Assembly (NCBI GenBank): GCA_050250935.1
Contig: JBFWNS010000001.1
Span: 512,122-576,121, forward strand
Source of the DNA: Candidatus Margulisiibacteriota bacterium
Lineage (GTDB): Bacteria; Margulisbacteria; Marinamargulisbacteria; JBFWNS01
Length of the DNA stretch: 64,000 nucleotides
Direction: 5' to 3'
The notes beneath the pieces are model-generated. The model was not told the DNA's origin and made no database searches. It saw nothing but the letters and a program-made list of their open reading frames with translations. Both the position numbers and the translations under genes were made by a program. Shown here piece by piece: positions 1-64,000 of the stretch. Each line of letters begins with the position of its first letter. Position 1 is the stretch's first letter.

Positions 1-922
1 TGCCGGATTCGTAAAAAGGTTTGCGGTCTTGGTTGAAAATGTAGGACAGGGCAATGGCAAAAATCAGGATGATGTCCGCCATAGCGGTGCAGAGCACCAG
101 GGCGTCTTTTAAGGAAAAATGCTGGGTGGTTTGAATCATAAAAAAGGCCAGCATTAAAAAGGCGCTAAACAGGCCAAAGACCTCGATCAAGCGGCGGCGT
201 TCGAGTTCTGATAGGGCTTTGAGGGCCGAGGCCGAGTTCATCAGTTGGTCTTGGATTTGCTGGTGGTCGTGGTGGCGGTCGACCAGCAATTGGAGGTGAT
301 GTTGAAGGGTGGCGTCCAGATAGTGGGGGTTGTGCTGCATGGCGTTCAAGAGGGTACTGGCTTCGGCCGTTTTTCGGTGTTTCCACAACCAGTGCAGGTA
401 GCTTTTTTCAAATTCAAAAAGGGTTTGGATTAAAAAGGGGTTTTGAAGGTCCAATTTAAGGGTTTTGGTTATGGCCTCGTGGGCATCGGACCATTGGCCT
501 TTGGCCTGCAAAAAATGCGCATGGTGCAGTTGAAATTCGGCGTTGGTGGGGTAGGTGGCCAACAAGCTTTCCAAATAGCGGCCCATGTAGTCGCTTTTGG
601 TGGGAAACAGTTGGCAGAGCAAGGCCAATTCCAGAAACAAGAGGGGTTCTTTTTCGGTGTCGCCAAGGCCTTCCATGCGGTCTTTGAGCAGGCGTTGAAA
701 GGGAACGGGGTCTGTGGCCACAGCCTGTTTGGCAAAGGTGCGAACATTTTGGCGCCAACGGGGCTGCCAGGTGGCCGGGTGAAACGATTTTTTTTGTTTG
801 ACCGTTTCCAAATAGGCTGAAAACCGACCCAAAACCCCCGTTTCGCCATCCCATTGACCATGAGACAGCAGGGTTAAAATTTCGTTAAGGCCATCCAGGT
901 GAATATCGGCTATGCCAGTCAT
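1..922 (-). CDS. Hypothetical TPR-like protein with C-terminal membrane helices (partial, runs off window start)
   Basis: Not in ORF track. Translated by hand from ATG 922: open to position 1 (MTGIADIHLDGLNEILTLL...YPTNAEFQLHHAHFLQAKGQWSDAHEAITKTLKLDLQNP...RRRLIEVFGLFSAFLMLAFFMIQ...ALVLCTAMADIILIFAIALSYIF). TPR-like helix pair, then hydrophobic segments. Confidence 0.7.
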   Translation of the reverse strand, partial: MTGIADIHLDGLNEILTLLSHGQWDGETGVLGRFSAYLETVKQKKSFHPATWQPRWRQNVRTFAKQAVATDPVPFQRLLKDRMEGLGDTEKEPLLFLELALLCQLFPTKSDYMGRYLESLLATYPTNAEFQLHHAHFLQAKGQWSDAHEAITKTLKLDLQNPFLIQTLFEFEKSYLHWLWKHRKTAEASTLLNAMQHNPHYLDATLQHHLQLLVDRHHDHQQIQDQLMNSASALKALSELERRRLIEVFGLFSAFLMLAFFMIQTTQHFSLKDALVLCTAMADIILIFAIALSYIFNQDRKPFYESG

Positions 923-932
923 GACCCCATCA

Positions 933-969
933 TACGTCAGTTGGGTCTAAACGAGAATGGGGTTTTTGT
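933..969. repeat. 37-bp direct repeat, copy 1 (remnant of HAD gene 3' end)
   Basis: tacgtcagttgggtctaaacgagaatggggtttttgt matches 2553..2589 at 35/37 positions. On the minus strand it encodes KNPILV-stop, the end of the HAD ORF. Confidence 0.85.
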
Positions 970-1021
970 GGGCTCTCCCAGACCCGGGTGTTGGCTTGGT
1001 TGGTCTGGGATGCTTGATTTA

Positions 1022-2404
1022 CTACTGTGTAATTTTTGCTTGAATTTGCGTGGCTAGGTCTACGCAATTCTGTGCGAAGAGAGCAGTTGCTGCTGGCGTA
1101 GTGCCTGCTGCCTTTGCAGCCTCAACGATAGCGCTGCTGGCAGCCCTCATTTTGGTTGCGCCAATCCAATCTCTCATATAAGCGATGTCGCTTAAGCGCC
1201 TTCCAAGGCTTGTTCGCTGTGGCATGACCGTTACAGGGAAGTTGGGTTGTAAAAATCGTAATACCTCGGTGAACACAGTGTGTAGATAGCTTACAACGTC
1301 TTGGCTGGACGTTGCCGCTAATAAGCAAGTGTCCAATGACTCGCCCTTAAGTTTTGTTTGTAAGACATTGGGTTGGTTGAGGGTGTCAAAAACAAATCTT
1401 GCCAAAGCAGACCGATTTTCCACAAGCCTAAATGATTCTTTTTGGGGTACTTGGGTACCATACAAGACGGTGCAAATAGACGCTTGTGGGCCTTTTGTCC
1501 ACCAGTCTAAGATGATGTCAACAACCAGTTTTTTTAGGAAAAAGCTTTGTTCGGTTCTTTGATTTGGGGGTAAATTTATTAGCCTATTTATTTCATCATC
1601 AATGTTATCCATTGATGTGGGTTTGCCCTTCTGCCATGCGGCGGGGACCCCAGTGCCGTTGGTTTTGGTTTTGGAGGAAAAGTGACTTGTAACCAAGCTG
1701 TTTATCCCGTTTACGGCCGGGGTTGCGGGTATAGTTGTGGGTACGCCATGCTTAATGGCGAGAAAATTGGCAATGGGTGCGTTTCCACGTGCCGTAACAT
1801 CTTGAACCTGTCGGTTGAGTTGGCCTAGGGTATCGGCTAAAAGTAATTGAGAATCATTTGTTAAATGGCGAGCGGCCCCTCTTTTAGAACTTATGCGTCC
1901 TATCAGAGCAAGAAATGCCGTGACAGCTGCTCCAACGCCTAGGGCTATGATTGCGCTTGTCGACGTTCTAGCGTTGTTTTCGGTTATTTGGCCGGTTTCT
2001 TGATTAATACACAATGCGTGATCGAGATCGGTACCTCCAGGAAGTTTTTCAATACAGTTTTGTTGTATTAGTGTGATGTTGAAACCGGCCACTTTTTTGG
2101 CCATCATGGCAAGCAAACCCAGTACTAAAAGGGGTTTTGAAGGCCTGCTATTTAAGCTTGTTGCAAGAGGTGCTTTTGAGGCGCTTTGGGGGGCTGGTGT
2201 TGGCTGTTTTTTCGGAGGATTTTGGGTTACAATCCGCGCCTGTGCTGAGGCCAAGGTGCTTGCAGTGTCGGGGGTTGATTTTGGTGCAACAGGGGCTGCT
2301 GGGACCTTGACCTTGGGACTATTGAGGAGTCTAACTGGAGTGCGTTCGCCTTCGCGTGGAAGGCCGGTAAATTGGTTGGAGACACTAATGGGGGCAATAG
2401 ACAT
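1022..2404 (-). CDS. Orphan two-TM protein, paralog A (candidate secreted effector)
   Basis: 460-aa ORF with SD-like GAGG. S/P/T-rich N-terminus, two hydrophobic segments, C-terminal domain clearly similar to 3148..4995 (QSFFLKKLVVDIILDWW vs QSSFLKNLIIDAVLQWW; LKGESLDT vs LKGETLDT). Confidence 0.85.
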   Translation of the reverse strand: MSIAPISVSNQFTGLPREGERTPVRLLNSPKVKVPAAPVAPKSTPDTASTLASAQARIVTQNPPKKQPTPAPQSASKAPLATSLNSRPSKPLLVLGLLAMMAKKVAGFNITLIQQNCIEKLPGGTDLDHALCINQETGQITENNARTSTSAIIALGVGAAVTAFLALIGRISSKRGAARHLTNDSQLLLADTLGQLNRQVQDVTARGNAPIANFLAIKHGVPTTIPATPAVNGINSLVTSHFSSKTKTNGTGVPAAWQKGKPTSMDNIDDEINRLINLPPNQRTEQSFFLKKLVVDIILDWWTKGPQASICTVLYGTQVPQKESFRLVENRSALARFVFDTLNQPNVLQTKLKGESLDTCLLAATSSQDVVSYLHTVFTEVLRFLQPNFPVTVMPQRTSLGRRLSDIAYMRDWIGATKMRAASSAIVEAAKAAGTTPAATALFAQNCVDLATQIQAKITQ

Positions 2405-2463
2405 TTTTTTCCTCTCTTTAGGGCAGGTTTAATTTTTCGATGTAATTTTAAATCGATACAATG

Positions 2464-2494
2464 GTTATCGAATAGGGTTTATGTGAAATTTCAA
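2464..2494 (-). promoter_or_regulatory. Candidate sigma28/FliA-like promoter TTGAAATTT-N13-TTCGATAAC
   Basis: Same bipartite motif and spacing as 5055..5085. Both end 60 nt from the start codon of a paralog. Resembles the sigma28 consensus TAAA-N15/16-GCCGATAA. Confidence 0.65.
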
Positions 2495-2552
2495 TTTTTT
2501 TTCGCCCTTGTACAATTTTGACAATAATTCCATCAGAAAACGACCAATAGTT

Positions 2553-2589
2553 TACGTTAGTTGGGTCTAAACGAGAATGGGATTTTTGT
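2553..2589. repeat. 37-bp direct repeat, copy 2 (3' end of HAD gene)
   Basis: Matches 933..969 at offset 1620. Confidence 0.85.
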
Positions 2590-3139
2590 AAAAGGTGGGG
2601 AGCACCCAGGTGGTGTTGGCGGGGAGGTCGAAGGGTGGTTTTTGATCGTCCACCCAGACCAAGCTGTCGTGTTGGTTGGCCAGGGTCCAAATGGCCTCTT
2701 GTTTGAAGGCCCACAAGGGACGATAGTCCCCATTTTTTCGCATTTGCAAGCCTTGGTAGGGAATCGCAAATTTGGACAAGAACGCCTCGGTTTTGGGGCG
2801 GCAGGCTTCGTTTCGGTTGGTTAAAAAAATTACCGAAGGCGAGGCTTCTTGAAGGGCGCCAATGGCTTCGGGGAAGGGGCAGTCGTTTTCCAGGTCCAAG
2901 CTGGCCAGCCAGGCATAAAATTCGGGGGAGAAGGCATCGCGGTGGGGGCAATCCATGGACAGGTGGAAATGGTCGGTTTGCTGGGGTTTACACAGGTCTC
3001 CGTCTTGAATAAAGGTCCCATCGTGCGCCACTACTGGGCAATGATGCGGCCCTGTTGCCAAGCACGCGACCCAGTAGGGGTCGCGGCCAGGCTTGGGGGC
3101 GCAGATGGTAAAGTCGATGTCGGAGACCAGTTGGGGCAT
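2567..3139 (-). CDS. HAD-superfamily phosphatase (polynucleotide kinase 3'-phosphatase-like)
   Basis: Motif I DIDFT, motif II FLTNR, MRKNGDYR...K and terminal VDD. Confidence 0.75.
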   Translation of the reverse strand: MPQLVSDIDFTICAPKPGRDPYWVACLATGPHHCPVVAHDGTFIQDGDLCKPQQTDHFHLSMDCPHRDAFSPEFYAWLASLDLENDCPFPEAIGALQEASPSVIFLTNRNEACRPKTEAFLSKFAIPYQGLQMRKNGDYRPLWAFKQEAIWTLANQHDSLVWVDDQKPPFDLPANTTWVLPTFYKNPILV

Positions 3140-3147
3140 GGGTCTTA

Positions 3148-4995
3148 TTATTGTTTGGTGATTTTTGCTTCGATTTGGGCTGCAAGATTGCTTGCTTGTG
3201 GTTTGTTTGTATTTATACCAGTGGCTTCTCTTGTTAAGCGTTCACACTCCGCTGTCATAGCGTTTTTACCTACTTTGCTTCTCATTGCAGACAGATCGTC
3301 TGCCTTCTGTCTAAACCACCCTGTTTTTTCTGGAGTGGCTGTTCCAACAAAATGGGTCAGTAAATGTGTTTGAACAACGTCTGCCACTTTATTGATATGA
3401 GTGACAACCGCTTGGTCTGTGGCCCCGCTCCTGCACAATACTGTGTCCAGTGTTTCCCCTTTAAGTTCTGGTTGTGTTGGGAAATCCAGTGTTGATCTTA
3501 CGTACCGGGCAATGGCGGATCGGGTTTCTGCAAACAATCGATCTTTCAATGGCTCAGTAATTTCTAGTACGCTGCATAGTGAAGCTTCGGGGCCATCTAT
3601 CCACCACTGTAAGACAGCATCGATAATTAGGTTTTTCAAAAAGCTACTTTGTGTTGTGATAGTAGTTTTATTCTGCAATAGATTTGAGATTTCGGTGCTG
3701 ATGTGGGCCATTGTTACTGGGATTATTGTTCCAGTAGTGCCTGTCCAGGTTGGGAGTTGTTGTGGCTGTTGTTGCTGTTGTGGTTGTAGTGCAGTAAATT
3801 TGATTATCAGACTATCGATGCCTTCTCTTGCTACTTGAGCCCCTACACCTGTGGTGCCGGTGGCGCTCCCGTGTCGGATAGCGTTAAAGTTTGGTTGGGT
3901 CGCATTAATATTCATGTTGGTGGCTACAGCGTTTTGAGCCTTACGGTTGAGATGATGAAGATTTCTTGCGACAAGTTCATCTGTGTGGCGCATTAAATGT
4001 TTTGCCGCTCCCCAACGCCAACCGAGAAGTGCTGCAAGTGATACAACAACTCCTGTCGCAGCGGCGGTACCCAAAACGCCAGATACGGTTGTGGCTGTGC
4101 TGGCTGCGCCCGAGGCAGTACTTGCTGCGCCCGAGGCAGTACTTGCTGCGCTGGCGGCTGTGTTGGCAGCTGTTGATGCTGCGCTGGCGGCTGTGGTTGC
4201 AGAACTGGATGCTGCAACTGTGGCGTTTCTTAATTCGACAAGCGAAAATCGGTTGGCTGCAAGTTCTGTCAGGGCCGTAGCGAGGCTGCTTTGAGCTTGG
4301 TCAATGGCTATTGAACTGTTACCTAGCTCAGCAAAGAGCTCCCCTGCGACGCAGTAGAATGTTTGGGCAACTTGATCGGTGTCCGGCAGATTTAAAAATT
4401 GCTCTTTGCAGGTTGCTACAATGGCAGTAACGTTGGTGGCAGCTGCAGCGGCTCCAAATTGGGAAGCGAAAAGGCCGAGTGCAGAGACCGTCAAAGCCAT
4501 CAAGTTTGAAATTGCAGTCTCCCTTGAAGACCCACTAGTAGATTTTAATGTTTGTGCTTCAGGGGTCTGTTTAAGTTGTTCAATAACATCCTGGGCTTGT
4601 TCTCTGGAAAGATTTTGGAACGGTACCACTTTGTCTTGGGTAACCAAATACAACGACGTTGTTTTTCCAGAGTTGCTTGGAACCTGAATAATTTGAACCC
4701 CTGGAAAAGAGGCGGCAAGCGAGAGTTCTGGCTTTTTTCTGCCAGTAGCTTTTTGGTCTGCGAAAATGGCGCGAACAGCGGAAGGGCTGATGTTTAATTC
4801 CTGGGCTAGTTTTGGAAGACTTTGATCGACCACCTGAGCTTGCATGGCGGCCAAAGATTGGGCAGAAACGGTTGAGGGCAGGGTTGAAGCGGGTGTAGGG
4901 CGGTGGCTTTTGGGTGTAGCATCCGCTTCTGGACCTGCAACATTGACTTGGAGGACACTAAACGGATTAACACGGGGTGTAGCTGCAACAGACAT
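3148..4995 (-). CDS. Orphan two-TM protein, paralog B, with Ala/Ser/Thr heptad repeats and poly-Gln tract (candidate secreted effector)
   Basis: 615-aa ORF with SD GGAGG. Paralogous to 1022..2404 and ends NLAAQIEAKITKQ vs DLATQIQAKITQ. Confidence 0.85.
   Translation of the reverse strand: MSVAATPRVNPFSVLQVNVAGPEADATPKSHRPTPASTLPSTVSAQSLAAMQAQVVDQSLPKLAQELNISPSAVRAIFADQKATGRKKPELSLAASFPGVQIIQVPSNSGKTTSLYLVTQDKVVPFQNLSREQAQDVIEQLKQTPEAQTLKSTSGSSRETAISNLMALTVSALGLFASQFGAAAAATNVTAIVATCKEQFLNLPDTDQVAQTFYCVAGELFAELGNSSIAIDQAQSSLATALTELAANRFSLVELRNATVAASSSATTAASAASTAANTAASAASTASGAASTASGAASTATTVSGVLGTAAATGVVVSLAALLGWRWGAAKHLMRHTDELVARNLHHLNRKAQNAVATNMNINATQPNFNAIRHGSATGTTGVGAQVAREGIDSLIIKFTALQPQQQQQPQQLPTWTGTTGTIIPVTMAHISTEISNLLQNKTTITTQSSFLKNLIIDAVLQWWIDGPEASLCSVLEITEPLKDRLFAETRSAIARYVRSTLDFPTQPELKGETLDTVLCRSGATDQAVVTHINKVADVVQTHLLTHFVGTATPEKTGWFRQKADDLSAMRSKVGKNAMTAECERLTREATGINTNKPQASNLAAQIEAKITKQ
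4103..4151. repeat. 21-bp intragenic tandem repeat (ASTASGA heptads)
   Basis: gctgcgcccgaggcagtactt x2 exact plus a partial copy, with degenerate copies extending to about 4200. Confidence 0.85.
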
Positions 4996-5054
4996 AATTT
5001 TCCTCCCTAAAAAACAACTTTAAATTTTGGACAAACCTAAAAGTCTGTCAAACA

Positions 5055-5085
5055 GTTATCGAAGACTGCCCTGCCAAAATTTCAA
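5055..5085 (-). promoter_or_regulatory. Candidate sigma28/FliA-like promoter TTGAAATTT-N13-TTCGATAAC
   Basis: Identical boxes and spacer length to 2464..2494, with a different spacer sequence. Confidence 0.65.
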
Positions 5086-5093
5086 AAACTTTT

Positions 5094-6200
5094 TTACAGG
5101 TGTGGTTGTCGTTGATAGTTGGACCCGCCTTGGTCTTGGATTAACCCTTGAAGTTCTAGCCCCGAAAGCAGCGGCAGCAACAGGCCAATGGCCAGGCCGG
5201 TTTTGACTGCGAGGGCGTCCAAAGAGTGTGGGGTATCCAGATGGGACAGGATGGTTTTTTCGTCTGCAGATAGGGTGTTGGGCAGTGGGGGGAGGGCTTG
5301 GGGTTGTGTGGGAGTGGCTTTGGCCGTGGGTTCAAGGGGGCGGCCCAGTTCGTCGGCAATGTCGTTGGGGGTTTGGACCAGCTTGGCCCCGTCTTGGATC
5401 AGTCGATGAACCCCGGCGGCATGGGGGGAAAAAATCGAGTTTGGAACGGCGAAAACCTCTCGGCCTTGTTCCAGGGCATGGCGGGCCGTAATCAGAGAGC
5501 CGCTTTTGTCCCCAGCCTCGCAGACCACCACCCCCAAAGACAACCCACTGATGATGCGGTTGCGCTGGGGAAATCGAAAGGCCAAAGACGGGGTTCCAGG
5601 TGGAAATTCCGAAACCATGGCCCCGGTTTGGACCAGGGTTTCGGCCAAGCGTCGGTTTTGGGTGGGATAGACGATGTCTAGCCCTGTGGCCACCACGGCC
5701 ACGGTGATAAACCCTTCTTCCAGGGCGGCTTGGTGGGCGGCCGTGTCCACGCCTTCGGCCAGCCCAGATACCGTCGAAAATTGGCTTCCCAGCGCCTTAA
5801 CCAAGGTTTTGGCCACCTGAATGCCATAGGCCGAGGCTTTTCTGGGGCCGACAAACCCAAGGCCAGGCAAGGACAAAACCTGGGCATTCCCTTTCAAATA
5901 GAGAATGGCTGGGGGATCGGGAATTTCAGAGAGCAGACTGGGGTAGTCTGGGTCTCCCAAACCCAGCATCCGAATGCCTTGGTTCTCGACCCAGGCACGG
6001 TATCGGGTGGGGTTAAACCCGCTGCGCCATTGTAGAAATTTGGTTTTGGTTTCGGCTCGTAGGGCCAAGGGGTCGAACCAGTCGTCGGGTTTTTGGCGCA
6101 GGTCTTCCCAGGTTTCGACGGCTTGTAACAGGGCATGAATGCGGCCAGGGGAATCGGCAAAAATCGAGCTTAAGAACAGCAGTAAATCGGGATCATGCAT
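5094..6200 (-). CDS. dprA: DNA-processing protein DprA
   Basis: DYPSLLSEIPDPP, VSGLAEGVDTAAH, FPQRNRIISGLS, KSGSLITA motifs. Start moved to MHDPDLL (6200), which overlaps the dxr stop. Confidence 0.95.
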   Translation of the reverse strand: MHDPDLLLFLSSIFADSPGRIHALLQAVETWEDLRQKPDDWFDPLALRAETKTKFLQWRSGFNPTRYRAWVENQGIRMLGLGDPDYPSLLSEIPDPPAILYLKGNAQVLSLPGLGFVGPRKASAYGIQVAKTLVKALGSQFSTVSGLAEGVDTAAHQAALEEGFITVAVVATGLDIVYPTQNRRLAETLVQTGAMVSEFPPGTPSLAFRFPQRNRIISGLSLGVVVCEAGDKSGSLITARHALEQGREVFAVPNSIFSPHAAGVHRLIQDGAKLVQTPNDIADELGRPLEPTAKATPTQPQALPPLPNTLSADEKTILSHLDTPHSLDALAVKTGLAIGLLLPLLSGLELQGLIQDQGGSNYQRQPHL

Positions 6201-7353
6201 GGGCGAGCAGTGTTTTTTCCTTGGTTTCGGCATCCAGGGCCACCAGGGTTTCGATGTCCGGTTCTGGAAGGGCAATATGGGTTTCGACCGCTTTGGCCAC
6301 GCAGCGGTGGATGTCGGTATAGCCAATTTTTCCCTCCAAAAACAAGTGAACAGCGGCTTCGTTTGCGGCGTTCATGACAGCCGGTAGGCTGCCCCCGGCT
6401 TTGCCACAGTCGAAGGCCAATTGCAGCAAGGGAAATTTGGAAACATCGGGTTCAAAAAAGGTTAATTCTCCCAATTCCCACAGCGGTTTTTTGGGCCAGG
6501 GGTTGGGCCATTTTTCGGGATAGGTTAGGGCATATTGAATGGGAAATCTCATGTCGGGAAGCCCCAGTTGGGCCAAATGGGTTCCGTCTGTAAATTCGAC
6601 CAAGGCGTGGACGATGCTTTGGGGGTGAATCACCGCTTGGATACTGTCGTAGCCAATGCCAAACAGCTGGTGGGCTTCGATAATTTCCAGCCCTTTGTTC
6701 ATTAAGGTGGACGAGTCGATGGTGATTTTCGAGCCCATGGTCCATTTGGGATGTCGAAGGGCTTCTTCCCGGGTGATGGTTGAAAATTTGGTGGCAGGGC
6801 GGTTCCAAAAGGGGCCGCCAGAAGCTGTTAAAATCAGGGTGTCGACCTGGTTGGGGTCTTCTTGGATGCCGGCCAAACATTGTTTAAGGGCAGCATGTTC
6901 CGAATCGATGGGCAAAATGGGTACGTTTTTGGTTTTCGCCAAGGCCATAATACGGTCGCCGGCGGCCACCAGCACCTCTTTACAGGCCAACCCAATGGGA
7001 ATCCCAGCCTCGATGGCCCGATAGGTTGGCATTAACGATGCCGTTCCCACAATGGCCACCACCAGCAAATCGTTGTCGGGGGCTGCGGCAATGTCGATCA
7101 GGCCTTGTGGGCCCACCAGGACTTCGCAGTGTAGGGCGTTGTCCGCCACAAAAGCACGCAGCGTTTGTTGGGCGGCTTCTGTTAAAACCCCGATGCGCTT
7201 GGGTTTAAATTCCAAAATTTGTTGCTTGAACAGGTCGATGTTGTTGCCGGCCGTTAGCCCTGCAATGGCAAATTGATGGGGAAATTCTCGGACAATGTCC
7301 AGGGTTTGACGCCCAATCGAGCCGGTAGATCCCAAAATAGAAAGGGTTTTCAT
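6193..7353 (-). CDS. dxr: 1-deoxy-D-xylulose 5-phosphate reductoisomerase
   Basis: LGSTGSIG, LPIDSEH, LTASGGPF, MNKGLEIIEA, NAANE motifs. Confidence 0.98.
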   Translation of the reverse strand: MKTLSILGSTGSIGRQTLDIVREFPHQFAIAGLTAGNNIDLFKQQILEFKPKRIGVLTEAAQQTLRAFVADNALHCEVLVGPQGLIDIAAAPDNDLLVVAIVGTASLMPTYRAIEAGIPIGLACKEVLVAAGDRIMALAKTKNVPILPIDSEHAALKQCLAGIQEDPNQVDTLILTASGGPFWNRPATKFSTITREEALRHPKWTMGSKITIDSSTLMNKGLEIIEAHQLFGIGYDSIQAVIHPQSIVHALVEFTDGTHLAQLGLPDMRFPIQYALTYPEKWPNPWPKKPLWELGELTFFEPDVSKFPLLQLAFDCGKAGGSLPAVMNAANEAAVHLFLEGKIGYTDIHRCVAKAVETHIALPEPDIETLVALDAETKEKTLLAHA

Positions 7354-7356
7354 GGT

Positions 7357-8136
7357 CTAGTTAAACAGGTAAAACACGGCAGGGATCACGAACAAGGTGC
7401 TGTCGGCTCGGTCGTAAATGCCGCCATGGCCTGGCAAAATGTTGGACGAATCTTTGGTTCTAAACGTTCGCTTAACCAGCGATTCGTGTAAATCCCCGCA
7501 TTGGGCCACCACACAAATGCCGACAGCCAAGGGCAGATACAGCAGATAGGCCAAGTGAAAATAATGGCAAAACCCGGCTGCCCATACCAGGGTCAACAAG
7601 GTGCCAATCACCGACCCTTCGATGGTTTTTTTGGGGCTTAAGTTCGACAAGGGGGTTTTTCCTAAAAAACGGCCTCCAAACAAAGCTGCGATGTCGAGCA
7701 TCCAAATGCAAGAACACACAAAGGCCATTAACAACAGCCCATGGTTGCCGTTCCTCAGCAAGAAAATAAAGGGAAAGGTTCCCGAAATAAACAGGGCGAT
7801 TTTTAAGGTGGCCAACAGTGGGGTTTTGAACAATAAAACTTTTTTCGAAAACAGCTCGACCAGGTATCCCGCAATCAGGCCCAAACAAAGAATGGCAATC
7901 AAGGGATGTTCCCAAGCCGAGTTCCAATAGAAGCAAGAGCCCAGAGCCAGGCCCACCAGCACATAGGCCAGCCATCCTTGAACGCGAACTTGGTTTTTTC
8001 GGTGCATCTCGATCAGTTCGTAGGTGCTTAGCAGCGAAATGATGGCCACCCAAATAAAGAGCAAGAGACCCCCGTAATAGGTGGTTGCGACCCCAACCCC
8101 AATCAAGGCCAATCCGGTGATGATGCGTTTAGTCAT
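7357..8136 (-). CDS. cdsA: Phosphatidate cytidylyltransferase
   Basis: Multi-TM; SPKKTIEG, GDLHESLVKR...KDSSNILPGHGGIYDRADS. Lies between uppS and dxr. Confidence 0.95.
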   Translation of the reverse strand: MTKRIITGLALIGVGVATTYYGGLLLFIWVAIISLLSTYELIEMHRKNQVRVQGWLAYVLVGLALGSCFYWNSAWEHPLIAILCLGLIAGYLVELFSKKVLLFKTPLLATLKIALFISGTFPFIFLLRNGNHGLLLMAFVCSCIWMLDIAALFGGRFLGKTPLSNLSPKKTIEGSVIGTLLTLVWAAGFCHYFHLAYLLYLPLAVGICVVAQCGDLHESLVKRTFRTKDSSNILPGHGGIYDRADSTLFVIPAVFYLFN

Positions 8137-8914
8137 TCAATCCTCCATAGCGACGGTCTCGGGTTTGGAATTGCCGAATAATGGTGGTTAAAGCGGTTTC
8201 ATTGAAGTCTGGCCATAGCAGGTCTTCCAGCACAAAAAACTCGCTGTAGGCACATTGCCAGAGCATAAAATTGCTGATGCGATGGTCGCCACCGGTTCGG
8301 ATTAGGATATCGGGATCGGGACTGTTCTGGGTATACAGATAGGTGTTAAACAACGCTTCGGTTAAATCGGCTTCGGTGTGTTTGCCGGATTGAACATCGG
8401 TTGCCCAACGCTGGGCTGCATGAACCAGCTCGAGGCGACTGCCATAGTTCATCATCAGATTGAGTTGTAGGGTTTGGTTGTTTTGGGTTTGGGCTTCGGC
8501 GTCCCGAATGCCTTTTTGAAGTTTGGGATCCAGCGCTTCCAGATGGCCCAGGCAGTTGATGCGAACCCCTTCTTTGTGCAGGGCTTTGGTTTCTTGGCGA
8601 AGCATTTCGGCAAAAAATCCCATTAAAAACGAGACCTCGCCTTCGGGACGTTTCCAGTTTTCGGTGGAAAAGGTGTAGACGCTTAAATGATGAATGCCCA
8701 GTCGCACACAGGCCTTGATGGTTTTGCGCAAAGCTTCTGCGCCCTGTTTGTGGCCAAAATTGCGGGGCATGTGTCGTTGTTTGGCCCATCGACCGTTGCC
8801 GTCCATAATTACGGCCACATGGGCAGGCATTTTGGATGAATCCAGGTTCAGGGATTGGCAGATGCTGTCTAGGGATTCGGTGCGGTTTTGAAGGCCAATA
8901 ATGGGCGTTGGCAT
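8129..8914 (-). CDS. uppS: Undecaprenyl diphosphate synthase
   Basis: HVAVIMDGNGRWA, FSTENWKRP, DPDILIRTGG..RISNFMLWQ. Confidence 0.97.
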   Translation of the reverse strand: MPTPIIGLQNRTESLDSICQSLNLDSSKMPAHVAVIMDGNGRWAKQRHMPRNFGHKQGAEALRKTIKACVRLGIHHLSVYTFSTENWKRPEGEVSFLMGFFAEMLRQETKALHKEGVRINCLGHLEALDPKLQKGIRDAEAQTQNNQTLQLNLMMNYGSRLELVHAAQRWATDVQSGKHTEADLTEALFNTYLYTQNSPDPDILIRTGGDHRISNFMLWQCAYSEFFVLEDLLWPDFNETALTTIIRQFQTRDRRYGGLND

Positions 8915-8918
8915 GCGA

Positions 8919-9461
8919 CTAGATGGTCATGATTTCGGCTTCTTTGTCCTTGCCCAATTGGTCCAGAATGCCGATGAATTTATCCGTTGTTTTTTGGGTG
9001 CTGTCTTGTTGGGTTTTGCTTTCGTCTTCGGAAATGGTTTTGGCTTTTTCTTGGGCTTTCAGGCTGTCCACTTCGTCTCGGCGAATGTTGCGCAGCGAAA
9101 CCTTGCCATCTTCGATGTGTTTTTTAACCAATTTGACCAATTCTTTGCGGCGTTCTTCGGTAAGATCGGGCAATTTAAGCCGAATAATCGAGCCATCGGT
9201 GTTGGGGTTGAAGCCCAAATTGGCGCTTTGAATGGCCTTTTCAACGGCTTTTGTAGCCCCTTTGTCGAAGATATTTAGCATCAACATGGTCGATTCGGGT
9301 ACGGTAATGGCTGCCACTTGTTGCAAGGGGACCAACGACCCATAGTATTCCACCATAATTTTGGACAAAATCTCGGGGTTGGCGCGACCCGTGCGAAGGG
9401 TTCCCAAATGGCCTTTAACGACATCCACAGTTTTTTGCATTTTGTCTGTAAGTTGTGACAT
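8919..9461 (-). CDS. frr: Ribosome recycling factor
   Basis: LRTGRANP, LTEERRKELVK, RNIRRD. Confidence 0.97.
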   Translation of the reverse strand: MSQLTDKMQKTVDVVKGHLGTLRTGRANPEILSKIMVEYYGSLVPLQQVAAITVPESTMLMLNIFDKGATKAVEKAIQSANLGFNPNTDGSIIRLKLPDLTEERRKELVKLVKKHIEDGKVSLRNIRRDEVDSLKAQEKAKTISEDESKTQQDSTQKTTDKFIGILDQLGKDKEAEIMTI

Positions 9462-9490
9462 GGTTTTCTCCTGAATTCAAAAATGAGGGG

Positions 9491-10204
9491 CTAGCGAATG
9501 GTGGTTCCGATGATTTCGCCGGCCAAAATGCGGCGAATGTTTCCGGGTTGGGTCATGTTGAACACGACGATGGGGATGTCGTTGTCCATGCTTAAAGACA
9601 AGGCCGTGTTGTCCATGATTTTTAAGCGGTCTTTGATGAGGTCCATATAGGCCAAATCGTCGAACTTAATGGCGTTGGTGTTCAGCACAGGATCCGAGTC
9701 GTAAACCCCGTCTACTTTGGTGGCTTTAAACAAGGCATCGGCCCGAATTTCGGCGGCCCGCAACGCGGCTGTGGTGTCGGTGGTAAAATAGGGGTTTCCG
9801 GTTCCACCGGCAAAAATCACGATGCGGCCTTTTTCGAGGTGACGCAAGGCCCGACGCAAAATATAGGGCTCTGCGATTTGTTTCATTTCGATAGAGGTTT
9901 GGACCCGGCTTTCCACGCCCACTTTAATGAGGGCATCTTGCAAGGCCAAGGCATTCATAATGGTGGCCAACATGCCAGTATAGTCGGCGGTGACCCGGTC
10001 CATGCCATTGGCGGCTGCGGCAACGCCGCGGAAAATGTTCCCGCCACCAATCACGATGCCCAGCTGAACGCCGGCTTCGTAGCCTTCTTTAATTTCGTTG
10101 GCCATGTACACCAAAAATTTGGGATCAATGCCATACTCGCGATCGCCTTTAAAAGCCTCGCCACTCAACTTCAACAAAACGCGTTTATATTTGGGATGTG
10201 TCAT
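9491..10204 (-). CDS. pyrH: UMP kinase
   Basis: [29 protein letters not shown]. Confidence 0.98.
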
Positions 10205-10286
10205 GGGAGTTCATACTAGCAAATATAGGCACAACTGCACAGCATTAGTAGCTTTTCGGGTATTGCTTTAAGGGCCCCTTTGTTTC

Positions 10287-11177
10287 TTAGGGCGCTACAC
10301 CGTTGTCTTCGGCGGTTTTCCATTTGAAAATTTCTTTGGAGAGGGTTCGCAGCAGCAATTTGGCTTGCTCGTCGGATCTCATGTTCGTGAAGATGCTGAG
10401 TACATAGGGTTCGTCGTTGTAGTAGACAATGCCCACGTCGTTTTTAATGCCCGTTAAGGAGCCTGTTTTGTTGGCAATACGGATGTTGGACGGCAAAAAT
10501 CGGGGAATGCCCCATTTGTGGGTTTGGCGGGTCATGATCTGGATCATTTCTTGGCTGAATCGGGGCGAGAAAATTTCTCCGGCATAGAGTTTTCGCATTA
10601 ATAGGGCCATGTCGGCAGGGGTCGAAAAATTTAACCCGTCGGCGTTTAATAAGTCGCTGTTGCCAATAATGGTGTTGCGAAGGCCTAGGGACCTCATGGT
10701 TTGGTTAATGTTGCGGGGGCCGAGGTAGTCGATCAGCATTTTTGTGGCGGTGTTGTCGCTATGCGTAATCATAACTTCCACCAATTGGCGGATGGTATAG
10801 GTTTTACCAAGCGGTTCGTAATACAACTGGCCAGATCCCCAAATGCGGTCTTTTTTCTTGATGGAGAGGCGGGTATTGTCCAACGACAATTGCCCCAGGG
10901 CCACCCGTTTGTAGACCTCGACCATCACGGGAACTTTGATGACCGAGGCAGGATTAAACAACAATCCCCCATGAACCGAAATGCTTTCGCCGGTGGTTAG
11001 GTCGTAGTACACCACGCCAATTTGGCCATGGTTTTGGGCCACCAAGGTCTCGATTTTGGATTCGAGTTCTTGGTAGCCGCTGGGATCGACTTTAACCGTA
11101 GCGTCGGCCGGAGACGTTGCTATCTGCAAAGCCATAACGGTTATGATTGCCCAGATTCCAGCCTGAACCCGCCACAT
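10287..11177 (-). CDS. Class A beta-lactamase-like serine hydrolase (PBP-A-like), exported
   Basis: Signal peptide; SxxK (ASVIK), SDN and KTG motifs. Confidence 0.85.
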   Translation of the reverse strand: MWRVQAGIWAIITVMALQIATSPADATVKVDPSGYQELESKIETLVAQNHGQIGVVYYDLTTGESISVHGGLLFNPASVIKVPVMVEVYKRVALGQLSLDNTRLSIKKKDRIWGSGQLYYEPLGKTYTIRQLVEVMITHSDNTATKMLIDYLGPRNINQTMRSLGLRNTIIGNSDLLNADGLNFSTPADMALLMRKLYAGEIFSPRFSQEMIQIMTRQTHKWGIPRFLPSNIRIANKTGSLTGIKNDVGIVYYNDEPYVLSIFTNMRSDEQAKLLLRTLSKEIFKWKTAEDNGVAP

Positions 11178-11190
11178 GGTGGTTTGGATT

Positions 11191-13281
11191 TTAGATTTCG
11201 AAGGGGGTTACGGGTACGATATTGATGCGGTTTTGGGCATCAATTTCTTTGACCCGAACTTTAACCACTTGGCCCAAGCTCAGCACATCTTCTACTTTTT
11301 CGACCCGTTTTTTGGACAGAGAAGAAATGTGCATGAGACCATCTTTGCCAGGCAGTAATTCAACGAAGGCTCCGAAATGGGTGATGCGATTGACTTTGCC
11401 ATCAAATTCATCCCCAACTTCGACATCGCGAACCAAGTTCAAAATGGTGCGTTTGGCGGCTTCCAAGGCTTCGGTGTTTTTAGCCGAAACCGAAACCAGC
11501 CCAGTAGACCCATCGGTGACGATGACGGTGGCTTTGGTGTCTTCTTCGATTTTGCGAATCATTTTTCCGCCGGGACCAATCAACAATCCGACTTTTTCGG
11601 GGTTGATGGTTAGGGTTTCAATTTTGGGGGCATTGGCGGACAACACGCCGCGGGGCGTATCCAACACTTGGTTCATTTCGTGCAAAATGTGGAAACGGCC
11701 ATCTCGGGCTTGGAACAGGGCATTTTTCAGGATTTCTTCGGAAAGGCCAGATACTTTAATGTCGAGCTGAAGGGCCGTGATGCCGTTTTGGGTGCCGGCG
11801 ACTTTAAAGTCCATGTCGCCATAATGGTCTTCCAGACCTTGAATGTCGGATAAAATCACATAGCCGTCTTCGCTGATCAGCAAGCCCATGGCGATGCCAG
11901 AAACGGCGGCTTTAATGGGAACGCCGCAGTCCATCAAGGCCAAAGACCCGGAACACACAGAGGCCATGGACGAAGACCCATTGGACTCGAAAATTTCAGA
12001 AACAATCCGCAAGGTGTAAGGAAACGCTTGGGCATCGGGCAAAATGGGTTTAAGGGCCCGTTCTGCCAAGGCGCCATGGCCTTGTTCCCGGCGACCTGTT
12101 CCCATACGGCCCACTTCGCCCACCGAAAAGGGTGGGAAATTGTAGTGGAAATAATAGGTTTTGTTGGGGGTGTCGTGTTGCATGCCGTCTTCGATTTGCT
12201 CGTCGTCGGCAGTTCCCAGGGTGACCACGCCCAAACTTTGGGTTTCGCCTCGGGTAAAGAGGGCAGAGCCGTGGGTAGACGGCAAAAGACCGGCTTGAAT
12301 TTCGATGGGGCGAATTTCGGTTAAAGCACGGCCATCGGGGCGAACTTTTTTGGTGATAATAACTTTGCGGATTTTTTCTTTTTTGATTTTGGAAATCAGG
12401 CTCGCTACTTCGGCTTTATTGGATTCGTCTTCAGCAACAAAGGCTTCCAAGGCGCGTTTTTCGATAGTGTCTAACGCATCGCTGATTTGCTGTTTGTTGC
12501 CCGATTGGAATTGGGTTTCGATTTCAGACAAAAAGGCATCCAATTTCGAGAAAAGCTCGGTGTTAACAACCTTTTCTGGCAACACAACCTTGGTTTTCCC
12601 GGCTTGAGCAGCCAAGCTTTCTTGAAGGGCCACAAAGGCTTTGATGTGTTCATGGCCAAAAGTAATCCCTTTGAGCATGATATCTTCGGAAACCTCTTTG
12701 GCGCCGGCTTCGACCATCAAAATGGCGTCTTTGGTTCCGGCAACCACCAAATGCAATTCGCTGCGTTCCATATCGGCATAAGAAGGGTTGATTTGGTACT
12801 GACCATCGATATAGCCAACCAAGACCCCACCCACCGGTCCGGCAAAAGGAATGTCGGATACCGACAAGGCTGCCGATGCTGCCACAATGCCAAAGGCTTC
12901 GGGCGACAGGGTTTCGTCGTAAGACAGGGTGGTGATAACCACTTGAACTTCGTGGTGGAAGCCTTTGGGGAACAAAGGTCGCAAGGGGCGGTCAATTAAG
13001 CGTGAGGTTAAAACGGCGGTGGTAGAAGGGCGGGCTTCCCGTTTGAAAAAGCCGCCAGGAATTTTGCCGGAGGCGTACATTTTTTCGGCGTATTCAATGG
13101 TTAAGGGGAAAAAGTCGATGCCTTCTTTGGGGTTTTTGGACATCGTGGCCGTGGCCAGCAGGACCAAGTCCCCGCATTGTAAGACCACAGACCCATTGGC
13201 TTGTTTGGCCATGACGCCGGTGGTTAGGGTAACGTCTCGGTTAAAAATCGTTTGTTTTGAAGTTTTTGGATTGTTTAGCAT
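11191..13281 (-). CDS. pnp: Polyribonucleotide nucleotidyltransferase
   Basis: [41 protein letters not shown] and S1 domains. Confidence 0.98.
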
Positions 13282-13309
13282 GATAGATAGGTGTCCTTAA
13301 TAGTAAATG

Positions 13310-13337
13310 AAAAAAGACCCGGAAGGTCCGGGTCTTT
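13310..13337 (-). terminator. Rho-independent terminator between rpsO and pnp
   Basis: Minus strand AAAGACCCGGA-CCT-TCCGGGTCTTT followed by further Ts. Confidence 0.85.
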
Positions 13338-13348
13338 GAGAGGGGCGT

Positions 13349-13627
13349 TTAGTCTTTAACTTTTAAGCCCAGTTTTTGGACCAATTGTTGAAACGCTTCG
13401 GGTTTGTGGCGTTGAAGGTATTTAAGAAGTCGGCGACGGCGGCCTACCATAATCAAGAGTCCGCGGCGGGTGTGGTGGTCTTTTTTGTGGAGTTTCAAAT
13501 GTTCAACCAGGTGGTTGATTCTTTCGGTTAATACCGCGACTTGAACTTCTGCAGAACCGGTGTCTTTTTTGTGAAGTTGATGAGAATCGATGATGTCCTT
13601 TTTGTTTTTATCGCCAATAGCAGCCAT
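13349..13627 (-). CDS. rpsO: 30S ribosomal protein S15
   Basis: [31 protein letters not shown] 13627 follows SD GGAGG. Confidence 0.97.
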
Positions 13628-13713
13628 GAATGTCCTCCGTGTTACGCCCTCTGTCTTGAGGGTCAAAACGTTTTATTTTTTAGTATGGGCCCAGTGTAAT
13701 TCATCATGGCTTT

Positions 13714-16464
13714 TCAAGCAAGGCGGCGGTTTCGGTGTAGGGGGCAGATGCGTTTGAAGGCACAAAGCTCGCAGTGTTTGAGCTGGGTTGTGGCAGAAAA
13801 TGCGCCGGCCCGCAGTTGGGTTACCAGCGACGCAATATGGGGGCCTAGGGTTTGCTTAAGATCGTCTTTGAGTTCTGCGGGGCGGTTTCGGCCGATGCCC
13901 AACATCTGTTTGGCGTCGGGATGAACAAGTTGCCAGCGTAGTTCGGTGCCTTTGGTCCGGTTGACTTGCAGATAGCATCCCCCAATCCAGGTTCTGTCTG
14001 GATGCTGGGCTTGAAGGGCTGCCAGATAGATAGGAAGCTGAAGGCTTTCCAAGGCTGTAATTTGACTGGGTGTGGGCAGGGTTTTGCCGGTTTTATAGTC
14101 GAGGACTCCCCAAAAGGTTTGGGTGTCGGATTCGATGGCCACGATGGCGTCAATTTTTCCGCGCAGGGTTAGGCTGTTTAGGGAAAAGGTGAAGGCTTGT
14201 TCCAACGCCAAGGGTTTAAGGGTGGGGTTTTCACAAAAAATGCGGACCCAGTTTAACAACAGGTTGTCCTCGGTTTCTTCGAAAAGGGTTTCTTCTTTGG
14301 CAAGCCAAGCCAGAGTGTCGAGGCGATAGTCTGGCAGAAGGCGTCGGGCCAGGGTTTGAAGGTGGAGAAGGGCTTGGGCTTCGCCCAGGCTATCCATAGG
14401 GGTTGATTGTGCATTGAGGGTTTCGAAAAACCGTTGAAATAAGGCATGTAAAAAAGACCCCCAGGCGGCGCCCAATCCCAACGTTTCCTCTTCTTCGACA
14501 GGAATTTTGAGGATCGATTTTAAAAAATACTGATATCCACAAGTTCCATAAGCTTCCAATTGGGTGGCCGAAAAGGCGGTGTCTCGAAATCGGTCTGCGA
14601 TGGCGGCTTGGTTTTCGGGTTGGGTCAATCCAAATTTTGGTTCGGGTAGCCCAGGTGTTGTCGTCTCGGGTGGGGATGAGGATGGACTTGGGGTTAAGCT
14701 CAGGGTATGGCTGGGCGCTAGTTTTTCGATCAACAAACTGGGCAGTTGGATGCTGTTGCGATGCTTTGCCAAAGACAAGTAACAGATTCCTGGCCCGGAC
14801 AGCAGCTGATCCAAAACCAAGGTGTCCCACTGGTCGCAGCGCGTGGCCGAAGGCAGGGTGGGATATCGGGTGTAAAAGGGATCCAAAAACACGTTGTTGG
14901 GCAAGGATCTTGGCCACTGCGATTGGTCGAAATGGGGGATAAAATAACGGCTCGCAGGCAGGCAATAGGCTTCGTAGGGATCACAAATGCGAACCCCCAC
15001 TTTTACGGCTTCTTTGACGCTGGGGCCTTGGGTTCCCAATTCGCTTAACCGGTCTTTAAACCAGGCCATCCACTGGGTGGGTGGGGTCAAGGGAAGACTG
15101 GCAACCAAATAGTCCCACAACGCTTGCCACAAGGGGTCGGATTCGCTGGCACCCAGTACACTAAAAGGTGCTATAAAGGTTTTAAGCACGGTTTCTAGCT
15201 CCGACAGCGAGCGAATGGCTTTGGCCTTTTCGCAAAAACGCAGCAGGGTTTCCAAAATCGGTTTTTGGGTTTGAAAGCCCTCGAGAAACCAGAGGGCGGT
15301 TTGTTGAAGGTCTTCGTTTGAGGACGTGTTAGCGAAGTGGGACCAGGTGGCTTGGAGGGTGTCCAGCTGCTGAATTTTTTGGCTGGGCCAATCGGGGTTT
15401 TCGGTGGATAAAAACCGAACCCAAGTGGTGTTGGCCCGAACCCCAGGCAAGTGCAAAAACGAGACAAAAGACTCGGTTCGTCTGGGCCATTCGCAGAGGC
15501 TGGCGGCATGGTAAAGCAGGATGCCCAAAGCCGATTTGGACAAGGGAATTTCGGGTCGGTGCCACACAGGAATGCCGGCGGTTTTTAGTTTTTTGTGCCA
15601 ATGAATTTGCAAGGTTTTGTCGGCCACAACCACGGCCAAATGTTTGGGGTCTGTTCCGTTTGTCAGTTCGGCCAGAATGGCTTGGCAAACTCCCTCGTCT
15701 TCGGCATATCCGTTCTCGAAACAGATGACGGGGGTGTTTTTGGGGCTGGTGTTGTTTTCTGGTAATTCGATGTGTTTGATGTCTCCGGGTTGGGTTATCA
15801 GCCACCGAAACAGGCGATCGTTTTGGGTTGGATCCACCAAAAAGGAGGTGGATTGGGCGAGCCTCAGAATGGCCGAGGCCAGTGCTTGTTGTTGAAACGA
15901 CAGATCCCAAAATCCCACAAAAAAAATGGTGGTGTTTTCCAGGGTTTTTTCGAGGGCTTTGAAATCTTCTTGTTGGGCCTCTCGCCAGACCTGGGCTTTA
16001 AACCGAAGGCCGTTTGGTGGGGATTTTAGTTTGGCATAGATGGGTTCCCACCCTGGGGGGAAAGCTCGGAATTCTCGCTGAATGTCGGCTGGGGTTGCCC
16101 CGATTTCTTCGAGGGCGTCGAGGGCCAGAATCAGTTGTCGCAAAACGCCGGGCTTTGAATACCAACTGGGTTTTTGAGGGTCTAGGGCCGACAAGGCCAC
16201 TTGTTCTTTAAGGCGGTGTTCGAAGGCCGAAGAGGGTCCATAATGTTCGGTCAGTAGCTCGTCCAAGGTTTGAACGATGAGGTCTTCTTGGCTAAACAAC
16301 AGGGTTTTGGCAAGGTCTTTGTAAGCCCTGCTGGGCACAAGAATCCGACAGGTTTTGGGCGATTTTTCGGCCAGGGTTTTGGCATTGGTCCAAAACGGGC
16401 TTTCAAAAAACCGGTTAAAGGGAGCGGTATAAACAAACAAAAAAGGTGATATGATCTTGCCCAT
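13714..16464 (-). CDS. AddB/RexB-like PD-(D/E)XK nuclease with Fe-S staple
   Basis: C-terminal FSATQLEAYGTCGYQYF, RGKIDAI, VLDYKTG, LQLPIY, CELCAFKRICP. Start is uncertain; 16464 chosen because of an upstream GAGGA. Confidence 0.8.
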   Translation of the reverse strand: MGKIISPFLFVYTAPFNRFFESPFWTNAKTLAEKSPKTCRILVPSRAYKDLAKTLLFSQEDLIVQTLDELLTEHYGPSSAFEHRLKEQVALSALDPQKPSWYSKPGVLRQLILALDALEEIGATPADIQREFRAFPPGWEPIYAKLKSPPNGLRFKAQVWREAQQEDFKALEKTLENTTIFFVGFWDLSFQQQALASAILRLAQSTSFLVDPTQNDRLFRWLITQPGDIKHIELPENNTSPKNTPVICFENGYAEDEGVCQAILAELTNGTDPKHLAVVVADKTLQIHWHKKLKTAGIPVWHRPEIPLSKSALGILLYHAASLCEWPRRTESFVSFLHLPGVRANTTWVRFLSTENPDWPSQKIQQLDTLQATWSHFANTSSNEDLQQTALWFLEGFQTQKPILETLLRFCEKAKAIRSLSELETVLKTFIAPFSVLGASESDPLWQALWDYLVASLPLTPPTQWMAWFKDRLSELGTQGPSVKEAVKVGVRICDPYEAYCLPASRYFIPHFDQSQWPRSLPNNVFLDPFYTRYPTLPSATRCDQWDTLVLDQLLSGPGICYLSLAKHRNSIQLPSLLIEKLAPSHTLSLTPSPSSSPPETTTPGLPEPKFGLTQPENQAAIADRFRDTAFSATQLEAYGTCGYQYFLKSILKIPVEEEETLGLGAAWGSFLHALFQRFFETLNAQSTPMDSLGEAQALLHLQTLARRLLPDYRLDTLAWLAKEETLFEETEDNLLLNWVRIFCENPTLKPLALEQAFTFSLNSLTLRGKIDAIVAIESDTQTFWGVLDYKTGKTLPTPSQITALESLQLPIYLAALQAQHPDRTWIGGCYLQVNRTKGTELRWQLVHPDAKQMLGIGRNRPAELKDDLKQTLGPHIASLVTQLRAGAFSATTQLKHCELCAFKRICPLHRNRRLA

Positions 16465-16903
16465 GACGTTTTTCATCCTCATCGTATCAGAAGAAGTGCT
16501 TCCCACCGAATCCAAAGCACTTAAACAGCATAAAAAGAACCAATTGGCCCAGGTGAGGCTGTGGAAAAAATGGGGGCTTCGGTTTGGCATTCCCCGGATT
16601 TTTGCAGCCGAACAAGGGCTGTCTTGGGCGAAATGTTGTCGGCTTAAGGGCATAACCAAACGCAAATGGGTGATGAATGTGGCGGAAAACCCAGATTTTC
16701 GGGCGGTTTTGTCCCAAACCCAAACTGGGGATTGTTGGGTGATTTCGAAAACACAAGTGGCCATGGCCTTTTCGGGCTTGGGTTTGGGTGATGGGTGTGC
16801 CCTGTTGAGCTTGGCGCCTGGGGTGTTGGTTCAGGTGTCTGGTAGCGACAAACCGGTGGTCCATGCCGTGTTTCCAACCTGCTTCGCAGAGCCTCAAAAA
16901 TAG
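16463..16903 (+). CDS. Hypothetical protein
   Basis: Codon choice (TTG, GCC, GTG, ACC) resembles neighbouring genes and it ends 22 nt before def. Start is uncertain (16451 or 16463). Confidence 0.45.
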   Translation: MTFFILIVSEEVLPTESKALKQHKKNQLAQVRLWKKWGLRFGIPRIFAAEQGLSWAKCCRLKGITKRKWVMNVAENPDFRAVLSQTQTGDCWVISKTQVAMAFSGLGLGDGCALLSLAPGVLVQVSGSDKPVVHAVFPTCFAEPQK

Positions 16904-16925
16904 GATATACTAGACTTCTTTTGCC

Positions 16926-17399
16926 ATGTCAGTACTAGAGGTCCTTCAAATTCCCCATCCCGTCTTGCGCCAAAAATGTGTTCCCGTCACGGTTTTTGAT
17001 GCTGGATTGGAAGCATTGGTTCGGGACATGTTTCCCACCATGTATCACCACAACGGCATCGGTTTGGCGGCCCCTCAGGTTGGGGTTTTGCAACGGGTGC
17101 TGATTGCCTGCTACAAGAAAAAAGAATGGGTCCTGATTAACCCCGAAATCGAAAGGGCAACCGGCTCGGAAATCATGGATGAAGGGTGTTTAAGCATTCC
17201 ACAGGCTCGGGTCTATGTCGAGCGCTATACCGATATCACCATTCGTTGCCAAGATTTAAAAGGTAATTTTCGAACAGTTCGTGCCAAGAACATTTTGGCC
17301 CGAATTTTTCAGCACGAATTGGATCACCTTGATGGGGTTCTGATTCTCGACAAAGCCATTCCAGAAGACCAACTTGAATTTGAGGAAAAACGAAAATGA
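16926..17399 (+). CDS. def: Peptide deformylase
   Basis: GIGLAAPQVG, EGCLS, QHELDHLDG. Confidence 0.97.
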   Translation: MSVLEVLQIPHPVLRQKCVPVTVFDAGLEALVRDMFPTMYHHNGIGLAAPQVGVLQRVLIACYKKKEWVLINPEIERATGSEIMDEGCLSIPQARVYVERYTDITIRCQDLKGNFRTVRAKNILARIFQHELDHLDGVLILDKAIPEDQLEFEEKRK

Positions 17400-17740
17400 T
17401 CACTGTTTTAAAAGCCAAAATCTCGTATGGGAAATTAACCCACACCGAATTGTTGTACGAAGGGAGCATTACCCTGGATGAAGATGTGATGGATGCTGTT
17501 GGCATTCGCGACAACGAACAGGTTCATGTTGTGAATCTGAACAATGGCGAACGCCTGATTACCTATGCCATTGCCGGTGCCAGAGGCTCTGGGGTTTTTG
17601 GATTAAACGGCCCAGCTGCTCGGTTGGGCATGGTGGGGGACGAAATTCATGTTCTGGCCTATGCCACCCAGCCCGATACCGATCCGATTGCCCCTAAAAT
17701 TGTGGATTTTCGATTTTTCAAAAAGGAAGTGACCCGATGA
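17396..17740 (+). CDS. panD: Aspartate 1-decarboxylase
   Basis: YEG-SIT cleavage site, NNGERLITY, LNGPAAR. Confidence 0.95.
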   Translation: MITVLKAKISYGKLTHTELLYEGSITLDEDVMDAVGIRDNEQVHVVNLNNGERLITYAIAGARGSGVFGLNGPAARLGMVGDEIHVLAYATQPDTDPIAPKIVDFRFFKKEVTR

Positions 17741-19026
17741 TTTATCCCGAAAGCACGTCGATGGATGCCCAAGGTGGCCTTAGCTTGGGTGGGGTTTCTG
17801 TTACCGAACTGGTACGCACCCATGGATCGCCTCTTTATATTATGGACGAAGCAACCGTTCGCCGAAATTGTCGCGCCTATACCGAAACTTTGGCCAAGAC
17901 CTATCCCAATGCCACGGTGGTGTTTGCGGGAAAAGCCTGTTTAAATTTGGGGCTTTTGAACCTGATGGCCCAAGAAAAATTGGGGGTGGATGTGGTGTCG
18001 GCTGGGGAATTGTTTACAGCCCTTCGGTCTCAGATCAATCCCGAAACCATCGTGTTTCATGGCAACAACAAGTCCCTCGAAGAACTGGAAATGGCCATTC
18101 AACATCGCATTCGAATTGTCATTGATAACGTCCAGGAATTGGACAATATTAAAGCCCTGACCGAAACTTTGTCCCAATCTGCCCGGGTGATGATCCGCTT
18201 GAAGCCCGAAATCGAAGCTCACACCCACGACTACATCAAAACCGGTCAAATTGACTCTAAATTTGGCATTGATAAAGACCAAATGCTGGCCGTTGTGGAG
18301 GCTATTTTGGCCCATTCACAGTTGGAATTTTTGGGGATTCACAGCCACATTGGCTCCCAAATTTTTGATGTGATTCCTTTTCAAGATTTGGCGCAGTTGA
18401 TGGCTGCCCACATGGCCGAAATTAAGGCTAAATTTGGCATCGATATCCCCGAATTGAATTTGGGCGGTGGGGTTGGCATTCGCTATACCACCGAAGACGA
18501 TCCCCCCCTTATCGAAACATTTGTTGAAACCCTAACCCAAACCCTGAAAGCGGCTTTGGATCAACGGGGTCTTCCCCATCCCCGATTGTTGCTAGAACCT
18601 GGGCGGTCCTTGGTGGCCAATGCTGGGGTGACGGCCTATTCTGTTGGGGCCATCAAAGACATTCCTGGCGTCAAAACCTATCTGTTTATTGATGGGGGCA
18701 TGGCCGACAATCCGCGGCCGATGTTGTATCAATCCAAATATACGTTTGCTTTGGCCAATAAATTTAAATCGCCTTCTGAAAAACACTATGCTGTGGCCGG
18801 AAAATATTGCGAATCTGGTGATGTGCTGACCCACGACGTGGTTTTGCCCGAAGCCAGCAAAGGCGACACCCTGGTGGTGTTTGGTACAGGGGCCTACAAC
18901 TATACAATGGCCTCGAACTACAACCGGGCTGCAAGACCAGCCATGGTTTGCGTGGGGCAGGGTCAATCGAAGGTTTGGGTTCGACGCGAGACGCTGGACG
19001 ATTTGCTGCGGTTGGACAATCCCTAG
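17737..19026 (+). CDS. lysA: Diaminopimelate decarboxylase
   Basis: DVVSAGEL, SKFG, HSHIGSQ, EPGRSLV, CESGD, GAYNYTMASNYN. Confidence 0.97.
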   Translation: MIYPESTSMDAQGGLSLGGVSVTELVRTHGSPLYIMDEATVRRNCRAYTETLAKTYPNATVVFAGKACLNLGLLNLMAQEKLGVDVVSAGELFTALRSQINPETIVFHGNNKSLEELEMAIQHRIRIVIDNVQELDNIKALTETLSQSARVMIRLKPEIEAHTHDYIKTGQIDSKFGIDKDQMLAVVEAILAHSQLEFLGIHSHIGSQIFDVIPFQDLAQLMAAHMAEIKAKFGIDIPELNLGGGVGIRYTTEDDPPLIETFVETLTQTLKAALDQRGLPHPRLLLEPGRSLVANAGVTAYSVGAIKDIPGVKTYLFIDGGMADNPRPMLYQSKYTFALANKFKSPSEKHYAVAGKYCESGDVLTHDVVLPEASKGDTLVVFGTGAYNYTMASNYNRAARPAMVCVGQGQSKVWVRRETLDDLLRLDNP

Positions 19027-19038
19027 GAGAAGCGGCTG

Positions 19039-19803
19039 TTGAATACCCTTCATCTGATGCGGTCTGGCTTGGATGTGTTCCTGGTTTTTTTGCTGATCTA
19101 CACCCTGTTGTTGTGGATCAAAAATACCCAGGCCTTCAGTTTGGTCAAAGGCCTGTTGATGGTGTTGATTGTGTATTTTTTAAGCTATCAGATGGGACTT
19201 GAAACCCTGAACTGGGTTTTGGGCAAATTCACCACGGTTCTGATTTTTCTGATTATTATTGTGTTTCAACCCGAATTGAGACGGTTTTTAGACCGGTTGG
19301 GAACAGGGCAATTGTTTAACCCCATGTTGTTGCAAGGCGAAGGTCAAAGTACTTCGGCCATCAAGCAAATTTTGAAGGCTGTGGATTTTTTATCCAAACA
19401 AAAAGTGGGGGCGTTGATCGCCATTGAATTGTCCAGTTTGTCCGAATACATCGAGTCTGGGGTTCGGATTCAGGCCACCTTGTCCTTTGAATTGTTGTCC
19501 ACTTTATTTTGGAAAAATTCACCCACCCACGATGGGGCGGTTATCATTCGGGAAAATCGCATTGAAGCGGCCGGTTGTTTGTTGCCTTTAACCGATACCC
19601 CCATGCGGGACCATCGGTTGGGAACCCGGCACCGGGCGGCCATTGGGTTGTCCGAATTGACCGATGCGCTGGTGATCGTGGTGTCGGAAGAAACGGGTAT
19701 AGTGTCCTTGGCCGAAAATGGGAATTTAACCCGCTATCTGACCAAAGAAGCCTTGGAAACCCGGTTGTTTAATTTATACAAAGAGGAAAAAATGGGATCA
19801 TGA
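19039..19803 (+). CDS. cdaA: Diadenylate cyclase CdaA
   Basis: Three N-terminal TMs, FQPELRRFL, HDGAVII, GTRHRAA, VSEETG. Confidence 0.93.
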   Translation: MNTLHLMRSGLDVFLVFLLIYTLLLWIKNTQAFSLVKGLLMVLIVYFLSYQMGLETLNWVLGKFTTVLIFLIIIVFQPELRRFLDRLGTGQLFNPMLLQGEGQSTSAIKQILKAVDFLSKQKVGALIAIELSSLSEYIESGVRIQATLSFELLSTLFWKNSPTHDGAVIIRENRIEAAGCLLPLTDTPMRDHRLGTRHRAAIGLSELTDALVIVVSEETGIVSLAENGNLTRYLTKEALETRLFNLYKEEKMGS

Positions 19804-20567
19804 GCCGCGTTTACCCCCCGTCCTTACTGGAAAAGAAAAAAAATAAACAAGGCATTTCGGTGCTGACCGCCTACGATTGTTTAACCGCTGGGCTTTTGGA
19901 TGAAGCGGGCATCGACGTCGTGTTGGTGGGCGATTCCTTGGGCAATACCTTTGCTGGCCACGCCTCGACCTTGCCTGTCACCATGGATCAGATGATCTAT
20001 CACACCCAAGCGGTTGCCCGTGGGGTATCTCGGGCCATGGTGTTGGGGGACATGCCCTTTTTAAGTTATCAACTGAGTGCCGAAGAGGCCAAAAAAAATG
20101 CAGGTCGTTTTCTAAAAGAAGCGGGTGCCCATGCTGTAAAACTAGAAGTGGGTGTTGAAGCCGATTTTGCCGCAGTTCAAGCGGTGTTGGATTTGGGTGT
20201 TCCTGTGATGGGACATTTGGGACTGACCCCCCAACATGTTTATCGCTTGGGTGGATACAAACGGCAAGGCAAATCCGCCGAAGAAGCCCAGCGCTTGTTA
20301 ACCTGGGCCCAGCGCCTGGAAGCCATGGGGTGTTTTTCGGTTTTGGTGGAATGTATTCCCGATGCCCTTGCCGGTGATATTCGAAACGCCTTGTCCGTGC
20401 CGCTGATTGGCATTGGCTCCGGTCCCGATTGCGATGGACAGGTTTTGGTGACAGCCGATTTATTGGGATTGAATGCCAATGCCCCAGCCTTTGTGAAACC
20501 CAAGGCCAACCTTCGGAGCACTGCCCTGGAGGCGCTTCGCCACTTTCATGGCGATCTTCAATCTTGA
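19800..20567 (+). CDS. panB: 3-methyl-2-oxobutanoate hydroxymethyltransferase
   Basis: LTAYD, LVGDSLG, DMPFLSY, GHLGLTPQ, IGIGSGPDCDGQVLV. Confidence 0.96.
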   Translation: MSRVYPPSLLEKKKNKQGISVLTAYDCLTAGLLDEAGIDVVLVGDSLGNTFAGHASTLPVTMDQMIYHTQAVARGVSRAMVLGDMPFLSYQLSAEEAKKNAGRFLKEAGAHAVKLEVGVEADFAAVQAVLDLGVPVMGHLGLTPQHVYRLGGYKRQGKSAEEAQRLLTWAQRLEAMGCFSVLVECIPDALAGDIRNALSVPLIGIGSGPDCDGQVLVTADLLGLNANAPAFVKPKANLRSTALEALRHFHGDLQS

Positions 20568-20594
20568 TAGAACCATCCGTATACAGGAGTTGAT

Positions 20595-21971
20595 ATGAAC
20601 GTTCGTGTTCTGCCCTCAGTGTTGAAAACCGAAGCCACCATTGCCACCATTCCTGGGGACAAATCCATGTCTCACCGGGCGATTTTGTTGGGCTCTTTGG
20701 CCCAGGGTACCAGCACGTTTACCAATTTTTTAATGTCCGAAGATTGTTTACACACCATGGCCATTTTTCGTCACCTGGGGGTGATGATTGAGCATACCCC
20801 GGGCGTTGGCTCCTTGGCCAAGGTCAAGATTCACGGTAAAGGAATTGGGGGGCTTAAGGCCTATTCTGGGGTCTTGGATGCGGGTAATTCTGGTACCGGA
20901 ATCCGTCTCATAACTGGGGTTTTGGCGGGATTGCCCTTTACTTCTCGTATTGCGGGAGATGCTTCGATTGCCAAGCGCCCCATGATGCGGGTTATCGACC
21001 CCTTGTCCCAGATGGGGGCCACCATCACTGGGGTTTCCTCGGATGCAAAACTCGGTGAACTGTTTCCCCCGCTCACGATTGCAGGCACCCAAAAGAGTGG
21101 GCCGCTGAAGCCCATTTTTTATCGCTTGCCAGTGGCCAGTGCCCAGGTAAAGTCTGCGGTTTTATTTGCTGCTCTGTTTTGCCAAGAACCCACCACCATC
21201 GAAGAGCCCAAACCGACCCGGGATCACACCGAAAAAATGATGCGCTTGTTTGGTGCGGACATCACCGTTACCCCTGGAGCCACCGGAAAACAGATTACCT
21301 GTTCAGGCAAAAACCCTCTTCATGCCCCGCTTCAACCTTGGCGAATTCCCTCCGACATTTCTTCTGCGGCGTTTTTAATGGTTCTGGCCATGATTCGTCC
21401 CGATACCGTGGCCTGGCAGTTGAATCATGTGGGTCTTAATCCCACCCGATCGGCTATTTTGGGGGTTCTGGAAGCCATGTGTGGCGAACTGGAAACCAAG
21501 GCTGTGGCCAATGCGGCTGGGACAGAGCCTGCCGACACTGTAATAGCCCGGGGGTCCGAATTGTTTAATATTGTGGTCCCAGAACACCTCATGCCCAACC
21601 TCATCGACGAAATCCCTATTTTGGCTGTGGCCGCTATGTTTGCCAAAGACACCTTGGTGGTGCGGGGCGCCAAAGAGTTGCGGGTTAAAGAATCCGATCG
21701 CATTGCCACCATCGTGGCCATGGTTCGTGCTTTTGGCGGCGAGATTACCGAATTTGAAGATGGCTTCGAACTCAAAGGCGAAACGGAGTTTAAATCGGGT
21801 GCGGTGATCGAGTCTTTTGGCGACCACCGTATTGCCATGTCGGCCATCGTGGCGGCTTTGGGTGCAGGGGTCGAGGTCACGGTTCGGGATTGCGATTGTA
21901 TTGCCACCTCTTTTCCTAATTTTTTTGAAGTGATTGCTGCTGTTGGAGCTCGGGTTGAGCAACTCCCCTAG
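20595..21971 (+). CDS. aroA: 3-phosphoshikimate 1-carboxyvinyltransferase (class II)
   Basis: PGDKSMSHRA, GNSGTGIR, ASAQVKSA, RDHTE, ELRVKESDRI, DHRIAMS. Confidence 0.97.
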   Translation: MNVRVLPSVLKTEATIATIPGDKSMSHRAILLGSLAQGTSTFTNFLMSEDCLHTMAIFRHLGVMIEHTPGVGSLAKVKIHGKGIGGLKAYSGVLDAGNSGTGIRLITGVLAGLPFTSRIAGDASIAKRPMMRVIDPLSQMGATITGVSSDAKLGELFPPLTIAGTQKSGPLKPIFYRLPVASAQVKSAVLFAALFCQEPTTIEEPKPTRDHTEKMMRLFGADITVTPGATGKQITCSGKNPLHAPLQPWRIPSDISSAAFLMVLAMIRPDTVAWQLNHVGLNPTRSAILGVLEAMCGELETKAVANAAGTEPADTVIARGSELFNIVVPEHLMPNLIDEIPILAVAAMFAKDTLVVRGAKELRVKESDRIATIVAMVRAFGGEITEFEDGFELKGETEFKSGAVIESFGDHRIAMSAIVAALGAGVEVTVRDCDCIATSFPNFFEVIAAVGARVEQLP

Positions 21972-22617
21972 TCTCTATTTAACCCTTAATACCGCCATTG
22001 CGCCCTATGGTTTGGGCGTGGTTCGGGTGGAAGCGGGGACCCTAACCCTGCTTCAAGAACACCGCTTCCAAGCCGATCGTTTGGAACACAGCGATCTGTT
22101 GGTCCATTTGGAATCGGTGTTGGCTGCGGCAGGGGCAACCTTGGCAGATGTGGCCAAGATAGGGGTCACCACTGGGCCTGGTGGTTACACCGGGTTGCGG
22201 TTGGGGGCTACTGTAGCCAACATGCTGGCCTTGGTTCAGGGCATACCCGTTGTGGGCTGCGACACCCTGGCGGCTTTGGCCCAAACCCTAGCCGACGATA
22301 CCTTGATCTTTGCGGTTGCCCCAGGTCGCAAAAACGAAATCTGCGCGGCTGTTTTTGGCAGTCAAAATGGCAAAAAAACCCGACAAACGCCCACTTTTAT
22401 TTGGCCCATAGAAACCGCTCTAGAAAAAATCGCGGCCATCAAAACCCCGGTCACGGTGGTGGGCGGCTTTCCAGCTGGGGTGGCGGATCGGTTTTTGGCT
22501 CTTTCTGGCCCACGGGTGGTCACGACGGCTGTTTCTGCTTTGGCCTTGGCCGAATTGGCCCAGCCCGAAGCTGGTTCGGGTCAGGTTCGTCCGGTTTACG
22601 CGTATCAGGCAGTATAA
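21955..22617 (+). CDS. tsaB: tRNA threonylcarbamoyladenosine biosynthesis protein TsaB
   Basis: HSDLL and GPGGYTGLRLG motif. TTG start overlapping the aroA end. Confidence 0.85.
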   Translation: MSNSPSLYLTLNTAIAPYGLGVVRVEAGTLTLLQEHRFQADRLEHSDLLVHLESVLAAAGATLADVAKIGVTTGPGGYTGLRLGATVANMLALVQGIPVVGCDTLAALAQTLADDTLIFAVAPGRKNEICAAVFGSQNGKKTRQTPTFIWPIETALEKIAAIKTPVTVVGGFPAGVADRFLALSGPRVVTTAVSALALAELAQPEAGSGQVRPVYAYQAV

Positions 22618-22674
22618 GCGACGCCTTTTTTATGCTAGACTAAGACCCTTCATTTTTTCTAAAAGGATTTTCCC

Positions 22675-23547
22675 ATTTCTAGATTTTTTCCCCAGTTACG
22701 CCGGCAACGGTTCAAGCGGCTTGTTTTTAACTATCTGACCATTGCGGTTGGTGTGGTCTTGGCGGCCATTGGATTGAAGGGGTTTTTAATTCCCAATGGG
22801 TTTATTGATGGTGGGGTTACAGGGGTTTCGATGTTGGTGTCCGAAACCACACATTTCCCTCTTTATTACGTGATTTTTGCCATTAATCTGCCCTTTATTT
22901 TGTTGGGGTATACCCAAATTCGAAAACAGGTGGCCCTAAAAGGATTTGTGGCCATAGTGGGGTTGTCGCTGTGTTTAGCGTTGCTACCCATAGTGCCAAT
23001 CACCTTGGATAAATTATTGGCGGCTGTTTTTGGCGGAATGTTGCTTGGTGCTGGCATTGGCCTGACTCTGCGGGGTGGTGGGGTGTTGGACGGCACCGAA
23101 ATTTTGGCGATTTTATTGGATAAAAAATGGCAGATCAGTGTGGGCGATGCCATTTTGGCATTTAACGTCGTGATTTTTTCCTTAAGTGCGTGGTTGTTGG
23201 GCCTAGAAGCCGCTTTGTATTCGGTTTTAACCTATATGGCGGCTTCTAAAACCATCGATTTTTTGGTCTATGGTTTGGAAGAACACTTGGGGATTTTTAT
23301 TATCTCGTCCAAAGGGCCAGTCATCAAAGAATTGGTTCTGAAGCAAATGGGCCGTGGTGCGACCATTTTGGATGGAAAACGGGGATTTTCTGGTGAAGCC
23401 CAGGAGATTTTATATTGTGTCATTACCCGATTCGAAGTGGCCAAGCTCAAATTAATTGTTGAACGGGTGGATCCAACAGCCTTTGTTACGATGCATAAAA
23501 TCACGCATACAGTGGGTGGTATGGTTAAAAAAGGACCACTTCATTAG
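22675..23547 (+). CDS. YitT family membrane protein
   Basis: GFIDGGVTG, INLPF, GGVLDGTEI, GRGAT, DPTAF motifs. The reading frame extends 5' of GTG 22753 to an ATT located 7 nt after AAGGA. Confidence 0.88.
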   Translation: MSRFFPQLRRQRFKRLVFNYLTIAVGVVLAAIGLKGFLIPNGFIDGGVTGVSMLVSETTHFPLYYVIFAINLPFILLGYTQIRKQVALKGFVAIVGLSLCLALLPIVPITLDKLLAAVFGGMLLGAGIGLTLRGGGVLDGTEILAILLDKKWQISVGDAILAFNVVIFSLSAWLLGLEAALYSVLTYMAASKTIDFLVYGLEEHLGIFIISSKGPVIKELVLKQMGRGATILDGKRGFSGEAQEILYCVITRFEVAKLKLIVERVDPTAFVTMHKITHTVGGMVKKGPLH

Positions 23548-23559
23548 AATGAGACAATC

Positions 23560-24921
23560 ATGAATACAAAAATACAACCGCAGGATCTAGACGCCGAACA
23601 ATCGGTGCTGGGGTCCATGCTTATTTCCAAAGAGGCCATTGCCATTGTTATTGGCAAGGTTAAACAGGAACATTTTTATCGGCAGGCCAATGCCAATATT
23701 TTTCAGGCCATGTGTCAGTTGTATCAAAAAAGCGAGCCTGTGGATTTGATCACCGTTGGGGCACAGCTGAAAAAGAACAATGCTTTCGAAGAAAGTGGTG
23801 GCAGTGTCTACCTGGCCCAAGTCATCGATTCAGTCCCCACCGCTTCCAACGCCGAACATTATGCCGAAATTGTGGTGGAAAAGGCCATGCTCCGAAAGCT
23901 CATCCATGTGGGCTCGGATATTGTTAATGATGCCTTCCAAGACGATCAAGATGTGGACGATGTGCTGAATATCGCCCAAAAGAACATCATGGACATTTCC
24001 AAAGAACGGGTCAGCGATGATTTTGTTAAACTCGATTCAGTTCTCAAACAAGTGTTTGACGACATTCAAGCCGCCTACGACAGCGAAGATAAAATTTTGG
24101 GTGTTCCCACTGGGTATATCGATTTGGATACCATGACCTCTGGTTTTCAAAAAGCCGATTTGGTCATTTTGGCGGCCCGGCCTTCGATGGGAAAAACCAC
24201 TTTGGCCTTGAACTTTGCGGTTCATGCTGCCCTTAAAAAATTCCCCGTCGCCATTTTTAGTTTGGAAACGCCCAAAGAACAGATGGCGCTTCGGATGTTG
24301 TCCTCGGAAGCCAAAATCGACTCGAAACGGATGCGAACTTCCAACCTTCATGAACACGAATATCGGGGGTTGATGCATGCGATGGGGGCCTTGTCCGATT
24401 CCCCGATCTTTATCGACGATACCCCAGGGATTACCCCCATGGATCTGCGGGCCAAAACCCGTCGGTTGCAAATGGAGGCCGATATCAAGCTGATTGTGAT
24501 CGACTATTTGCAATTGATGCGCTCCTCTAAAAAGAAAGTCGAGAGCCGTTTTCAAGAGGTTTCGGACATTGTTCGCGAAGTCAAAGCCTTTGCCAAAGAA
24601 TCCAAAATTCCCATCATTGCCTTGTCCCAGCTTTCTCGGGAAGTTGAAAAAAGGGGGGACAAAAAGCCCCAACTCAGCGACCTTCGGGAATCGGGGGAAA
24701 TCGAACAAACCGCCGATTTGGTGATGTTTATTCACCGCGACGACTATTACGGTGCTGGTGGCGAAGGCCAAGCCCCTGTGGTTCCCGGTAAGGCCGAACT
24801 GATTATTTCCAAGCAACGTAACGGCCCGACGGGCAAGGTGGATTTGGTCTTTAAAAAAGACATTTCGAAATTCTTATCAGCAGAAAAAACAGCGGTGTCT
24901 TTGCCGCCGTCGTTTCAATAG
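23560..24921 (+). CDS. dnaB: Replicative DNA helicase
   Basis: AEQSVLG, AARPSMGKT, IDYLQL, LSQLSR, SDLRESGEIEQ, KQRNGPTG. Confidence 0.98.
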   Translation: MNTKIQPQDLDAEQSVLGSMLISKEAIAIVIGKVKQEHFYRQANANIFQAMCQLYQKSEPVDLITVGAQLKKNNAFEESGGSVYLAQVIDSVPTASNAEHYAEIVVEKAMLRKLIHVGSDIVNDAFQDDQDVDDVLNIAQKNIMDISKERVSDDFVKLDSVLKQVFDDIQAAYDSEDKILGVPTGYIDLDTMTSGFQKADLVILAARPSMGKTTLALNFAVHAALKKFPVAIFSLETPKEQMALRMLSSEAKIDSKRMRTSNLHEHEYRGLMHAMGALSDSPIFIDDTPGITPMDLRAKTRRLQMEADIKLIVIDYLQLMRSSKKKVESRFQEVSDIVREVKAFAKESKIPIIALSQLSREVEKRGDKKPQLSDLRESGEIEQTADLVMFIHRDDYYGAGGEGQAPVVPGKAELIISKQRNGPTGKVDLVFKKDISKFLSAEKTAVSLPPSFQ

Positions 24922-24931
24922 GGGAAGCTCT

Positions 24932-26452
24932 TTGAACAAGCGGTTTTGGGCGGTTGTGCTGATGGTGTTGGGGATGATGGGTCCCTTGGTTGCTCAAATG
25001 GATGCCCCCCTGACGATTGAAGCCGATACCATTGTCTATGACCGGTCAGAGCACCTTCTGACGGCCTCGGACAATGTTCAGGTGTTTTACGACGACAATC
25101 AGGTATTTGGGGATGCCTTCCAATTCGACTATGAAAACGAGTTGTTGTGGTTTCCCAAAACCATGACGATCTCCCAACAAAACAGCCGGGTCCAAGTGAC
25201 GAATTTAAGTTATTCCATGAAGACCTACGAAGGCGCAGCCGATAGCATCGAGGGCAAATTAGATCGGCTCATCATCAAAGGGGGGGCGATTGCCTTTACC
25301 CCCGAATTTATCACCATTGCCAGTCCTTCTTTTACCACCTGCGATTTGCCAGACAACAAACACTATTATTTGGAATCCCGAAAAATGATTTTGTACCCCC
25401 AATGGGGGTTTATGGTGGCTTTTGACAATACCTTGCATACCCCAGTTCTTCCCTTTCCTTTCTGGGTTCCGACCTATATCTATGGGTCCAAGCGCTATAG
25501 TTTGTTGGCGTCTGCCAGCCCGATTCCCGATGTGGGCTCCAATGCCAGAGAAGGGGGGTATGTTAAACAAAAAATAGCCTATTTCTTTGACAACCGCTCC
25601 AATGGGACTTTGGATCTGGGCTATACCCAAAATCAGACCTGGTATTTTGGGTTTAATCATGGCCAGTTGTTAACCGAAAACCAGGCGCTTAATCTTCGCT
25701 GGCACTATTTGGGCTACGATGGAACTGAAGGTGCTTTGGTGTATTCCATCAATTTAAATACAGTGCCAACGACAGGCAAAAAAAACCTGTTTGGTTCCCT
25801 GTTTTCGTCGTTAAACGAAGACGCTTTTCGCCTATCACGCTTAAGCTTGCAGGCCATTTATCGGGAATTGAATAACGATTCTCGTGTCAGCTATTGGCCT
25901 CAAGCCCAGTTGGATTTGAACCGGGTCGAATTGGGCAATTCTGAGATTTTTTGGACCAATACCTTTTTGGTTGGCCAGTTGCAAGAAGAAACCCCTCAAA
26001 GAGCCATTATTCGATCGTCACGCAAGGGTTCCGATACCAATTTCCACAAACAGTTGTTCAAAGATGCAACTTGGGGCGCTACGGCCGATCTGAATTATTA
26101 TGGGTATTGGTACGATGCCTCCGATTGGCAGCGACTGTTTGGTCGGGTGGGCTTTGATTGGTATTGGCCGGTTCTGAATCCCAGGGTGTCCTATTCCAAG
26201 CGTTTGGGGTTGGGGGGAATGTCTCCGTTTGAATTCGAGAATAAATATGCCCAAGTGGGGGATGAAATTGGGTTTGGTGTGTCCCACGATTTTGGGACTA
26301 TTGGGGTTTTTTCAGAAGGCGACTACAGTTTGGATGACAAGGTTTTTCGAAATTTTGATGTCGGGGTCAAATTGACCGATCATTGTTGGCGGACCATTGT
26401 GCGCTGGAAGATGCAGCAAGCGCAGTTTCAATTTGGGGTAGAGCTGTTTTGA
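24932..26452 (+). CDS. LptD/OstA-like outer-membrane protein
   Basis: Signal peptide, IEADTIVYD beta-jellyroll start, FTTCD motif, beta-strand-rich C-terminus ending in Phe. Confidence 0.7.
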   Translation: MNKRFWAVVLMVLGMMGPLVAQMDAPLTIEADTIVYDRSEHLLTASDNVQVFYDDNQVFGDAFQFDYENELLWFPKTMTISQQNSRVQVTNLSYSMKTYEGAADSIEGKLDRLIIKGGAIAFTPEFITIASPSFTTCDLPDNKHYYLESRKMILYPQWGFMVAFDNTLHTPVLPFPFWVPTYIYGSKRYSLLASASPIPDVGSNAREGGYVKQKIAYFFDNRSNGTLDLGYTQNQTWYFGFNHGQLLTENQALNLRWHYLGYDGTEGALVYSINLNTVPTTGKKNLFGSLFSSLNEDAFRLSRLSLQAIYRELNNDSRVSYWPQAQLDLNRVELGNSEIFWTNTFLVGQLQEETPQRAIIRSSRKGSDTNFHKQLFKDATWGATADLNYYGYWYDASDWQRLFGRVGFDWYWPVLNPRVSYSKRLGLGGMSPFEFENKYAQVGDEIGFGVSHDFGTIGVFSEGDYSLDDKVFRNFDVGVKLTDHCWRTIVRWKMQQAQFQFGVELF

Positions 26453-27846
26453 ACCGGTTTTATCAGACCCTCATTCATCCCAATCCCACCGAAGCCGACC
26501 TTCAAGCGGTTTGGGATGCTTTGGGTGTTGCTGGCGATTTGGCCCTTTTTGCCGAGCTTCGCCGCCATATTTTTGCCCTTATCGATGCCAGCCGCGACTT
26601 GATGTTTACCGAGGCTTTTGGGTTTGGCCCTTTTGCCTTGACCGATATTTTGGATTTCCTCTTTACCGAATCGGTGTTTGAATTTAGTCTAAACCGCCGC
26701 AAACAGGCGCATGTTCTCTATGGTTTGGCCCATGCCAAACTTCGGCGCTCCTTGCTGAATGGGTTGCCGAAACCTGTTCGCCGGGCGGTGATGTTTCAAA
26801 AATGTGCCCATTTTGGGTTGTTTAAAAAAATCGCCGATTATTTGGTGGATTCTGGGGTCATTCCAGACCCGTCTCTGTTTCAAGTTGATTGGGTGACAGA
26901 CCTGACCGATGTGGGCATGGGGCATTCCGTATACCGGGTTTCTTTGGCTGTTGGCGAGGTTCAGACCGATATTATTGTAAAGCGCGAAAATCTGGTGAAT
27001 CAGACCTTTTTTTGTGAGTTGTTGCCTCAATTGGGATTGCCCAGTTTTTTTGCCAAACATGTCCACGATGCCCAAGGCCAAATGTGGGAACTCACAGAAT
27101 GTCTCGGCGATTGCCTTCTGACCAGCCTGATCGACGAACAAGGCCTTTTGCCGGGTGTTCTCGAGCAATTGGCCAACCATGCGGCCTTGGGCGATGTCTT
27201 TGGCCGCGGCGATCGCCATGGCGAAAACTATATGGTTCGAAACGACCAGATTTTGCCCATTGATATTTCGTTTTTATTCGCAGACGACAATGAATTTTGG
27301 ACCGAAAAATACATTCAAGGCGGGGTTTATGAGTTCAGTTGTATTCCTTTTGGGTCTTTTGAAACGGTTTTGGCCCAAATGACCACGTTTTTTAGGGGTT
27401 ACGATGCCTTTTTTGCGAAGCTTCAGTCCCAGCAATCCCACTTAATTACAGCCATCAATGCCTTTTATGGCAACAATTCCCACACCCACCACAAGCGGGC
27501 TTTTCTTAAAGAGCGCCTCGTGGCCTCCTTTCCCATTGAACAACGGCGTCGTTATATTCGCGCTTGGGGCGAGTTGTGTGAACGGCGTTTTTACAAAGCT
27601 GCGCTTAAAACCCTGGCGTCGTTATGGCCCGATTCGGTTTGGCAAGAGCCATGGCTTAAGATGTATTATTTGGCCGACGATCAACGTCCTTCCGCGTTTT
27701 TTCTGATTGAAGATCAACAAGAACCCATTTTTGAAAAGATCCGAGCGCAGATGACCCTTTATGGGTTGGATATCACCGCTTTGGATGCCCAGTTGGCCGA
27801 AGCCAAGGTCCTAACCCAAGCACTGCAGGATGCTTTATCGGCCTAG
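26449..27846 (+). CDS. Hypothetical protein with PI3/PI4-kinase-like (HipA/CtkA/LanM-type) catalytic motif
   Basis: GMGHSVYRV..IIVK and GDRHGENY...LPIDISFLF. TTG start overlaps the upstream TGA. Confidence 0.6.
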   Translation: MNRFYQTLIHPNPTEADLQAVWDALGVAGDLALFAELRRHIFALIDASRDLMFTEAFGFGPFALTDILDFLFTESVFEFSLNRRKQAHVLYGLAHAKLRRSLLNGLPKPVRRAVMFQKCAHFGLFKKIADYLVDSGVIPDPSLFQVDWVTDLTDVGMGHSVYRVSLAVGEVQTDIIVKRENLVNQTFFCELLPQLGLPSFFAKHVHDAQGQMWELTECLGDCLLTSLIDEQGLLPGVLEQLANHAALGDVFGRGDRHGENYMVRNDQILPIDISFLFADDNEFWTEKYIQGGVYEFSCIPFGSFETVLAQMTTFFRGYDAFFAKLQSQQSHLITAINAFYGNNSHTHHKRAFLKERLVASFPIEQRRRYIRAWGELCERRFYKAALKTLASLWPDSVWQEPWLKMYYLADDQRPSAFFLIEDQQEPIFEKIRAQMTLYGLDITALDAQLAEAKVLTQALQDALSA

Positions 27847-28263
27847 CTGAACGGTTTGCCCGACCTGAAGGTGAAGCTGTTTGGCCAATCCCCCTTGGAT
27901 CTCGAGTACATAGCGGGCATTGGCCGACGGAAAAATAGGGGTTTCATCCAGGGGTTTTGCCCCGTGTTTAATACTGACAATCTTGGACTGATCGTCGATC
28001 CAAAGCATGTCCAAGGAAATCAGGGTGTCTTTCATCCAAAAGGGATAAAACCCAGGGGCCTCAAAAACAAAGAGCATGCCCTTGTTTTTGGCTAAAGATT
28101 TTCGATTCATCAGGCCTTGGGCCCGTTCGGCACTCGTTTGGGCCAATTCGACAGCAAAGACCTGGCGGCCTACCGTCACTGTTTTGATGTCGCTGGCCTT
28201 GACCAGGGTTCCCCAGGCCAAGACCCCCATCAAAACAAGGGCGACAACATGCTTTTTGAACAA
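27835..28263 (-). CDS. DUF192 family exported protein
   Basis: VELAQTSAERAQGLMNR, GMLFVF, FWMKDTLISLDMLW, YVLEI. Confidence 0.9.
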   Translation of the reverse strand: MFKKHVVALVLMGVLAWGTLVKASDIKTVTVGRQVFAVELAQTSAERAQGLMNRKSLAKNKGMLFVFEAPGFYPFWMKDTLISLDMLWIDDQSKIVSIKHGAKPLDETPIFPSANARYVLEIQGGLAKQLHLQVGQTVQLGR

Positions 28264-28269
28264 CGCTAT

Positions 28270-28662
28270 TTAGGCTGTTTTTTTACGGGTAGAAGCGGCT
28301 TTAGCAGCTGGTTTTTTGGCGGCTGTTTTGGCTGCAGGTTTTGCGGCAGCTTTGGGCTTGGCAGCAGCTTTTGCAGGTTTTGCTTCAGCAGTTGCGGGGG
28401 CAGCGGCGGTGGTGTTCAATTTTTTAGCCAGGCGAGATTTTTTTCTGGCTGCGGTGTTTTTGTGAATAACCCCTTTTGCAGCTGTTTTATCGATGGTTTT
28501 CAAGGCGGCTTTGGTTAATTCTGCTTTGGTTTCTGCATCGGTTTCGATGGCAGAGGCTGCTTTTTTAACAACGGTTTTCATTTTGCTTTTCAAAGCGACG
28601 TTGCGGTCGTGGTTGCGCTTTGTTCTTAAAATGTCTTTTTTTGAAGATTTAATATTGGCCAA
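28270..28662 (-). CDS. rpsT: 30S ribosomal protein S20 with Ala/Lys-rich C-terminal tail
   Basis: ANIKSSKK, KGVIHKNTAARKKSRL. TTG start at 28662 after GGGAG. Confidence 0.93.
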   Translation of the reverse strand: MANIKSSKKDILRTKRNHDRNVALKSKMKTVVKKAASAIETDAETKAELTKAALKTIDKTAAKGVIHKNTAARKKSRLAKKLNTTAAAPATAEAKPAKAAAKPKAAAKPAAKTAAKKPAAKAASTRKKTA

Positions 28663-28754
28663 GGTAAAACTCCCATGTTGGTCGTGATTTGACACCCTAC
28701 CTGCGTCTAAGCTAGGATGATGCGAACTCAAATCTTAGCTCACCCTTAAAAACG

Positions 28755-29627
28755 ATGTCAATCTCTGATTGGTTCGCCAAGCGCGAAAAAACGAACGAAG
28801 CGAGCGAAAAGCTCAACATACCTGGAAATCTTTGGATCAAATGTGATGGTTGTTCCGAGGTCTTGTATACCAAAGATCTCGAGGAAAATGCCAAAACATG
28901 TCCCAAATGTAACCACCATTTCCGCATCTCCCCCGATGAGCGGATTGCGGCAATCTTCGACCCAGACTCTTTTACCGAAGTGGCCAGCCACATTCGGCCG
29001 GTCGACTTTTTATTGTTTGAAGATACCGAACCTTATAGTGTTCGAATTAAAAAAGCTCAGAAAAAAACCAACCGCAACGATGCCGTTATCATCGGCCAAG
29101 CCGCGCTTAAAAAAAGACCGGTTAACGTTGGGGTGATGGATTTTGGCTATATGGGTGGGTCCATGGGCTCTGTGGTTGGGGAAAAATTAACCCAACTGAT
29201 CGAAATGGGGGTTGAAAATCAAAACCCGGTTATCATCTTCACGTCTTCGGGCGGTGCACGGATGCAAGAGAGTATTTTAAGTTTGATGCAAATGGCCAAA
29301 ACCAGCGGGGCCCTTTATAAATTGGGCCAAGCACGGGTTCCCTATATTTCGGTTCTGTGCGATCCCACAACGGGTGGAACTTCGGCCAGCTTTGCCATGT
29401 TGGGCGACATTAATTTGGCCGAACCGGGTGCCCTGATCTCTTTTGCAGGCCCCCGTGTTATTGAGCAAACCATTCGTCAAAAACTTCCCGATGGCTTTCA
29501 GCGCAGTGAATTTTTGCTCGAGCATGGCATGGTGGACCGAGTGGTGCATCGAAAAGAGCTTCGTCAAACCCTATACACCCTTATTTCTATTCTAGATCCC
29601 AGAGAATCAGGCACAAAAGACCTATGA
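28755..29627 (+). CDS. accD: Acetyl-CoA carboxylase carboxyltransferase beta
   Basis: LWIKC..C zinc finger, GGSMGSVVGE, SGGARMQE, FAGPRVIEQT. Confidence 0.97.
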   Translation: MSISDWFAKREKTNEASEKLNIPGNLWIKCDGCSEVLYTKDLEENAKTCPKCNHHFRISPDERIAAIFDPDSFTEVASHIRPVDFLLFEDTEPYSVRIKKAQKKTNRNDAVIIGQAALKKRPVNVGVMDFGYMGGSMGSVVGEKLTQLIEMGVENQNPVIIFTSSGGARMQESILSLMQMAKTSGALYKLGQARVPYISVLCDPTTGGTSASFAMLGDINLAEPGALISFAGPRVIEQTIRQKLPDGFQRSEFLLEHGMVDRVVHRKELRQTLYTLISILDPRESGTKDL

Positions 29628-30592
29628 AAATGCAGCGAGCGTTGGACTTCGAAAAACCTTTGGTTGAGTTGTGCGATAAAATCGATCAGCTTAAAAAATT
29701 ATCCATCGAGGGGGACATCGATTTGTCTGCTGAAATTGAAAAAATCGAAAAGCGTGCCGAAAAAGTCAAAAAAGACATTTACGCCAATTTGTCTCCCAAT
29801 CAGGTGGTTCAAATTGCCCGTCATCCCAACAGACCCGATGCCATCAGTTTGGCCAAGTTGATTTTTGACCCTTTTATGGAGATTCATGGGGATCGCCAAT
29901 TTCGGGATGATCCGTCCATGGTGGGTGGGATTGCCACCCTTAAAAAGCACCGCGTCATGGTCATTGGTCACCAAAAAGGCCACGATACCAAAGAAAATAT
30001 CTACCGCAACTTTGGCATGCCCCATCCAGAAGGCTACCGAAAAGCCCTTCGCCTCATGCAAATGGCCGATAAATTTAGAATGCCCATCGTCACCTTCGTT
30101 GATACGCCTGGTGCTTATCCTGGTATCGGTGCCGAAGAGCGGGGGCAGGCCGAAGCCATCGCCCGTAACCTTCGGGATATGATGGGGTTAACGGTGCCCA
30201 TTATCACGTTTGTGATTGGCGAAGGTGGGTCTGGCGGTGCTTTGGGCATTGCGGTTTCCAATAAAGTCTACATGCTCGAATTTTCGGTTTATTCGGTCAT
30301 CTCGCCCGAAGGCTGTGCATCGATCTTGTTTCGGGACGCCAAGAAAGCCGATATCGCCGCGGAGAAACTTAAAATGACAGCGTCAGATATTTGCCAATTG
30401 GGAGTTGCTGACGATCTGATTAAAGAACCCTTTGGCGGGGCGCACACCAATTGGAAAGACACCGCAGAAGCCATCAAAAAGGTGCTGACGCGGGATCTGT
30501 TGGCCTATCAAAAAGTCTCGGTCCAAGAACTTTTGGACGAACGTTACGCCAAATTCCGGGCCATGGGCCAGTTTGACGCTTCTCCAGAATAG
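29624..30592 (+). CDS. accA: Acetyl-CoA carboxylase carboxyltransferase alpha
   Basis: LDFEKPL, ARHPNRP, DTPGAYPG, GEGGSGGAL, ISPEGCASIL. Confidence 0.97.
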   Translation: MKMQRALDFEKPLVELCDKIDQLKKLSIEGDIDLSAEIEKIEKRAEKVKKDIYANLSPNQVVQIARHPNRPDAISLAKLIFDPFMEIHGDRQFRDDPSMVGGIATLKKHRVMVIGHQKGHDTKENIYRNFGMPHPEGYRKALRLMQMADKFRMPIVTFVDTPGAYPGIGAEERGQAEAIARNLRDMMGLTVPIITFVIGEGGSGGALGIAVSNKVYMLEFSVYSVISPEGCASILFRDAKKADIAAEKLKMTASDICQLGVADDLIKEPFGGAHTNWKDTAEAIKKVLTRDLLAYQKVSVQELLDERYAKFRAMGQFDASPE

Positions 30593-30661
30593 AAATCCAA
30601 CCTCTCTTTCCACATAGGGGGATTTCAATTTTGGGTTTTTTTGGGAGTTTATTTAATGCGC

Positions 30662-31636
30662 TTAAGCTTTTGGGGCTGAAGAAGTTACTTTCTTTTCTGT
30701 GGTCGAAGGTTTTAGGCTCACCAAGGTTGGGCTGGCAATAAAGATGGTGGAATAGGCGCCAGAGACCACCCCTGCAAACAGAATCACGGCAAAGGGTTTA
30801 ATGGTGGTGCCGCCCAAGACAATCAGGCACAAGACCACCAGCAAAACGGTGGCTGTGGTGTTAATGGTCCTACTCATGGTTTGGGTGATGGATAGGTTGG
30901 CAATGAAGGTGAGGGAATGGTCGTTTTTCCGAAGCAATTTAATGTTTTCTCGGATTCGGTCAAACAATACGATGGTGTCGTTCAGCGAATAGCCCAAGAC
31001 TGTTAAAATCGCAGCCACAAAGGCCGAGTTGATTTCCAAATTAAACATCGAAGCAAAAGCCAGGGTGGTGAGGGCGTCGTGAAGCAAAGAAATAAGGGCC
31101 GCAATGCCAAAGGTCCATTCGAACCGCCAGGCGATGTACAGCATTAGCGCCACAAACACGATCAAAAGAATCCAGATGGAACGTTGGCGCAGTTCTGAGC
31201 CCATTGAAGGGCCAATGGCGTCTATTTCCAGGGTTTCCATGTTCCCCAATTTTTGAAATAGGGCTTCGCGAATTTGAATGGTTTTCGCTTGGTTAATGTT
31301 GACGGTTTTAATAATCACTTCTTGGTCTTGAGAGATTTGGATGTCGCTGTTTTCAAGCCCAAAGGGGGTTAGGGCTTCGCGAATGTCGTTTAAAAAGGCC
31401 GTGTTGACCTCTTTGAGGGTTTGATTTTTTTGCTTGGCAATTAAGTGGCGGTTGTTGAGCTCGTCAAATTTGAAGGTCATGGTGGTGCCGCCAACAAAAT
31501 CGATGCCATAGTTCAACATGGGTTTGGATTGGAAAGCGCGAATGGGCATCAGTGCGAGGCCAATCAGGGTAAAGAGCATGGAAATGGAAAACCAAAGGTT
31601 GCGTTTCTCGATGATTTTAAAAATGCGTTTTGACAT
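30662..31636 (-). CDS. secF: Protein translocase subunit SecF
   Basis: GIDFVGGT, IGPSMG, GYSLNDTIVLFDRIRE, SRTINT. Start at MSKRIF. Confidence 0.95.
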   Translation of the reverse strand: MSKRIFKIIEKRNLWFSISMLFTLIGLALMPIRAFQSKPMLNYGIDFVGGTTMTFKFDELNNRHLIAKQKNQTLKEVNTAFLNDIREALTPFGLENSDIQISQDQEVIIKTVNINQAKTIQIREALFQKLGNMETLEIDAIGPSMGSELRQRSIWILLIVFVALMLYIAWRFEWTFGIAALISLLHDALTTLAFASMFNLEINSAFVAAILTVLGYSLNDTIVLFDRIRENIKLLRKNDHSLTFIANLSITQTMSRTINTTATVLLVVLCLIVLGGTTIKPFAVILFAGVVSGAYSTIFIASPTLVSLKPSTTEKKVTSSAPKA

Positions 31637-31649
31637 GGGGGTCTCCGTT

Positions 31650-32978
31650 TTAGGTTCTAAATAGAATGCCGTCTTTGGGCAAAGCGAATCGGGCAATCAT
31701 TTCCAGCATCAGTTTGGTCAGGGTAATGGCGGTGAACATGCTGACAATCACCCCAATGCTGAGGGTGACAGCAAAGCCTTTAACGGTGCCAGATCCCAGC
31801 CAAAACAGAACCGCCGCGGCAATCAGGGTGCTGATGTTGGAGTCCAAGATGGTAATAAAAGCTCGGTTAAAGCCATTTTCGATGGCGGTTAACATGGGAA
31901 CGCCGGTTTGTTTTTCCTCTTTAATCCGTTCAAAGATAATCACGTCGGCGTCCACAGCCATGCCGATGGTCAAAATAAAGCCGGCAATTCCGGGGAGCGT
32001 GAGGGTAGCGTGTAGCAGTTTAAGACAGGCCAGGGTAATCAAGACATAGGCAACCAAGGCGATTGCTGCCACCACACCTGGCAGTTGGTAGAACAGCACC
32101 ATAAAAATGGCTACGACCACAAAGGCCGCGATTCCTGCGCGAATGCTTTTGTCGATGGAGTCCTTGCCCAGGGTAGGCCCCACCACTTTGTTGGAGAGCA
32201 CTTTAACTGGAACAGGAAGGGCTCCGGCTTTTAGTTTAATCACCAAATCCCGCATTTCTTGAACCGAAAAATGACCCGAAATTTGGGCGCGGCCACCGGC
32301 AATGGGTTCGTTAATATTGGGTGCGGAAATGATGTGTCCATCCAACACAATGGCCAGGGGCTTGCCCACCCAGCCGGTGGTGACATCTCGGAATTTTTTG
32401 GCCCCTTCGGTGGTGAATTCGATGTTGACGATGGGTTCCCCATATTGGTTGGTTCCTGGGGTGGCGCTTTTAAGGTCTGCGCCGGTTAAGGCGGTTTCTT
32501 TTAGGATAATGGGTTTTTCGCTGATGACCTGACCTTTTTCGTTGCGTTCGATCACCTTGTCGAGTCTGGCGTTTTCACCGGCCAAGAGGGCAAGTTTTTC
32601 TGGGGTCAAAGAACTGACATCCCCGGGTGCCCATTCAGCCTGAACAAATTCCATTAAAGCGGTTTGTCCAATAATGCTGATGGCGCGGTCTGGGTCTTTA
32701 ACCCCAGGCAATTCCACTTCGATTTGGCGTTGTCCTTTGGCCCGAATGGTGGGTTCAGTAACCCCCAAAGCATCGATTCGGTTTCGTATAACACTCAGTA
32801 CACCCAAGATGGCATCGTGGTCGACGGATACTTTTGGGGTATCTTCGGCTTCAAAAATCAGTTGGGTTCCCCCTTGAAGGTCCAATCCCAAATTGAGGGG
32901 GTAACGCCACAACACAAATGCGGTGGCCACAAACACGGCAAGAACAAGTAAAAGTTGGAGTTTTAAGCGGTTTTTCAT
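31650..32978 (-). CDS. secD: Protein translocase subunit SecD
   Basis: LGLDLQGG, RIDALGVTEP, GALPVP, GMAVDADVIIFERIKEE. Confidence 0.96.
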   Translation of the reverse strand: MKNRLKLQLLLVLAVFVATAFVLWRYPLNLGLDLQGGTQLIFEAEDTPKVSVDHDAILGVLSVIRNRIDALGVTEPTIRAKGQRQIEVELPGVKDPDRAISIIGQTALMEFVQAEWAPGDVSSLTPEKLALLAGENARLDKVIERNEKGQVISEKPIILKETALTGADLKSATPGTNQYGEPIVNIEFTTEGAKKFRDVTTGWVGKPLAIVLDGHIISAPNINEPIAGGRAQISGHFSVQEMRDLVIKLKAGALPVPVKVLSNKVVGPTLGKDSIDKSIRAGIAAFVVVAIFMVLFYQLPGVVAAIALVAYVLITLACLKLLHATLTLPGIAGFILTIGMAVDADVIIFERIKEEKQTGVPMLTAIENGFNRAFITILDSNISTLIAAAVLFWLGSGTVKGFAVTLSIGVIVSMFTAITLTKLMLEMIARFALPKDGILFRT

Positions 32979-33076
32979 CTTAAATAGGGCCCTTAAATAG
33001 GAGTGGGTGTGGTGAGCATAAATTTAATCATACCCAGGGGGTTTTGTCTAAGCAGAAGCTCTTTTTTTTGATGGGG

Positions 33077-33991
33077 TTAAAAGACCATGCCAAAAGAGAG
33101 TTTGTAAACGTCAGACAGGTAGTCAAATTTGGGTTTAGAGTACGCGAAATTCATGGTGAAAGGGGCGATTTTTAACCCTGTTCCAAGGCTTAATATACCG
33201 TCACTCAGCCCGGTTCTGAGGGCCAAAAAGGGGGTCGGTTGGTATTGAGCGCCCAGATAGACCGAGCTGGTTCGATTGGCCCTGCTGTTAATGTCTGCTG
33301 AAAGGGTTATGGTATCCCAGAAGGAATAAGCGACGCCTGCTCGCCAATTTAAGGGGTAGGTTTCTAGGTTTTTTGAAGGTGTTGTCCATTCCATTTTGGG
33401 GGCCATCAGATTTTGAACAGAAAGTCCGAATCGAAGGGGTTGTATTGGGCGAAATAAAACCCCGGCATCAACGCCAATGCCGTTTGCATGTGCGGCTTCG
33501 ATTTGTTCGGCAAGGATTTTGAGGGAAATCCCAAGAGAAATCGTTTGGGTTAGGGATTTTCCCGCTGCCAAAAAGAGGGCTGAGGACCGGTAGGAAAGCG
33601 TGTCTCCGGTTAAAAGACCCTCTCCGGAATCTGATGAATAGGTTGCCCGGGCAATATCGCCTGTTTGAGCAGATACGTACCCCAGGCCCAACCCCCATCC
33701 CCAAACTGGCAATGCTAGGTGCCCGGTTAAAGTAGTGGTCTCGAAGGCCTGGGTGCTCATTACGGCTATATCTGTTTTTTGGATAAATCCCAGTGCTCCT
33801 GGATTCCAGAGAACGGCATGGCTGTCCTCGGCGACAGCGGTGTAGGCCAGTCCCAAGCCAGCGGCTGATGCTGATGCAGGAGTTTCAAGGAAGGCTCCGG
33901 CGTTGTCCGCTGCTTTGAATTCTTGAGTGTGGATACATAGGGTGACAAATAGCAGTCCTAGTAGGGTTTTTATCTTCATATTTATTCTCAT
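33077..33991 (-). CDS. PorV-like (FadL/UPF0164-type) outer-membrane beta-barrel
   Basis: GAFLETPASASAAGLGLAYTAVAEDSHAVLWNPGAL N-terminal plug motif, alternating beta-strands, terminal Phe. Confidence 0.75.
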   Translation of the reverse strand: MRINMKIKTLLGLLFVTLCIHTQEFKAADNAGAFLETPASASAAGLGLAYTAVAEDSHAVLWNPGALGFIQKTDIAVMSTQAFETTTLTGHLALPVWGWGLGLGYVSAQTGDIARATYSSDSGEGLLTGDTLSYRSSALFLAAGKSLTQTISLGISLKILAEQIEAAHANGIGVDAGVLFRPIQPLRFGLSVQNLMAPKMEWTTPSKNLETYPLNWRAGVAYSFWDTITLSADINSRANRTSSVYLGAQYQPTPFLALRTGLSDGILSLGTGLKIAPFTMNFAYSKPKFDYLSDVYKLSFGMVF

Positions 33992-34809
33992 TTCAACACC
34001 AGAATTTTGGTTTTTTTGATTTCTTTGTGACCATCGGCTTGGAACACCAAATAAAGGATGTAGGCCCCATTGGCTACTTGTTCGCCAAAGCTATTGGTTC
34101 CAGACCAGGTGACGGAGTTAAACCCTGCTTTACCCCCTTCAGTTCCAGGAAGGGCCTCAAATTGCCAGAGTCGTTCTCCGCTAATACTGTGTAAATAGCC
34201 AGAAACGGCGGCGTCTTTGGTGAGGGAGTATTGAATGTGAGAGACGCTTTGGTTGGGGTTAAAGGGGTTTGGTGCATTTAGGAGGTTTGTGATTTTGAGT
34301 GCTGAGGTAACCGTAAATGATTGGGATTCAAAGAGAGCGGTATTCCCATCGTGGTTGCTTGCCCTAATTCGAATTGAGTAGGTTCCGTCCTCAAGGTTAA
34401 GCGGTCTTGTGATGGTCAGGGATGTTGCGGGTTCAGTGGCTTCACCCATAAAAGACTGAACGGTTCCAGAGGGGCCTCGGACGTCAATATTATAAGTTGA
34501 AATTGTGGAATAACTTCCGCTGATTAAAAATGAAAGTGTAGAGTCAGAATATACATAGTCAATTTTGTTCATGGTCTGACCTTGAATCCTAAGGTCCGTG
34601 ATGTAGGGTCCAAGAGGTTCCGGGTAAAGATCTCTGGGAAATTCTAGGGTTTGAATGTTTTTTGTGGTTTGAAAAACACCGTTTGAGAGAACCAAGACTG
34701 GGGTGCTTTCGACGGCGGTTGAGAGGTCGACAATTTTTACCGGGATTGCTGCAAAGGCGCAGCTGGTAGCAATTAATAATAATGACGCAATGTAATAAAT
34801 ATTTTTCAT
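33988..34809 (-). CDS. Exported Ig-like protein with FlgD-Ig/T9SS-type C-terminal domain
   Basis: Signal peptide; C-terminal NAPNPFNP...IQYSL...SISGE...VTWSGTNSFGEQVANGAYIL...KILVLK. Confidence 0.75.
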   Translation of the reverse strand: MKNIYYIASLLLIATSCAFAAIPVKIVDLSTAVESTPVLVLSNGVFQTTKNIQTLEFPRDLYPEPLGPYITDLRIQGQTMNKIDYVYSDSTLSFLISGSYSTISTYNIDVRGPSGTVQSFMGEATEPATSLTITRPLNLEDGTYSIRIRASNHDGNTALFESQSFTVTSALKITNLLNAPNPFNPNQSVSHIQYSLTKDAAVSGYLHSISGERLWQFEALPGTEGGKAGFNSVTWSGTNSFGEQVANGAYILYLVFQADGHKEIKKTKILVLK

Positions 34810-34906
34810 TGATAATCCTTAGAGTGGACAAAACTATAACAACGTAATATAAACATGTAAAGAATAAATTTATTAAAATATATCATTTTGAAACAAGGAG
34901 TTGGGT

Positions 34907-35992
34907 ATGACTTTTTACAGAGCAGCTGGGGCGGTTATGATGGGTGTCATTTTGGCGTCTTCTGTTCAGGCGCAGTTTGTGGATAGCCAGATTTATTACA
35001 ACAATGGCAATTTCGGAATTGGTACTTCGGCACCTTCAGCACGTCTTGAAATCACTGGGAATAACCCGACGATTTATTTAAACGGTTTGGCTGAGCGATC
35101 GAGACTGGTGGTGAATGCTGCTGCCGGTGGGAGTTCCTGGGTTTCATTAACAGAGAACAATACGGGCAAGTGGTCGATGGGGTATTCGGGGGCGGCAGGA
35201 ACGCAAGGGTCTTTGTTGTTTTGCCAGTATCCTGATTTGACGGGGAATGAACGGATGCGGCTCTTGCCTGGAGGGGCTTTGGGTATTGGGACCACCGATC
35301 CCAAGGGCAAGCTCCATGTTCAGGATGGTCGTATCGTGGTTAATGGCGTCGGTGGGTATTTTCAGGCTGGTTTGGATTCAAACGATTTTAATTTGGGCAA
35401 GGTTAGTTTTCATCCCTCTCATTGCAATTTTTATGAGCAATATTTTGCTGGGATAGCCTATTCCAATGCTGCGGGGTGGCTGTCTGTTGGTGGGGGAACG
35501 GCCTTGAATTTATTGCTGGACAGTGGTTCTGGGGCGAATTACGGGAATCATATTTTTCGAAAATTGTCTTGGAATGGCACTCAAAAGGTCTATACCGAAG
35601 TGATGCGCATTAATGGGGATGGTAATGTGGGAATCGGCACAAATTCCCCCGCGACTAAATTGGATATAAATGGTGTTGTAAAGGCCAGTGATTTTACAAT
35701 GACGGCGTCTACATGGGCGGATTTTGTTTTTGACAAAGGCTATGTTTTGCCCCCATTGGATTCGGTGGAAGCCACGATCTTAAAAGAAGGTCATTTGCCT
35801 GGTGTTCCTTCCGAGGCCACATTGAAAGCTAAAGGGTTGTCTTTGGGTGATATGCAACGTATTCACATGCAAAAAATTGAAGAGCTTACCTTGTATGCCA
35901 TTGCTCAGAACAAAAAAATTAAAGCGCTGGAGTCCCGACAAAAAACTCTGGAGAGTCGCTTGGCGGCTCTTGAGGCTAGGTTGGGGAGATAG
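34907..35992 (+). CDS. Exported tail-fibre-like protein (GNVGIGT repeats, WADFVF...KIEELTLY C-terminal domain)
   Basis: Signal peptide after AAGGAG; three GIGT repeats; TWADFVF, HLPGVPS, QKIEELTLY then coiled coil. This architecture is common in Bacteroidota. Confidence 0.75.
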   Translation: MTFYRAAGAVMMGVILASSVQAQFVDSQIYYNNGNFGIGTSAPSARLEITGNNPTIYLNGLAERSRLVVNAAAGGSSWVSLTENNTGKWSMGYSGAAGTQGSLLFCQYPDLTGNERMRLLPGGALGIGTTDPKGKLHVQDGRIVVNGVGGYFQAGLDSNDFNLGKVSFHPSHCNFYEQYFAGIAYSNAAGWLSVGGGTALNLLLDSGSGANYGNHIFRKLSWNGTQKVYTEVMRINGDGNVGIGTNSPATKLDINGVVKASDFTMTASTWADFVFDKGYVLPPLDSVEATILKEGHLPGVPSEATLKAKGLSLGDMQRIHMQKIEELTLYAIAQNKKIKALESRQKTLESRLAALEARLGR

Positions 35993-36079
35993 AGGGCTAT
36001 TTTTACCAAGGTCAAAATGTCCTTGTTTGGCTTGCCCATAGTTTTGATTTGATTCATCGTTAACGGGGTTGTGTAAAGA

Positions 36080-36216
36080 GCCGTTTTCGGTGCGGATCAT
36101 GGCCAGTTTTTGGTTGCCGCTGTAGAGGTATTTCACTTCGTAGGTGTTGGTGCTGGCCAGGCCTTCTCCAATTTGGTTTCCAGCAAGGTCCCATTGGATC
36201 CATTTTGTGGTGGCAT
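36080..36216 (-). pseudogene. Rhs core remnant (137 bp)
   Basis: Near-identical to 41663..41799 of the main rhs (ATTKWIQWDLAGNQIGEGLA..KLAMIRTENG); lacks DPDGE and CT. Confidence 0.85.
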
Positions 36217-36228
36217 ATTTACAAAGAC

Positions 36229-37215
36229 TTACTCCCAACTATACCAAAAATTCCCATTGAGGCGATGCCCTGTTTTGATTTGATGTATCGATTTTTGTTC
36301 AACGTCGTAGTAGTACACGTCATGGTCATAGACCCATGGTACCCAGTCAAAATTAGCGCCAAACAACAGGTATTTTGAATCTTTATCCCAATACAAAGGA
36401 CCCTCCACACCTCCTCCAAAAAACCCAAGGGTTTTTCCCGCAATGTGTTGGATTGTTTTGGCTTCAAGATTGATTAAATAAAGTTCACTTTCAGCCTGGA
36501 TAGCCATGTATTTTCTATTGGGCGACGGAGGACTTAATTCAAAGTACTTTGCTGAAGCGTGGCTCCTTAAAAAATCCGCTAAATCAAATATGACCTGAGA
36601 TGTTTCAATAGGCTCTACAGAATGTTCAATAAGCTTACCGGCTTGATCCACAAAATACATAAAAGCCCCAGAATAGGAGTATGAGCCCCATATATTATTA
36701 AATTTTTTAATTCCACTATCTTCAATCGTTCTGGCAATTTCTCTGACTTTATTTGTGTTCAGCTCAATAATCCAAACACTGGGTGTTTGAGAAGAGGCTT
36801 TGTCTTTTTTAGCAAAGGTGCCCATAGGGTCTATATTGCCACTAGGTGATGAACAAACAATCCAATTTTTATCTTGAAAATACCAAATAACCCACATGCC
36901 TTGAGGAAATTTTCTTTTTTCACCTGTTTGGCTGTTGTACATCAACGTAATATCTTTATCAATATCGCCATATCGCTTTGAAAAATCCTCTTCCTGTACA
37001 AAAAAAACATTTGAAAATCTAAGAAAACGGTAGATTCCACAATGATCATTTTCTAAAAGCGTTGATTCCTTTAAAGGTTCATGCTTCTCAGATTTTAGAT
37101 TAAAGGAAGCCAGCCCCCAGCCAATATATCCAGACATGGGATATGCAAAGATGGCTGTATTAAGAAGACTAACAATTATAAGTGTTGTAAGACACTTTTT
37201 ACTATTGAGTGGCAT
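36229..37215 (-). CDS. Putative periplasmic immunity protein (beta-propeller-like) for orphan CT2
   Basis: Signal peptide; start overlaps the CT2 stop by 14 nt; SPNRKY and YWDKDSKYLLF TolB-like blades; paralog of 37991..38959. Confidence 0.75.
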   Translation of the reverse strand: MPLNSKKCLTTLIIVSLLNTAIFAYPMSGYIGWGLASFNLKSEKHEPLKESTLLENDHCGIYRFLRFSNVFFVQEEDFSKRYGDIDKDITLMYNSQTGEKRKFPQGMWVIWYFQDKNWIVCSSPSGNIDPMGTFAKKDKASSQTPSVWIIELNTNKVREIARTIEDSGIKKFNNIWGSYSYSGAFMYFVDQAGKLIEHSVEPIETSQVIFDLADFLRSHASAKYFELSPPSPNRKYMAIQAESELYLINLEAKTIQHIAGKTLGFFGGGVEGPLYWDKDSKYLLFGANFDWVPWVYDHDVYYYDVEQKSIHQIKTGHRLNGNFWYSWE

Positions 37216-37927
37216 TGATCATATCCCGAATCGGGTTGTGGCATTTAAAGTTTTCAAAGTTATACACCTGATTTTCGTAAACCGGTAGAACTGCTGCTTT
37301 TGCCGCTTTGTATTTTTCAACATCAGTAAATCGGTATAAAATTCGGTTTCCCTCATAGTCTTTTAACGTTTCTTTGGTCATCAATCCGTTCCGATCGTCT
37401 TGGTTCACACCACCAAAACTCCAGGACGAGCGGTTATCTATTTGTTTCTTGGGGTTATATTCTCCCGGTTCAATAATCTGGGTATGAGTTGCCATGGGAT
37501 CAATAAGATTGGAGCCATTAAACAACGGTTTTTCTACCACAACCGGATAGCTTTCAGTGGCAGGATTATATATTCCATACCCTGGCCCATGTTGCTCTTT
37601 AAACAAAGGCGTTGCAACACTGTAAAGTGTATAGCCTGCACCCAAAATAGACCCTCCCAAAGAAATGGCTTGCTGCGTTTGCGTTAACCCTATGGAAGCA
37701 TACTGACTTCCGGTGAAGCCTGCCCTGGCTTCCATGGTAACACTGCTCAGCCATCCATTTGCAAGCGCTGTATCCAAGCCAAACCCAGCAGCAGCACCGA
37801 TGGCGGCTCCTAAAAGGGTTTCGGATAACATGTTCGGTCGACTTAAATCTTTTCCCCAATTTGCAGCAACTGCGCCAATAACCATGCCAACAAACCACCA
37901 AAACTCCCCATCCGGATCGACATACAT
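37202..37927 (-). CDS. Orphan Rhs C-terminal toxin module CT2
   Basis: Starts MYVDPDGEF, preceded in frame by QCLNPYLYTANSPL core remnant; paralog of the CT in 38946..40124. Confidence 0.8.
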   Translation of the reverse strand: MYVDPDGEFWWFVGMVIGAVAANWGKDLSRPNMLSETLLGAAIGAAAGFGLDTALANGWLSSVTMEARAGFTGSQYASIGLTQTQQAISLGGSILGAGYTLYSVATPLFKEQHGPGYGIYNPATESYPVVVEKPLFNGSNLIDPMATHTQIIEPGEYNPKKQIDNRSSWSFGGVNQDDRNGLMTKETLKDYEGNRILYRFTDVEKYKAAKAAVLPVYENQVYNFENFKCHNPIRDMINATQ

Positions 37928-37990
37928 CAGAGGACTGTTGGCGGTATAGAGGTAGGGATTCAGGCATTGGCCGGATGGGTGGTTAGGGCA

Positions 37991-38959
37991 CTATTCCCAC
38001 CGATACCCAAAATTTCCATTTAGCCTATCCCCTGTTTTGATTTGATGAATGGATTTTTGTTCGATGTCGTAGTAATACACATCATGATCATAAACCCAAG
38101 CTATCCAATCAAAATTAGCGCCAAACAACAGGTATTTTGAATCTTTATCCCAATAGAAAGGACCCTCCACACCTCCTCCGAAAAACCCAAAGGTTTTTCC
38201 GGCAATGTGGCGCATTGTTTTGGCTTCAAGATCGATCAAATAAAGTTCACTTTCAGCCTGGATAGCGATGTATTTTCTATTGGGGGACGGAGGACTTAAT
38301 TCAAAGTATCTTGCTGAAGCGCGGCTATTTAAAAAATCTGATAGATCATAAAGAATTTTGTTATGGGGCTTATCAATATTTTCGATGTTTCTTTCTACCA
38401 GGTTCCCTGCTCTATCAATATAGTAAATATAGGCTCCGTTATAGGAGCAGACGGGATCTAGGGGCTTAATACCTTGAAAAGCATTGTTGTCTGTTGGAAG
38501 AGCCAGATGCATTTGTTGATCGTCTAATGCATAGATCCAGTATGAGCATTCAAAGCGGCCTTTTCCTATTTTTCCATCAAAATCTTTATGGGGTGCTTCG
38601 TCATTGAACCTCCCCTGTCCAGTGAAAAGCCATTTTTTGTCTGAAAAATACCATGATGCGGAAGGAATAGGGGTCTCTTTTTTGGTTTTAAAATCATACA
38701 TCATGAACCATTCTTTTGATGCATTAGACTGCCTGTATAGCAACGTTGTGCCTATAACCTCTTCTCTCAAAAAATGTAGTTTTTTGTCTGCATATTTATC
38801 TGCAAGGAAGGAATTGATTTGATTACGTTCTTCAGACAAATTAAATTCAATATACCCGCCATATACTAAATACCCGCTCATGGGGTAGCCATAAATGGAC
38901 CTTGTTAAAGCAAGTACCGCGATACAAAGAATAAACCCTATTATTTTACCGTGTTGCAT
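37991..38959 (-). CDS. Putative periplasmic immunity protein (beta-propeller-like) for orphan CT1
   Basis: Signal peptide; 14-nt overlap with the CT1 stop; C-terminal ~110 aa nearly identical to 36229..37215. Confidence 0.75.
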   Translation of the reverse strand: MQHGKIIGFILCIAVLALTRSIYGYPMSGYLVYGGYIEFNLSEERNQINSFLADKYADKKLHFLREEVIGTTLLYRQSNASKEWFMMYDFKTKKETPIPSASWYFSDKKWLFTGQGRFNDEAPHKDFDGKIGKGRFECSYWIYALDDQQMHLALPTDNNAFQGIKPLDPVCSYNGAYIYYIDRAGNLVERNIENIDKPHNKILYDLSDFLNSRASARYFELSPPSPNRKYIAIQAESELYLIDLEAKTMRHIAGKTFGFFGGGVEGPFYWDKDSKYLLFGANFDWIAWVYDHDVYYYDIEQKSIHQIKTGDRLNGNFGYRWE

Positions 38960-40124
38960 TGATCATATCCCTAACCGGGTTGTGACATTTAAAGTTTTCA
39001 AAGTTATACAGCTGATTTTCATAAACCGGCTGAACGGCTGCTTTTGCGGTTTTGTATTTTTCAACATCGGTAAATCGGTATAAAATTCGATTTCCTTCAT
39101 ATTTGCTTAAATCTTCTTTTTCCATCAATCCATTACGATCGTCTTGATTCACCCCACCAAAACTCCAAGATTTGCGGTTGTCAGGATCCAATGTAATTCC
39201 GTCACTCTTAAATCCCGGCTCAATAATCTGAGTATGCCCTGCCATAGGATCAATAATATTGGTATCAAACCAGCCCCCTGGCACCAAGGATTTTTGTACC
39301 ACCACCGGATATCTTTCAGTAGAGGGGTTATATGCCCCATACCCAGGACCATGCTGTTCTTTAAACAAGGGGGTAGCAACACTGTAAAGTGTATAGCCTG
39401 CACCCAAAATAGACCCTCCCAAAGAAATGGCTTGCTGGGTTTGCGTTAACCCTATGGAGGCATACTGGCTTCCTGTGAGGCCTGCCCTGGCTTCCATGGT
39501 AACACTGCTTAGCCATCCATTTGCAAGCGCAGTATCCAAGCCAAACCCAGCAGCAGCACCGATAGCGGCGCCTAAAAGGGTTTCAGATAACATGTTCTGT
39601 CGACTTAAATCTTTTCCCCAATTTGCGGCAACTGCGCCAATAACCATGCCAACAAACCACCAAAACTCCCCATCCGGATCGACATAGACCAGAGGACTGT
39701 TGGCAGCGTAGAGGTAGGGATTCAGGCGTTGTCCTGCTGGGTCTTCGGTGAGGAAGCGACCGATTTCAGGATCGTAGTGGCGTTGGTTGAAGTAGAACAG
39801 GCCGGTTTCGGGGTCTCGTTTTTTGCCGGTGAAGTTGATTTCGTTGGCGTTGGCATTCAATTTTATGGAGGGGCCTAGGTTGCCGAATTCGTCGAGGTTG
39901 ATTTTGGAGACAACCATGTTGTTGGTGTCAATCATGATGACGGGAGTGCCTTGGGCGTTGTTGATGAAGTAGTAGGTTTTTTCTTGGCCGTTTTCGGTGC
40001 GGATCATGGCCAGTTTTTGGTTGCCGCTGTAGAGGTATTTCACTTCGTAGGTGTTGCTGGTGGCAAGACCTTCAATAACTTGAAAATATCCGGCTCGCTG
40101 AACCGACATTTCTTTATTCTCCAC
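38946..40124 (-). CDS. Orphan Rhs core fragment plus C-terminal toxin CT1
   Basis: FTGKKRDPETGLFYFNQRHYDPEIGRFLTEDP...NPYLYAANSPLVYVDPDGE, then a CT different from that of the main rhs. Confidence 0.85.
   Translation of the reverse strand: MENKEMSVQRAGYFQVIEGLATSNTYEVKYLYSGNQKLAMIRTENGQEKTYYFINNAQGTPVIMIDTNNMVVSKINLDEFGNLGPSIKLNANANEINFTGKKRDPETGLFYFNQRHYDPEIGRFLTEDPAGQRLNPYLYAANSPLVYVDPDGEFWWFVGMVIGAVAANWGKDLSRQNMLSETLLGAAIGAAAGFGLDTALANGWLSSVTMEARAGLTGSQYASIGLTQTQQAISLGGSILGAGYTLYSVATPLFKEQHGPGYGAYNPSTERYPVVVQKSLVPGGWFDTNIIDPMAGHTQIIEPGFKSDGITLDPDNRKSWSFGGVNQDDRNGLMEKEDLSKYEGNRILYRFTDVEKYKTAKAAVQPVYENQLYNFENFKCHNPVRDMINATR
39662..40073. repeat. ~412-bp Rhs core repeat (copy of 41338..41749)
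   Basis: Direct sequence match at offset 1676, ending at the DPDGEF junction. Confidence 0.9.
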
Positions 40125-40302
40125 TCCTTTTTAAACTTTGCTTTTGCAAGCGTATCTTATATTTTTCAGTGGATTAAGTTTTTGGGGATGATTGCTGAGG
40201 TAGGCTTTTCCGATCCATTCGATTATAAATTTTATCTACATTCTGAGAATCGTGTTTCAGAGGGTTGGGCTTTTGAGTGCAGATCTTCAAATCCCTAAAA
40301 TT

Positions 40303-40548
40303 CTATTTGAAATGTAGAAATACGCATCCCCAAGCAAGCCATATAATAAACAATAAGATAATGTTTCCTATAGTTACCCCTTTTTCCCCAAATTCAGATT
40401 TTAAAAAATAGTTATTCTGAAAAAAACTGAAAAAATGGGCATCATAAAACCAGTCTTTTTTAAAAATCATGCCATAAATAATGAGTATGGTGACAAAAAG
40501 TAAAATACCTGCAAATAGTAATGAAAATCCGAGTGGAACAAGATACAT
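40303..40548 (-). CDS. Putative two-TM immunity protein for the main Rhs toxin
   Basis: 81 aa, two hydrophobic helices, 4 nt downstream of the rhs stop, AT-rich. Confidence 0.7.
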   Translation of the reverse strand: MYLVPLGFSLLFAGILLFVTILIIYGMIFKKDWFYDAHFFSFFQNNYFLKSEFGEKGVTIGNIILLFIIWLAWGCVFLHFK

Positions 40549-40552
40549 ATTT

Positions 40553-43500
40553 TTATCTCACGGGTACAGAATAATTAATAGGTAGTCCTATTCCAACCCC
40601 AGCTGAAAGACCTAGACCAAATTTCGTGCTCTTTCCATTAATAACACGAAGTCCTAGGTATTTAAAACCTGCAGTAACTGTACTCCGTTCGTCTATCCCT
40701 TTTGAGACCATATCTGCATAGAAACTGGCGCCAATTGATGGAATGACTTGAGCCGATTTTTGAAAACCGCTACCTCTGTCGTAATTTAATGAAAATTGCC
40801 AAACATCTATTGAGCCACCTAACCTCACATCCAAATTAGAGAGTCCATGACTCAGTTTTCCGGTGAAGCCAGTTAAGCGTTCTTTCAACCCTTCCCCAAA
40901 CTTATTATACAAAACATTATAAGCGCCAGACTGAAACCCGTTTGCAAAGCTTCCGCCAGCAGCCATGCTGGTGACGCCACCAGCGATACCTGCAATGCCG
41001 GCTTGCTCTAGCATGCCAGCCCCATTGCTGGCTTCGGCTGCCAAATTGCCTATAGCGCCCCCAACAAATCCAGAGCCAAAACTACCGCCACTGGTCATGG
41101 ATTGTAGGCCGCCCGAAACCCCATGTGCTAGGGTTTTTCCAAGTCCTTCTGTGGCATGTCCCATCATCTCGCCAACGCCAAAGCTGAGAGCGCCACTAAG
41201 GGCTCCAGAACCAAAGGCATTAAGAACGCCCTGGCCGTCAATTTTTCCGGTTAAGGCGAGTTGCATTCCGGCGTTAATGGCAGCGCTGGTGGCGCCGGCT
41301 TGAAGTGCAGAGACGAAAAGTGGGATTAGGAATTGAAAAAACTCCCCATCCGGATCGACATAGACCAGAGGACTGTTGGCAGCGTAGAGGTAGGGATTCA
41401 GGCATTGTCCTGCTGGGTCTTCGGTGAGGAAGCGACCGATTTCAGGGTCGTAGTGGCGTTGGTTGAAATAATACAAGCCGGTTTCGGGGTCTCGTTTTTT
41501 GCCGGTGTAGTTGATTTCGTGGGAGTTGGCATTCAATTTTATGGAGGGGCCTAGGTTGCCGAATTCGTCGAGGTTGATTTTGGAGACAACCATGTTGTTG
41601 GTGTCAATCATGATGACGGGAGTGCCTTGGGCGTTGTTGATGAAGTAGTAGGTTTTTTCTTGGCCGTTTTCGGTGCGGATCATGGCCAGTTTTTGGTTGC
41701 CGCTGTAGAGGTATTTCACTTCGTAGGTGTTGCTGGTGGCCAGGCCTTCTCCAATTTGGTTTCCAGCAAGGTCCCATTGGATCCATTTTGTCGTGGCATC
41801 TGTTTTTTTGTAGATGCGTTGGCGGTTTTCGTCGTATCCATAGGTGCCAATGGTGGTGCCGTCGTCTTTGGCTTGAACCAGTTGGCCTTGGTAGTTGTAG
41901 GTGTATGTGCGTTGGGTCTGGGGTTGGTTGGTTGGGTTGTACCGGGTGCGAGAGATTTGGTTGCCTTCGGCATCGTAAGCATAGAGGGTGTAGCGGCCAT
42001 CGGCTTGATTTTTTCGGACAATTTGATCTTGGTCGCTGGCCACAGTGATGTTCGGTTGGCCCAGGTTTTTGTTGTTTGGGCTTTCAAACCGGGTTGGGTT
42101 GCCGTTTTTATCCCATTGGTAGGTGTATTGGGGTTGTTGATTCAGCTGAACTTGGGTGAGCTGGTTTTTGGCATCGTAGGTCCAAGCACGGTTTATGGTG
42201 CTGCCCGTGCTGAAGAGATAGTCGTTGTGTTGGGTGGCGGTTGGAATCCCTTGGGCATCGTAGGCATAGGTTTGGGTGTACAGCGTGGTTCCCGAAGCCG
42301 TTTTGGCGGTGATGGATTTGAGCAAAATCTGTTTGTCGTAGGTGTAGGTGAGGGTTGTGCCATTACCCAGGGTAATCTGTGCAATGGTTCCGTTGGGGTT
42401 GTAGCTGTAGGTTGCCAAAGCGAGTCCGTTATAGCGTTGGGATTGGAGTTTTTGGTTAGAATCATAGGTGTAGGATAGGGCTTTCCCGTCGTTAAAGGTT
42501 AAGTTGGCCACTTGGCCGTTGGTGGGGTTGTAGGTATAGGTGCTTTGAACCGTTTTGGACAAGGCTTTAATGGTGGTTTGGGTTTGAATGGGACGACCGG
42601 CACTATCGTAGGTGTAGGTGGACAGGGCATCTGGGGTTTCGGCTTGCACCAGATGGCCTTTGCCATTGCTGCCTTGGTCGTAAGTTAGGGTTTCTTGAAC
42701 CGTGCCATTGAGCTTGGTTTGGGTAACCCGGCCTTCGACATCGTAGGCGTAGGCATAGGTTTTAGACAGTACTCCGGTTTTGTCGTAGATCGCAATGCTT
42801 TCGACCACATTGGGGGCTTGTTGGCTGTAGGTGGGGATGGTTCTTTGAAGGGTTCCTGTTCCCGGAAAGTAGGTTTTGGTGATTCTTCCGTAGGCATCTT
42901 GGTCGGCCTTGTGAATTAGCCCCCTTGGGTCTGTGGTGGTGGCCACTCGGCCAAAATTGTCGTAGGTAGACAGGGTTTGGCTGTTGTCTGGCACAAACAC
43001 CGTTTTCGTGGTTTGGTTCAGTTCGTTTTGGTAAGACACGGTTTGACGCCCCTTGGTATCCGTCACGGTTACGGTGTTGGACCCATCGTCATAGCTGGTG
43101 GTGGTGGTGCCAAAATCTGGGCTGGTGACGGTTTTTTTTCTTAAAAGATCGTCGTAGGTGTAGGATTTTTTCAAAGTCCAGGTGTTGGTGCCTGTGTAAA
43201 CGGCTAGGGGGAGGTCTCCGTAATAATAGTCGGTTTTAATGTCTTCTTCTCCGCTGGGGTTGTCCACCAAAATAGTGCGTCCCATGCTGTCCACGGTGCT
43301 GGCCACGGTTCGACCACCTCCGGTGACTGTGGTGGTTTTTAGATCGGAGCTATAGCTGTAGGTTATGGGGATGTTGTCGGGTCCAGTAGCGGAGATGACA
43401 CGTCCATAGGCATCATAGGCATAGGTGGTGATGCCCCCATTAATGCCCGTTATTTTGATGGGTTTTCCGGTAAACCCTTCCAGTTCTATGGTGCTGGTTT

Positions 43501-45610
43501 TTCCGTTCGTGGTTTGGGTGATGGTCTGTTTTGAAGGAGCATCCATATAGTTGAACTGCGTGGTGAGCGGTCCATTGGGGCCATATAGGGTTTGGGTTTG
43601 GATTCGACCGTTGTAAAAATATCGCATTTCTTTGAGAAGTTTTCCCGAGGAATCCCTTCCTTCACAAATAGAGGCTATTTTGTTGTTCCAATAGGTATAA
43701 AAAAAGGCATTTGTTCTCCCTTCAGGAGAAACGGTTTCTTTAGATTTTATTCGACCCAAAATATATCGGCGATTGAAATTCCAATCGACAATAGACGAAT
43801 CCCCAACCCCAGGCTCAGGATAATAATAAGTTAGTGTTGTTTGAAGGTCTGTTAGCCCAGATTTTTTGTGGGTAATAGACAGGGGATTATTGTAATCATC
43901 ATAGTCGTTGATAAGGGTTTCTTCCTGAATTTGACCATTGCGCTTTAAGATCGTTTTTTTGGGGATACGCTTATCCAGATCCCATTCCATAACTGTTTCA
44001 AAAGGCCCCATCGTTTTTTTTGCTATTAAACCATTTGTAAATGATAAAACTTCATCAGCGATAAAACTTGGATTGTCGATTGTAACTCCGTCCAAGGAAT
44101 AGATGGTATTGGATGACCATGTCGGTTTAAACTGCTGATGCTTTACGCCCAATCCTGTTGTGTTGTATAGAAACTGCGTTATCCAGGATTTCCCGTCAGC
44201 CGTGATCTTTTTACTCGAAATCAAAGGGGAGAGTGTCTCAATAGGTATATAACTTCCATTGTTCTCGCCCCCATTGATATAGGTATAAGCAATTTGTGTC
44301 CCCAAAGCTGTTTTAACACCACTTAATAAAAAACCATTTGCTCCTCTCCCATAATCAAAAGAACTGTAAGTATAGGTTTTTTTATAGGTATCTCCGATAG
44401 TGACTTCTGAAAGGTTGTTGTTCAAATCATAAGCATACTGAATACGGATTGGTGCCCCATTTGGCCCTGTGTAGGTTATTTTCGAGATTTGGCCATCTTG
44501 TTCTGTTTTTAGCCCGGGGGATGACGAAACGTATTCAAAGTTTATAATTCTATTTGATGTGTCGGTGATTTTTTTTAGCCGGACGTATTGAACACTATCA
44601 CCATTTATAAATCGGTCGGATCCCACAACTTGATAGTGAAAATAGAAATCCGCTTCTGAAATAACATCGCCCAAAATAGGAAACAAATAGGCTGCTAATA
44701 AATTATAATCTGTAGTGCCACCATTTTCATACTCAAGCGTAATTTGTTGATAGCCCTTACAAATTTTGGTCAATGATTTTCCCATTATGGCTACCCAGGG
44801 TAAATTTTCTGCCCCAGACAGTCTGTTTTTGTCGCCCCCCCAATAGTAAAAGAAATTTTGTCCAAAAATATAGGTTGTTCCATCTGGAGTTTCCAAGCGA
44901 ATGTCTTGGGGAAAGGTATCTGGGGAATCCGATCGGGCATAGGGCTCTTTTATAGCAAAGTAAGTTATCGGATTAGAAACATAAACTCTGTTAAAATTGC
45001 CGGGCTGTTTTGAAACGAAGGCCCCCAAGTTACCATCGTAGAAATACTCTGAAATGCCTTCATTGGTTTCTATTACTACCTTTTGATAGTTTCGATTTGC
45101 TATGAGCCCATTGCCGGAAGTGGTTTGCCCGTTATTCATAATGTAGGCACGCATCAGGAGATTTAGCCCCCATCCATGCCCGAAGCCCTGCCCTGATTTG
45201 CCCATAAAAGATAGTGGAGATAGAAGAGTCTTGCTTTTAAAAAATGATGAATTATAACTTCTGGATAACACCAAATCATGGCCCCCAATTCCAGGTAAGG
45301 TTAAGTCTATATCTGAAAATTTCAACTTACCTTGTGTTAAATCCACTTCCTCATGGGCAGGTCCGCCAAGATTCAGATTTAGACGAGAAACATCAGCTTC
45401 TGAAAATGATAATGAAGCGCCCATAAGTGCAGTTGAAGTTTTTTGTTCCCCAGTACGAATGGTTGGTTTTTCGGTCAATACATTTGTAGAGCTTAAATAA
45501 GGCAATATCTGTTGCATATCTTCACTCAATGTTTGAGCCATCAAAGGCATCTCAGGCAAAGAGTTGCTTAGAAAAAATAGAGAAAGAAGTATATAAATCG
45601 TCTTTTTCAA
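40553..45610 (-). CDS. Rhs/YD-repeat polymorphic toxin with N-terminal signal peptide
   Basis: 1685 aa; many YD repeats; Rhs core YTGKKRDPETGLYYF...DPDGE; Gly/Ala-rich hydrophobic CT; N-terminal MKKTIYILLSLFFL. Confidence 0.93.
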   Translation of the reverse strand: MKKTIYILLSLFFLSNSLPEMPLMAQTLSEDMQQILPYLSSTNVLTEKPTIRTGEQKTSTALMGASLSFSEADVSRLNLNLGGPAHEEVDLTQGKLKFSDIDLTLPGIGGHDLVLSRSYNSSFFKSKTLLSPLSFMGKSGQGFGHGWGLNLLMRAYIMNNGQTTSGNGLIANRNYQKVVIETNEGISEYFYDGNLGAFVSKQPGNFNRVYVSNPITYFAIKEPYARSDSPDTFPQDIRLETPDGTTYIFGQNFFYYWGGDKNRLSGAENLPWVAIMGKSLTKICKGYQQITLEYENGGTTDYNLLAAYLFPILGDVISEADFYFHYQVVGSDRFINGDSVQYVRLKKITDTSNRIINFEYVSSSPGLKTEQDGQISKITYTGPNGAPIRIQYAYDLNNNLSEVTIGDTYKKTYTYSSFDYGRGANGFLLSGVKTALGTQIAYTYINGGENNGSYIPIETLSPLISSKKITADGKSWITQFLYNTTGLGVKHQQFKPTWSSNTIYSLDGVTIDNPSFIADEVLSFTNGLIAKKTMGPFETVMEWDLDKRIPKKTILKRNGQIQEETLINDYDDYNNPLSITHKKSGLTDLQTTLTYYYPEPGVGDSSIVDWNFNRRYILGRIKSKETVSPEGRTNAFFYTYWNNKIASICEGRDSSGKLLKEMRYFYNGRIQTQTLYGPNGPLTTQFNYMDAPSKQTITQTTNGKTSTIELEGFTGKPIKITGINGGITTYAYDAYGRVISATGPDNIPITYSYSSDLKTTTVTGGGRTVASTVDSMGRTILVDNPSGEEDIKTDYYYGDLPLAVYTGTNTWTLKKSYTYDDLLRKKTVTSPDFGTTTTSYDDGSNTVTVTDTKGRQTVSYQNELNQTTKTVFVPDNSQTLSTYDNFGRVATTTDPRGLIHKADQDAYGRITKTYFPGTGTLQRTIPTYSQQAPNVVESIAIYDKTGVLSKTYAYAYDVEGRVTQTKLNGTVQETLTYDQGSNGKGHLVQAETPDALSTYTYDSAGRPIQTQTTIKALSKTVQSTYTYNPTNGQVANLTFNDGKALSYTYDSNQKLQSQRYNGLALATYSYNPNGTIAQITLGNGTTLTYTYDKQILLKSITAKTASGTTLYTQTYAYDAQGIPTATQHNDYLFSTGSTINRAWTYDAKNQLTQVQLNQQPQYTYQWDKNGNPTRFESPNNKNLGQPNITVASDQDQIVRKNQADGRYTLYAYDAEGNQISRTRYNPTNQPQTQRTYTYNYQGQLVQAKDDGTTIGTYGYDENRQRIYKKTDATTKWIQWDLAGNQIGEGLATSNTYEVKYLYSGNQKLAMIRTENGQEKTYYFINNAQGTPVIMIDTNNMVVSKINLDEFGNLGPSIKLNANSHEINYTGKKRDPETGLYYFNQRHYDPEIGRFLTEDPAGQCLNPYLYAANSPLVYVDPDGEFFQFLIPLFVSALQAGATSAAINAGMQLALTGKIDGQGVLNAFGSGALSGALSFGVGEMMGHATEGLGKTLAHGVSGGLQSMTSGGSFGSGFVGGAIGNLAAEASNGAGMLEQAGIAGIAGGVTSMAAGGSFANGFQSGAYNVLYNKFGEGLKERLTGFTGKLSHGLSNLDVRLGGSIDVWQFSLNYDRGSGFQKSAQVIPSIGASFYADMVSKGIDERSTVTAGFKYLGLRVINGKSTKFGLGLSAGVGIGLPINYSVPVR

Positions 45611-45733
45611 ACTAAATATCCTCTTTTATAAAAAATATAAAATGCAAATGCAATATTACGTTAGTAGATCAGGGGTTTGTCAACCTTTATTTCCACGGGC
45701 GAATATCTTGCAGCTTGTTTCGGGCTTTCGGCG

Positions 45734-46591
45734 TTAATACCGCCCCGAAATCCCAATTCCCCACCCCCCGCCGACGACAAGAGGGTAGACGCTAAAGGCT
45801 GGTTTTTTTTGGTCCATGTCGCGGACATATAGGGCGGTGTAATAGCCGATGGCCGCGCCCAGGACGACGTCCGAAATCCAGTGTTTTTGTTGGGTAACGA
45901 GGGTGGCGGAGCTTAGAATGGCCGAGGAATAGCAGAGGGTGGTGACCCAGGGCTGGTCTTCTCGGTATTCTTCTGCGTACGAGGTCAGGACGGCCCAGGC
46001 AAAGCCGGCGTGGCCAGAGGGAAGGGCCCCTTCGTCGCTTGGGAATTTCCATTTGGGGCCTTGGAAATCGTAGGGATCCCCTTCTAGTTTCCTGAAAAAA
46101 AGATCCTTTAAAAATTGGGTGGTGATAATTTGAAACCCAAAGCTTTTAATGGCCATATAAGTGCCGTGCTGAAGTTTGGAATCGTCCAAAACAACCCCCG
46201 TGGCATAGATGGCGGGCAAGGCATAGAGCAGGGTGGTGGATTTGCCCAAGCCATGAAAGCCCTGGGTTGCATTGTTAAAGGTGGTTAGGTTTCTGCGGTC
46301 AAAGTAATCGAAAATGGGTTTGTCGACCAAAATCAGGAGTCCGGTTGCTGCTGCAACGGTTCCGGCCGTTTTCCATTGTTCACCATCCCAAGAAAAAGGA
46401 GAGCCAAGATAGCCCATAAAATCCGAGGCGTTTTGAAGGGCTGGGGTTTTGATTTGGTTTTCGAAATAATTAAAGGTGGGGGGGATTTCGGGGGGTTCGA
46501 CTGCATTTGGTGCGTTGCAGAGGCCAATCGTGGCAACTGTGGCAACCATCAAGATCCTATAAAGCCAGGGTTTGCCAACCCTAGTGCTCAT
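45734..46591 (-). CDS. PAP2-family phosphatase
   Basis: K.LFFR, LPSGHA, HWISDVVLGAAIG motifs. Confidence 0.85.
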   Translation of the reverse strand: MSTRVGKPWLYRILMVATVATIGLCNAPNAVEPPEIPPTFNYFENQIKTPALQNASDFMGYLGSPFSWDGEQWKTAGTVAAATGLLILVDKPIFDYFDRRNLTTFNNATQGFHGLGKSTTLLYALPAIYATGVVLDDSKLQHGTYMAIKSFGFQIITTQFLKDLFFRKLEGDPYDFQGPKWKFPSDEGALPSGHAGFAWAVLTSYAEEYREDQPWVTTLCYSSAILSSATLVTQQKHWISDVVLGAAIGYYTALYVRDMDQKKPAFSVYPLVVGGGWGIGISGRY

Positions 46592-46709
46592 GAAGTCCCG
46601 CTAATGACACCGCTCTGTTTGTAAACGCATCCATTGAAATTGGCATTTAGTAAATCACATTTGCACGAAAAAATAAAAAAGGGCTGGGGTTTGCTTGGAG
46701 ACCGGGGGC

Positions 46710-47759
46710 CTAAAGGCTGGTGGCTTCCGAGGGCAAACTGGCCCGTCTGCCCATCCATTTGAGCAGGCGTGCGGACATCAGTTTCGCTTGGACGATGCTG
46801 GAGAGTTTCTCGACCAATTTGTGGTTTAAAAAGGGTTTGGTGACATAGTCGGTGGCCCCAGAGCGCAGGGTTTTGACGATCAGGTCCGTGTCTTTGAAGG
46901 CGGTTAACATGACAATGGGGATGTTGGGGTTGGCGGCTTTGAATTCCGAAACCCATTTGTCCCCAGATTTGCCGGGCATGCCGATGTCTAGCAAAATTAA
47001 ATCGATGCTGGTTTCGCTGGTTCGGGTGGCCGTAATTTTTTCGAGGGCGTCTTCCCCTGAGGTGGTTTTGAGAACGGTAAACTCGGTGATGAGGGCCATT
47101 TCGATGCCGTCGAGCATGTGGGGTTCATCGTCGATGGCCAAAATGACGGGTTTGGGCCAATTGCCCAATTGCTTGGTATGGGTTTTGGTTTCCATGGCTT
47201 GCAAAATTTCGGGTTGCGTCATGTCGATAAACGGGTCGTGATAGGGAAAATACAGGGTGATTTCGCTGGGCAGAATGGGGCTTCCCGATTCCTTTTTTTG
47301 AGCCAGAAATTTTTTGAAATTTTCAAGGCGTTCTTCGATTTCGAAGGTGGTATTGCGTTCCAGCTCCCGATTCAGAACCTCGTGGGCCACTTGGGTGTCG
47401 AAGGATTGTTTAACGGCAATGCGAAATTCCAGGTCATGGAAAGGACGCTGAAGAATATCGGCGGCCCCAATTTTCATCCATTCCACAGCGGTTTTGGCGG
47501 TCAGATGGTTGCTCAGAACCAAGATGTGGGGTAGTCCTAAAAAAGCTTCAATTTTGGGAATCAGGTCGGTGGGTGAGGCGTCTGGCAGGGTGGCCGACAA
47601 AATAATCAAGGGGGTGACGGGATTGGTTTCCAAGGTTTCCAGTGCTTCTTTGGCCGAGGTTGCGGTTAGGACGTGGAAATTCTCTTCTTTTAAGACGGTT
47701 TCCATCCAAGAAAGTTCAGTTGGCGTTTCTTCGACCAGCAGTACTTGAGTTTGACGCAT
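46710..47759 (-). CDS. Tandem receiver-domain protein with no output domain
   Basis: N-terminal degenerate REC (LIILSATLPD, no phospho-Asp); C-terminal canonical REC (IDDE, LLDIGMPG, MLTA, DYVTKPF). Confidence 0.85.
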   Translation of the reverse strand: MRQTQVLLVEETPTELSWMETVLKEENFHVLTATSAKEALETLETNPVTPLIILSATLPDASPTDLIPKIEAFLGLPHILVLSNHLTAKTAVEWMKIGAADILQRPFHDLEFRIAVKQSFDTQVAHEVLNRELERNTTFEIEERLENFKKFLAQKKESGSPILPSEITLYFPYHDPFIDMTQPEILQAMETKTHTKQLGNWPKPVILAIDDEPHMLDGIEMALITEFTVLKTTSGEDALEKITATRTSETSIDLILLDIGMPGKSGDKWVSEFKAANPNIPIVMLTAFKDTDLIVKTLRSGATDYVTKPFLNHKLVEKLSSIVQAKLMSARLLKWMGRRASLPSEATSL

Positions 47760-47816
47760 TCGGTTCCCCTATTTTTGTAAAATACCTTCGGTGAAGGACT
47801 GGGTGGTAATGCCCGT

Positions 47817-48197
47817 TTAACTTAATGGTAAAACATTTTTGATGAGTTTGGTAATGGCTCGTTTTAGTTTTCGGTCATCGACGATGCTGCCATAAAAACA
47901 ATGGGTGGCACCGGCATGGTCGACACAGCCTTTCCAAGACGGATCGTTGTGGGTCATCAGCGCCATAATAGGTGTTTGGGGGTAAGAGGCCTTAAAATGG
48001 CGAAGCGAAATGGGGCTGGGTGAAATCACGGTGGTGTCTTCGATAATCAATAAATCGGGCTGGCCTTCGTCGTTTTGAACATAAGCCAAGGCTTCGGATA
48101 GGCTGGGGCGGTGGTGAACTTGGTGGGGATGGGCTACCAGTTGAATTAATGCTGGGGCTACGGCGCTTTTTGAAATCACCAAAATATTTTTTTTCAT
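47817..48197 (-). CDS. Small atypical receiver-like protein
   Basis: KNILVIS...EALAYV...PDLLIIED...YPQTPIMALM...GATHCF follows a REC fold pattern; ATG after GGGAG. Confidence 0.55.
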   Translation of the reverse strand: MKKNILVISKSAVAPALIQLVAHPHQVHHRPSLSEALAYVQNDEGQPDLLIIEDTTVISPSPISLRHFKASYPQTPIMALMTHNDPSWKGCVDHAGATHCFYGSIVDDRKLKRAITKLIKNVLPLS

Positions 48198-48257
48198 ATA
48201 ACAGTTCTCCCTTTGGTTTTGTTTAAACAAAATCATCCTATGAACAGCAGCACGTTG

Positions 48258-48439
48258 GATGGTTTCCTGATTGATGATCCAGAGGCCTCCTTGTTTGGTT
48301 TTTATTAAGAAACTTTATTGTTAGTTTCCTATATTGTTTCCTACGGTATACCAATTTTATACCCGTGTAAAGCCTGAAAAAAACGGGTATACTAAATAAT
48401 TATCCGAAAATCAAAAAAAGTTTATTGCAGGAAACCATC
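48258..48439. promoter_or_regulatory. Divergent promoter region with repeated GTTTCCT/AGGAAAC sites and inverted repeats
   Basis: 12-bp inverted pair GATGGTTTCCTG (48258) / CAGGAAACCATC (48428); GTTTCCTA at 48324 and 48336; TATACCCGT-N16-ACGGGTATA at 48358..48391. Confidence 0.55.
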
Positions 48440-49078
48440 ATGAATTTAGCCACGGTGTTGCGCATTCAGATTCGAAAGCTTCAGTTGTCCGACTATGAAT
48501 TGGCTATGAAAAGCGGGGTCACCAAATCGGGTCTTAGCAAGATTTTGAATGGAAAAACCAAAAATCCGTCCTACGACACCTTGGTTGCTTTGGCCGGTGC
48601 TTTGGATTTGAATGTGCACGTGTTGATGGATGCCTTGCCCACCAAAAAACAGGTTCCAATGCTCCAAAAAACAGAGGTTTCGGCCTCGATCCAGCAGGTG
48701 CCAGTGGTTCAGTTGGGGGATGCCAATCGCAATAGTTCCCCAGATTTTTTGCGTAAAAAAGCCTATTCGTTTTTGGCAACGCCTGTTCAAGGAGACACGG
48801 TGTTTGCCGTTCGACTCGACCGGGATCAATACCCCTTTATGGCCGACCAATTGGCCCTCATTAACCCCGAGCTCGAGCCCAACGACGGCGACTTTGTGCT
48901 GATGCGAACAGCCGGCGTCGATGCCAAACTAGGCCGCTATACTTTTTTCGAACGCCAAGAAGCCATTGTGGGCCTGGAGTCCGGTCGCGATCACTGGGTA
49001 GAGCCCCTTCATGACAATCGGGAAGAGTTGTTGATTGGGGTGGTGGTTCAGGTGGTTTGGGTGTTGGTGGAGGGGTAG
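48440..49078 (+). CDS. XRE-family HTH regulator with degenerate S24-like C-terminal domain
   Basis: ELAMKSGVTKSGLSKILNGKTKNPSYDTL HTH; VPVV...FAVRL...INPELEPNDGDFV...LIGVVV. Confidence 0.85.
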   Translation: MNLATVLRIQIRKLQLSDYELAMKSGVTKSGLSKILNGKTKNPSYDTLVALAGALDLNVHVLMDALPTKKQVPMLQKTEVSASIQQVPVVQLGDANRNSSPDFLRKKAYSFLATPVQGDTVFAVRLDRDQYPFMADQLALINPELEPNDGDFVLMRTAGVDAKLGRYTFFERQEAIVGLESGRDHWVEPLHDNREELLIGVVVQVVWVLVEG

Positions 49079-49093
49079 TTTACGGGTGGTGCT

Positions 49094-49636
49094 TTAAACT
49101 CTATGCCCGAGCTCCTTTAAAAAATCGTTAACCAAATGGCCTTGATGTTCTTGCTGGGACCAATGTTGGACATCTTTGATGTCAATGGGTTGTGCTTTGG
49201 CTACAGCGATAGCCTGGTGGAGTGCGGTTTTGTCTTGCCAGTGATAGTAGGCGGCCAACCGGTCCTTAACACAGTCTGTTGGGGTTAGCAGTTTTAGTTC
49301 TCCCAATCCCGAGTTTAGGTTGTGATAGGTGTCGATAGGCGTATTTCCAATGGCGATGGGAGGGTTTAGAAATTCAATAAAAAAGGGACAGTCAGGATGG
49401 GTAAAATATTTTCGTTTATCGAAGAGAAATCCAAGTGTTTCCATTGCCTTTAGTGTTCCCTTAATCGGATCGTACGAAATAAAATCAAGGTCGTAGGACA
49501 TAAATTCGTTGTGGGCATAGATGGTAACACAAGACCCGCCCACCAAAACGGCATCAATTCCGTTCTTTTGAAGGTGGGTTGCGACTACGGTTGCCAGATC
49601 TTGAATGGAAAGGGTTTTAAAATCGAGAGGTTGCAT
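49094..49636 (-). CDS. AbiEii-like nucleotidyltransferase (putative type IV toxin)
   Basis: AVLVGGSC...SYDLDF pol-beta NTase motif; start MQPLDF 5 nt after the upstream wHTH gene. Confidence 0.7.
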   Translation of the reverse strand: MQPLDFKTLSIQDLATVVATHLQKNGIDAVLVGGSCVTIYAHNEFMSYDLDFISYDPIKGTLKAMETLGFLFDKRKYFTHPDCPFFIEFLNPPIAIGNTPIDTYHNLNSGLGELKLLTPTDCVKDRLAAYYHWQDKTALHQAIAVAKAQPIDIKDVQHWSQQEHQGHLVNDFLKELGHRV

Positions 49637-49641
49637 AGGAC

Positions 49642-49983
49642 TTAAGGTAAAGAAAAGGGTTTTCCGGTTCGACGGGGGCGGGTTCGTTCTTTGGGTAGAT
49701 AAAGAAGTTGATATTTTGGGGGGAGAAAGGAAAACCCTTTTTTTAAAAAGGCCTGAAGTTCGGTTAACAACGGGTAGCGTGGGTTCCAATCATAGTATCG
49801 GATGTTTCCTTCCTTAAAACTGATCAGAATCCCCGCTTTTTCCAATTTAAGAAGGGCTTGTTGCATGGTAAATAAGGACACTTTAAAGTGGTCGGATAGG
49901 CGTTTGGCATAACAGGTTGTGTTGTTGAGAAGGAAAAACAGTATTTTTTCTGTGGTTTGGTTTCCAAATAGGCGTTCGAGCAT
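49642..49983 (-). CDS. Winged-helix regulator (putative antitoxin)
   Basis: LERLFG...KILFFL...MQQALLKLEKAGILIS..EGNIRYY.WNPRYP, an ArsR/MarR-like wHTH in an operon with the NTase. Confidence 0.7.
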   Translation of the reverse strand: MLERLFGNQTTEKILFFLLNNTTCYAKRLSDHFKVSLFTMQQALLKLEKAGILISFKEGNIRYYDWNPRYPLLTELQAFLKKGFSFLPPKYQLLYLPKERTRPRRTGKPFSLP

Positions 49984-50056
49984 CAAGCTTTCCTTGTACC
50001 AATAATAATGGTAATAGTACCAACAATATTGGTTATTTTAAACCCTTCATTTTGGT

Positions 50057-52771
50057 CTACCCCACCGGCAAAAACAAACGAAACGCCGTTCCTTTTCCCA
50101 CTTCCGAGTCCACCTGAATGGTGCCGCCGTGGGCCAGGATGACGTCTTGAAGAATCGAAAGACCTAGGCCGGCGTTTTTGCCACCGGTTGGGCCTTTGGT
50201 GGTGAAGAAGGGGTGGAAGATTTTTTCTTTGGTTTCGGCGGAAATGCCGGGACCGTTGTCGGCGATATTGATTTCGATGCCCGGAATCTGGCGGCCCTGG
50301 TGGCCCAGAAAAGTGGCCTTTTTGGCGGTGACGACAATGGATTTGTCGGGTTTTTCCAGCGGTTCTAGGGCTTGAATGGCGTTGAACATCACATTAAACA
50401 CGGCTTGCTGAAGCCGCAATTCGTCGCCGCGAATTTGGGGCAGGGATTTATCGAGATCCAGGGTTAGGGTAATGGCAATCTTGTGGGCACTGCCGGCCAA
50501 AATGCTTTGGGCGCTTTTAAGAATTTTGGCGACGTCGACCTTGGTTTTGACCGCACCTGGTGTGTTTTGAATGTGCCATTGCACGGCATGTTCGACGGGC
50601 AAAAATCGGGGGGATACATTCAATTTGAAGTTGGGGGATTCGTATTGAAAAGACTCCAAGGCATAGCCTTTGTTGTCCAAATAGCCCTTCTCGACCAACT
50701 CGTCGAACAAGGCTTCGGAGTCGGTTTCGGAGATCCCTTCGATTTGGGTGAAGCTGTCTTTTTTGACTCCACCCCCAGACATGCCATAGCGCATCATGTT
50801 GTCGGCGATGTACAAAATGCGGGTGTACTGGGTGGCGGCGGTGTTCAGATAGGTATAGACCCCAGCCAGTTGCAGAACGGTTTTCATGGCCTCTCGGATG
50901 GCGACGATGTGGTCCTTAAAAGCGTCTCCCAAATCCAGCTCCGAGGCGTCCATCAGCAAGGGATTGAGCTTGGTGGTCAGTTCCCCGGCTTCTGTAAGGT
51001 AGCCTTCGGCTTGCAGGGCTTCTACCACCAGGCGGGCTTGGGTTCTGTCTCCACCGACAGCCCATAAAAACTGTTCGGGTCCCACAAAAAACCGCCAGAG
51101 CCGCTGGTGATAATCGTCGTTTTCGTCGACCACATCGTAGTGGGTGCCGCCCAATTTATCGGCCAAAAACAACATGTGGGCTTGCATGGCGGCCATGGGA
51201 TTTCGAATTTCGTGTGCAATGCCGGTGGCCAAGGTGGCCAAAGAGGCTTTATGAGAGAGTTCTTGGGCGATGCGGATGCTGGTTTCGCTTTTTTGGACCT
51301 CTTCTTGAACGCGTTTTTGAAGTTCTTGGTTGAGGGAGTCCAGTTGGTCGTAGGCGTTTTTGAGTTTTTCTTGGTGTGCAATGCGGTCAAAAACGATCAT
51401 CACTTGCGAAATAACCGAGGCAAAGAGTGCAATGTCTTGCTGAGTCCAAGGTTCTTCGGAGAGTTTGGGGCCTAAAATCACCAGGCCTTGTAAATAGAGG
51501 TTGGAATGAAAGGGAATGACCAAGCTGCCTTTAAACGGCGACAAGGGGAAACGGTGTTTGAGTTCGGGGTCCAGGTCGTCCCAAAACACGATCGAACCAT
51601 CGGCGTGAAAGCGTTGGATCAGCAGGTTTTTGGGGGGAAGGACGTGTTCGGTATGGGCCCGGGCATCCAAGGACGCCGAGAGTTCTTGGCAGTGGTATTC
51701 GACCCGGTGGGACAATTCGTTTTCATAGGCCAAAACGGTAATGACATTTTTAATTTGGATGGTATTGGCAAATTCCCCAGTGACAACGGCAATGACATCG
51801 TCCCTGGAATTGGCAATAAACAACCCCTGAGAAATGGCCTGAACAACCTTTTCGACGTTGTAAAAGCCCTTCAAAAACTTGGTTTCCAAGGGGGTCTGAA
51901 TCAGCCGCTGAATATCCTGCCCATAGCCATACCAAGCCAACCCCAGCAGCATGTAAAACGGCAACGAAAACCCAACCCCCAAACTCGTCAACACCCCATA
52001 CAAAACCCCAAACGACCCCGCCGCCACCACCCCTGTAATGATCTTGGAGTCGCGTTTGGCGATTAGGACTTTGATGTCCATTAGGTTGTGTTTGGTGATG
52101 AGGTAAGAGGTCATTAGAGCAAAGACACCAAGAAGAGCCGAGGAGCTTAGGTTAAGAAGGCTGGCCAGGAAAGGTGTAAATTTAAAAAGGATAAGAATGA
52201 AGTAACATAGGCCTGCTAGTATCAAAATATTTAAGGCGATTAGTAGGCGGAAAAATTTCTGTTTTTCGGCTATTGCAGGAGTGGCTTTAATTTTTTTTAA
52301 AAGTTCCCAGAACATTAAAATGGAAATAGTAGAAAAAAAGATTAAATAGATGTACCAAAAAAAATCTGGTGTGGTAACAAATCGAGCCCCAAAGTACAGG
52401 GTTACGCCCGTACGAAACTTCCAAAACCAATTCGATAAAAATAATAGAGCCCCTAAAATGCCGCTTACATAAAGATAGACGATAAAGTTGCTCAAAATAA
52501 AAGTGTTTACCACCGCTACAAGCGAGATAGGAAATATAACTGCAACGCTGTAAATGAGCTTATCGGTTAAAAATGCAAGTTGATAGGAATGTGTATTACT
52601 TTGAACGTAGCACCCCATTGCCCAAAAAAATAACAAAACGCAAAACCATAAAAAGATTCGATTTTGTGTGCTTTGGTTACTTTTTGTGAAAACATATATC
52701 CCTAAAACAAGTGTAAAAATCCCAGAGACTAATGGAGACAGGCGGCTAATTTCTATGATGAGATGCAGCAC
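50057..52771 (-). CDS. Sensor histidine kinase HK3 (7TM sensor - membrane/GAF-like linker - HisKA with insertions - HATPase)
   Basis: Multi-TM N-terminus; GIAHEIRNPM H-box; FNVMFNAIQA, IADNGPGI, IFHPFFTTK, GLGLSI. Confidence 0.93.
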   Translation of the reverse strand: MLHLIIEISRLSPLVSGIFTLVLGIYVFTKSNQSTQNRIFLWFCVLLFFWAMGCYVQSNTHSYQLAFLTDKLIYSVAVIFPISLVAVVNTFILSNFIVYLYVSGILGALLFLSNWFWKFRTGVTLYFGARFVTTPDFFWYIYLIFFSTISILMFWELLKKIKATPAIAEKQKFFRLLIALNILILAGLCYFILILFKFTPFLASLLNLSSSALLGVFALMTSYLITKHNLMDIKVLIAKRDSKIITGVVAAGSFGVLYGVLTSLGVGFSLPFYMLLGLAWYGYGQDIQRLIQTPLETKFLKGFYNVEKVVQAISQGLFIANSRDDVIAVVTGEFANTIQIKNVITVLAYENELSHRVEYHCQELSASLDARAHTEHVLPPKNLLIQRFHADGSIVFWDDLDPELKHRFPLSPFKGSLVIPFHSNLYLQGLVILGPKLSEEPWTQQDIALFASVISQVMIVFDRIAHQEKLKNAYDQLDSLNQELQKRVQEEVQKSETSIRIAQELSHKASLATLATGIAHEIRNPMAAMQAHMLFLADKLGGTHYDVVDENDDYHQRLWRFFVGPEQFLWAVGGDRTQARLVVEALQAEGYLTEAGELTTKLNPLLMDASELDLGDAFKDHIVAIREAMKTVLQLAGVYTYLNTAATQYTRILYIADNMMRYGMSGGGVKKDSFTQIEGISETDSEALFDELVEKGYLDNKGYALESFQYESPNFKLNVSPRFLPVEHAVQWHIQNTPGAVKTKVDVAKILKSAQSILAGSAHKIAITLTLDLDKSLPQIRGDELRLQQAVFNVMFNAIQALEPLEKPDKSIVVTAKKATFLGHQGRQIPGIEINIADNGPGISAETKEKIFHPFFTTKGPTGGKNAGLGLSILQDVILAHGGTIQVDSEVGKGTAFRLFLPVG
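51194..52105. repeat. 912-bp direct repeat, copy A (constant region of HK3)
   Basis: Matches 54407..55318 at offset 3213; I saw only three substitutions, all synonymous, near the H-box end. Confidence 0.95.
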
Positions 52772-52789
52772 GGACTGAATCCTTTTTGA

Positions 52790-54310
52790 TTAAATTCTTT
52801 TCTTTGCTATTGGTAGCACAAGATCTTTCAGTTTTTGAACTGTTTTTTCAATTTGCTGAAAGGTGTGATTCGCAGTAACAATGAATCTTAATCTCCCATT
52901 CCCTCTTTTAACAGCAGGGTAAACAACAGAAACTGTAAATATACCCGCATTTAAGAGGCTTTGAGAAGCTTTTAGTAGCGCTTCCTCATTATCTATAAAG
53001 ATTGGAATTACAGGGCTTTTAGAGTGACCAAGTTCAAAGCCACTTTCTAAAAGAAGCGTTCTCATGTAGATGTTATTTTGGTGAAGACGTTTTGTAATAC
53101 TAGAATCTTTTTCTAAAATTTCTAAAGATGCAATAACTGCTGCTGTATCGGCAGGACTGCAAGCTGCTTGAAAAATATAAGCATTCGCAGCCCATTCTAA
53201 CAATGCCCGAAACTTTTTAGCGCAGGCGATAAATCCACCTACCGATGCCGTTGCTTTTGACAAAGTTGACATTAAAAAATCCACTTGTTCCGTAACCCCT
53301 AGCTCAGAGCATAGCCCTGCTCCGCGCTGTCCGTAAAAACCGAAGGTATGAGCTTCATCAACATATAAAAAAAACTTGAATTGTTTTTTCAATTCACAAA
53401 TTGCTTGAAGCGGGGCTAAATCGCCTGACATAGAATAGGCCGATTCCACCACAACAAAAACATTTAAAAATTGATCCTTAATGGAAGAGAGTTTTTTTTC
53501 TAGATCGTTAACATCATTGTGGCGAAATGAAAGAAAAGTTGCTCCGGAAAGTCGAATGCCATCAATGATAGATGCGTGGCTTTCTCGATCAAAAATGATT
53601 AAATCTTTTTTTGTGGCCAAGCCAGATATGGCGCCAAGGTTTGTACTGTAGCCGGTAGGAAAGTAAAGGGCATCTTCTTTGCCTACTAAAGAAGCCAGCT
53701 TTATTTCTAGATGTTTGTGAAGGCTATTGTGCCCACAAGACATGGCGGAGGTGCCTGCACTTGTGCCATATTGGGCAAGGGCTTTTTGGGCAGCCTGGAT
53801 CACACGAGGATCGCGATTAAGCCCTGTGTAGTGATTGATGCACCAAAGAATGGCGTTTTTTTGTGCTCCAGTATTTGGGTCTTGGACAATCCCTTCTACT
53901 GAACTACCACTAACAGTAAAAAAATTTTGAGAAAATAATCCTTCTTGAATTTGGGTGTTTTTATGCTTTGTTAACTCAGTTGCAATTTCATTAAGAGGGA
54001 CATCGGCCTTTAACAACTCTTGGTAGAAAGAAAGAATGGGCTGTTGAGGTTTAGTTCCTAAGAAAGATGGAGCAGTGGGGGATCTTGTTTTGAACGCTAA
54101 GTTGGATAGTGAAATCACCGGTCTTCCATCTTCCGTGACGCCAACGACTGCAGATTTATCGGCGAGGTCTTGGTAGAAGGGGTTCTTCTCTAGGGTTTGG
54201 CGGTCTTGTTCAGATAGGGTTTTAGGGTGGTCTGGGAGACCATTTTCGGTTGTAGGTGATGGGGTTGAGGAGTTCACAAGGGTTTCTGAGGACGAGGCGT
54301 TCGTCGTCAT
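52790..54310 (-). CDS. PLP-dependent alpha-oxoamine synthase family enzyme (BioF/Spt/Kbl/CqsA superfamily); candidate signal synthase
   Basis: FPTGYSTN, DRESHASIIDG, FRHND, ESAYSMSGD, VDEAH, STLSKA (PLP Lys), RLRF; ~100-aa N-terminal extension. Confidence 0.88.
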   Translation of the reverse strand: MTTNASSSETLVNSSTPSPTTENGLPDHPKTLSEQDRQTLEKNPFYQDLADKSAVVGVTEDGRPVISLSNLAFKTRSPTAPSFLGTKPQQPILSFYQELLKADVPLNEIATELTKHKNTQIQEGLFSQNFFTVSGSSVEGIVQDPNTGAQKNAILWCINHYTGLNRDPRVIQAAQKALAQYGTSAGTSAMSCGHNSLHKHLEIKLASLVGKEDALYFPTGYSTNLGAISGLATKKDLIIFDRESHASIIDGIRLSGATFLSFRHNDVNDLEKKLSSIKDQFLNVFVVVESAYSMSGDLAPLQAICELKKQFKFFLYVDEAHTFGFYGQRGAGLCSELGVTEQVDFLMSTLSKATASVGGFIACAKKFRALLEWAANAYIFQAACSPADTAAVIASLEILEKDSSITKRLHQNNIYMRTLLLESGFELGHSKSPVIPIFIDNEEALLKASQSLLNAGIFTVSVVYPAVKRGNGRLRFIVTANHTFQQIEKTVQKLKDLVLPIAKKRI

Positions 54311-54382
54311 AAAGAGTCTCCTTCACAGGAAAAGATTTCCCCCGACTCAAGCCAACGCGTTTTGGAATGAATTTTTGTTAGT

Positions 54383-55936
54383 TTAGCATATCCGCAAAAG
54401 AAATCTCATGGGATTTCGAATTTCGTGGGCAATGCCGGTGGCCAAGGTGGCCAAAGAGGCTTTGTGGGAGAGTTCTTGGGCGATGCGGATGCTGGTTTCG
54501 CTTTTTTGGACCTCTTCTTGAACGCGTTTTTGAAGTTCTTGGTTGAGGGAGTCCAGTTGGTCGTAGGCGTTTTTGAGTTTTTCTTGGTGTGCAATGCGGT
54601 CAAAAACGATCATCACTTGCGAAATAACCGAGGCAAAGAGTGCAATGTCTTGCTGAGTCCAAGGTTCTTCGGAGAGTTTGGGGCCTAAAATCACCAGGCC
54701 TTGTAAATAGAGGTTGGAATGAAAGGGAATGACCAAGCTGCCTTTAAACGGCGACAAGGGGAAACGGTGTTTGAGTTCGGGGTCCAGGTCGTCCCAAAAC
54801 ACGATCGAACCATCGGCGTGAAAGCGTTGGATCAGCAGGTTTTTGGGGGGAAGGACGTGTTCGGTATGGGCCCGGGCATCCAAGGACGCCGAGAGTTCTT
54901 GGCAGTGGTATTCGACCCGGTGGGACAATTCGTTTTCATAGGCCAAAACGGTAATGACATTTTTAATTTGGATGGTATTGGCAAATTCCCCAGTGACAAC
55001 GGCAATGACATCGTCCCTGGAATTGGCAATAAACAACCCCTGAGAAATGGCCTGAACAACCTTTTCGACGTTGTAAAAGCCCTTCAAAAACTTGGTTTCC
55101 AAGGGGGTCTGAATCAGCCGCTGAATATCCTGCCCATAGCCATACCAAGCCAACCCCAGCAGCATGTAAAACGGCAACGAAAACCCAACCCCCAAACTCG
55201 TCAACACCCCATACAAAACCCCAAACGACCCCGCCGCCACCACCCCTGTAATGATCTTGGAGTCGCGTTTGGCGATTAGGACTTTGATGTCCATTAGGTT
55301 GTGTTTGGTGATGAGGTAGGCAATCGCAATTGTGTAAATAGAAACAAAGAAGTTTGCAAAAGGTGGGATGGGTATATTCATCCATAAAAAGTAATTGGTG
55401 CTGCCGCCTGAAAAAGCGATCAGAGTAAAACAAAAAATCAGTAAAAATTTTCTATCTTTTGTTTTGAGGTATTCCTTCCACAATAAAACATGGGCCAGTA
55501 AAACGTTCCCTAGAAAGTAGCCTAAGAATGGAAAAAATAGATGTCCGGCTTTTGGCCAAAGGGAAAACATCATCACAGGCTCTAACTTTAATATGAGTGT
55601 ATTTGTTAGGAGCTGAGAGCTAAAAAATAAACTACATCCCAGATTAAAATAAAATAAAATGGACTGGGTTTTTGAAGATTTATCAACCAGCTCATAAATA
55701 AAGTTAGTAAAAAAGAAGGGGATAAAGGCTGCCCCGACCATCAATAATCGACAATAAAGTAGAGCGGTGTTGTAATCTGTACTGTATTGCCAAAAAAAAT
55801 AGAAAAAGCTCCAAAAAGCTATTCCTAAATTGTAGAGGATATAGTATTTATACCTTGACTTATTGTGCGCAAAAATAGCTGCGAGAGCTAATGCTGTAAT
55901 ACAGTTTACAGCTGCAGAAATCCCAAAAAAATTCAT
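54383..55936 (-). CDS. Truncated sensor kinase HK2 (distinct 7TM sensor plus shared constant region, ends just after the H-box)
   Basis: Multi-TM N-terminus diverged from HK3; identical to HK3 from YLITKHNLMDIK to HEIRNPM, then RFLLRIC-stop; no HATPase. Confidence 0.9.
   Translation of the reverse strand: MNFFGISAAVNCITALALAAIFAHNKSRYKYYILYNLGIAFWSFFYFFWQYSTDYNTALLYCRLLMVGAAFIPFFFTNFIYELVDKSSKTQSILFYFNLGCSLFFSSQLLTNTLILKLEPVMMFSLWPKAGHLFFPFLGYFLGNVLLAHVLLWKEYLKTKDRKFLLIFCFTLIAFSGGSTNYFLWMNIPIPPFANFFVSIYTIAIAYLITKHNLMDIKVLIAKRDSKIITGVVAAGSFGVLYGVLTSLGVGFSLPFYMLLGLAWYGYGQDIQRLIQTPLETKFLKGFYNVEKVVQAISQGLFIANSRDDVIAVVTGEFANTIQIKNVITVLAYENELSHRVEYHCQELSASLDARAHTEHVLPPKNLLIQRFHADGSIVFWDDLDPELKHRFPLSPFKGSLVIPFHSNLYLQGLVILGPKLSEEPWTQQDIALFASVISQVMIVFDRIAHQEKLKNAYDQLDSLNQELQKRVQEEVQKSETSIRIAQELSHKASLATLATGIAHEIRNPMRFLLRIC
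54407..55318. repeat. 912-bp direct repeat, copy B (constant region of HK2)
   Basis: See 51194..52105. Confidence 0.95.
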
Positions 55937-55940
55937 GTCA

Positions 55941-57071
55941 CTAGTCCTTTTTTTGGATTTCCAAGTAGAGGATGGTGTTGTTTCCTCCTCTAAATAAGGT
56001 CTTTCTTTTCATATGCTCAAACGGAATATCCTGTGATAAGGTCTCCATTTCGGGAAATTCTCTGTAAATTAAAAACCAATCCATGAATGTTTCCATATAC
56101 CCTCGATCAACGGTGTCGTGTACAAAATTAGATACCAGTAGGTATCCCCCTGGTTTTAAAAGTTTAAACATAATGGAGGTTAGCTTTTGAGCCATTCTTG
56201 GGCTTAGGTAGTCATACAAGCCAGCCGCATAAACAAAATTAAAAGAATTTTCTTGAAAGTGAGAATGTCCTTTAATGAGACTAAAAACTGATAATTCTTG
56301 CGTTGTAATATTAAGGGAAGAATATTTTTCTTGGACTTTCTTTAGGGTTTCGGGATCGTGATCAAGGGCCAAAAACTGGCTTAGTTTTTTGCTTTGAACC
56401 ATCTTTGAATATTCAGCTTCGTGAAGGTGGCCGCAGGCTATTGAAAGGACGGTAGAATTAGGCGCATTTTCGGTTATCTCGTCGATTCTAGAGGCGATGA
56501 TTCTGATTCGATCACGAAGTGCTTCTCCGGACGGGCGGGTAACTGTGTAAGCCTGGATGGGGTTTGTTGAGTTGGTATCTTGATAAAAATAATCCAATAA
56601 AGCAGCGTCACCGGGGTAGCCTCTGGGTTTATCGAAACTGTGTTTTGTACAGGGGTCTCTAAAGATTATTTTAGAAATGGGGTGAGATAAAATGACCTTT
56701 TTTGCTGCTGATTTCCATATTTCTTCATGAGTTTCTTTCCTTAGGAGATTTAACTGCGTATAAAGATACTCCAAAGAAGGCAACAGGTTTTCAGTAGCAG
56801 CTTTTGTGTAAATATCGGTTAGAATTGCTTCCAGTTTAATTCTAAAACTGGTTTCGACGCTCTCGAAAATACCTGGAAAGGCTAGTCGTTCTGCTTTATA
56901 AACGGGTTTTGTAGGGGCAGGTGTATCGGACGGTTTTTGGTCGACATTGGAAAAATGAAGGCCAGAATAATGATTTAAGTCTGGAGTCGCTTCAGTTTTG
57001 GTTAGATGGTCTGATAAATCCGTAGAAACGGCATCTTTATAAGAAAAAGAAGTGGGTTTTTCCTGAGGCAA
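55941..57071 (-). CDS. Class I SAM methyltransferase, PhcB-like (3-hydroxy fatty acid methyl ester signal synthase family)
   Basis: KPRGYPGD, LSIACG, FVYAAGLYDYL, LKPGGYLLVSNF, METFMDWFLIYR; motif set recalled for the PhcB-like family and not verified by search. Confidence 0.75.
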   Translation of the reverse strand: MPQEKPTSFSYKDAVSTDLSDHLTKTEATPDLNHYSGLHFSNVDQKPSDTPAPTKPVYKAERLAFPGIFESVETSFRIKLEAILTDIYTKAATENLLPSLEYLYTQLNLLRKETHEEIWKSAAKKVILSHPISKIIFRDPCTKHSFDKPRGYPGDAALLDYFYQDTNSTNPIQAYTVTRPSGEALRDRIRIIASRIDEITENAPNSTVLSIACGHLHEAEYSKMVQSKKLSQFLALDHDPETLKKVQEKYSSLNITTQELSVFSLIKGHSHFQENSFNFVYAAGLYDYLSPRMAQKLTSIMFKLLKPGGYLLVSNFVHDTVDRGYMETFMDWFLIYREFPEMETLSQDIPFEHMKRKTLFRGGNNTILYLEIQKKD

Positions 57072-57155
57072 AATAAACTCCTTGGAAGGAAGTTCCCCTT
57101 AATTAAATAGCTAAGCGAATGGATTGGCTTCAGTCTATCATAATGCTTTGCATTT

Positions 57156-58754
57156 TCAGAGCGCTTTTATCTTAATTACAATCCCAGTCCCCCGACCCAT
57201 TTCAGAAGCCACAGAAATGCGTCCACCGGAGCTGGCAACGACTTTTCCCACAAAGGCCATTCCCAATCCATGACCCGTGGCCTTGCTGGTAAAGGATTGG
57301 CTGAAGAGTTTGGCTTGGACCTCTGGGCTCATGCCGGGGCCAGAGTCTTGGATGGAGAGTTCAAGGGTGTCGTTTTTTTGAGTGGCTCGAAACTGGAGGG
57401 TGTCGGTGGGGCGTTCGGGGTCTGCTTCTCGGGCTTCTTTGATGGCCTGGATGGCGTTGAGGGCTAGGTTCAAAAAGACCTGGAACCATTCGGATTCGTT
57501 GCCTTTGAAAGACAGGGTTTGAGGGCAGTCGATGGCGACTTCAATTTGAAGCATTCGGGTTTGAGCAATGAGTAATTCGGCGACGTTGGTGAAGAGCGCG
57601 TGGACGGTAATGGAGGTTTGTTCGGCTTGGCCCTTGTTGCCGTAGAGCATGATTTCGCTGAGGTGATGGAGCCGGGTTACACAGCTCAGAACCATGTCTC
57701 CAAACTTTTTGGCGATAGCGGGGTCTTCGTGGCCGACGGCGGGGCTGCCGAGTTGAATCATGCTCATTTGGTTTAGAATTTCGTGGGCAAAGCTTTTGCT
57801 GGCGGCGCCAAAGGCCGCTTCGTTGGCCAGTTTTTCGGCGGTTTCAATGGGGAGAATGAGGCGGTCGGTTTGGGTTTGGAGGTGGGTGCGGATGGGGTCG
57901 AAGGCAAACGCAAAGATTCCCAAGAGAAGTATAGAGAAAATGGTTTGTGAAAATAAGTTGTCCAGTATATGTGTCTGCCACAAGCTAAATTGAAGACCTA
58001 TGGTTATTACTGAAAAAAGGCAAAAGGTGATGGTAAATGCTAAGGTCTTGCTGACAGCCACTTTCATATTAAAGAGCTGGTGTTTGGTGATGCTGTATGC
58101 AACTGTTAAAGCCAATAAAGAAGGAGCTATTACACCAATTGGGTATAGCTTTATCCCAAAAACCAAAGGGAAAGTCGTTGCGCCACCGGTAAAACCAAGG
58201 ATCATTGACCCGAATAAAAGTCTCATTTGATCTTTGGGTAAATCATCACGTTCTAGGTAGGCCTTGTATAGCAAAAAAAGGCCAAAACAAACCAGCGCAG
58301 AGAATTGTAATGGAAAAAAGAAATAAAGTGGTCCTGCCACTGGATAAAGTGAAAACCAAGCAGCCGGCTTAACATCCGAAACAAAATAGGCGGGTAGAAG
58401 CAGGCATATACAGAAATAAACTGTGGTTATCGCAAAAAAAAATTTCAGTATGGCTCTTTTTTGAATATTGAGATAATTAAAAACAAATTGCAGGAAAAAA
58501 ATGGGTATGAAAATTGCAACCAGGTTTAAAAACCGAGCCCAAAATAATACCTCTGTTTTACTTTTAAATGTAAAGGCACAAAAAATACCTACTCCCCAAA
58601 GCCCTATAAAAAGTCCAAATAGTAGCCATGAAAAAATATCTGGTCGCCGGGTATTTTTTCGGACAATATAAGCTGTTAAAAAACATAAAGCAAAGATTAA
58701 TAGGCCGCTGATATTTAGATAATTTGGATGAAAGTAGAGTGATCCAATGCGCAT
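57156..58754 (-). CDS. Sensor histidine kinase HK1 (7TM sensor - HisKA - HATPase)
   Basis: Multi-TM N-terminus with AIFIPIFF and YSITKH; FAHEILNQ H-box; NLALNAIQA, IQDSGPGM, FTSK, GHGLGM. Confidence 0.9.
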   Translation of the reverse strand: MRIGSLYFHPNYLNISGLLIFALCFLTAYIVRKNTRRPDIFSWLLFGLFIGLWGVGIFCAFTFKSKTEVLFWARFLNLVAIFIPIFFLQFVFNYLNIQKRAILKFFFAITTVYFCICLLLPAYFVSDVKPAAWFSLYPVAGPLYFFFPLQFSALVCFGLFLLYKAYLERDDLPKDQMRLLFGSMILGFTGGATTFPLVFGIKLYPIGVIAPSLLALTVAYSITKHQLFNMKVAVSKTLAFTITFCLFSVITIGLQFSLWQTHILDNLFSQTIFSILLLGIFAFAFDPIRTHLQTQTDRLILPIETAEKLANEAAFGAASKSFAHEILNQMSMIQLGSPAVGHEDPAIAKKFGDMVLSCVTRLHHLSEIMLYGNKGQAEQTSITVHALFTNVAELLIAQTRMLQIEVAIDCPQTLSFKGNESEWFQVFLNLALNAIQAIKEAREADPERPTDTLQFRATQKNDTLELSIQDSGPGMSPEVQAKLFSQSFTSKATGHGLGMAFVGKVVASSGGRISVASEMGRGTGIVIKIKAL

Positions 58755-58764
58755 AGTGGTATGT

Positions 58765-58941
58765 CTAAAAAAACGGCTTACGATATACGTCCCGGCGGTG
58801 GGCTATTCTGAAAACGATAATTTGGCTTCCTTCAACGGTGTACAAAATTCGATAATCTCCCTCTCGAATGCGAAAGGCTTTGGACGCTCCGGCTAGTTCT
58901 TTGGCAGCGCTTATTCTAAGCGAAAGATTAAAGGCGGCCAC
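58765..58941 (-). pseudogene. RelE/ParE-family toxin with internal in-frame deletion (58 aa)
   Basis: Below ORF-track cutoff. GTG-AAFNLSLRISAAKELAGASKAFRIREGDYRILYTVEGSQIIVFRIAHRRDVYRKPFF; the usual central helix between AKEL and LAG is missing. Confidence 0.8.
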
Positions 58942-59146
58942 TTTTTTTAAGTTTGTTTTGCAAGGTGTCTATAGAAACGGTTTCTTCATGGTCTCTTTCA
59001 GCCAAAATGGTTAGATCGGCTAGATCTTCGATCAAATGTTGGTACACATCGAAGGTTAGCAAAACCATGCTTTTATTCCCTTGTTGATCCAAAACAAACT
59101 GGGGATTGAGTTGTGAATATTTTTTAAGGAGGTCTTGTTTTTTCAT
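58928..59146 (-). CDS. Putative type II antitoxin
   Basis: 72 aa, QFVLDQQGNKSMVLL..YQHLIEDLADL..; overlaps the RelE-like start by 14 nt. Confidence 0.75.
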   Translation of the reverse strand: MKKQDLLKKYSQLNPQFVLDQQGNKSMVLLTFDVYQHLIEDLADLTILAERDHEETVSIDTLQNKLKKSGRL

Positions 59147-59266
59147 GTCAAAAGGCTGCCTGTTTGTGGGTGTGTTTAAGAACCCAGTGCTCGTTTTATT
59201 GTACTTAAGCTCAAAAGCGGTTTCAAGCTAGTTTTTGGAAGTGGCTGGGCTGGTTGACAGTTAAAT

Positions 59267-59392
59267 CGTTGGTTACATTGCTCAGCCATCTAACTAACGA
59301 AAATCCGATCTTATGTAAGTTAGTCTATTGTAACTAACGCGGATGTTCGTTACACTTTTTTAAATAACATAAATTAATAAATTCGTTAGTTA
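59267..59392. promoter_or_regulatory. Four TAACTAACG boxes upstream of fic
   Basis: Forward at 59291 and 59331; reverse at 59384 and (one mismatch) 59267. Confidence 0.55.
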
Positions 59393-59397
59393 AGGAA

Positions 59398-60564
59398 GTG
59401 GTTATGAATAAGAAGGACCGTGTAGGGCGTTATGCCCAGTGTGTGGTAAAGACAGAATCGTATAAGGCGTATATCCCACAAAAACTGCCTCCAAAACCCG
59501 ATTTAGAGCTGGCGCCACTTTACAAACTATTGGATGAGGCGAACGCAGCGTTGGGGCGTTTGGATGGGATGAGATTTGTACTGCCAGACCCGTCTTTATT
59601 TTTGTATCTCTACATCCGAAAAGAGGCCCTTTTGTCTTCTCAAATTGAAGGCACCCAATCGTCTTTGTCTGATCTGCTTCTTTTTGAAGCAGAAGAAATG
59701 CCAGGCGTTCCTATCGAGGATGTGACGGAAGTTTCTTGTTATGTAGCTGCGATGAACTATGGATTGGCGAGGCTTAAAGCGTTTCCATTGTCTTTGCGGT
59801 TAATCCGAGAAATTCATGAAAAATTGATGACCCATTCCCGCGGTGGGCATAAAGCGCCTGGTGAATTTCGGCGATCTCAAAACTGGTTAGGGGGGTCCCG
59901 TCCTGGAAATGCCCGGTTTGTTCCCCCTCCACCTGAATATATTCTGGAACTATTGGGGGATCTTGAAAATTTTATTCATGATGAAACCATACAATTACCC
60001 GTGTTGGTTAAAGCCGCTTTGGTCCATGTTCAATTTGAAACCATTCACCCTTTTTTAGATGGAAATGGACGTCTGGGTCGTTTGTTAATTACGTTTATGC
60101 TCTGTGCCGAAGGGGTCTTACAAGAACCGTTGCTCTATTTAAGTTTGTATCTTAAATCAAACCGACAGGCTTATTATGATCATCTTCAACAGGTTCGGGA
60201 AACAGGCGATTGGGAAGGGTGGATTGTCTTTTTTTTAGAAGGAATTATTGAAACAGCAACACAAGCGACAGAAACGGCTCAGCGTATTTTGGCGCTGTTC
60301 CAACAAGACCATCATAAAATTGCTACCTCAGCAAAGGCTTCGAGAACAGCTTTGCAGGTGCATGCGTATTTGCAAAGGCATCCGGTGGTAACCACTTCTC
60401 ACCTGACAAAAGCCCTTAAAGTCGCATTGCCAACCATCTTAAGGGCCCTAGGACTCTTGCAAACGCAAGGCATCATTCGCGAAATTACAGGAAAAAAACG
60501 CCATCGCATTTTTGTTTATCACGACTATTTTGAAATTTTGAGTCAGGGGACGGAGCCTATTTAG
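59398..60564 (+). CDS. Fic family protein with N-terminal inhibitory helix and C-terminal HTH
   Basis: HPFLDGNGRLGR Fic motif; SSQIEG inhibitory motif. Confidence 0.95.
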   Translation: MVMNKKDRVGRYAQCVVKTESYKAYIPQKLPPKPDLELAPLYKLLDEANAALGRLDGMRFVLPDPSLFLYLYIRKEALLSSQIEGTQSSLSDLLLFEAEEMPGVPIEDVTEVSCYVAAMNYGLARLKAFPLSLRLIREIHEKLMTHSRGGHKAPGEFRRSQNWLGGSRPGNARFVPPPPEYILELLGDLENFIHDETIQLPVLVKAALVHVQFETIHPFLDGNGRLGRLLITFMLCAEGVLQEPLLYLSLYLKSNRQAYYDHLQQVRETGDWEGWIVFFLEGIIETATQATETAQRILALFQQDHHKIATSAKASRTALQVHAYLQRHPVVTTSHLTKALKVALPTILRALGLLQTQGIIREITGKKRHRIFVYHDYFEILSQGTEPI

Positions 60565-60782
60565 TTGTTTATAAGGTAACCACAGCCCTCTACCGCCTTT
60601 GCAACAAACGCCAGTCCTAGTCCGGCTTTGCTGGAAATGCTCTTGGAAAATTACAATCTCTGTTTTTCTTGCCGCTTCAGACGCCACAAAATTGGTTCGT
60701 CAGCCCTTTTTTCTGGTCAAAGGCCGCTTTTTTTGGAACAATAATCTATTTAACCTTCCAATTTTTTGACTAAGGAGCCGTT

Positions 60783-63599
60783 ATGTCTCGCTTTTGTTTT
60801 TTTAAATATCTTTCAACTTCTACCTCGACTTTGGATGCCTTTCACCGTTTAAAGGCGGAAAAAGTAGAGCTACGCAAGGCGTTGAAGGCCGAATTGCTAG
60901 AAAACCCACTAGAGACGCTGGATCGTTCCTTAACGCCTTATAATGAGAGACTTGTTAGAAAAGCATTCTCCCAAATGACTTATGAAGAGCAGCAACGGGT
61001 CTATTTGAAGGTCATCCAAGCCGGAACTCAGACTGCGGTTGCGTTTGTTTTGACCGAATTTGCGGGCCGATCTGTGAATTCCAAGTCTCCGTTTTTGGTG
61101 GCTTTGGAAGCGGGGCAGACCGATATTGCTTGTTTCTGTTTGGGCCGGTGTTCGGACGATTTGGTTAGCGAAGCCCTTCGACAAGAGAGCTCAGAAGCGT
61201 TGTCTTTTCTTTTAGAGAATAAATCCCTTTCGTTTAAAGAAGTGACAAGCCGGTTGCCTAGATCCGGATTTGTGGCTGCACATTTGGCCTTGGTTGTGGC
61301 TAAGTTTCCTGAACCTCGTTTTGAGGATATTGAAGCTTGCTCTTCGGTGGCTCGGGAACAGGTCTTGGCGGCATTGAAGTCTAATGGGGATTTGATGGAG
61401 AACTATAAAGTGCAGGCGTTGCGCGAAAACGCCAAGTGGGTAGAGGTTCTTTTTAAGGTCAGCCCGGACCGGGCTGATGCAGATGGCAATACAGTGGCCC
61501 ATCGGTTGGCAAGTAAGCAAGAGATCAAGGCCTTGCAACGATTGCGTTCGCTGGGGTGTTTGGGCGTTCCCGATGTTTTGGCCGTTAAAAATAAGGCAGG
61601 TCAAAATGTGCTTCATGTTTTGGCGCACTTAATGCCGCCGCCCGAGGGCTTAAAAGAGTTGTATTACAAGGCCAGTCAAGCTTTGTTTTTTGAGGCGGAC
61701 AATACGGGAAATACCGCCCTTCACCACGCAGCCCAAGTCGGTCAAGCCATGTTATTTACCGATTCTGATCTGAAAACCTCTGTTGTTATGCAATTCAGGG
61801 ATGTTTTTGAAACAAAAAATGAAGATCGTTTGTCGGTGTTCGAGTTGGCCATGCATGGGGAGCATGCTGAAATTGTTGCCGGAATTCAGAAGATTTGGCC
61901 AGGTGCCAATTTTAAGGTTCAAGGTCAGAATCCATTGATATTTGTTTTGGAAAAGGGTTTTCGCGACATGCTGGATTTGTTTGCTTTAAAGATAGAGGAG
62001 ATCGAAGATAAACAGGCTCTGGTTTTGGCCGTGCTTAAAGGGAAGCTGCTTCAGGATTGTTTTGCCATTGGCAGTGTCGGGCTGAAGGTTATGGCTGCCA
62101 TGGATGATGAAGCAACGGTGAGTGCCGTTATGGAAGATGTGCTAAAACGAAACGATATGGCGATGCTGCAGCAAATTGTGGAACTGCATTTTCAGTTTAA
62201 GTGGGGCGGCACGCCTCTTTTGCATCGGATTTGCCAACGACAGTGGGTTGAAGGGGCAAGATATGTTATCGAAAAAGAGGTTGATTTGAATTCGAAAAAC
62301 GTCTCTGAGCAGTTTGCACTTGATGTCGCCGTTGGGACGGGCAATCAGGCGATGGTAGTCTTGTTTGCACCTTACTCGAATGTGATGGAAGCGGTGTGCA
62401 GAAATCAAGCGACCGACTTGGCCGGGTGGGCTTTTGGGCAATATCCCCAGTACCGAACCCCAATGGCCTATGCCGAGGCCTATGCAACAAAAAATTCGGC
62501 TTTAATCCGGTGCTTGGAGCCGCTGTGTCAAACTGATGAGGATGAACAAACGAAGCTTCGGACAGGATCATTTAGCGTTGTACGCGCAGTCCCTGAAGGT
62601 AGATTTAATGTTGAGGGGGCTTTTGAAATAGCCACTCGTTTTGGCAATGTTGCGGGCTTGAGGGCGTTGGTTGATGCAGGACATACGTTGCCTGAATCGG
62701 TGTTGGCCTCTGCCATTCGTTTGCGCCAGACTGCTGTTGTAGAGTTCTATTTTGAACAGGCCCCAACGCCTAATGGTACTGAAGCAACGCTTGTTGTCGA
62801 GACGATGGGTGACGACAAACAGACCTATTTGAACCATTGTCTGAGTCTTGCGTATAGAGGGAACCTGGGACCACTGCAAAAGTTGGTCGCAAGGGGATAC
62901 GATTACGACCATACCCTAACGGGCTTAGAAATAGTGATGAAAAACACCGGGGATAAGGCTGTTGTGGAGTATTTTATTGCCGAATTTAAACCAGATGCCA
63001 CGGAATCTGAGAGGACAGAGGGTTCGACAGCCCTGCACGTGGCGGCGCGTTTGGGCAACGTTGTTGCAGGGAGACTCTTAATTTCGACCTATCCTCAGTT
63101 TAAAGAAAAACACACCAATGAGGGTTTAACGCCTTTGGCGGTTGCTGTGGTTCACAATCAATCAGCGTTTGTTGCCAAAGCTGTTGCGGAGTGGGGTTTA
63201 AATGTACATGCCGAGGACAGAGAGCGAAATTCTGTGCCCATGTTGGCTCTGCAGAACCATCATATCGAGTTGGCAAAAGAGTTGATTCCTAGTGTCGCAG
63301 TAAATCTTGGTCATCGCAATATCCATGGCCAAACCCTTCTAGACGCTGCTGCGGTTGCGACTACGTTGGATGGGCACCCCGATGTGACGGTTCTGACTCT
63401 ACTTTTGACTTCCTACTTGGAAAAATTCTCTCTTCAACAGATTGATGCTGCCTTTAAAACGGCAGAAGCCACGAGTGGCGATTTTGCAGAAGCGAAAAAG
63501 GCGTTATCCGATGCAAAAGAACGTCTTCGAACGATTTCCTCGCTGACCCGTTCCCAATCGGGAAGTCGACTGTCGCCAGTTGTTGTTGCTTCATCGTAG
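60783..63599 (+). CDS. Ankyrin-repeat protein
   Basis: DADGNTVAH, NKAGQNVLH, DNTGNTALHHAA, GTPLLH, EGSTALHVAA, EGLTPLAVAV, HGQTLLD; SD AAGGAG. Confidence 0.88.
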   Translation: MSRFCFFKYLSTSTSTLDAFHRLKAEKVELRKALKAELLENPLETLDRSLTPYNERLVRKAFSQMTYEEQQRVYLKVIQAGTQTAVAFVLTEFAGRSVNSKSPFLVALEAGQTDIACFCLGRCSDDLVSEALRQESSEALSFLLENKSLSFKEVTSRLPRSGFVAAHLALVVAKFPEPRFEDIEACSSVAREQVLAALKSNGDLMENYKVQALRENAKWVEVLFKVSPDRADADGNTVAHRLASKQEIKALQRLRSLGCLGVPDVLAVKNKAGQNVLHVLAHLMPPPEGLKELYYKASQALFFEADNTGNTALHHAAQVGQAMLFTDSDLKTSVVMQFRDVFETKNEDRLSVFELAMHGEHAEIVAGIQKIWPGANFKVQGQNPLIFVLEKGFRDMLDLFALKIEEIEDKQALVLAVLKGKLLQDCFAIGSVGLKVMAAMDDEATVSAVMEDVLKRNDMAMLQQIVELHFQFKWGGTPLLHRICQRQWVEGARYVIEKEVDLNSKNVSEQFALDVAVGTGNQAMVVLFAPYSNVMEAVCRNQATDLAGWAFGQYPQYRTPMAYAEAYATKNSALIRCLEPLCQTDEDEQTKLRTGSFSVVRAVPEGRFNVEGAFEIATRFGNVAGLRALVDAGHTLPESVLASAIRLRQTAVVEFYFEQAPTPNGTEATLVVETMGDDKQTYLNHCLSLAYRGNLGPLQKLVARGYDYDHTLTGLEIVMKNTGDKAVVEYFIAEFKPDATESERTEGSTALHVAARLGNVVAGRLLISTYPQFKEKHTNEGLTPLAVAVVHNQSAFVAKAVAEWGLNVHAEDRERNSVPMLALQNHHIELAKELIPSVAVNLGHRNIHGQTLLDAAAVATTLDGHPDVTVLTLLLTSYLEKFSLQQIDAAFKTAEATSGDFAEAKKALSDAKERLRTISSLTRSQSGSRLSPVVVASS

Positions 63600-63744
63600 G
63601 GTCTGCGCGCTTGGTTTTTCTATGATCCGGGTGAAGAGTAAAGGTTTGTTTTATTTTCTATAGATAATCACGTTGGTGATGGAGTGGCTCTGTGGTAGAC
63701 TACAAAGAAAAGCCCCCCGAACCGTGCGCACAAGGATCTTTTGA

Positions 63745-64000
63745 ATGAAAAAAACAAACCTTCATCTGGTTATTCGAGTGTTACTGTTGGCTTTGATGTC
63801 GCTAGGGCTAGTGGGCTGCGGCGACCAAATTTCGGAATCAACGGTATACCACGTGCCAAACTGGACGGCAGAAGGCAAGATCATCGCGTGGAAATCGACG
63901 GTTAAAACCCGCAAGACCCTGATCAGCAACAGCGAACCTGCCGGCGGCCGAGACAGCATTGTGGAAATGAACGCCGATGGCAGCGGAGAACGGGAGCTGT
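63745..64000 (+). CDS. Lipoprotein, TolB-like (partial, runs off window end)
   Basis: Not in ORF track. MKKTNLHLVIRVLLLALMSLGLVGC lipobox; PNWTAEGKI and MNADGSGEREL PD40-like motifs. Confidence 0.7.
   Translation, partial: MKKTNLHLVIRVLLLALMSLGLVGCGDQISESTVYHVPNWTAEGKIIAWKSTVKTRKTLISNSEPAGGRDSIVEMNADGSGEREL

Follow-up and report, generated by a model that had tools for sequence, protein, structure and literature searches.

In a 64,000-nt window of the genome of a Candidatus Margulisiibacteriota bacterium we found a locus with two different pairs of an enzyme and a seven-transmembrane (7TM) receptor head, both lying ahead of one common kinase catalytic tail. The system is modular: among relatives an enzyme and its head are inherited together and exchanged as a unit, and cassettes of unrelated enzyme types swap on a constant transmitter, as the earlier note on this DNA had proposed. 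A syntenic swap, the dissociation of two trees and a held-out prediction all point the same way. The locus is probably a polymorphic signal-synthase/receptor system in which each cassette consists of one biosynthetic enzyme and a 7TM head that reads its product. This suggests that these bacteria are able to change the chemical "language" that they speak and hear.

The genes of the locus lie on the minus strand, and their order and spacings, the truncated sensor B and the repeat are all as previously described. Cassette B begins with a PhcB-like class I SAM methyltransferase (55941..57071, 376 aa; assigned from homologue names and predicted fold), followed after 4 nt by the ORF of sensor B (54383..55936, 517 aa). 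Sensor B contains 7TM head B (55319..55936, 206 codons), which has a foreign composition and a HisKA_7TM match, and the first copy of a 912-bp constant region (54407..55318) encoding two membrane helices, a GAF domain, a coiled coil and an H-box (His504 of sensor B); it ends 13 residues past the H-box His. A 96-bp junction (54311..54406) supplies the seven unrelated codons and stop that truncate sensor B and then the upstream region of the synthase; among the related loci compared, this junction had short chance-level matches only, and a convincing homologue was not found. Cassette C consists of a PLP-dependent alpha-oxoamine synthase (52790..54310, 506 aa; clade AOS1) and, after 18 nt, the ORF of sensor C (50057..52771, 904 aa). 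The latter comprises 7TM head C (52106..52771, 222 codons), a predicted seven-helix bundle, the second copy of the constant region (51194..52105, with His520 of sensor C) and the single-copy catalytic tail (50057..51193), in which a ~200-aa family-specific insertion past the H-box precedes HATPase_c. Only cassette C is currently joined to the catalytic tail. A promoter/terminator scan gave 16 promoter-like sites vs 13.6 ± 4.0 in shuffles, a count near shuffle level that therefore says nothing on operon structure.

The two constant regions form a direct repeat that is 99.67% identical over 912 bp and encodes an identical 304-aa peptide; a third near-identical copy is absent from the 1.95-Mb genome. 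The three mismatches (51215, 51251, and 51254) are all synonymous and fall within the final 62 nt at the gene-direction end, a clustering that could mark conversion or crossover, but contigs drop variants and so no inference is drawn from it. To control for the amino-acid bias of membrane proteins, we took GC content at four-fold degenerate sites. Heads and enzymes have values of 0.35-0.40, against 0.80-0.81 for the constant region and tail; the genome-wide 5th-95th percentiles are 0.40-0.76 (1252 ORFs).

The syntenic swap was observed in two species of one genus (genomes G012 and G039), where the same site holds either AOS1 with a C-type head or a methyltransferase with a B-type head, both on the same constant + SpoIIE core. 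The flanking genes are 80-99% identical (most 94-96%), and the DNA is 78% identical across core and tail, with head and enzyme unmatched except for a 113-bp patch at the 5' end of the enzyme. A second pair, within G012, comprises an HMG-CoA-reductase-like and a methyltransferase cassette, with constant regions 69% and heads 31% identical. In both locus pairs the cassette is bounded on the right by the YxITKH junction, where the constant region starts, and on the left at or within the 5' leader of the enzyme. Relatives thus vary in head and enzyme, instead of always carrying one fixed pair, the outcome that the earlier note had named as fatal to its proposal. Head B is 43% identical to the G039 head behind the same enzyme type; heads B and C share 23% identity.

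The head tree tracks the upstream enzyme and the constant-region tree tracks the host family. With 30 receptors, enzyme subfamily needed 12 changes on the head tree vs 23.4 in shuffles (0/500 as low) and 23 on the constant-region tree (260/500 as low), while host family needed 16 changes on the constant-region tree (0/500) and 22 on the head tree (323/500); kin are not independent, so these shuffle counts overstate significance. A first test using a strict motif cut (18 rows) gave the same direction before it was repeated with 30 rows. The match between head and enzyme is imperfect: heads behind HMG-CoA-reductase-like enzymes split, and two large-PKS heads nest among methyltransferase heads. 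When 146 genomes of the phylum were checked from the enzyme side, a head stood behind the enzyme at 28 of 30 methyltransferase and 10 of 12 AOS1 loci, but at only 4 of 18 weaker oxoamine-synthase matches; the two AOS1 loci without a head include L242, the closest relative of the synthase studied here. A C-type head was the best match in each of the six held-out AOS1 loci that have a head. Counted from the head side, a small-molecule enzyme (AfsA included) stands before 43 of 82 heads, 33 heads have no identifiable adjacent enzyme, and six lie behind proteins of unknown family. In Bacillota, outside the phylum, a sensor comes after AOS1 in 7/8 loci, and a co-oriented membrane sensor is often missing beside cyanobacterial AOS1 genes. 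A metagenome scan by a generic H-box pattern returned 80 loci, all distant kinases.

Next to these comparisons, the individual parts were assigned as follows. Both heads match HisKA_7TM (PF16927), head B above the 28.6-bit cut-off (31.3 bits) and head C below it (20.4 bits, E 5e-4). Heads B and C and the head of the neighboring kinase A all score strongly on a family profile built in this analysis, and the predicted structure of head C gave a GPCR/rhodopsin-like match (Z 16.6, rmsd 4.5, 221 aligned). The methyltransferase model (pLDDT 95.6) has a class I SAM methyltransferase fold, and a fold search with it returned generic methyltransferases and no substrate clue; its sequence gave one weak PDB match. 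Many of its 37-42%-identical homologues are named PhcB, and the putative PhcB identity derives from these database names. The synthase belongs to the alpha-oxoamine synthase superfamily, with an Aminotran_1_2 domain (E 3.3e-48), the PLP lysine and a DEAH motif, and carries a ~150-aa N-terminal extension. Its PLP-site residues H245, D318, H321, K352, and R473 are conserved, the first four being invariant in 8/8 aligned sequences. Membership of the CqsA/LqsA group, suggested earlier, was not borne out (NCBIfam NF005526, 218.9 bits vs cut-off 428): the best solved relatives are serine palmitoyltransferases (SPT), with E 4.7e-73, and the PDB match to CqsA is far weaker (E 1e-31). Housekeeping families were likewise rejected (BioF 350.6 bits, cut-off 426.45; SPT-CFB 346, cut-off 640; Kbl 312.6, cut-off 460), and the BioF-like gene that the genome itself carries on C2 lies in another clade than the synthase, contrary to the opposing view of a housekeeping enzyme.

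Several known systems share part of this architecture. As the cited accounts describe them, the variable block of Staphylococcus agr comprises the signal-making genes and the N-terminal membrane part of the receptor on a conserved kinase core (PMC3673130), and ComP of Bacillus comQXPA shows the same variable N-terminal block on a conserved kinase core (PMC4008528). Signal genes and receptor N-terminus co-vary on a conserved kinase core here too. However, agr and comQXPA as portrayed there swap alleles of homologous peptide systems, whereas here unrelated enzyme families with predicted non-peptide small-molecule products are exchanged, the output domain is likewise variable (histidine kinase or SpoIIE), and the two cassettes are arranged in tandem. 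Where agr/comQXP systems have a peptide precursor and a homologous processing enzyme, the varying genes here are unrelated small-molecule enzymes. The architecture, for which the earlier note knew of no described system, is known as regards a variable synthase and receptor head on a constant kinase, and new as regards the non-homologous chemistries and the tandem orphan. The signals of Ralstonia PhcB/PhcS are 3-OH fatty-acid methyl esters. In that system, as outlined in the source, the methyltransferase adjoins a membrane histidine kinase (PMC6989110); our locus has the same adjacency (the PhcB link being by homologue names) but differs from the system so outlined in its HisKA_7TM-GAF receptor, the lack of a phcBSRQ order and the exchangeable cassette. 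In Vibrio CqsA/CqsS and Legionella LqsA/LqsS an enzyme of the oxoamine-synthase superfamily also adjoins a membrane sensor, there of a lipophilic ligand; CqsS is described with six helices (PMC4821796), whereas the head here is of the 7-helix HisKA_7TM type with two more helices, and the enzyme lies outside the CqsA family. In Rhs loci, as the cited work describes them, recombination can join to the main gene an orphan module in which the end of the core is repeated (PMC3967940). The orphan here similarly carries a core repeat permitting in-frame fusion, but relative to Rhs as so described the geometry is mirrored (variable part N-terminal, orphan upstream and with its own start codon) and, as cargo, a signal enzyme and receptor take the place of the toxin and immunity protein.

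We therefore favor, with reasonable confidence, agr/comQXP-like signaling pherotypes in which the chemistries are unrelated and an Rhs-like orphan lies upstream. Each head would bind the product of its paired enzyme; judging by enzyme family, this product is probably a fatty-acid methyl ester for the methyltransferase and probably an acyl-amino-ketone-type lipid for the oxoamine synthase. After entering the membrane, the molecule would bind the head and, via the GAF domain and coiled coil, act on the H-box, from which phosphate would pass to nearby receiver proteins. A double receiver-domain protein (46710..47759, minus strand), with homologues near many related receptors, is a candidate phospho-acceptor; a 139-aa protein (47817..48236, minus strand) looks receiver-like by eye and has no Pfam match. 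Recombination replaces cassettes. To our knowledge, known signaling pherotypes change by allele drift inside a single chemistry. In the present case entire chemistries seem to be exchanged on one output, and a lineage would thereby be able to quit a shared signaling group in one step. For HisKA_7TM, a common domain of sensors that is present in 109/146 genomes of this phylum, the enzyme-head pairing also provides a ligand prediction; our literature searches found no ligand work on this domain.

In this arrangement cassette C is wired to the tail, and cassette B, upstream, is an intact orphan with a kinase-less receptor. By geometry, one crossover between the 912-bp repeats removes 3213 bp and leaves an in-frame 888-aa head-B kinase behind the methyltransferase; such an event would be a one-step language change, the mirror image of an Rhs orphan. 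It is somewhat doubtful that receptors with GPCR-shaped heads, each with its own single-enzyme signal out of many unrelated chemistries, form a widespread family and that this locus is a maintained array by which a clone switches signal and receptor in one recombination while the third, orphan receptor eavesdrops on another dialect. A stronger contender, if still short of an even chance, is that the cassettes do signal and the tandem results incidentally from displacement, the new cassette having landed beside the core and cassette B being a decaying relic, not a reserve. Vibrio T6SS effector-immunity arrays retain displaced modules, and sequential displacement is known for them in the account cited (PMC5361080). 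A second tandem relic, in G006, has the order AOS1, C-type head remnant, HMG-CoA-reductase-like enzyme, head and kinase, its upstream cassette already reduced to a short head remnant. Depth reveals no evident switched form either: values of 17.4 vs 19 (X1 contigs) leave room only for a minor switched subpopulation. Against decay, the methyltransferase and head B are intact with family residues conserved, the repeat is nearly identical and a diverged strain in a second study shows the same exit arrangement; a relic carrying this repeat also stays switchable. With two heads on the same transmitter sequence, the locus offers a chimera experiment ready-made by nature.

Signaling between cells is itself the point at issue in a further reading, to which we give a low probability: the heads may sense the cell's own metabolite or membrane lipid, as feedback on a secondary-metabolite or lipid-tailoring step. 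The closest solved relatives of the synthase are lipid enzymes, and PKS, NRPS or fatty-acyl ligase genes occur in several cassettes. Others carry HMG-CoA-reductase-like or AfsA enzymes, and most cassettes are a single enzyme without transporter or tailoring genes. AfsA is a known signal synthase family, and the repeated swap of unrelated chemistries on one output is hard to explain by feedback and fits kin-specific signals.

Slightly less probable again is that truncated sensor B is a working co-receptor that pairs with C via the identical GAF domain and coiled coil, giving one kinase two signals. In B the head, GAF domain, coiled coil and phospho-acceptor His are all kept in a single frame, and G019 has two tandem head + constant genes, both ending at one and the same point short of the H-box and 80% identical over 906 bp, with a related full kinase on a separate contig (an overlap between the contigs was looked for and not found). 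But B stops so soon after its His that it lacks the remaining dimerization domain kept by other receptors without a catalytic domain. A B-C pair would be a near-homodimer of the textbook type.

An anti-phage defense module of second-messenger enzyme and membrane effector is very improbable: neighbors match PADLOC models (Fic at 59398-60564, SoFic; 49642-49986, PDC-M05A), but the sensors and synthase have no PADLOC match, that of the methyltransferase is generic and weak, and the outputs of related receptors are histidine kinases or SpoIIE phosphatases. We regard an assembly artefact joining the alternative cassettes of two strains as equally far-fetched, even though the source is a metagenome-assembled genome and the whole stretch is not spanned by any one contig. 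Depth in run X1, which may be the source, is 35.9 in the repeat, about twice the 17.4 of the synthase-head C piece and the 19 of the methyltransferase-head B piece, and the junction from constant end to synthase lies inside a contig at depth 17.4; most of 50057-51193 is uncovered in X1 contigs, but a filter leaves records out, so that this gap is uninformative. In run X3 (the other study, diverged strain) this junction too lies in a contig, and beyond the end of the repeat some contigs run into the tail and others into the synthase linker. To the extent that contigs can show it, the locus is not an assembly join.

Downstream of the locus lies an XRE-type regulator (48425..49078, plus strand), homologues of which are found 3' of related kinases in G027 (E 2.5e-49) and G012 (E 4.4e-8). 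Directly upstream of cassette B, and overlooked in the earlier note, is kinase A (57156..58754, minus strand, 532 aa), with a HisKA_7TM head (45.7 bits, above the 28.6 cut-off), a short linker without GAF, an H-box and HATPase, and with no adjacent enzyme. From its sequence it is a candidate orphan, listening-only receptor. Its head clusters with heads that elsewhere follow the MT2 methyltransferase or HMG-CoA-reductase-like enzymes (clade support 98).

On the minus strand, the ORFs run from a third, upstream kinase (kinase A, 58754-57156) through a PhcB-like methyltransferase (57071-55941), sensor B (55936-54383) and an oxoamine synthase (54310-52790) to sensor C (52771-50057), and their coordinates bear out the enzyme-sensor spacings of 4 nt (methyltransferase/sensor B) and 18 nt (synthase/sensor C) claimed in the earlier note. 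Kinase A, sensor B and sensor C carry the only convincing N-terminal sensor heads of the HisKA_7TM kind in the whole genome. Sensors B and C share an in-frame direct repeat of 912 bp, the constant region (54407-55318 and 51194-52105), with 3 mismatches, all synonymous, and both copies encode the same 304 residues. Sensor B is truncated, as had been noticed, its protein ending 13 residues past the H-box histidine; beyond the H-box, sensor C continues with an insertion of ~200 aa and then HATPase_c. The proposed AT-richness of the enzymes and heads also holds: GC at four-fold sites is 0.35-0.40 in heads and enzymes, at or under the genome 5th percentile (0.40), vs 0.80-0.81 in the constant region and tail.

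An assembly artefact was considered using the contigs of four sequencing runs, among which X1 may be the source run. In X1 the depth is 35.9 over the repeat, 17.4 over synthase-head C and 19 over methyltransferase-head B-kinase A. In X3, a run from a separate study that is shallow and may mix strains, two contigs stop 30 bases into the repeat (outside the bridge criterion of 31 letters), the first having entered it from the tail and the second from the synthase linker, and we read these ends as the branching expected from two repeat copies. No contig spanning the whole locus was found among the four runs. The locus is real. X3 also holds a more diverged constant-region copy (window 54745-54990) that agrees with the window on one side and breaks away from it on the other, which suggests that the constant-region copies in that strain are mosaic.

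No same-family relative of this genome was found among 55 class genomes. The exchange of enzyme/head pairs on one core, as the earlier note had envisaged, is seen directly in two genomes of one genus, G012 and G039, at a single site with orthologous neighbours on either side: there, G012 carries an oxoamine synthase of the same clade as that of the window (AOS1) with a C-type head, and G039 a methyltransferase with a B-type head. Both receptors have a constant region and a SpoIIE tail. Compared in blocks of 50 residues, the two proteins share 12-28% identity through the head and 78-100% in most blocks beyond it. The G012 head and window head C are 43% identical, as are the G039 head and window head B, while the window's constant region is 27-30% identical to its counterparts in these genomes; thus the cassette types in tandem in the window are alternatives in G012 and G039 on a different output. 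G012 has, in addition, two paralogous kinases, one with an HMG-CoA-reductase-like enzyme and the other with a second methyltransferase type, which share the first 44 residues of the enzyme (61%) and the constant region (69%), and do not share the head (31%). In G027 a related kinase with the same downstream XRE gene as in the window carries an HMG-CoA-reductase-like cassette.

PF16927 matched at 76 places in 32 of the 55 class genomes, and these places together with loci found before gave 82 heads in 31 genomes. The upstream ORF is co-oriented at 71 heads and opposed at 7, with a contig end at 4. In the tabulation of upstream enzyme/head pairs proposed in the earlier note, a small-molecule enzyme lies ahead of 43 of the 82 heads, a tally that is not unbiased since the first 40 loci were picked for likeness to the window's genes. 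The enzymes are methyltransferases, oxoamine synthases of three clades, HMG-CoA-reductase-like proteins, AfsA (two genes up; one label, L220, comes from homology of the intervening gene), PKS (in one case with a small ORF between PKS and head), NRPS, acyl ligase, reductase-aminotransferase, FabH, thioesterase and histidine decarboxylase. Quick trees with 500 shuffles were then compared for 30 of the 82 rows, after dropping 17 without a constant region and 35 without an enzyme label common to another row. Enzyme subfamily changes 12 times on the head tree (shuffle mean 23.4; 0/500 as low) and 23 times on the constant tree (260/500); host family changes 16 times on the constant tree (0/500 as low) and 22 times on the head tree (323/500). 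The head is co-inherited with the enzyme and the constant region follows the host family, so one polypeptide has two histories. Exceptions in the 82-row tree are the HMG-CoA-reductase head of G006 and two PKS heads, which are not grouped by enzyme. HMG-CoA-reductase-like genes are tightly coupled to 7TM receptors at L021, L022 and L034, and these enzymes are a possible unrecognised class of signal synthase. A pyruvoyl-type histidine decarboxylase lies immediately ahead of a 7TM head at L209:2-1429, possibly a histamine cassette. At 12 loci (L061, L068, L038, L197, L218, L055, L189, L192, L194, L198, L201 and L206) the gene in the enzyme position has no clear Pfam family and is a candidate synthase of new type.

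Starting from the enzymes in 146 phylum genomes, 30 of 35 methyltransferase matches were examined, and a head follows directly in 28, a second methyltransferase in one and a contig end in one. A head is next in 10 of 12 AOS1 matches, and all six AOS1 loci with a head that were new to the analysis match C-type heads best; for weaker oxoamine-synthase matches a head is next in 4 of 18 examined. Outside the phylum, AOS1 occurs at 37 loci in Cyanobacteria, Bacillota and others. At 7 of 8 Bacillota loci the next gene encodes a sensor, which is a hybrid kinase or a GGDEF-EAL protein (four were checked with Pfam); several cyanobacterial copies adjoin large kinase-GAF genes, in one deltaproteobacterium the enzyme itself is a GGDEF fusion, and both plasmid-borne methyltransferase homologues examined adjoin EAL proteins. 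In Bacillota (L153, L154, L156, L160, L161, L162 and L172) AOS1 is followed by a conserved membrane head of another kind, joined to the hybrid kinase or GGDEF-EAL, and the two are a candidate second synthase-receptor pairing. A C-terminal GGDEF domain is found on the oxoamine synthase at L151:4815-6560, and by length likewise at L159 and L183. In a Calothrix assembly (L180:3007-6092), AOS1 is present as two tandem genes that appear to be identical.

The window's synthase retains its PLP residues. The kinship to CqsA/LqsA raised in the earlier note was not upheld, the protein falling under every NCBIfam cut-off with a PDB match nearer SPT than CqsA. By FastTree, in a tree without a CqsA row, it belongs to its own clade (AOS1) and does not group with the genome's BioF-like gene, a phylogenetic check the earlier note had proposed. 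The methyltransferase has 607 homologues, and the informative names among the 120 matches listed are PhcB product names. Modelling residues 1-500 of sensor C with 64 aligned relatives (pLDDT 89.9) predicts seven N-terminal helices, followed by two further helices, a GAF domain and a coiled coil. The modelled head aligns to GPCRs and rhodopsins (best Z 16.6, rmsd 4.5, 221 residues), where helical bundles reach Z ~13 through common arrangement alone and a shared fold is no proof of function; the constant part aligns to GAF domains (Z 14.9).

Two intact enzyme cassettes with a near-perfect repeat were found only in the window. In G006, AOS1 is followed by a short remnant of a C-type head and then by an HMG-CoA-reductase-like cassette on a kinase, and G019 has a tandem of two head-constant genes, 80% identical over 906 bp, each cut ahead of the H-box. 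In both the window's genome and G006 it is the upstream cassette that is disconnected, which would fit insertion next to the core.

The data establish the borders of the cassettes, their co-inheritance and exchange, and an in-frame repeat. The reaction types of PhcB, CqsA and AfsA are precedent for lipophilic signal products, and by analogy the cassette products may be lipophilic signals that are bound by the heads of their own cassettes; the receiver protein at 46710-47759 probably takes up the output. Recombination between the 912-bp repeats would remove 3213 bp and place head B on the tail, and in X1 the depth points to this switched form being at most a minor one. We consider it likely that the locus serves signalling of the pherotype kind, with synthases that are not homologous and, in this genome, two cassettes in one array; these two features are new relative to known pherotypes. 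Published accounts describe the hypervariable region of agr (PMC3673130), N-terminal variability and pherotypes of ComP (PMC4008528), the PhcB/PhcS system (PMC6989110), the 6TM sensor CqsS (PMC4821796), Rhs orphan modules (PMC3967940) and Vibrio effector-immunity arrays (PMC5361080), and HisKA_7TM is only named as a sensor domain in the available part of PMC5847659. Such an enzyme and 7TM-head cassette system was not found in the literature on HisKA_7TM, Margulisbacteria quorum sensing, AfsA/7TM kinases, autoinducer synthase-7TM neighbourhoods, orphan-cassette sensor kinases or PhcB/CqsA homologues, a body in which subscription papers are thinly covered.

Several neighboring genes were also recorded. 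Within 58755-60564, in the position expected for the enzyme of kinase A, lie a RelB-like antitoxin (58928-59146), a remnant judged by eye to be RelE-like, and a Fic gene that matches SoFic strongly. The stretch that separates the kinase tail from the XRE regulator (49094-49986) contains a small HTH gene and a nucleotidyltransferase-like gene, with a PADLOC match to PDC-M05A; different genes take this position in G027 (AAA-DUF4143) and G012. An Rhs/YD-repeat gene (40553-45610, 1685 aa) precedes a series of repeated core-end fragments that have alternative C-termini and partner ORFs; together (36000-45610) they form an array of the orphan toxin-immunity type, ~5 kb from the sensor locus. A 938-aa ankyrin-repeat protein is encoded at 60783-63599, close to the contig end. 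Elsewhere in the genome, two further kinases share the tail insertion (contigs C7:123222-127568 and C10:3732-14531), each with an XRE-like gene and a small receiver-like gene downstream; the C10 protein is 1722 aa long, and the C7 kinase breaks off just ahead of the H-box.

Follow-up and report, generated by a model that had tools for sequence, protein, structure and literature searches.

Two enzyme–7TM sensor cassettes in tandem around a near-identical 912-bp repeat in a Margulisbacteria genome

The locus described here, from an uncultured bacterium, carries two cassettes in tandem, each consisting of an enzyme gene followed by a gene for a 7TM sensor, around a 912-bp direct repeat; one sensor alone is joined to the kinase tail. 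On balance, and with modest conviction, we regard this repeat as a trace left when a cassette was inserted, long ago, in addition to the resident one, and not as a switch that flips. The locus likely records how this bacterial group adds and swaps probable chemical-signal "dialects". It lies in a window of 64,000 nucleotides, the whole stretch of DNA that was analysed, and all of the features given below are on the (−) strand.

The repeat and the genes around it

Direct comparison of positions 51194–52105 (copy 1) with 54407–55318 (copy 2), both of 50% GC, showed 909 of 912 bases to be identical at an offset of 3213. The three mismatches (51215/54428, 51251/54464, and 51254/54467) were all synonymous third-codon changes at most 61 bases from the H-box end; the computed chance of all three clustering at one end is about 0.0006. 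The repeat runs from YLITKH, where the 7TM head ends, to HEIRNPM. The sequence-only reading had claimed a near-identical repeat with these same borders, and both points proved correct. The repeat encodes the GAF domain, coiled coil, and H-box of a HisKA_7TM kinase, with two further helices in copy 2; the GAF domain was found by a fold search and is also present in 7 of 32 aligned members. No further copy was found across the 1.95-Mb genome, and none of 62 other loci showed a comparable near-identical repeat. In the GC and GC3 profiles the heads and enzymes have 35–41% GC and the repeat and tails 50–54%, and the repeat edges coincide with these module edges.

Copy 1 is part of a full kinase of 904 amino acids, HK-C (50057–52771, from ORF and Pfam analysis), composed of head C, the repeat, and a catalytic tail. 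Head C (52106–52771; 222 codons; 37% GC) is a 7TM sensor, and the tail (50057–51193; 54% GC) contains the remainder of the DHp domain, with insertions, and a HATPase_c domain. An internal repeat suspected within this tail found no support (E 7.9). Upstream of head C is a PLP-dependent alpha-oxoamine synthase of the AONS/SPT family (52790–54310; 41% GC), in which H245, D318-E-A-H321, and K352 are intact and, across five aligned homologues, invariant; the active site of a PLP oxoamine synthase is thus preserved.

Copy 2 is part of HK-B (54383–55936), which consists of head B, a 7TM sensor (55319–55936; 206 codons; 35% GC), and the repeat; PF16927 is the only Pfam model that matches it. HK-B is an intact ORF of 517 amino acids that keeps its histidine, but it stops 7 residues past HEIRNPM and has neither the second DHp helix nor an ATPase domain. 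Its AlphaFold model (mean pLDDT 84.8) has seven helices within residues 3–212 and an unbroken helix from 428 to 507. The enzyme upstream of HK-B is a PhcB-like SAM methyltransferase (55941–57071; 39% GC; Pfam Methyltransf_25). Of the 120 homologues among the matches listed (36–42% identity), 13 are named "3-hydroxypalmitic acid methyl ester biosynthesis protein" by JGI.

Next to the methyltransferase cassette is HK-A (57156–58754), with a HisKA_7TM head A and a short histidine kinase having an H-box at 324 and a HATPase domain (PF16927, PF02518, and motifs); no enzyme gene was found immediately upstream of it. Against PF16927, heads A and B scored above the cut-off, whereas head C fell below it (20.4–25.1 vs 28.6 bits) but with an E value of 1e−5. 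Comparison of head C with head B by BLAST gave no significant match (E 0.65). With 7TM, GAF, and H-box present, and both H-box and HATPase in HK-C, the locus fits the HisKA_7TM-GAF histidine kinase type; HK-B has the H-box without the HATPase domain. A protein with two receiver domains (46710–47759; two Pfam Response_reg stretches) is, by its proximity, a candidate phospho-acceptor.

The leaders with which the two cassettes open resemble each other and share a register. That of the methyltransferase cassette (57072–57155) begins after the HK-A stop codon, and that of the synthase cassette occupies 54311–54406, together with the non-homologous joint at 54406/54407, which contigs of two sequencing runs (X1 and X5) span. 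The two leaders aligned with a score of 50, as against 25.7 ± 6.4 for shuffles (0 of 2000 as high), and 1 of 1314 unrelated stretches of the window scored above 50. Promoters in the leaders were considered and rejected: neither matched the sigma-70 consensus, and the scan gave 16 sites where 13.6 were expected.

By arithmetic on these coordinates, a single crossover between the copies would remove a 3213-bp unit (52106–55318) and fuse head B to the catalytic tail; with 206 codons of head B, 304 of repeat, and 379 of tail, the product stays in frame. The deletion proposed in the sequence-only reading is therefore sound in geometry and frame.

Head type and enzyme type among relatives

The association between heads and enzymes was examined in 50 labelled enzyme–sensor pairs, among which kin are not independent. 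The labelled neighbour of the sensor was an enzyme of recognisable class in 46 of the 50, the classes being methyltransferase, oxoamine synthase, HMG-CoA-reductase-like, HAD, PKS/NRPS, and acyl reductase. The nearest head had the same enzyme class in 29 of 43 cases (shuffles: mean 6.1, maximum 19 in 5000), whereas the nearest constant region did so in just 5 of 43. Conversely, the same genome was shared by 0 of 28 nearest heads and 9 of 28 nearest constant regions. When new loci were picked by their enzyme, head-B-type heads were found at 3 of 3 methyltransferase loci and head-C-type heads at 3 of 3 Margulisbacteria-named synthase loci; three weaker synthase homologues used as controls all lacked a 7TM head. 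In these comparisons the 7TM head was inherited together with the enzyme encoded upstream of it, and its inheritance was independent of that of the catalytic part.

The pairings claimed from the letters alone were borne out as well. The nearest relatives of head B in other genomes sit after methyltransferases. Head C groups with the heads found after the closest synthases, in a tree that was made by a quick method, has many long branches, and serves as an illustration; head-C-type heads occur at related synthase loci. In L074, which has the closest synthase homologue (60% identity), the next gene is receiver-like and not one for a 7TM head, although the contig ends about 580 bases further on. 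The swapping of cassettes while the kinase parts beneath them stay constant, also claimed earlier, is supported by the contrast between heads (29/43) and constant regions (5/43), by the GC at the module edges, and by a variant of HK-A: a contig of run X5 has 5 differences in 578 bases of the HK-A tail and then, from 57905, a different in-frame upstream part.

Two or three heads per chain were found in 41 of 150 family representatives, and sensor-only ORFs of 518–548 amino acids occur among relatives, twice in L023 and once in L058. No donor of an incoming cassette was found, the family and genus being without another genome; a search of metagenome contigs for close relatives gave only 2 distant loci among 112 candidates. 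Searches of the open-access literature yielded no account of a tandem like this one, nor of enzyme–HisKA_7TM cassettes in Margulisbacteria. Since head type in this family of HisKA_7TM sensors tracks enzyme class and 46 of 50 neighbours are recognisable enzymes, candidate ligands can be named.

Origin of the tandem arrangement

The joints were examined in Logan contigs, rather than raw reads, of runs X1, X2, X3, and X5, and only the covered parts were used. X1 is the probable or possible source of the window DNA and so is not independent evidence. In X1 the collapsed repeat had a depth of 35.9, the loop of head C, synthase, and leader 17.4, and the head B flank 19; the comparison covers these three parts, with the kinase tail outside it. 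The loop/flank ratio of 0.92 (about 0.81–1.02 if reads were 150 nt) is within sampling error of 1. X1 thus has about one loop copy per chromosome and no sign of amplified circles, and the coverage comparison proposed in the sequence-only reading gave no clear excised fraction. As to the junctions it had asked to be confirmed, the X1 loop is joined to the repeat at both ends without mismatch. One X1 contig (52076–54458) crosses the 54406/54407 joint with 52 bases inside the repeat, and an X3 contig (51722–52167) bridges the junction of head C and the repeat. No contig of these runs spans the whole tandem; the tandem and the fusion of head B, repeat, and tail share identical short-read junctions, which short reads cannot separate. 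Merging of diverged copies by the assembler was rejected as the cause of the near-identity, since the simulated repeat depth was 35.7 with no hidden differences and 32.8 with five. A loose end at 54360 in run X2 may be another cassette or a chance match.

Run X5, from a different study, yielded pieces that diverge from the window by 0.4–5.8%. Its contigs branch at the same H-box joint; the joint-bearing contig (54172–54436) differs from the window at 10 of 265 bases and has 30 bases inside the repeat, one below the 31-base bridging rule. Depth in X5 was 3–8, the run may be a mixture of strains, and the repeat contig (4.0) was not at twice the depth of its neighbours (3.8 and 5.4). Because this diverged strain appears to carry the same joint, the joint likely predates the split between them and is old.

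In the explanation that we favour, one end of an incoming fragment of leader, synthase, head C, and constant region would have recombined with homologous sequence in the kinase, and its other end would have been attached to the resident H-box by an illegitimate joint. The methyltransferase–head B sensor would thereby have been severed from its catalytic tail, and head C wired to that tail; RecA-type exchange since then has probably kept the copies alike. Homology-facilitated illegitimate recombination has been proposed for comparable displacement arrays (PMC5361080). Each enzyme would make an acyl-derived small molecule detected by its own 7TM head, with a fatty-acid methyl ester as the predicted product of the methyltransferase and an amino-ketone or hydroxy-ketone as that of the synthase. 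Deletion back to methyltransferase–head B–kinase could occur by ordinary homologous recombination and would not be programmed. The genome encodes ComEC, DprA, and RecA; the presence of ComEC and DprA says little, because 10–11 of 14 control genomes have them.

The sequence-only reading had derived the tandem from single-crossover integration of a circular cassette. The end product is compatible with this and a circle is possible, but none is needed, since a linear fragment suffices in one event; the end product cannot tell a linear from a circular intermediate. A single crossover with a foreign circle was rejected as a full account, as mismatches would then be expected throughout the repeat, and the real ones are at one end. 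Tandem duplication followed by head replacement was set aside as less economical, requiring the same illegitimate joint plus an extra event. For a direct repeat of 912 bp to persist for long, it must be under selection or deletion must be rare, and the insertion model itself explains neither.

A second reading, which we judge unlikely, shares the origin by insertion, but the tandem gains a function: selection would keep truncated HK-B as a second input. HK-B would putatively pair with HK-C by way of the GAF, coiled coil, and H-box, identical in both; a single kinase would then receive two signals, or be damped by one of them, and gene conversion would keep the interface matched. The intact HK-B ORF with its histidine and enzyme, the continuous model helix, the near-identity of a repeat whose joint is likely old, and the multi-head and sensor-only relatives described above all fit this reading, and 13 of the 15 X5 repeat differences listed (of 41) are silent. 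Which of the two copies carries these X5 differences cannot be told, however, and HK-B has no second DHp helix; some of the short family members may be fragments at contig ends, and conversion between copies would by itself preserve HK-B, making selection unnecessary. A composite idea, rather doubtful, is that two unrelated signal chemistries act on one kinase, HK-B pairing with HK-C through the conversion-matched interface while the repeat allows a subpopulation to delete one dialect and switch cleanly to the other. If this is true, the locus would show physically, for the first time, how enzyme–7TM pairs found across the phylum shuffle their specificity.

That the locus is a working specificity switch seems to us quite improbable; here the 3.2-kb unit would leave as a circle and integrate again, and the population would mix head-C and head-B kinases. 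The in-frame geometry, a loop depth 8% under the flank, the one-end clustering of mismatches, and the 851 identical bases, which imply recent exchange between copies, are in its favour, and fusion of Rhs orphans by recombination offers a precedent (PMC3967940). The depth difference, however, is within sampling error, the joint is apparently conserved in the diverged X5 strain, and the 62 other loci offered no parallel. Because the unit lacks an origin, a recombinase, and attachment sites, a circle once excised would not be maintained, and a clone could not change back. The vicinity of the locus has no tyrosine or serine recombinase, the nearest PF00589 and PF00239 genes on the contig being more than 440 kb away. 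The suggestion of a switch caught in the act therefore lacks support.

An assembly artefact, with two strain alleles or a free circle threaded into one contig, is very improbable: an identical stretch of 851 bp is too long for contigs from short reads to phase and the kinase-tail contig is missing from the X1 contigs obtained, but each end of the loop contig connects to the repeat, which excludes a side-by-side allele and with it the two-strain chimera that the sequence-only reading had named as its refutation, an origin-less 3.2-kb circle could not stay at one copy per cell, and the joint recurs in another study.

Comparison with known systems

A long-standing question about agr and com systems is how signal-maker and receptor change together without a deaf intermediate. 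At the present locus both alleles are found together, with junctions that are defined, making a route of change testable; nature has here placed two heads on the same constant region, with one kinase, as a ready-made specificity comparison. In pherotype cassettes the variable part of the kinase is the N-terminus. As in Bacillus comQXP(A), whose polymorphism into pherotypes is described in PMC4008528, and staphylococcal agrBDC(A), a putative signal-making gene and a membrane sensor part co-vary while the catalytic part is constant; co-inheritance was observed here in the head and constant-region counts and in 6 of 6 enzyme-picked loci, with kin not independent. Unlike those systems, the partners are unrelated metabolic, small-molecule enzymes and not peptide alleles, no peptide signal with a processing enzyme was found, the secreted signal is putative, and two cassettes stand in tandem around a repeat.

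The layout, in which part of the constant region is copied and continues in frame from a different variable part that recombination could fuse to the working gene, is shared with Rhs main and orphan modules, for which recombination was shown in Salmonella (Koskiniemi 2014, PMC3967940), and with sequential displacement in the V. cholerae T6SS, for which additive insertion was proposed (Kirchberger 2017, PMC5361080). The locus is their mirror image, with a variable part that is N-terminal and sensory; HK-B, unlike the orphans, begins at a start codon of its own, comes with a partner enzyme, and encodes a signalling protein instead of a toxin. Programmed switches (shufflon, invertase, integrase cassette) use a recombinase and short sites, and the repeat here is instead long coding homology.

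The phcBSRQ system of Ralstonia comprises the PhcB methyltransferase and the PhcS kinase. The likeness is that a methyltransferase gene, with a PhcB-type name on homologues, immediately precedes the gene of a membrane sensor kinase; the sensor here is a truncated HisKA_7TM-GAF protein, the PhcB likeness comes from homologue annotations, and no phcR/phcQ arrangement was identified at the locus. PrsK has the domain layout of a HisKA_7TM-GAF histidine kinase. The order of 7TM head (PF16927), GAF, coiled coil, DHp, and HATPase is that of PrsK-type kinases, but the match to the PrsK model is weak (56.9 vs 300 bits). As with CqsA/CqsS, LqsA/LqsS, and JqsA/JqsS of Vibrio, Legionella, and Janthinobacterium, an enzyme of the PLP oxoamine-synthase family adjoins a membrane kinase. 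Orthology with CqsA was nevertheless rejected: the synthase scored 218.9 bits against NF005526, below the cut-off of 428, and is nearer to serine palmitoyltransferase (E 5e−73) than to CqsA (E 1e−31); the sensor is HisKA_7TM and not a CqsS-type head. Synthase–kinase adjacencies have been catalogued in CPR genomes (PMC7567580), and Table S4 of that paper may list related ones. By analogy, then, the locus would work like agr or comQXP while being neither.

Gene order and the repeated constant region

Five genes lie in a row on the minus strand: the kinase gene HK-A (58754–57156), a SAM methyltransferase (57071–55941), HK-B (55936–54383), an oxoamine synthase (54310–52790), and HK-C (52771–50057). 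The repeat, a constant region coding for GAF, coiled-coil, and H-box, occurs in HK-C (51194–52105) and in HK-B (54407–55318). Sequence comparison gave 909 identical bases in 912 at an offset of 3213; the three differences are all synonymous and at most 61 bases from the H-box end, as had been noticed in the sequence-only reading. HK-B ends seven residues past HEIRNPM and lacks the ATPase domain. Its AlphaFold model (mean pLDDT 84.8) has seven helices in residues 3–212 and, after two further helices, a GAF domain; a long helix takes up 428–507. By this layout, the repeat covers the entire span from the end of the 7TM head to the phospho-histidine. Because head B, the repeat, and the HK-C tail are whole numbers of codons (206, 304, and 379), one crossover between the copies would yield an in-frame head B kinase; the geometry of the fusion proposed from sequence alone is thus sound. 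GC-content is 35–37% in the heads, 39–41% in the enzymes, and 50–54% in the repeat and tails.

Upstream of HK-A, where an enzyme would be expected, are two short ORFs (58770–59150), which by eye resemble an antitoxin and a RelE-type fragment, and beyond them a Fic-family gene (59398–60564). In genome G000, a paralogous HK-C-type tail (C7:126367–127568) meets a contig end just before the H-box, a point at which an assembly could be broken by a variable head or repeat, and another (C10:9363–14531) is joined to a Ser/Thr kinase-AAA sensor of 1722 aa.

Co-inheritance of heads and enzymes

Among the phylum's 146 genomes, 72 carry relatives of the constant region; publicly named homologous loci and proteins are labeled Marinamargulisbacteria, Riflemargulisbacteria, Termititenax, and WOR-1, which makes Margulisbacteria the likely phylum. 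The 63 stretches (the window and 62 others) held 68 such heads, 54 with a closely coupled upstream gene. Four were excluded because the neighbor was another sensor or regulator. Enzymes made up 46 of the remaining 50 neighbors: 13 methyltransferases of the window type, 10 oxoamine synthases, 5 HAD-like, 4 HMG-CoA-reductase-like, 4 PKS/NRPS/acyl-AMP ligases, 3 other methyltransferases, 2 acyl reductases, and 5 singletons including a FeeM-like synthase. The HMG-CoA-reductase-like enzymes occupy the cassette slot at L016:6624–7988, L017:10682–12016, L062:4804–6000, and L064:4818–6074, the last with an oxoamine synthase just upstream.

Enzyme class matched that of the nearest head in 29 of 43 (shuffle mean 6.1, maximum 19 in 5000), and the nearest head came from the same genome in 0 of 28. 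For the nearest constant region the figures were 5 of 43 for enzyme class and 9 of 28 for genome; kin in these counts are not independent, and the contrast between head and constant region is the internal control. In a second test, loci were chosen by enzyme. All three new methyltransferase loci had a head-B-type head and all three new Margulisbacteria-named synthase loci a head-C-type head; the three weaker synthase homologues taken as controls had no 7TM head. The locus of the closest methyltransferase (40%) has head B as its nearest head (E 2e-47). As evidence against coupling of synthase and head C, the gene after the closest synthase (60%) is receiver-like and lies near a contig end. Across phyla, 17 of 55 loci of the synthase subfamily had a kinase gene directly downstream, and a 7TM head, always of head C type, was present in five. 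At ten loci from Bacillota and Deltaproteobacteria (L094, L096, L101, L102, L104, L105, L108, L113, L118, and L127) the synthase precedes a different kinase family of ~950 aa.

A PhcB-type name was carried by 13 methyltransferase homologues among the 120 matches listed. In the synthase the PLP site is intact, but assignment of the enzyme as a CqsA orthologue was rejected by profile and homology comparison. The phcBS and cqsAS genes are analogous pairs of signal enzyme and sensor. From the tight coupling, the co-inheritance, and this analogy, we infer that each of the two enzymes may produce a signal that its own head detects. Such adjacencies in CPR genomes are catalogued in one report (PMC7567580).

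State and age of the tandem

Four of the five sequencing runs found were compared, as assembled contigs rather than reads. In X1, a possible source of the window's DNA, the repeat is a single contig with a depth of 35.9, and head C, the synthase, and its leader (the DNA before the enzyme gene) form one contig (depth 17.4), both ends of which connect to the repeat without a mismatch. This rules out two side-by-side alleles; the chimera of two strain alleles for which the earlier reading had allowed was not borne out. With the head B flank at a depth of 19, the loop/flank ratio was 0.92 (roughly 0.81–1.02, assuming 150-nt reads), and the loop is traversed about once per chromosome. The repeat depth is nearer to the 35.7 expected if the copies hide no differences than to the 32.8 expected if they hide five. 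Because short contigs cannot phase the repeat, deleted or amplified chromosomes may be present as a minority.

In X5, a run from a separate study, a contig over 54407–55108 differed at 41 of 702 bases. Two contigs break off within the repeat at a shared position: one extends into the tail, with 7 differences in 382 bases, and the other into the leader and synthase, with 10 in 265. This is likely the pattern of a branch at the same joint as in the window, the non-homologous junction 54406/54407; it is likely rather than certain because each branch contig reaches 30 bases into the repeat, one below the tool's bridge rule, depth is 3–8, and the repeat contig has a depth of 4.0, not twice its neighbors' 3.8 and 5.4. 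If so, the joint is older than ~4% divergence. The tandem is probably not recent, and the switch that the earlier reading thought might be caught in the act has a joint apparently shared with a diverged strain. Divergence between the window's two copies is 0.3%, confined to one edge (chance ~0.0006); near-identical copies beside an old joint suggest later homogenization by recombination between them.

Origin of the tandem and comparison with known systems

The two enzyme leaders are alike in the same register (score 50 vs. 25.7 ± 6.4 for shuffles); 1 of 1314 unrelated window stretches scored higher. The leader of the methyltransferase starts at the stop codon of HK-A, that of the synthase at the joint. 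This likeness suggests that the cassettes are alleles occupying a single slot, bounded by HK-A on one side and by the constant region on the other. Two crossovers would exchange one allele cleanly for the other; if one end were joined by a homologous crossover and the other illegitimately at the H-box, the incoming cassette would be added and the older sensor, HK-B, would lose its kinase, as observed. Such a homologous-plus-illegitimate route has been proposed for T6SS arrays (PMC5361080). ComEC, DprA, and RecA, though common, are present in the genome, and no site-specific recombinase was found within 440 kb on this contig.

A single X5 contig points to exchange among close strains: in it, the HK-A tail (5 differences in 578 bases, 99%) gives way at 57905, at a GC step, to a different upstream part. 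The 129 unlike bases are in frame, with a different hydrophobic stretch, and are probably a second head allele on the HK-A tail. An X2 contig aligns from 54360 and has at least 255 unlike bases on the synthase side, either another cassette past the same joint or a chance match.

No near-identical head or constant repeat was found in the 62 other loci, the nearest case being a pair of sensor-only genes 80% alike (L023:254–3417, genome G019). This pair is in tandem, its likeness covering a 906 bp constant region below different heads; like L058:4190–5836 (G070), it consists of 7TM-GAF-coiled-coil ORFs (518–548 aa). The tandem state is rare, which fits an accident, yet apparently long-lived, and its long survival is the part that the insertion account leaves unexplained. 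For that reason, retention of the kinase-less HK-B as a second input to HK-C keeps weight; 41 of 150 family representatives (P0017, P0060, and 39 more) carry on one chain a series of two or three 7TM heads ahead of a single GAF and kinase. A circular intermediate, as first proposed, would give the identical product but needs two events against one for insertion; it is possible but unnecessary. Of the sequence-only reading, cassette exchange and the in-frame geometry are supported, and the switch caught in the act is not.

Five kb from the kinase tandem, orphan modules whose core ends are repeated come after a 1685-aa Rhs gene (35780–45610) in the textbook orphan layout, with core repeats of 412 bp at 97% and pairs at 86–91% spaced 1744–1762.

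No description of such a tandem was found in searches of an open-access library. The locus does not appear to be a programmed switch. It would work like a pherotype cassette (PMC4008528) and has the layout of an Rhs orphan (PMC3967940) in mirror image, and is a member of neither.
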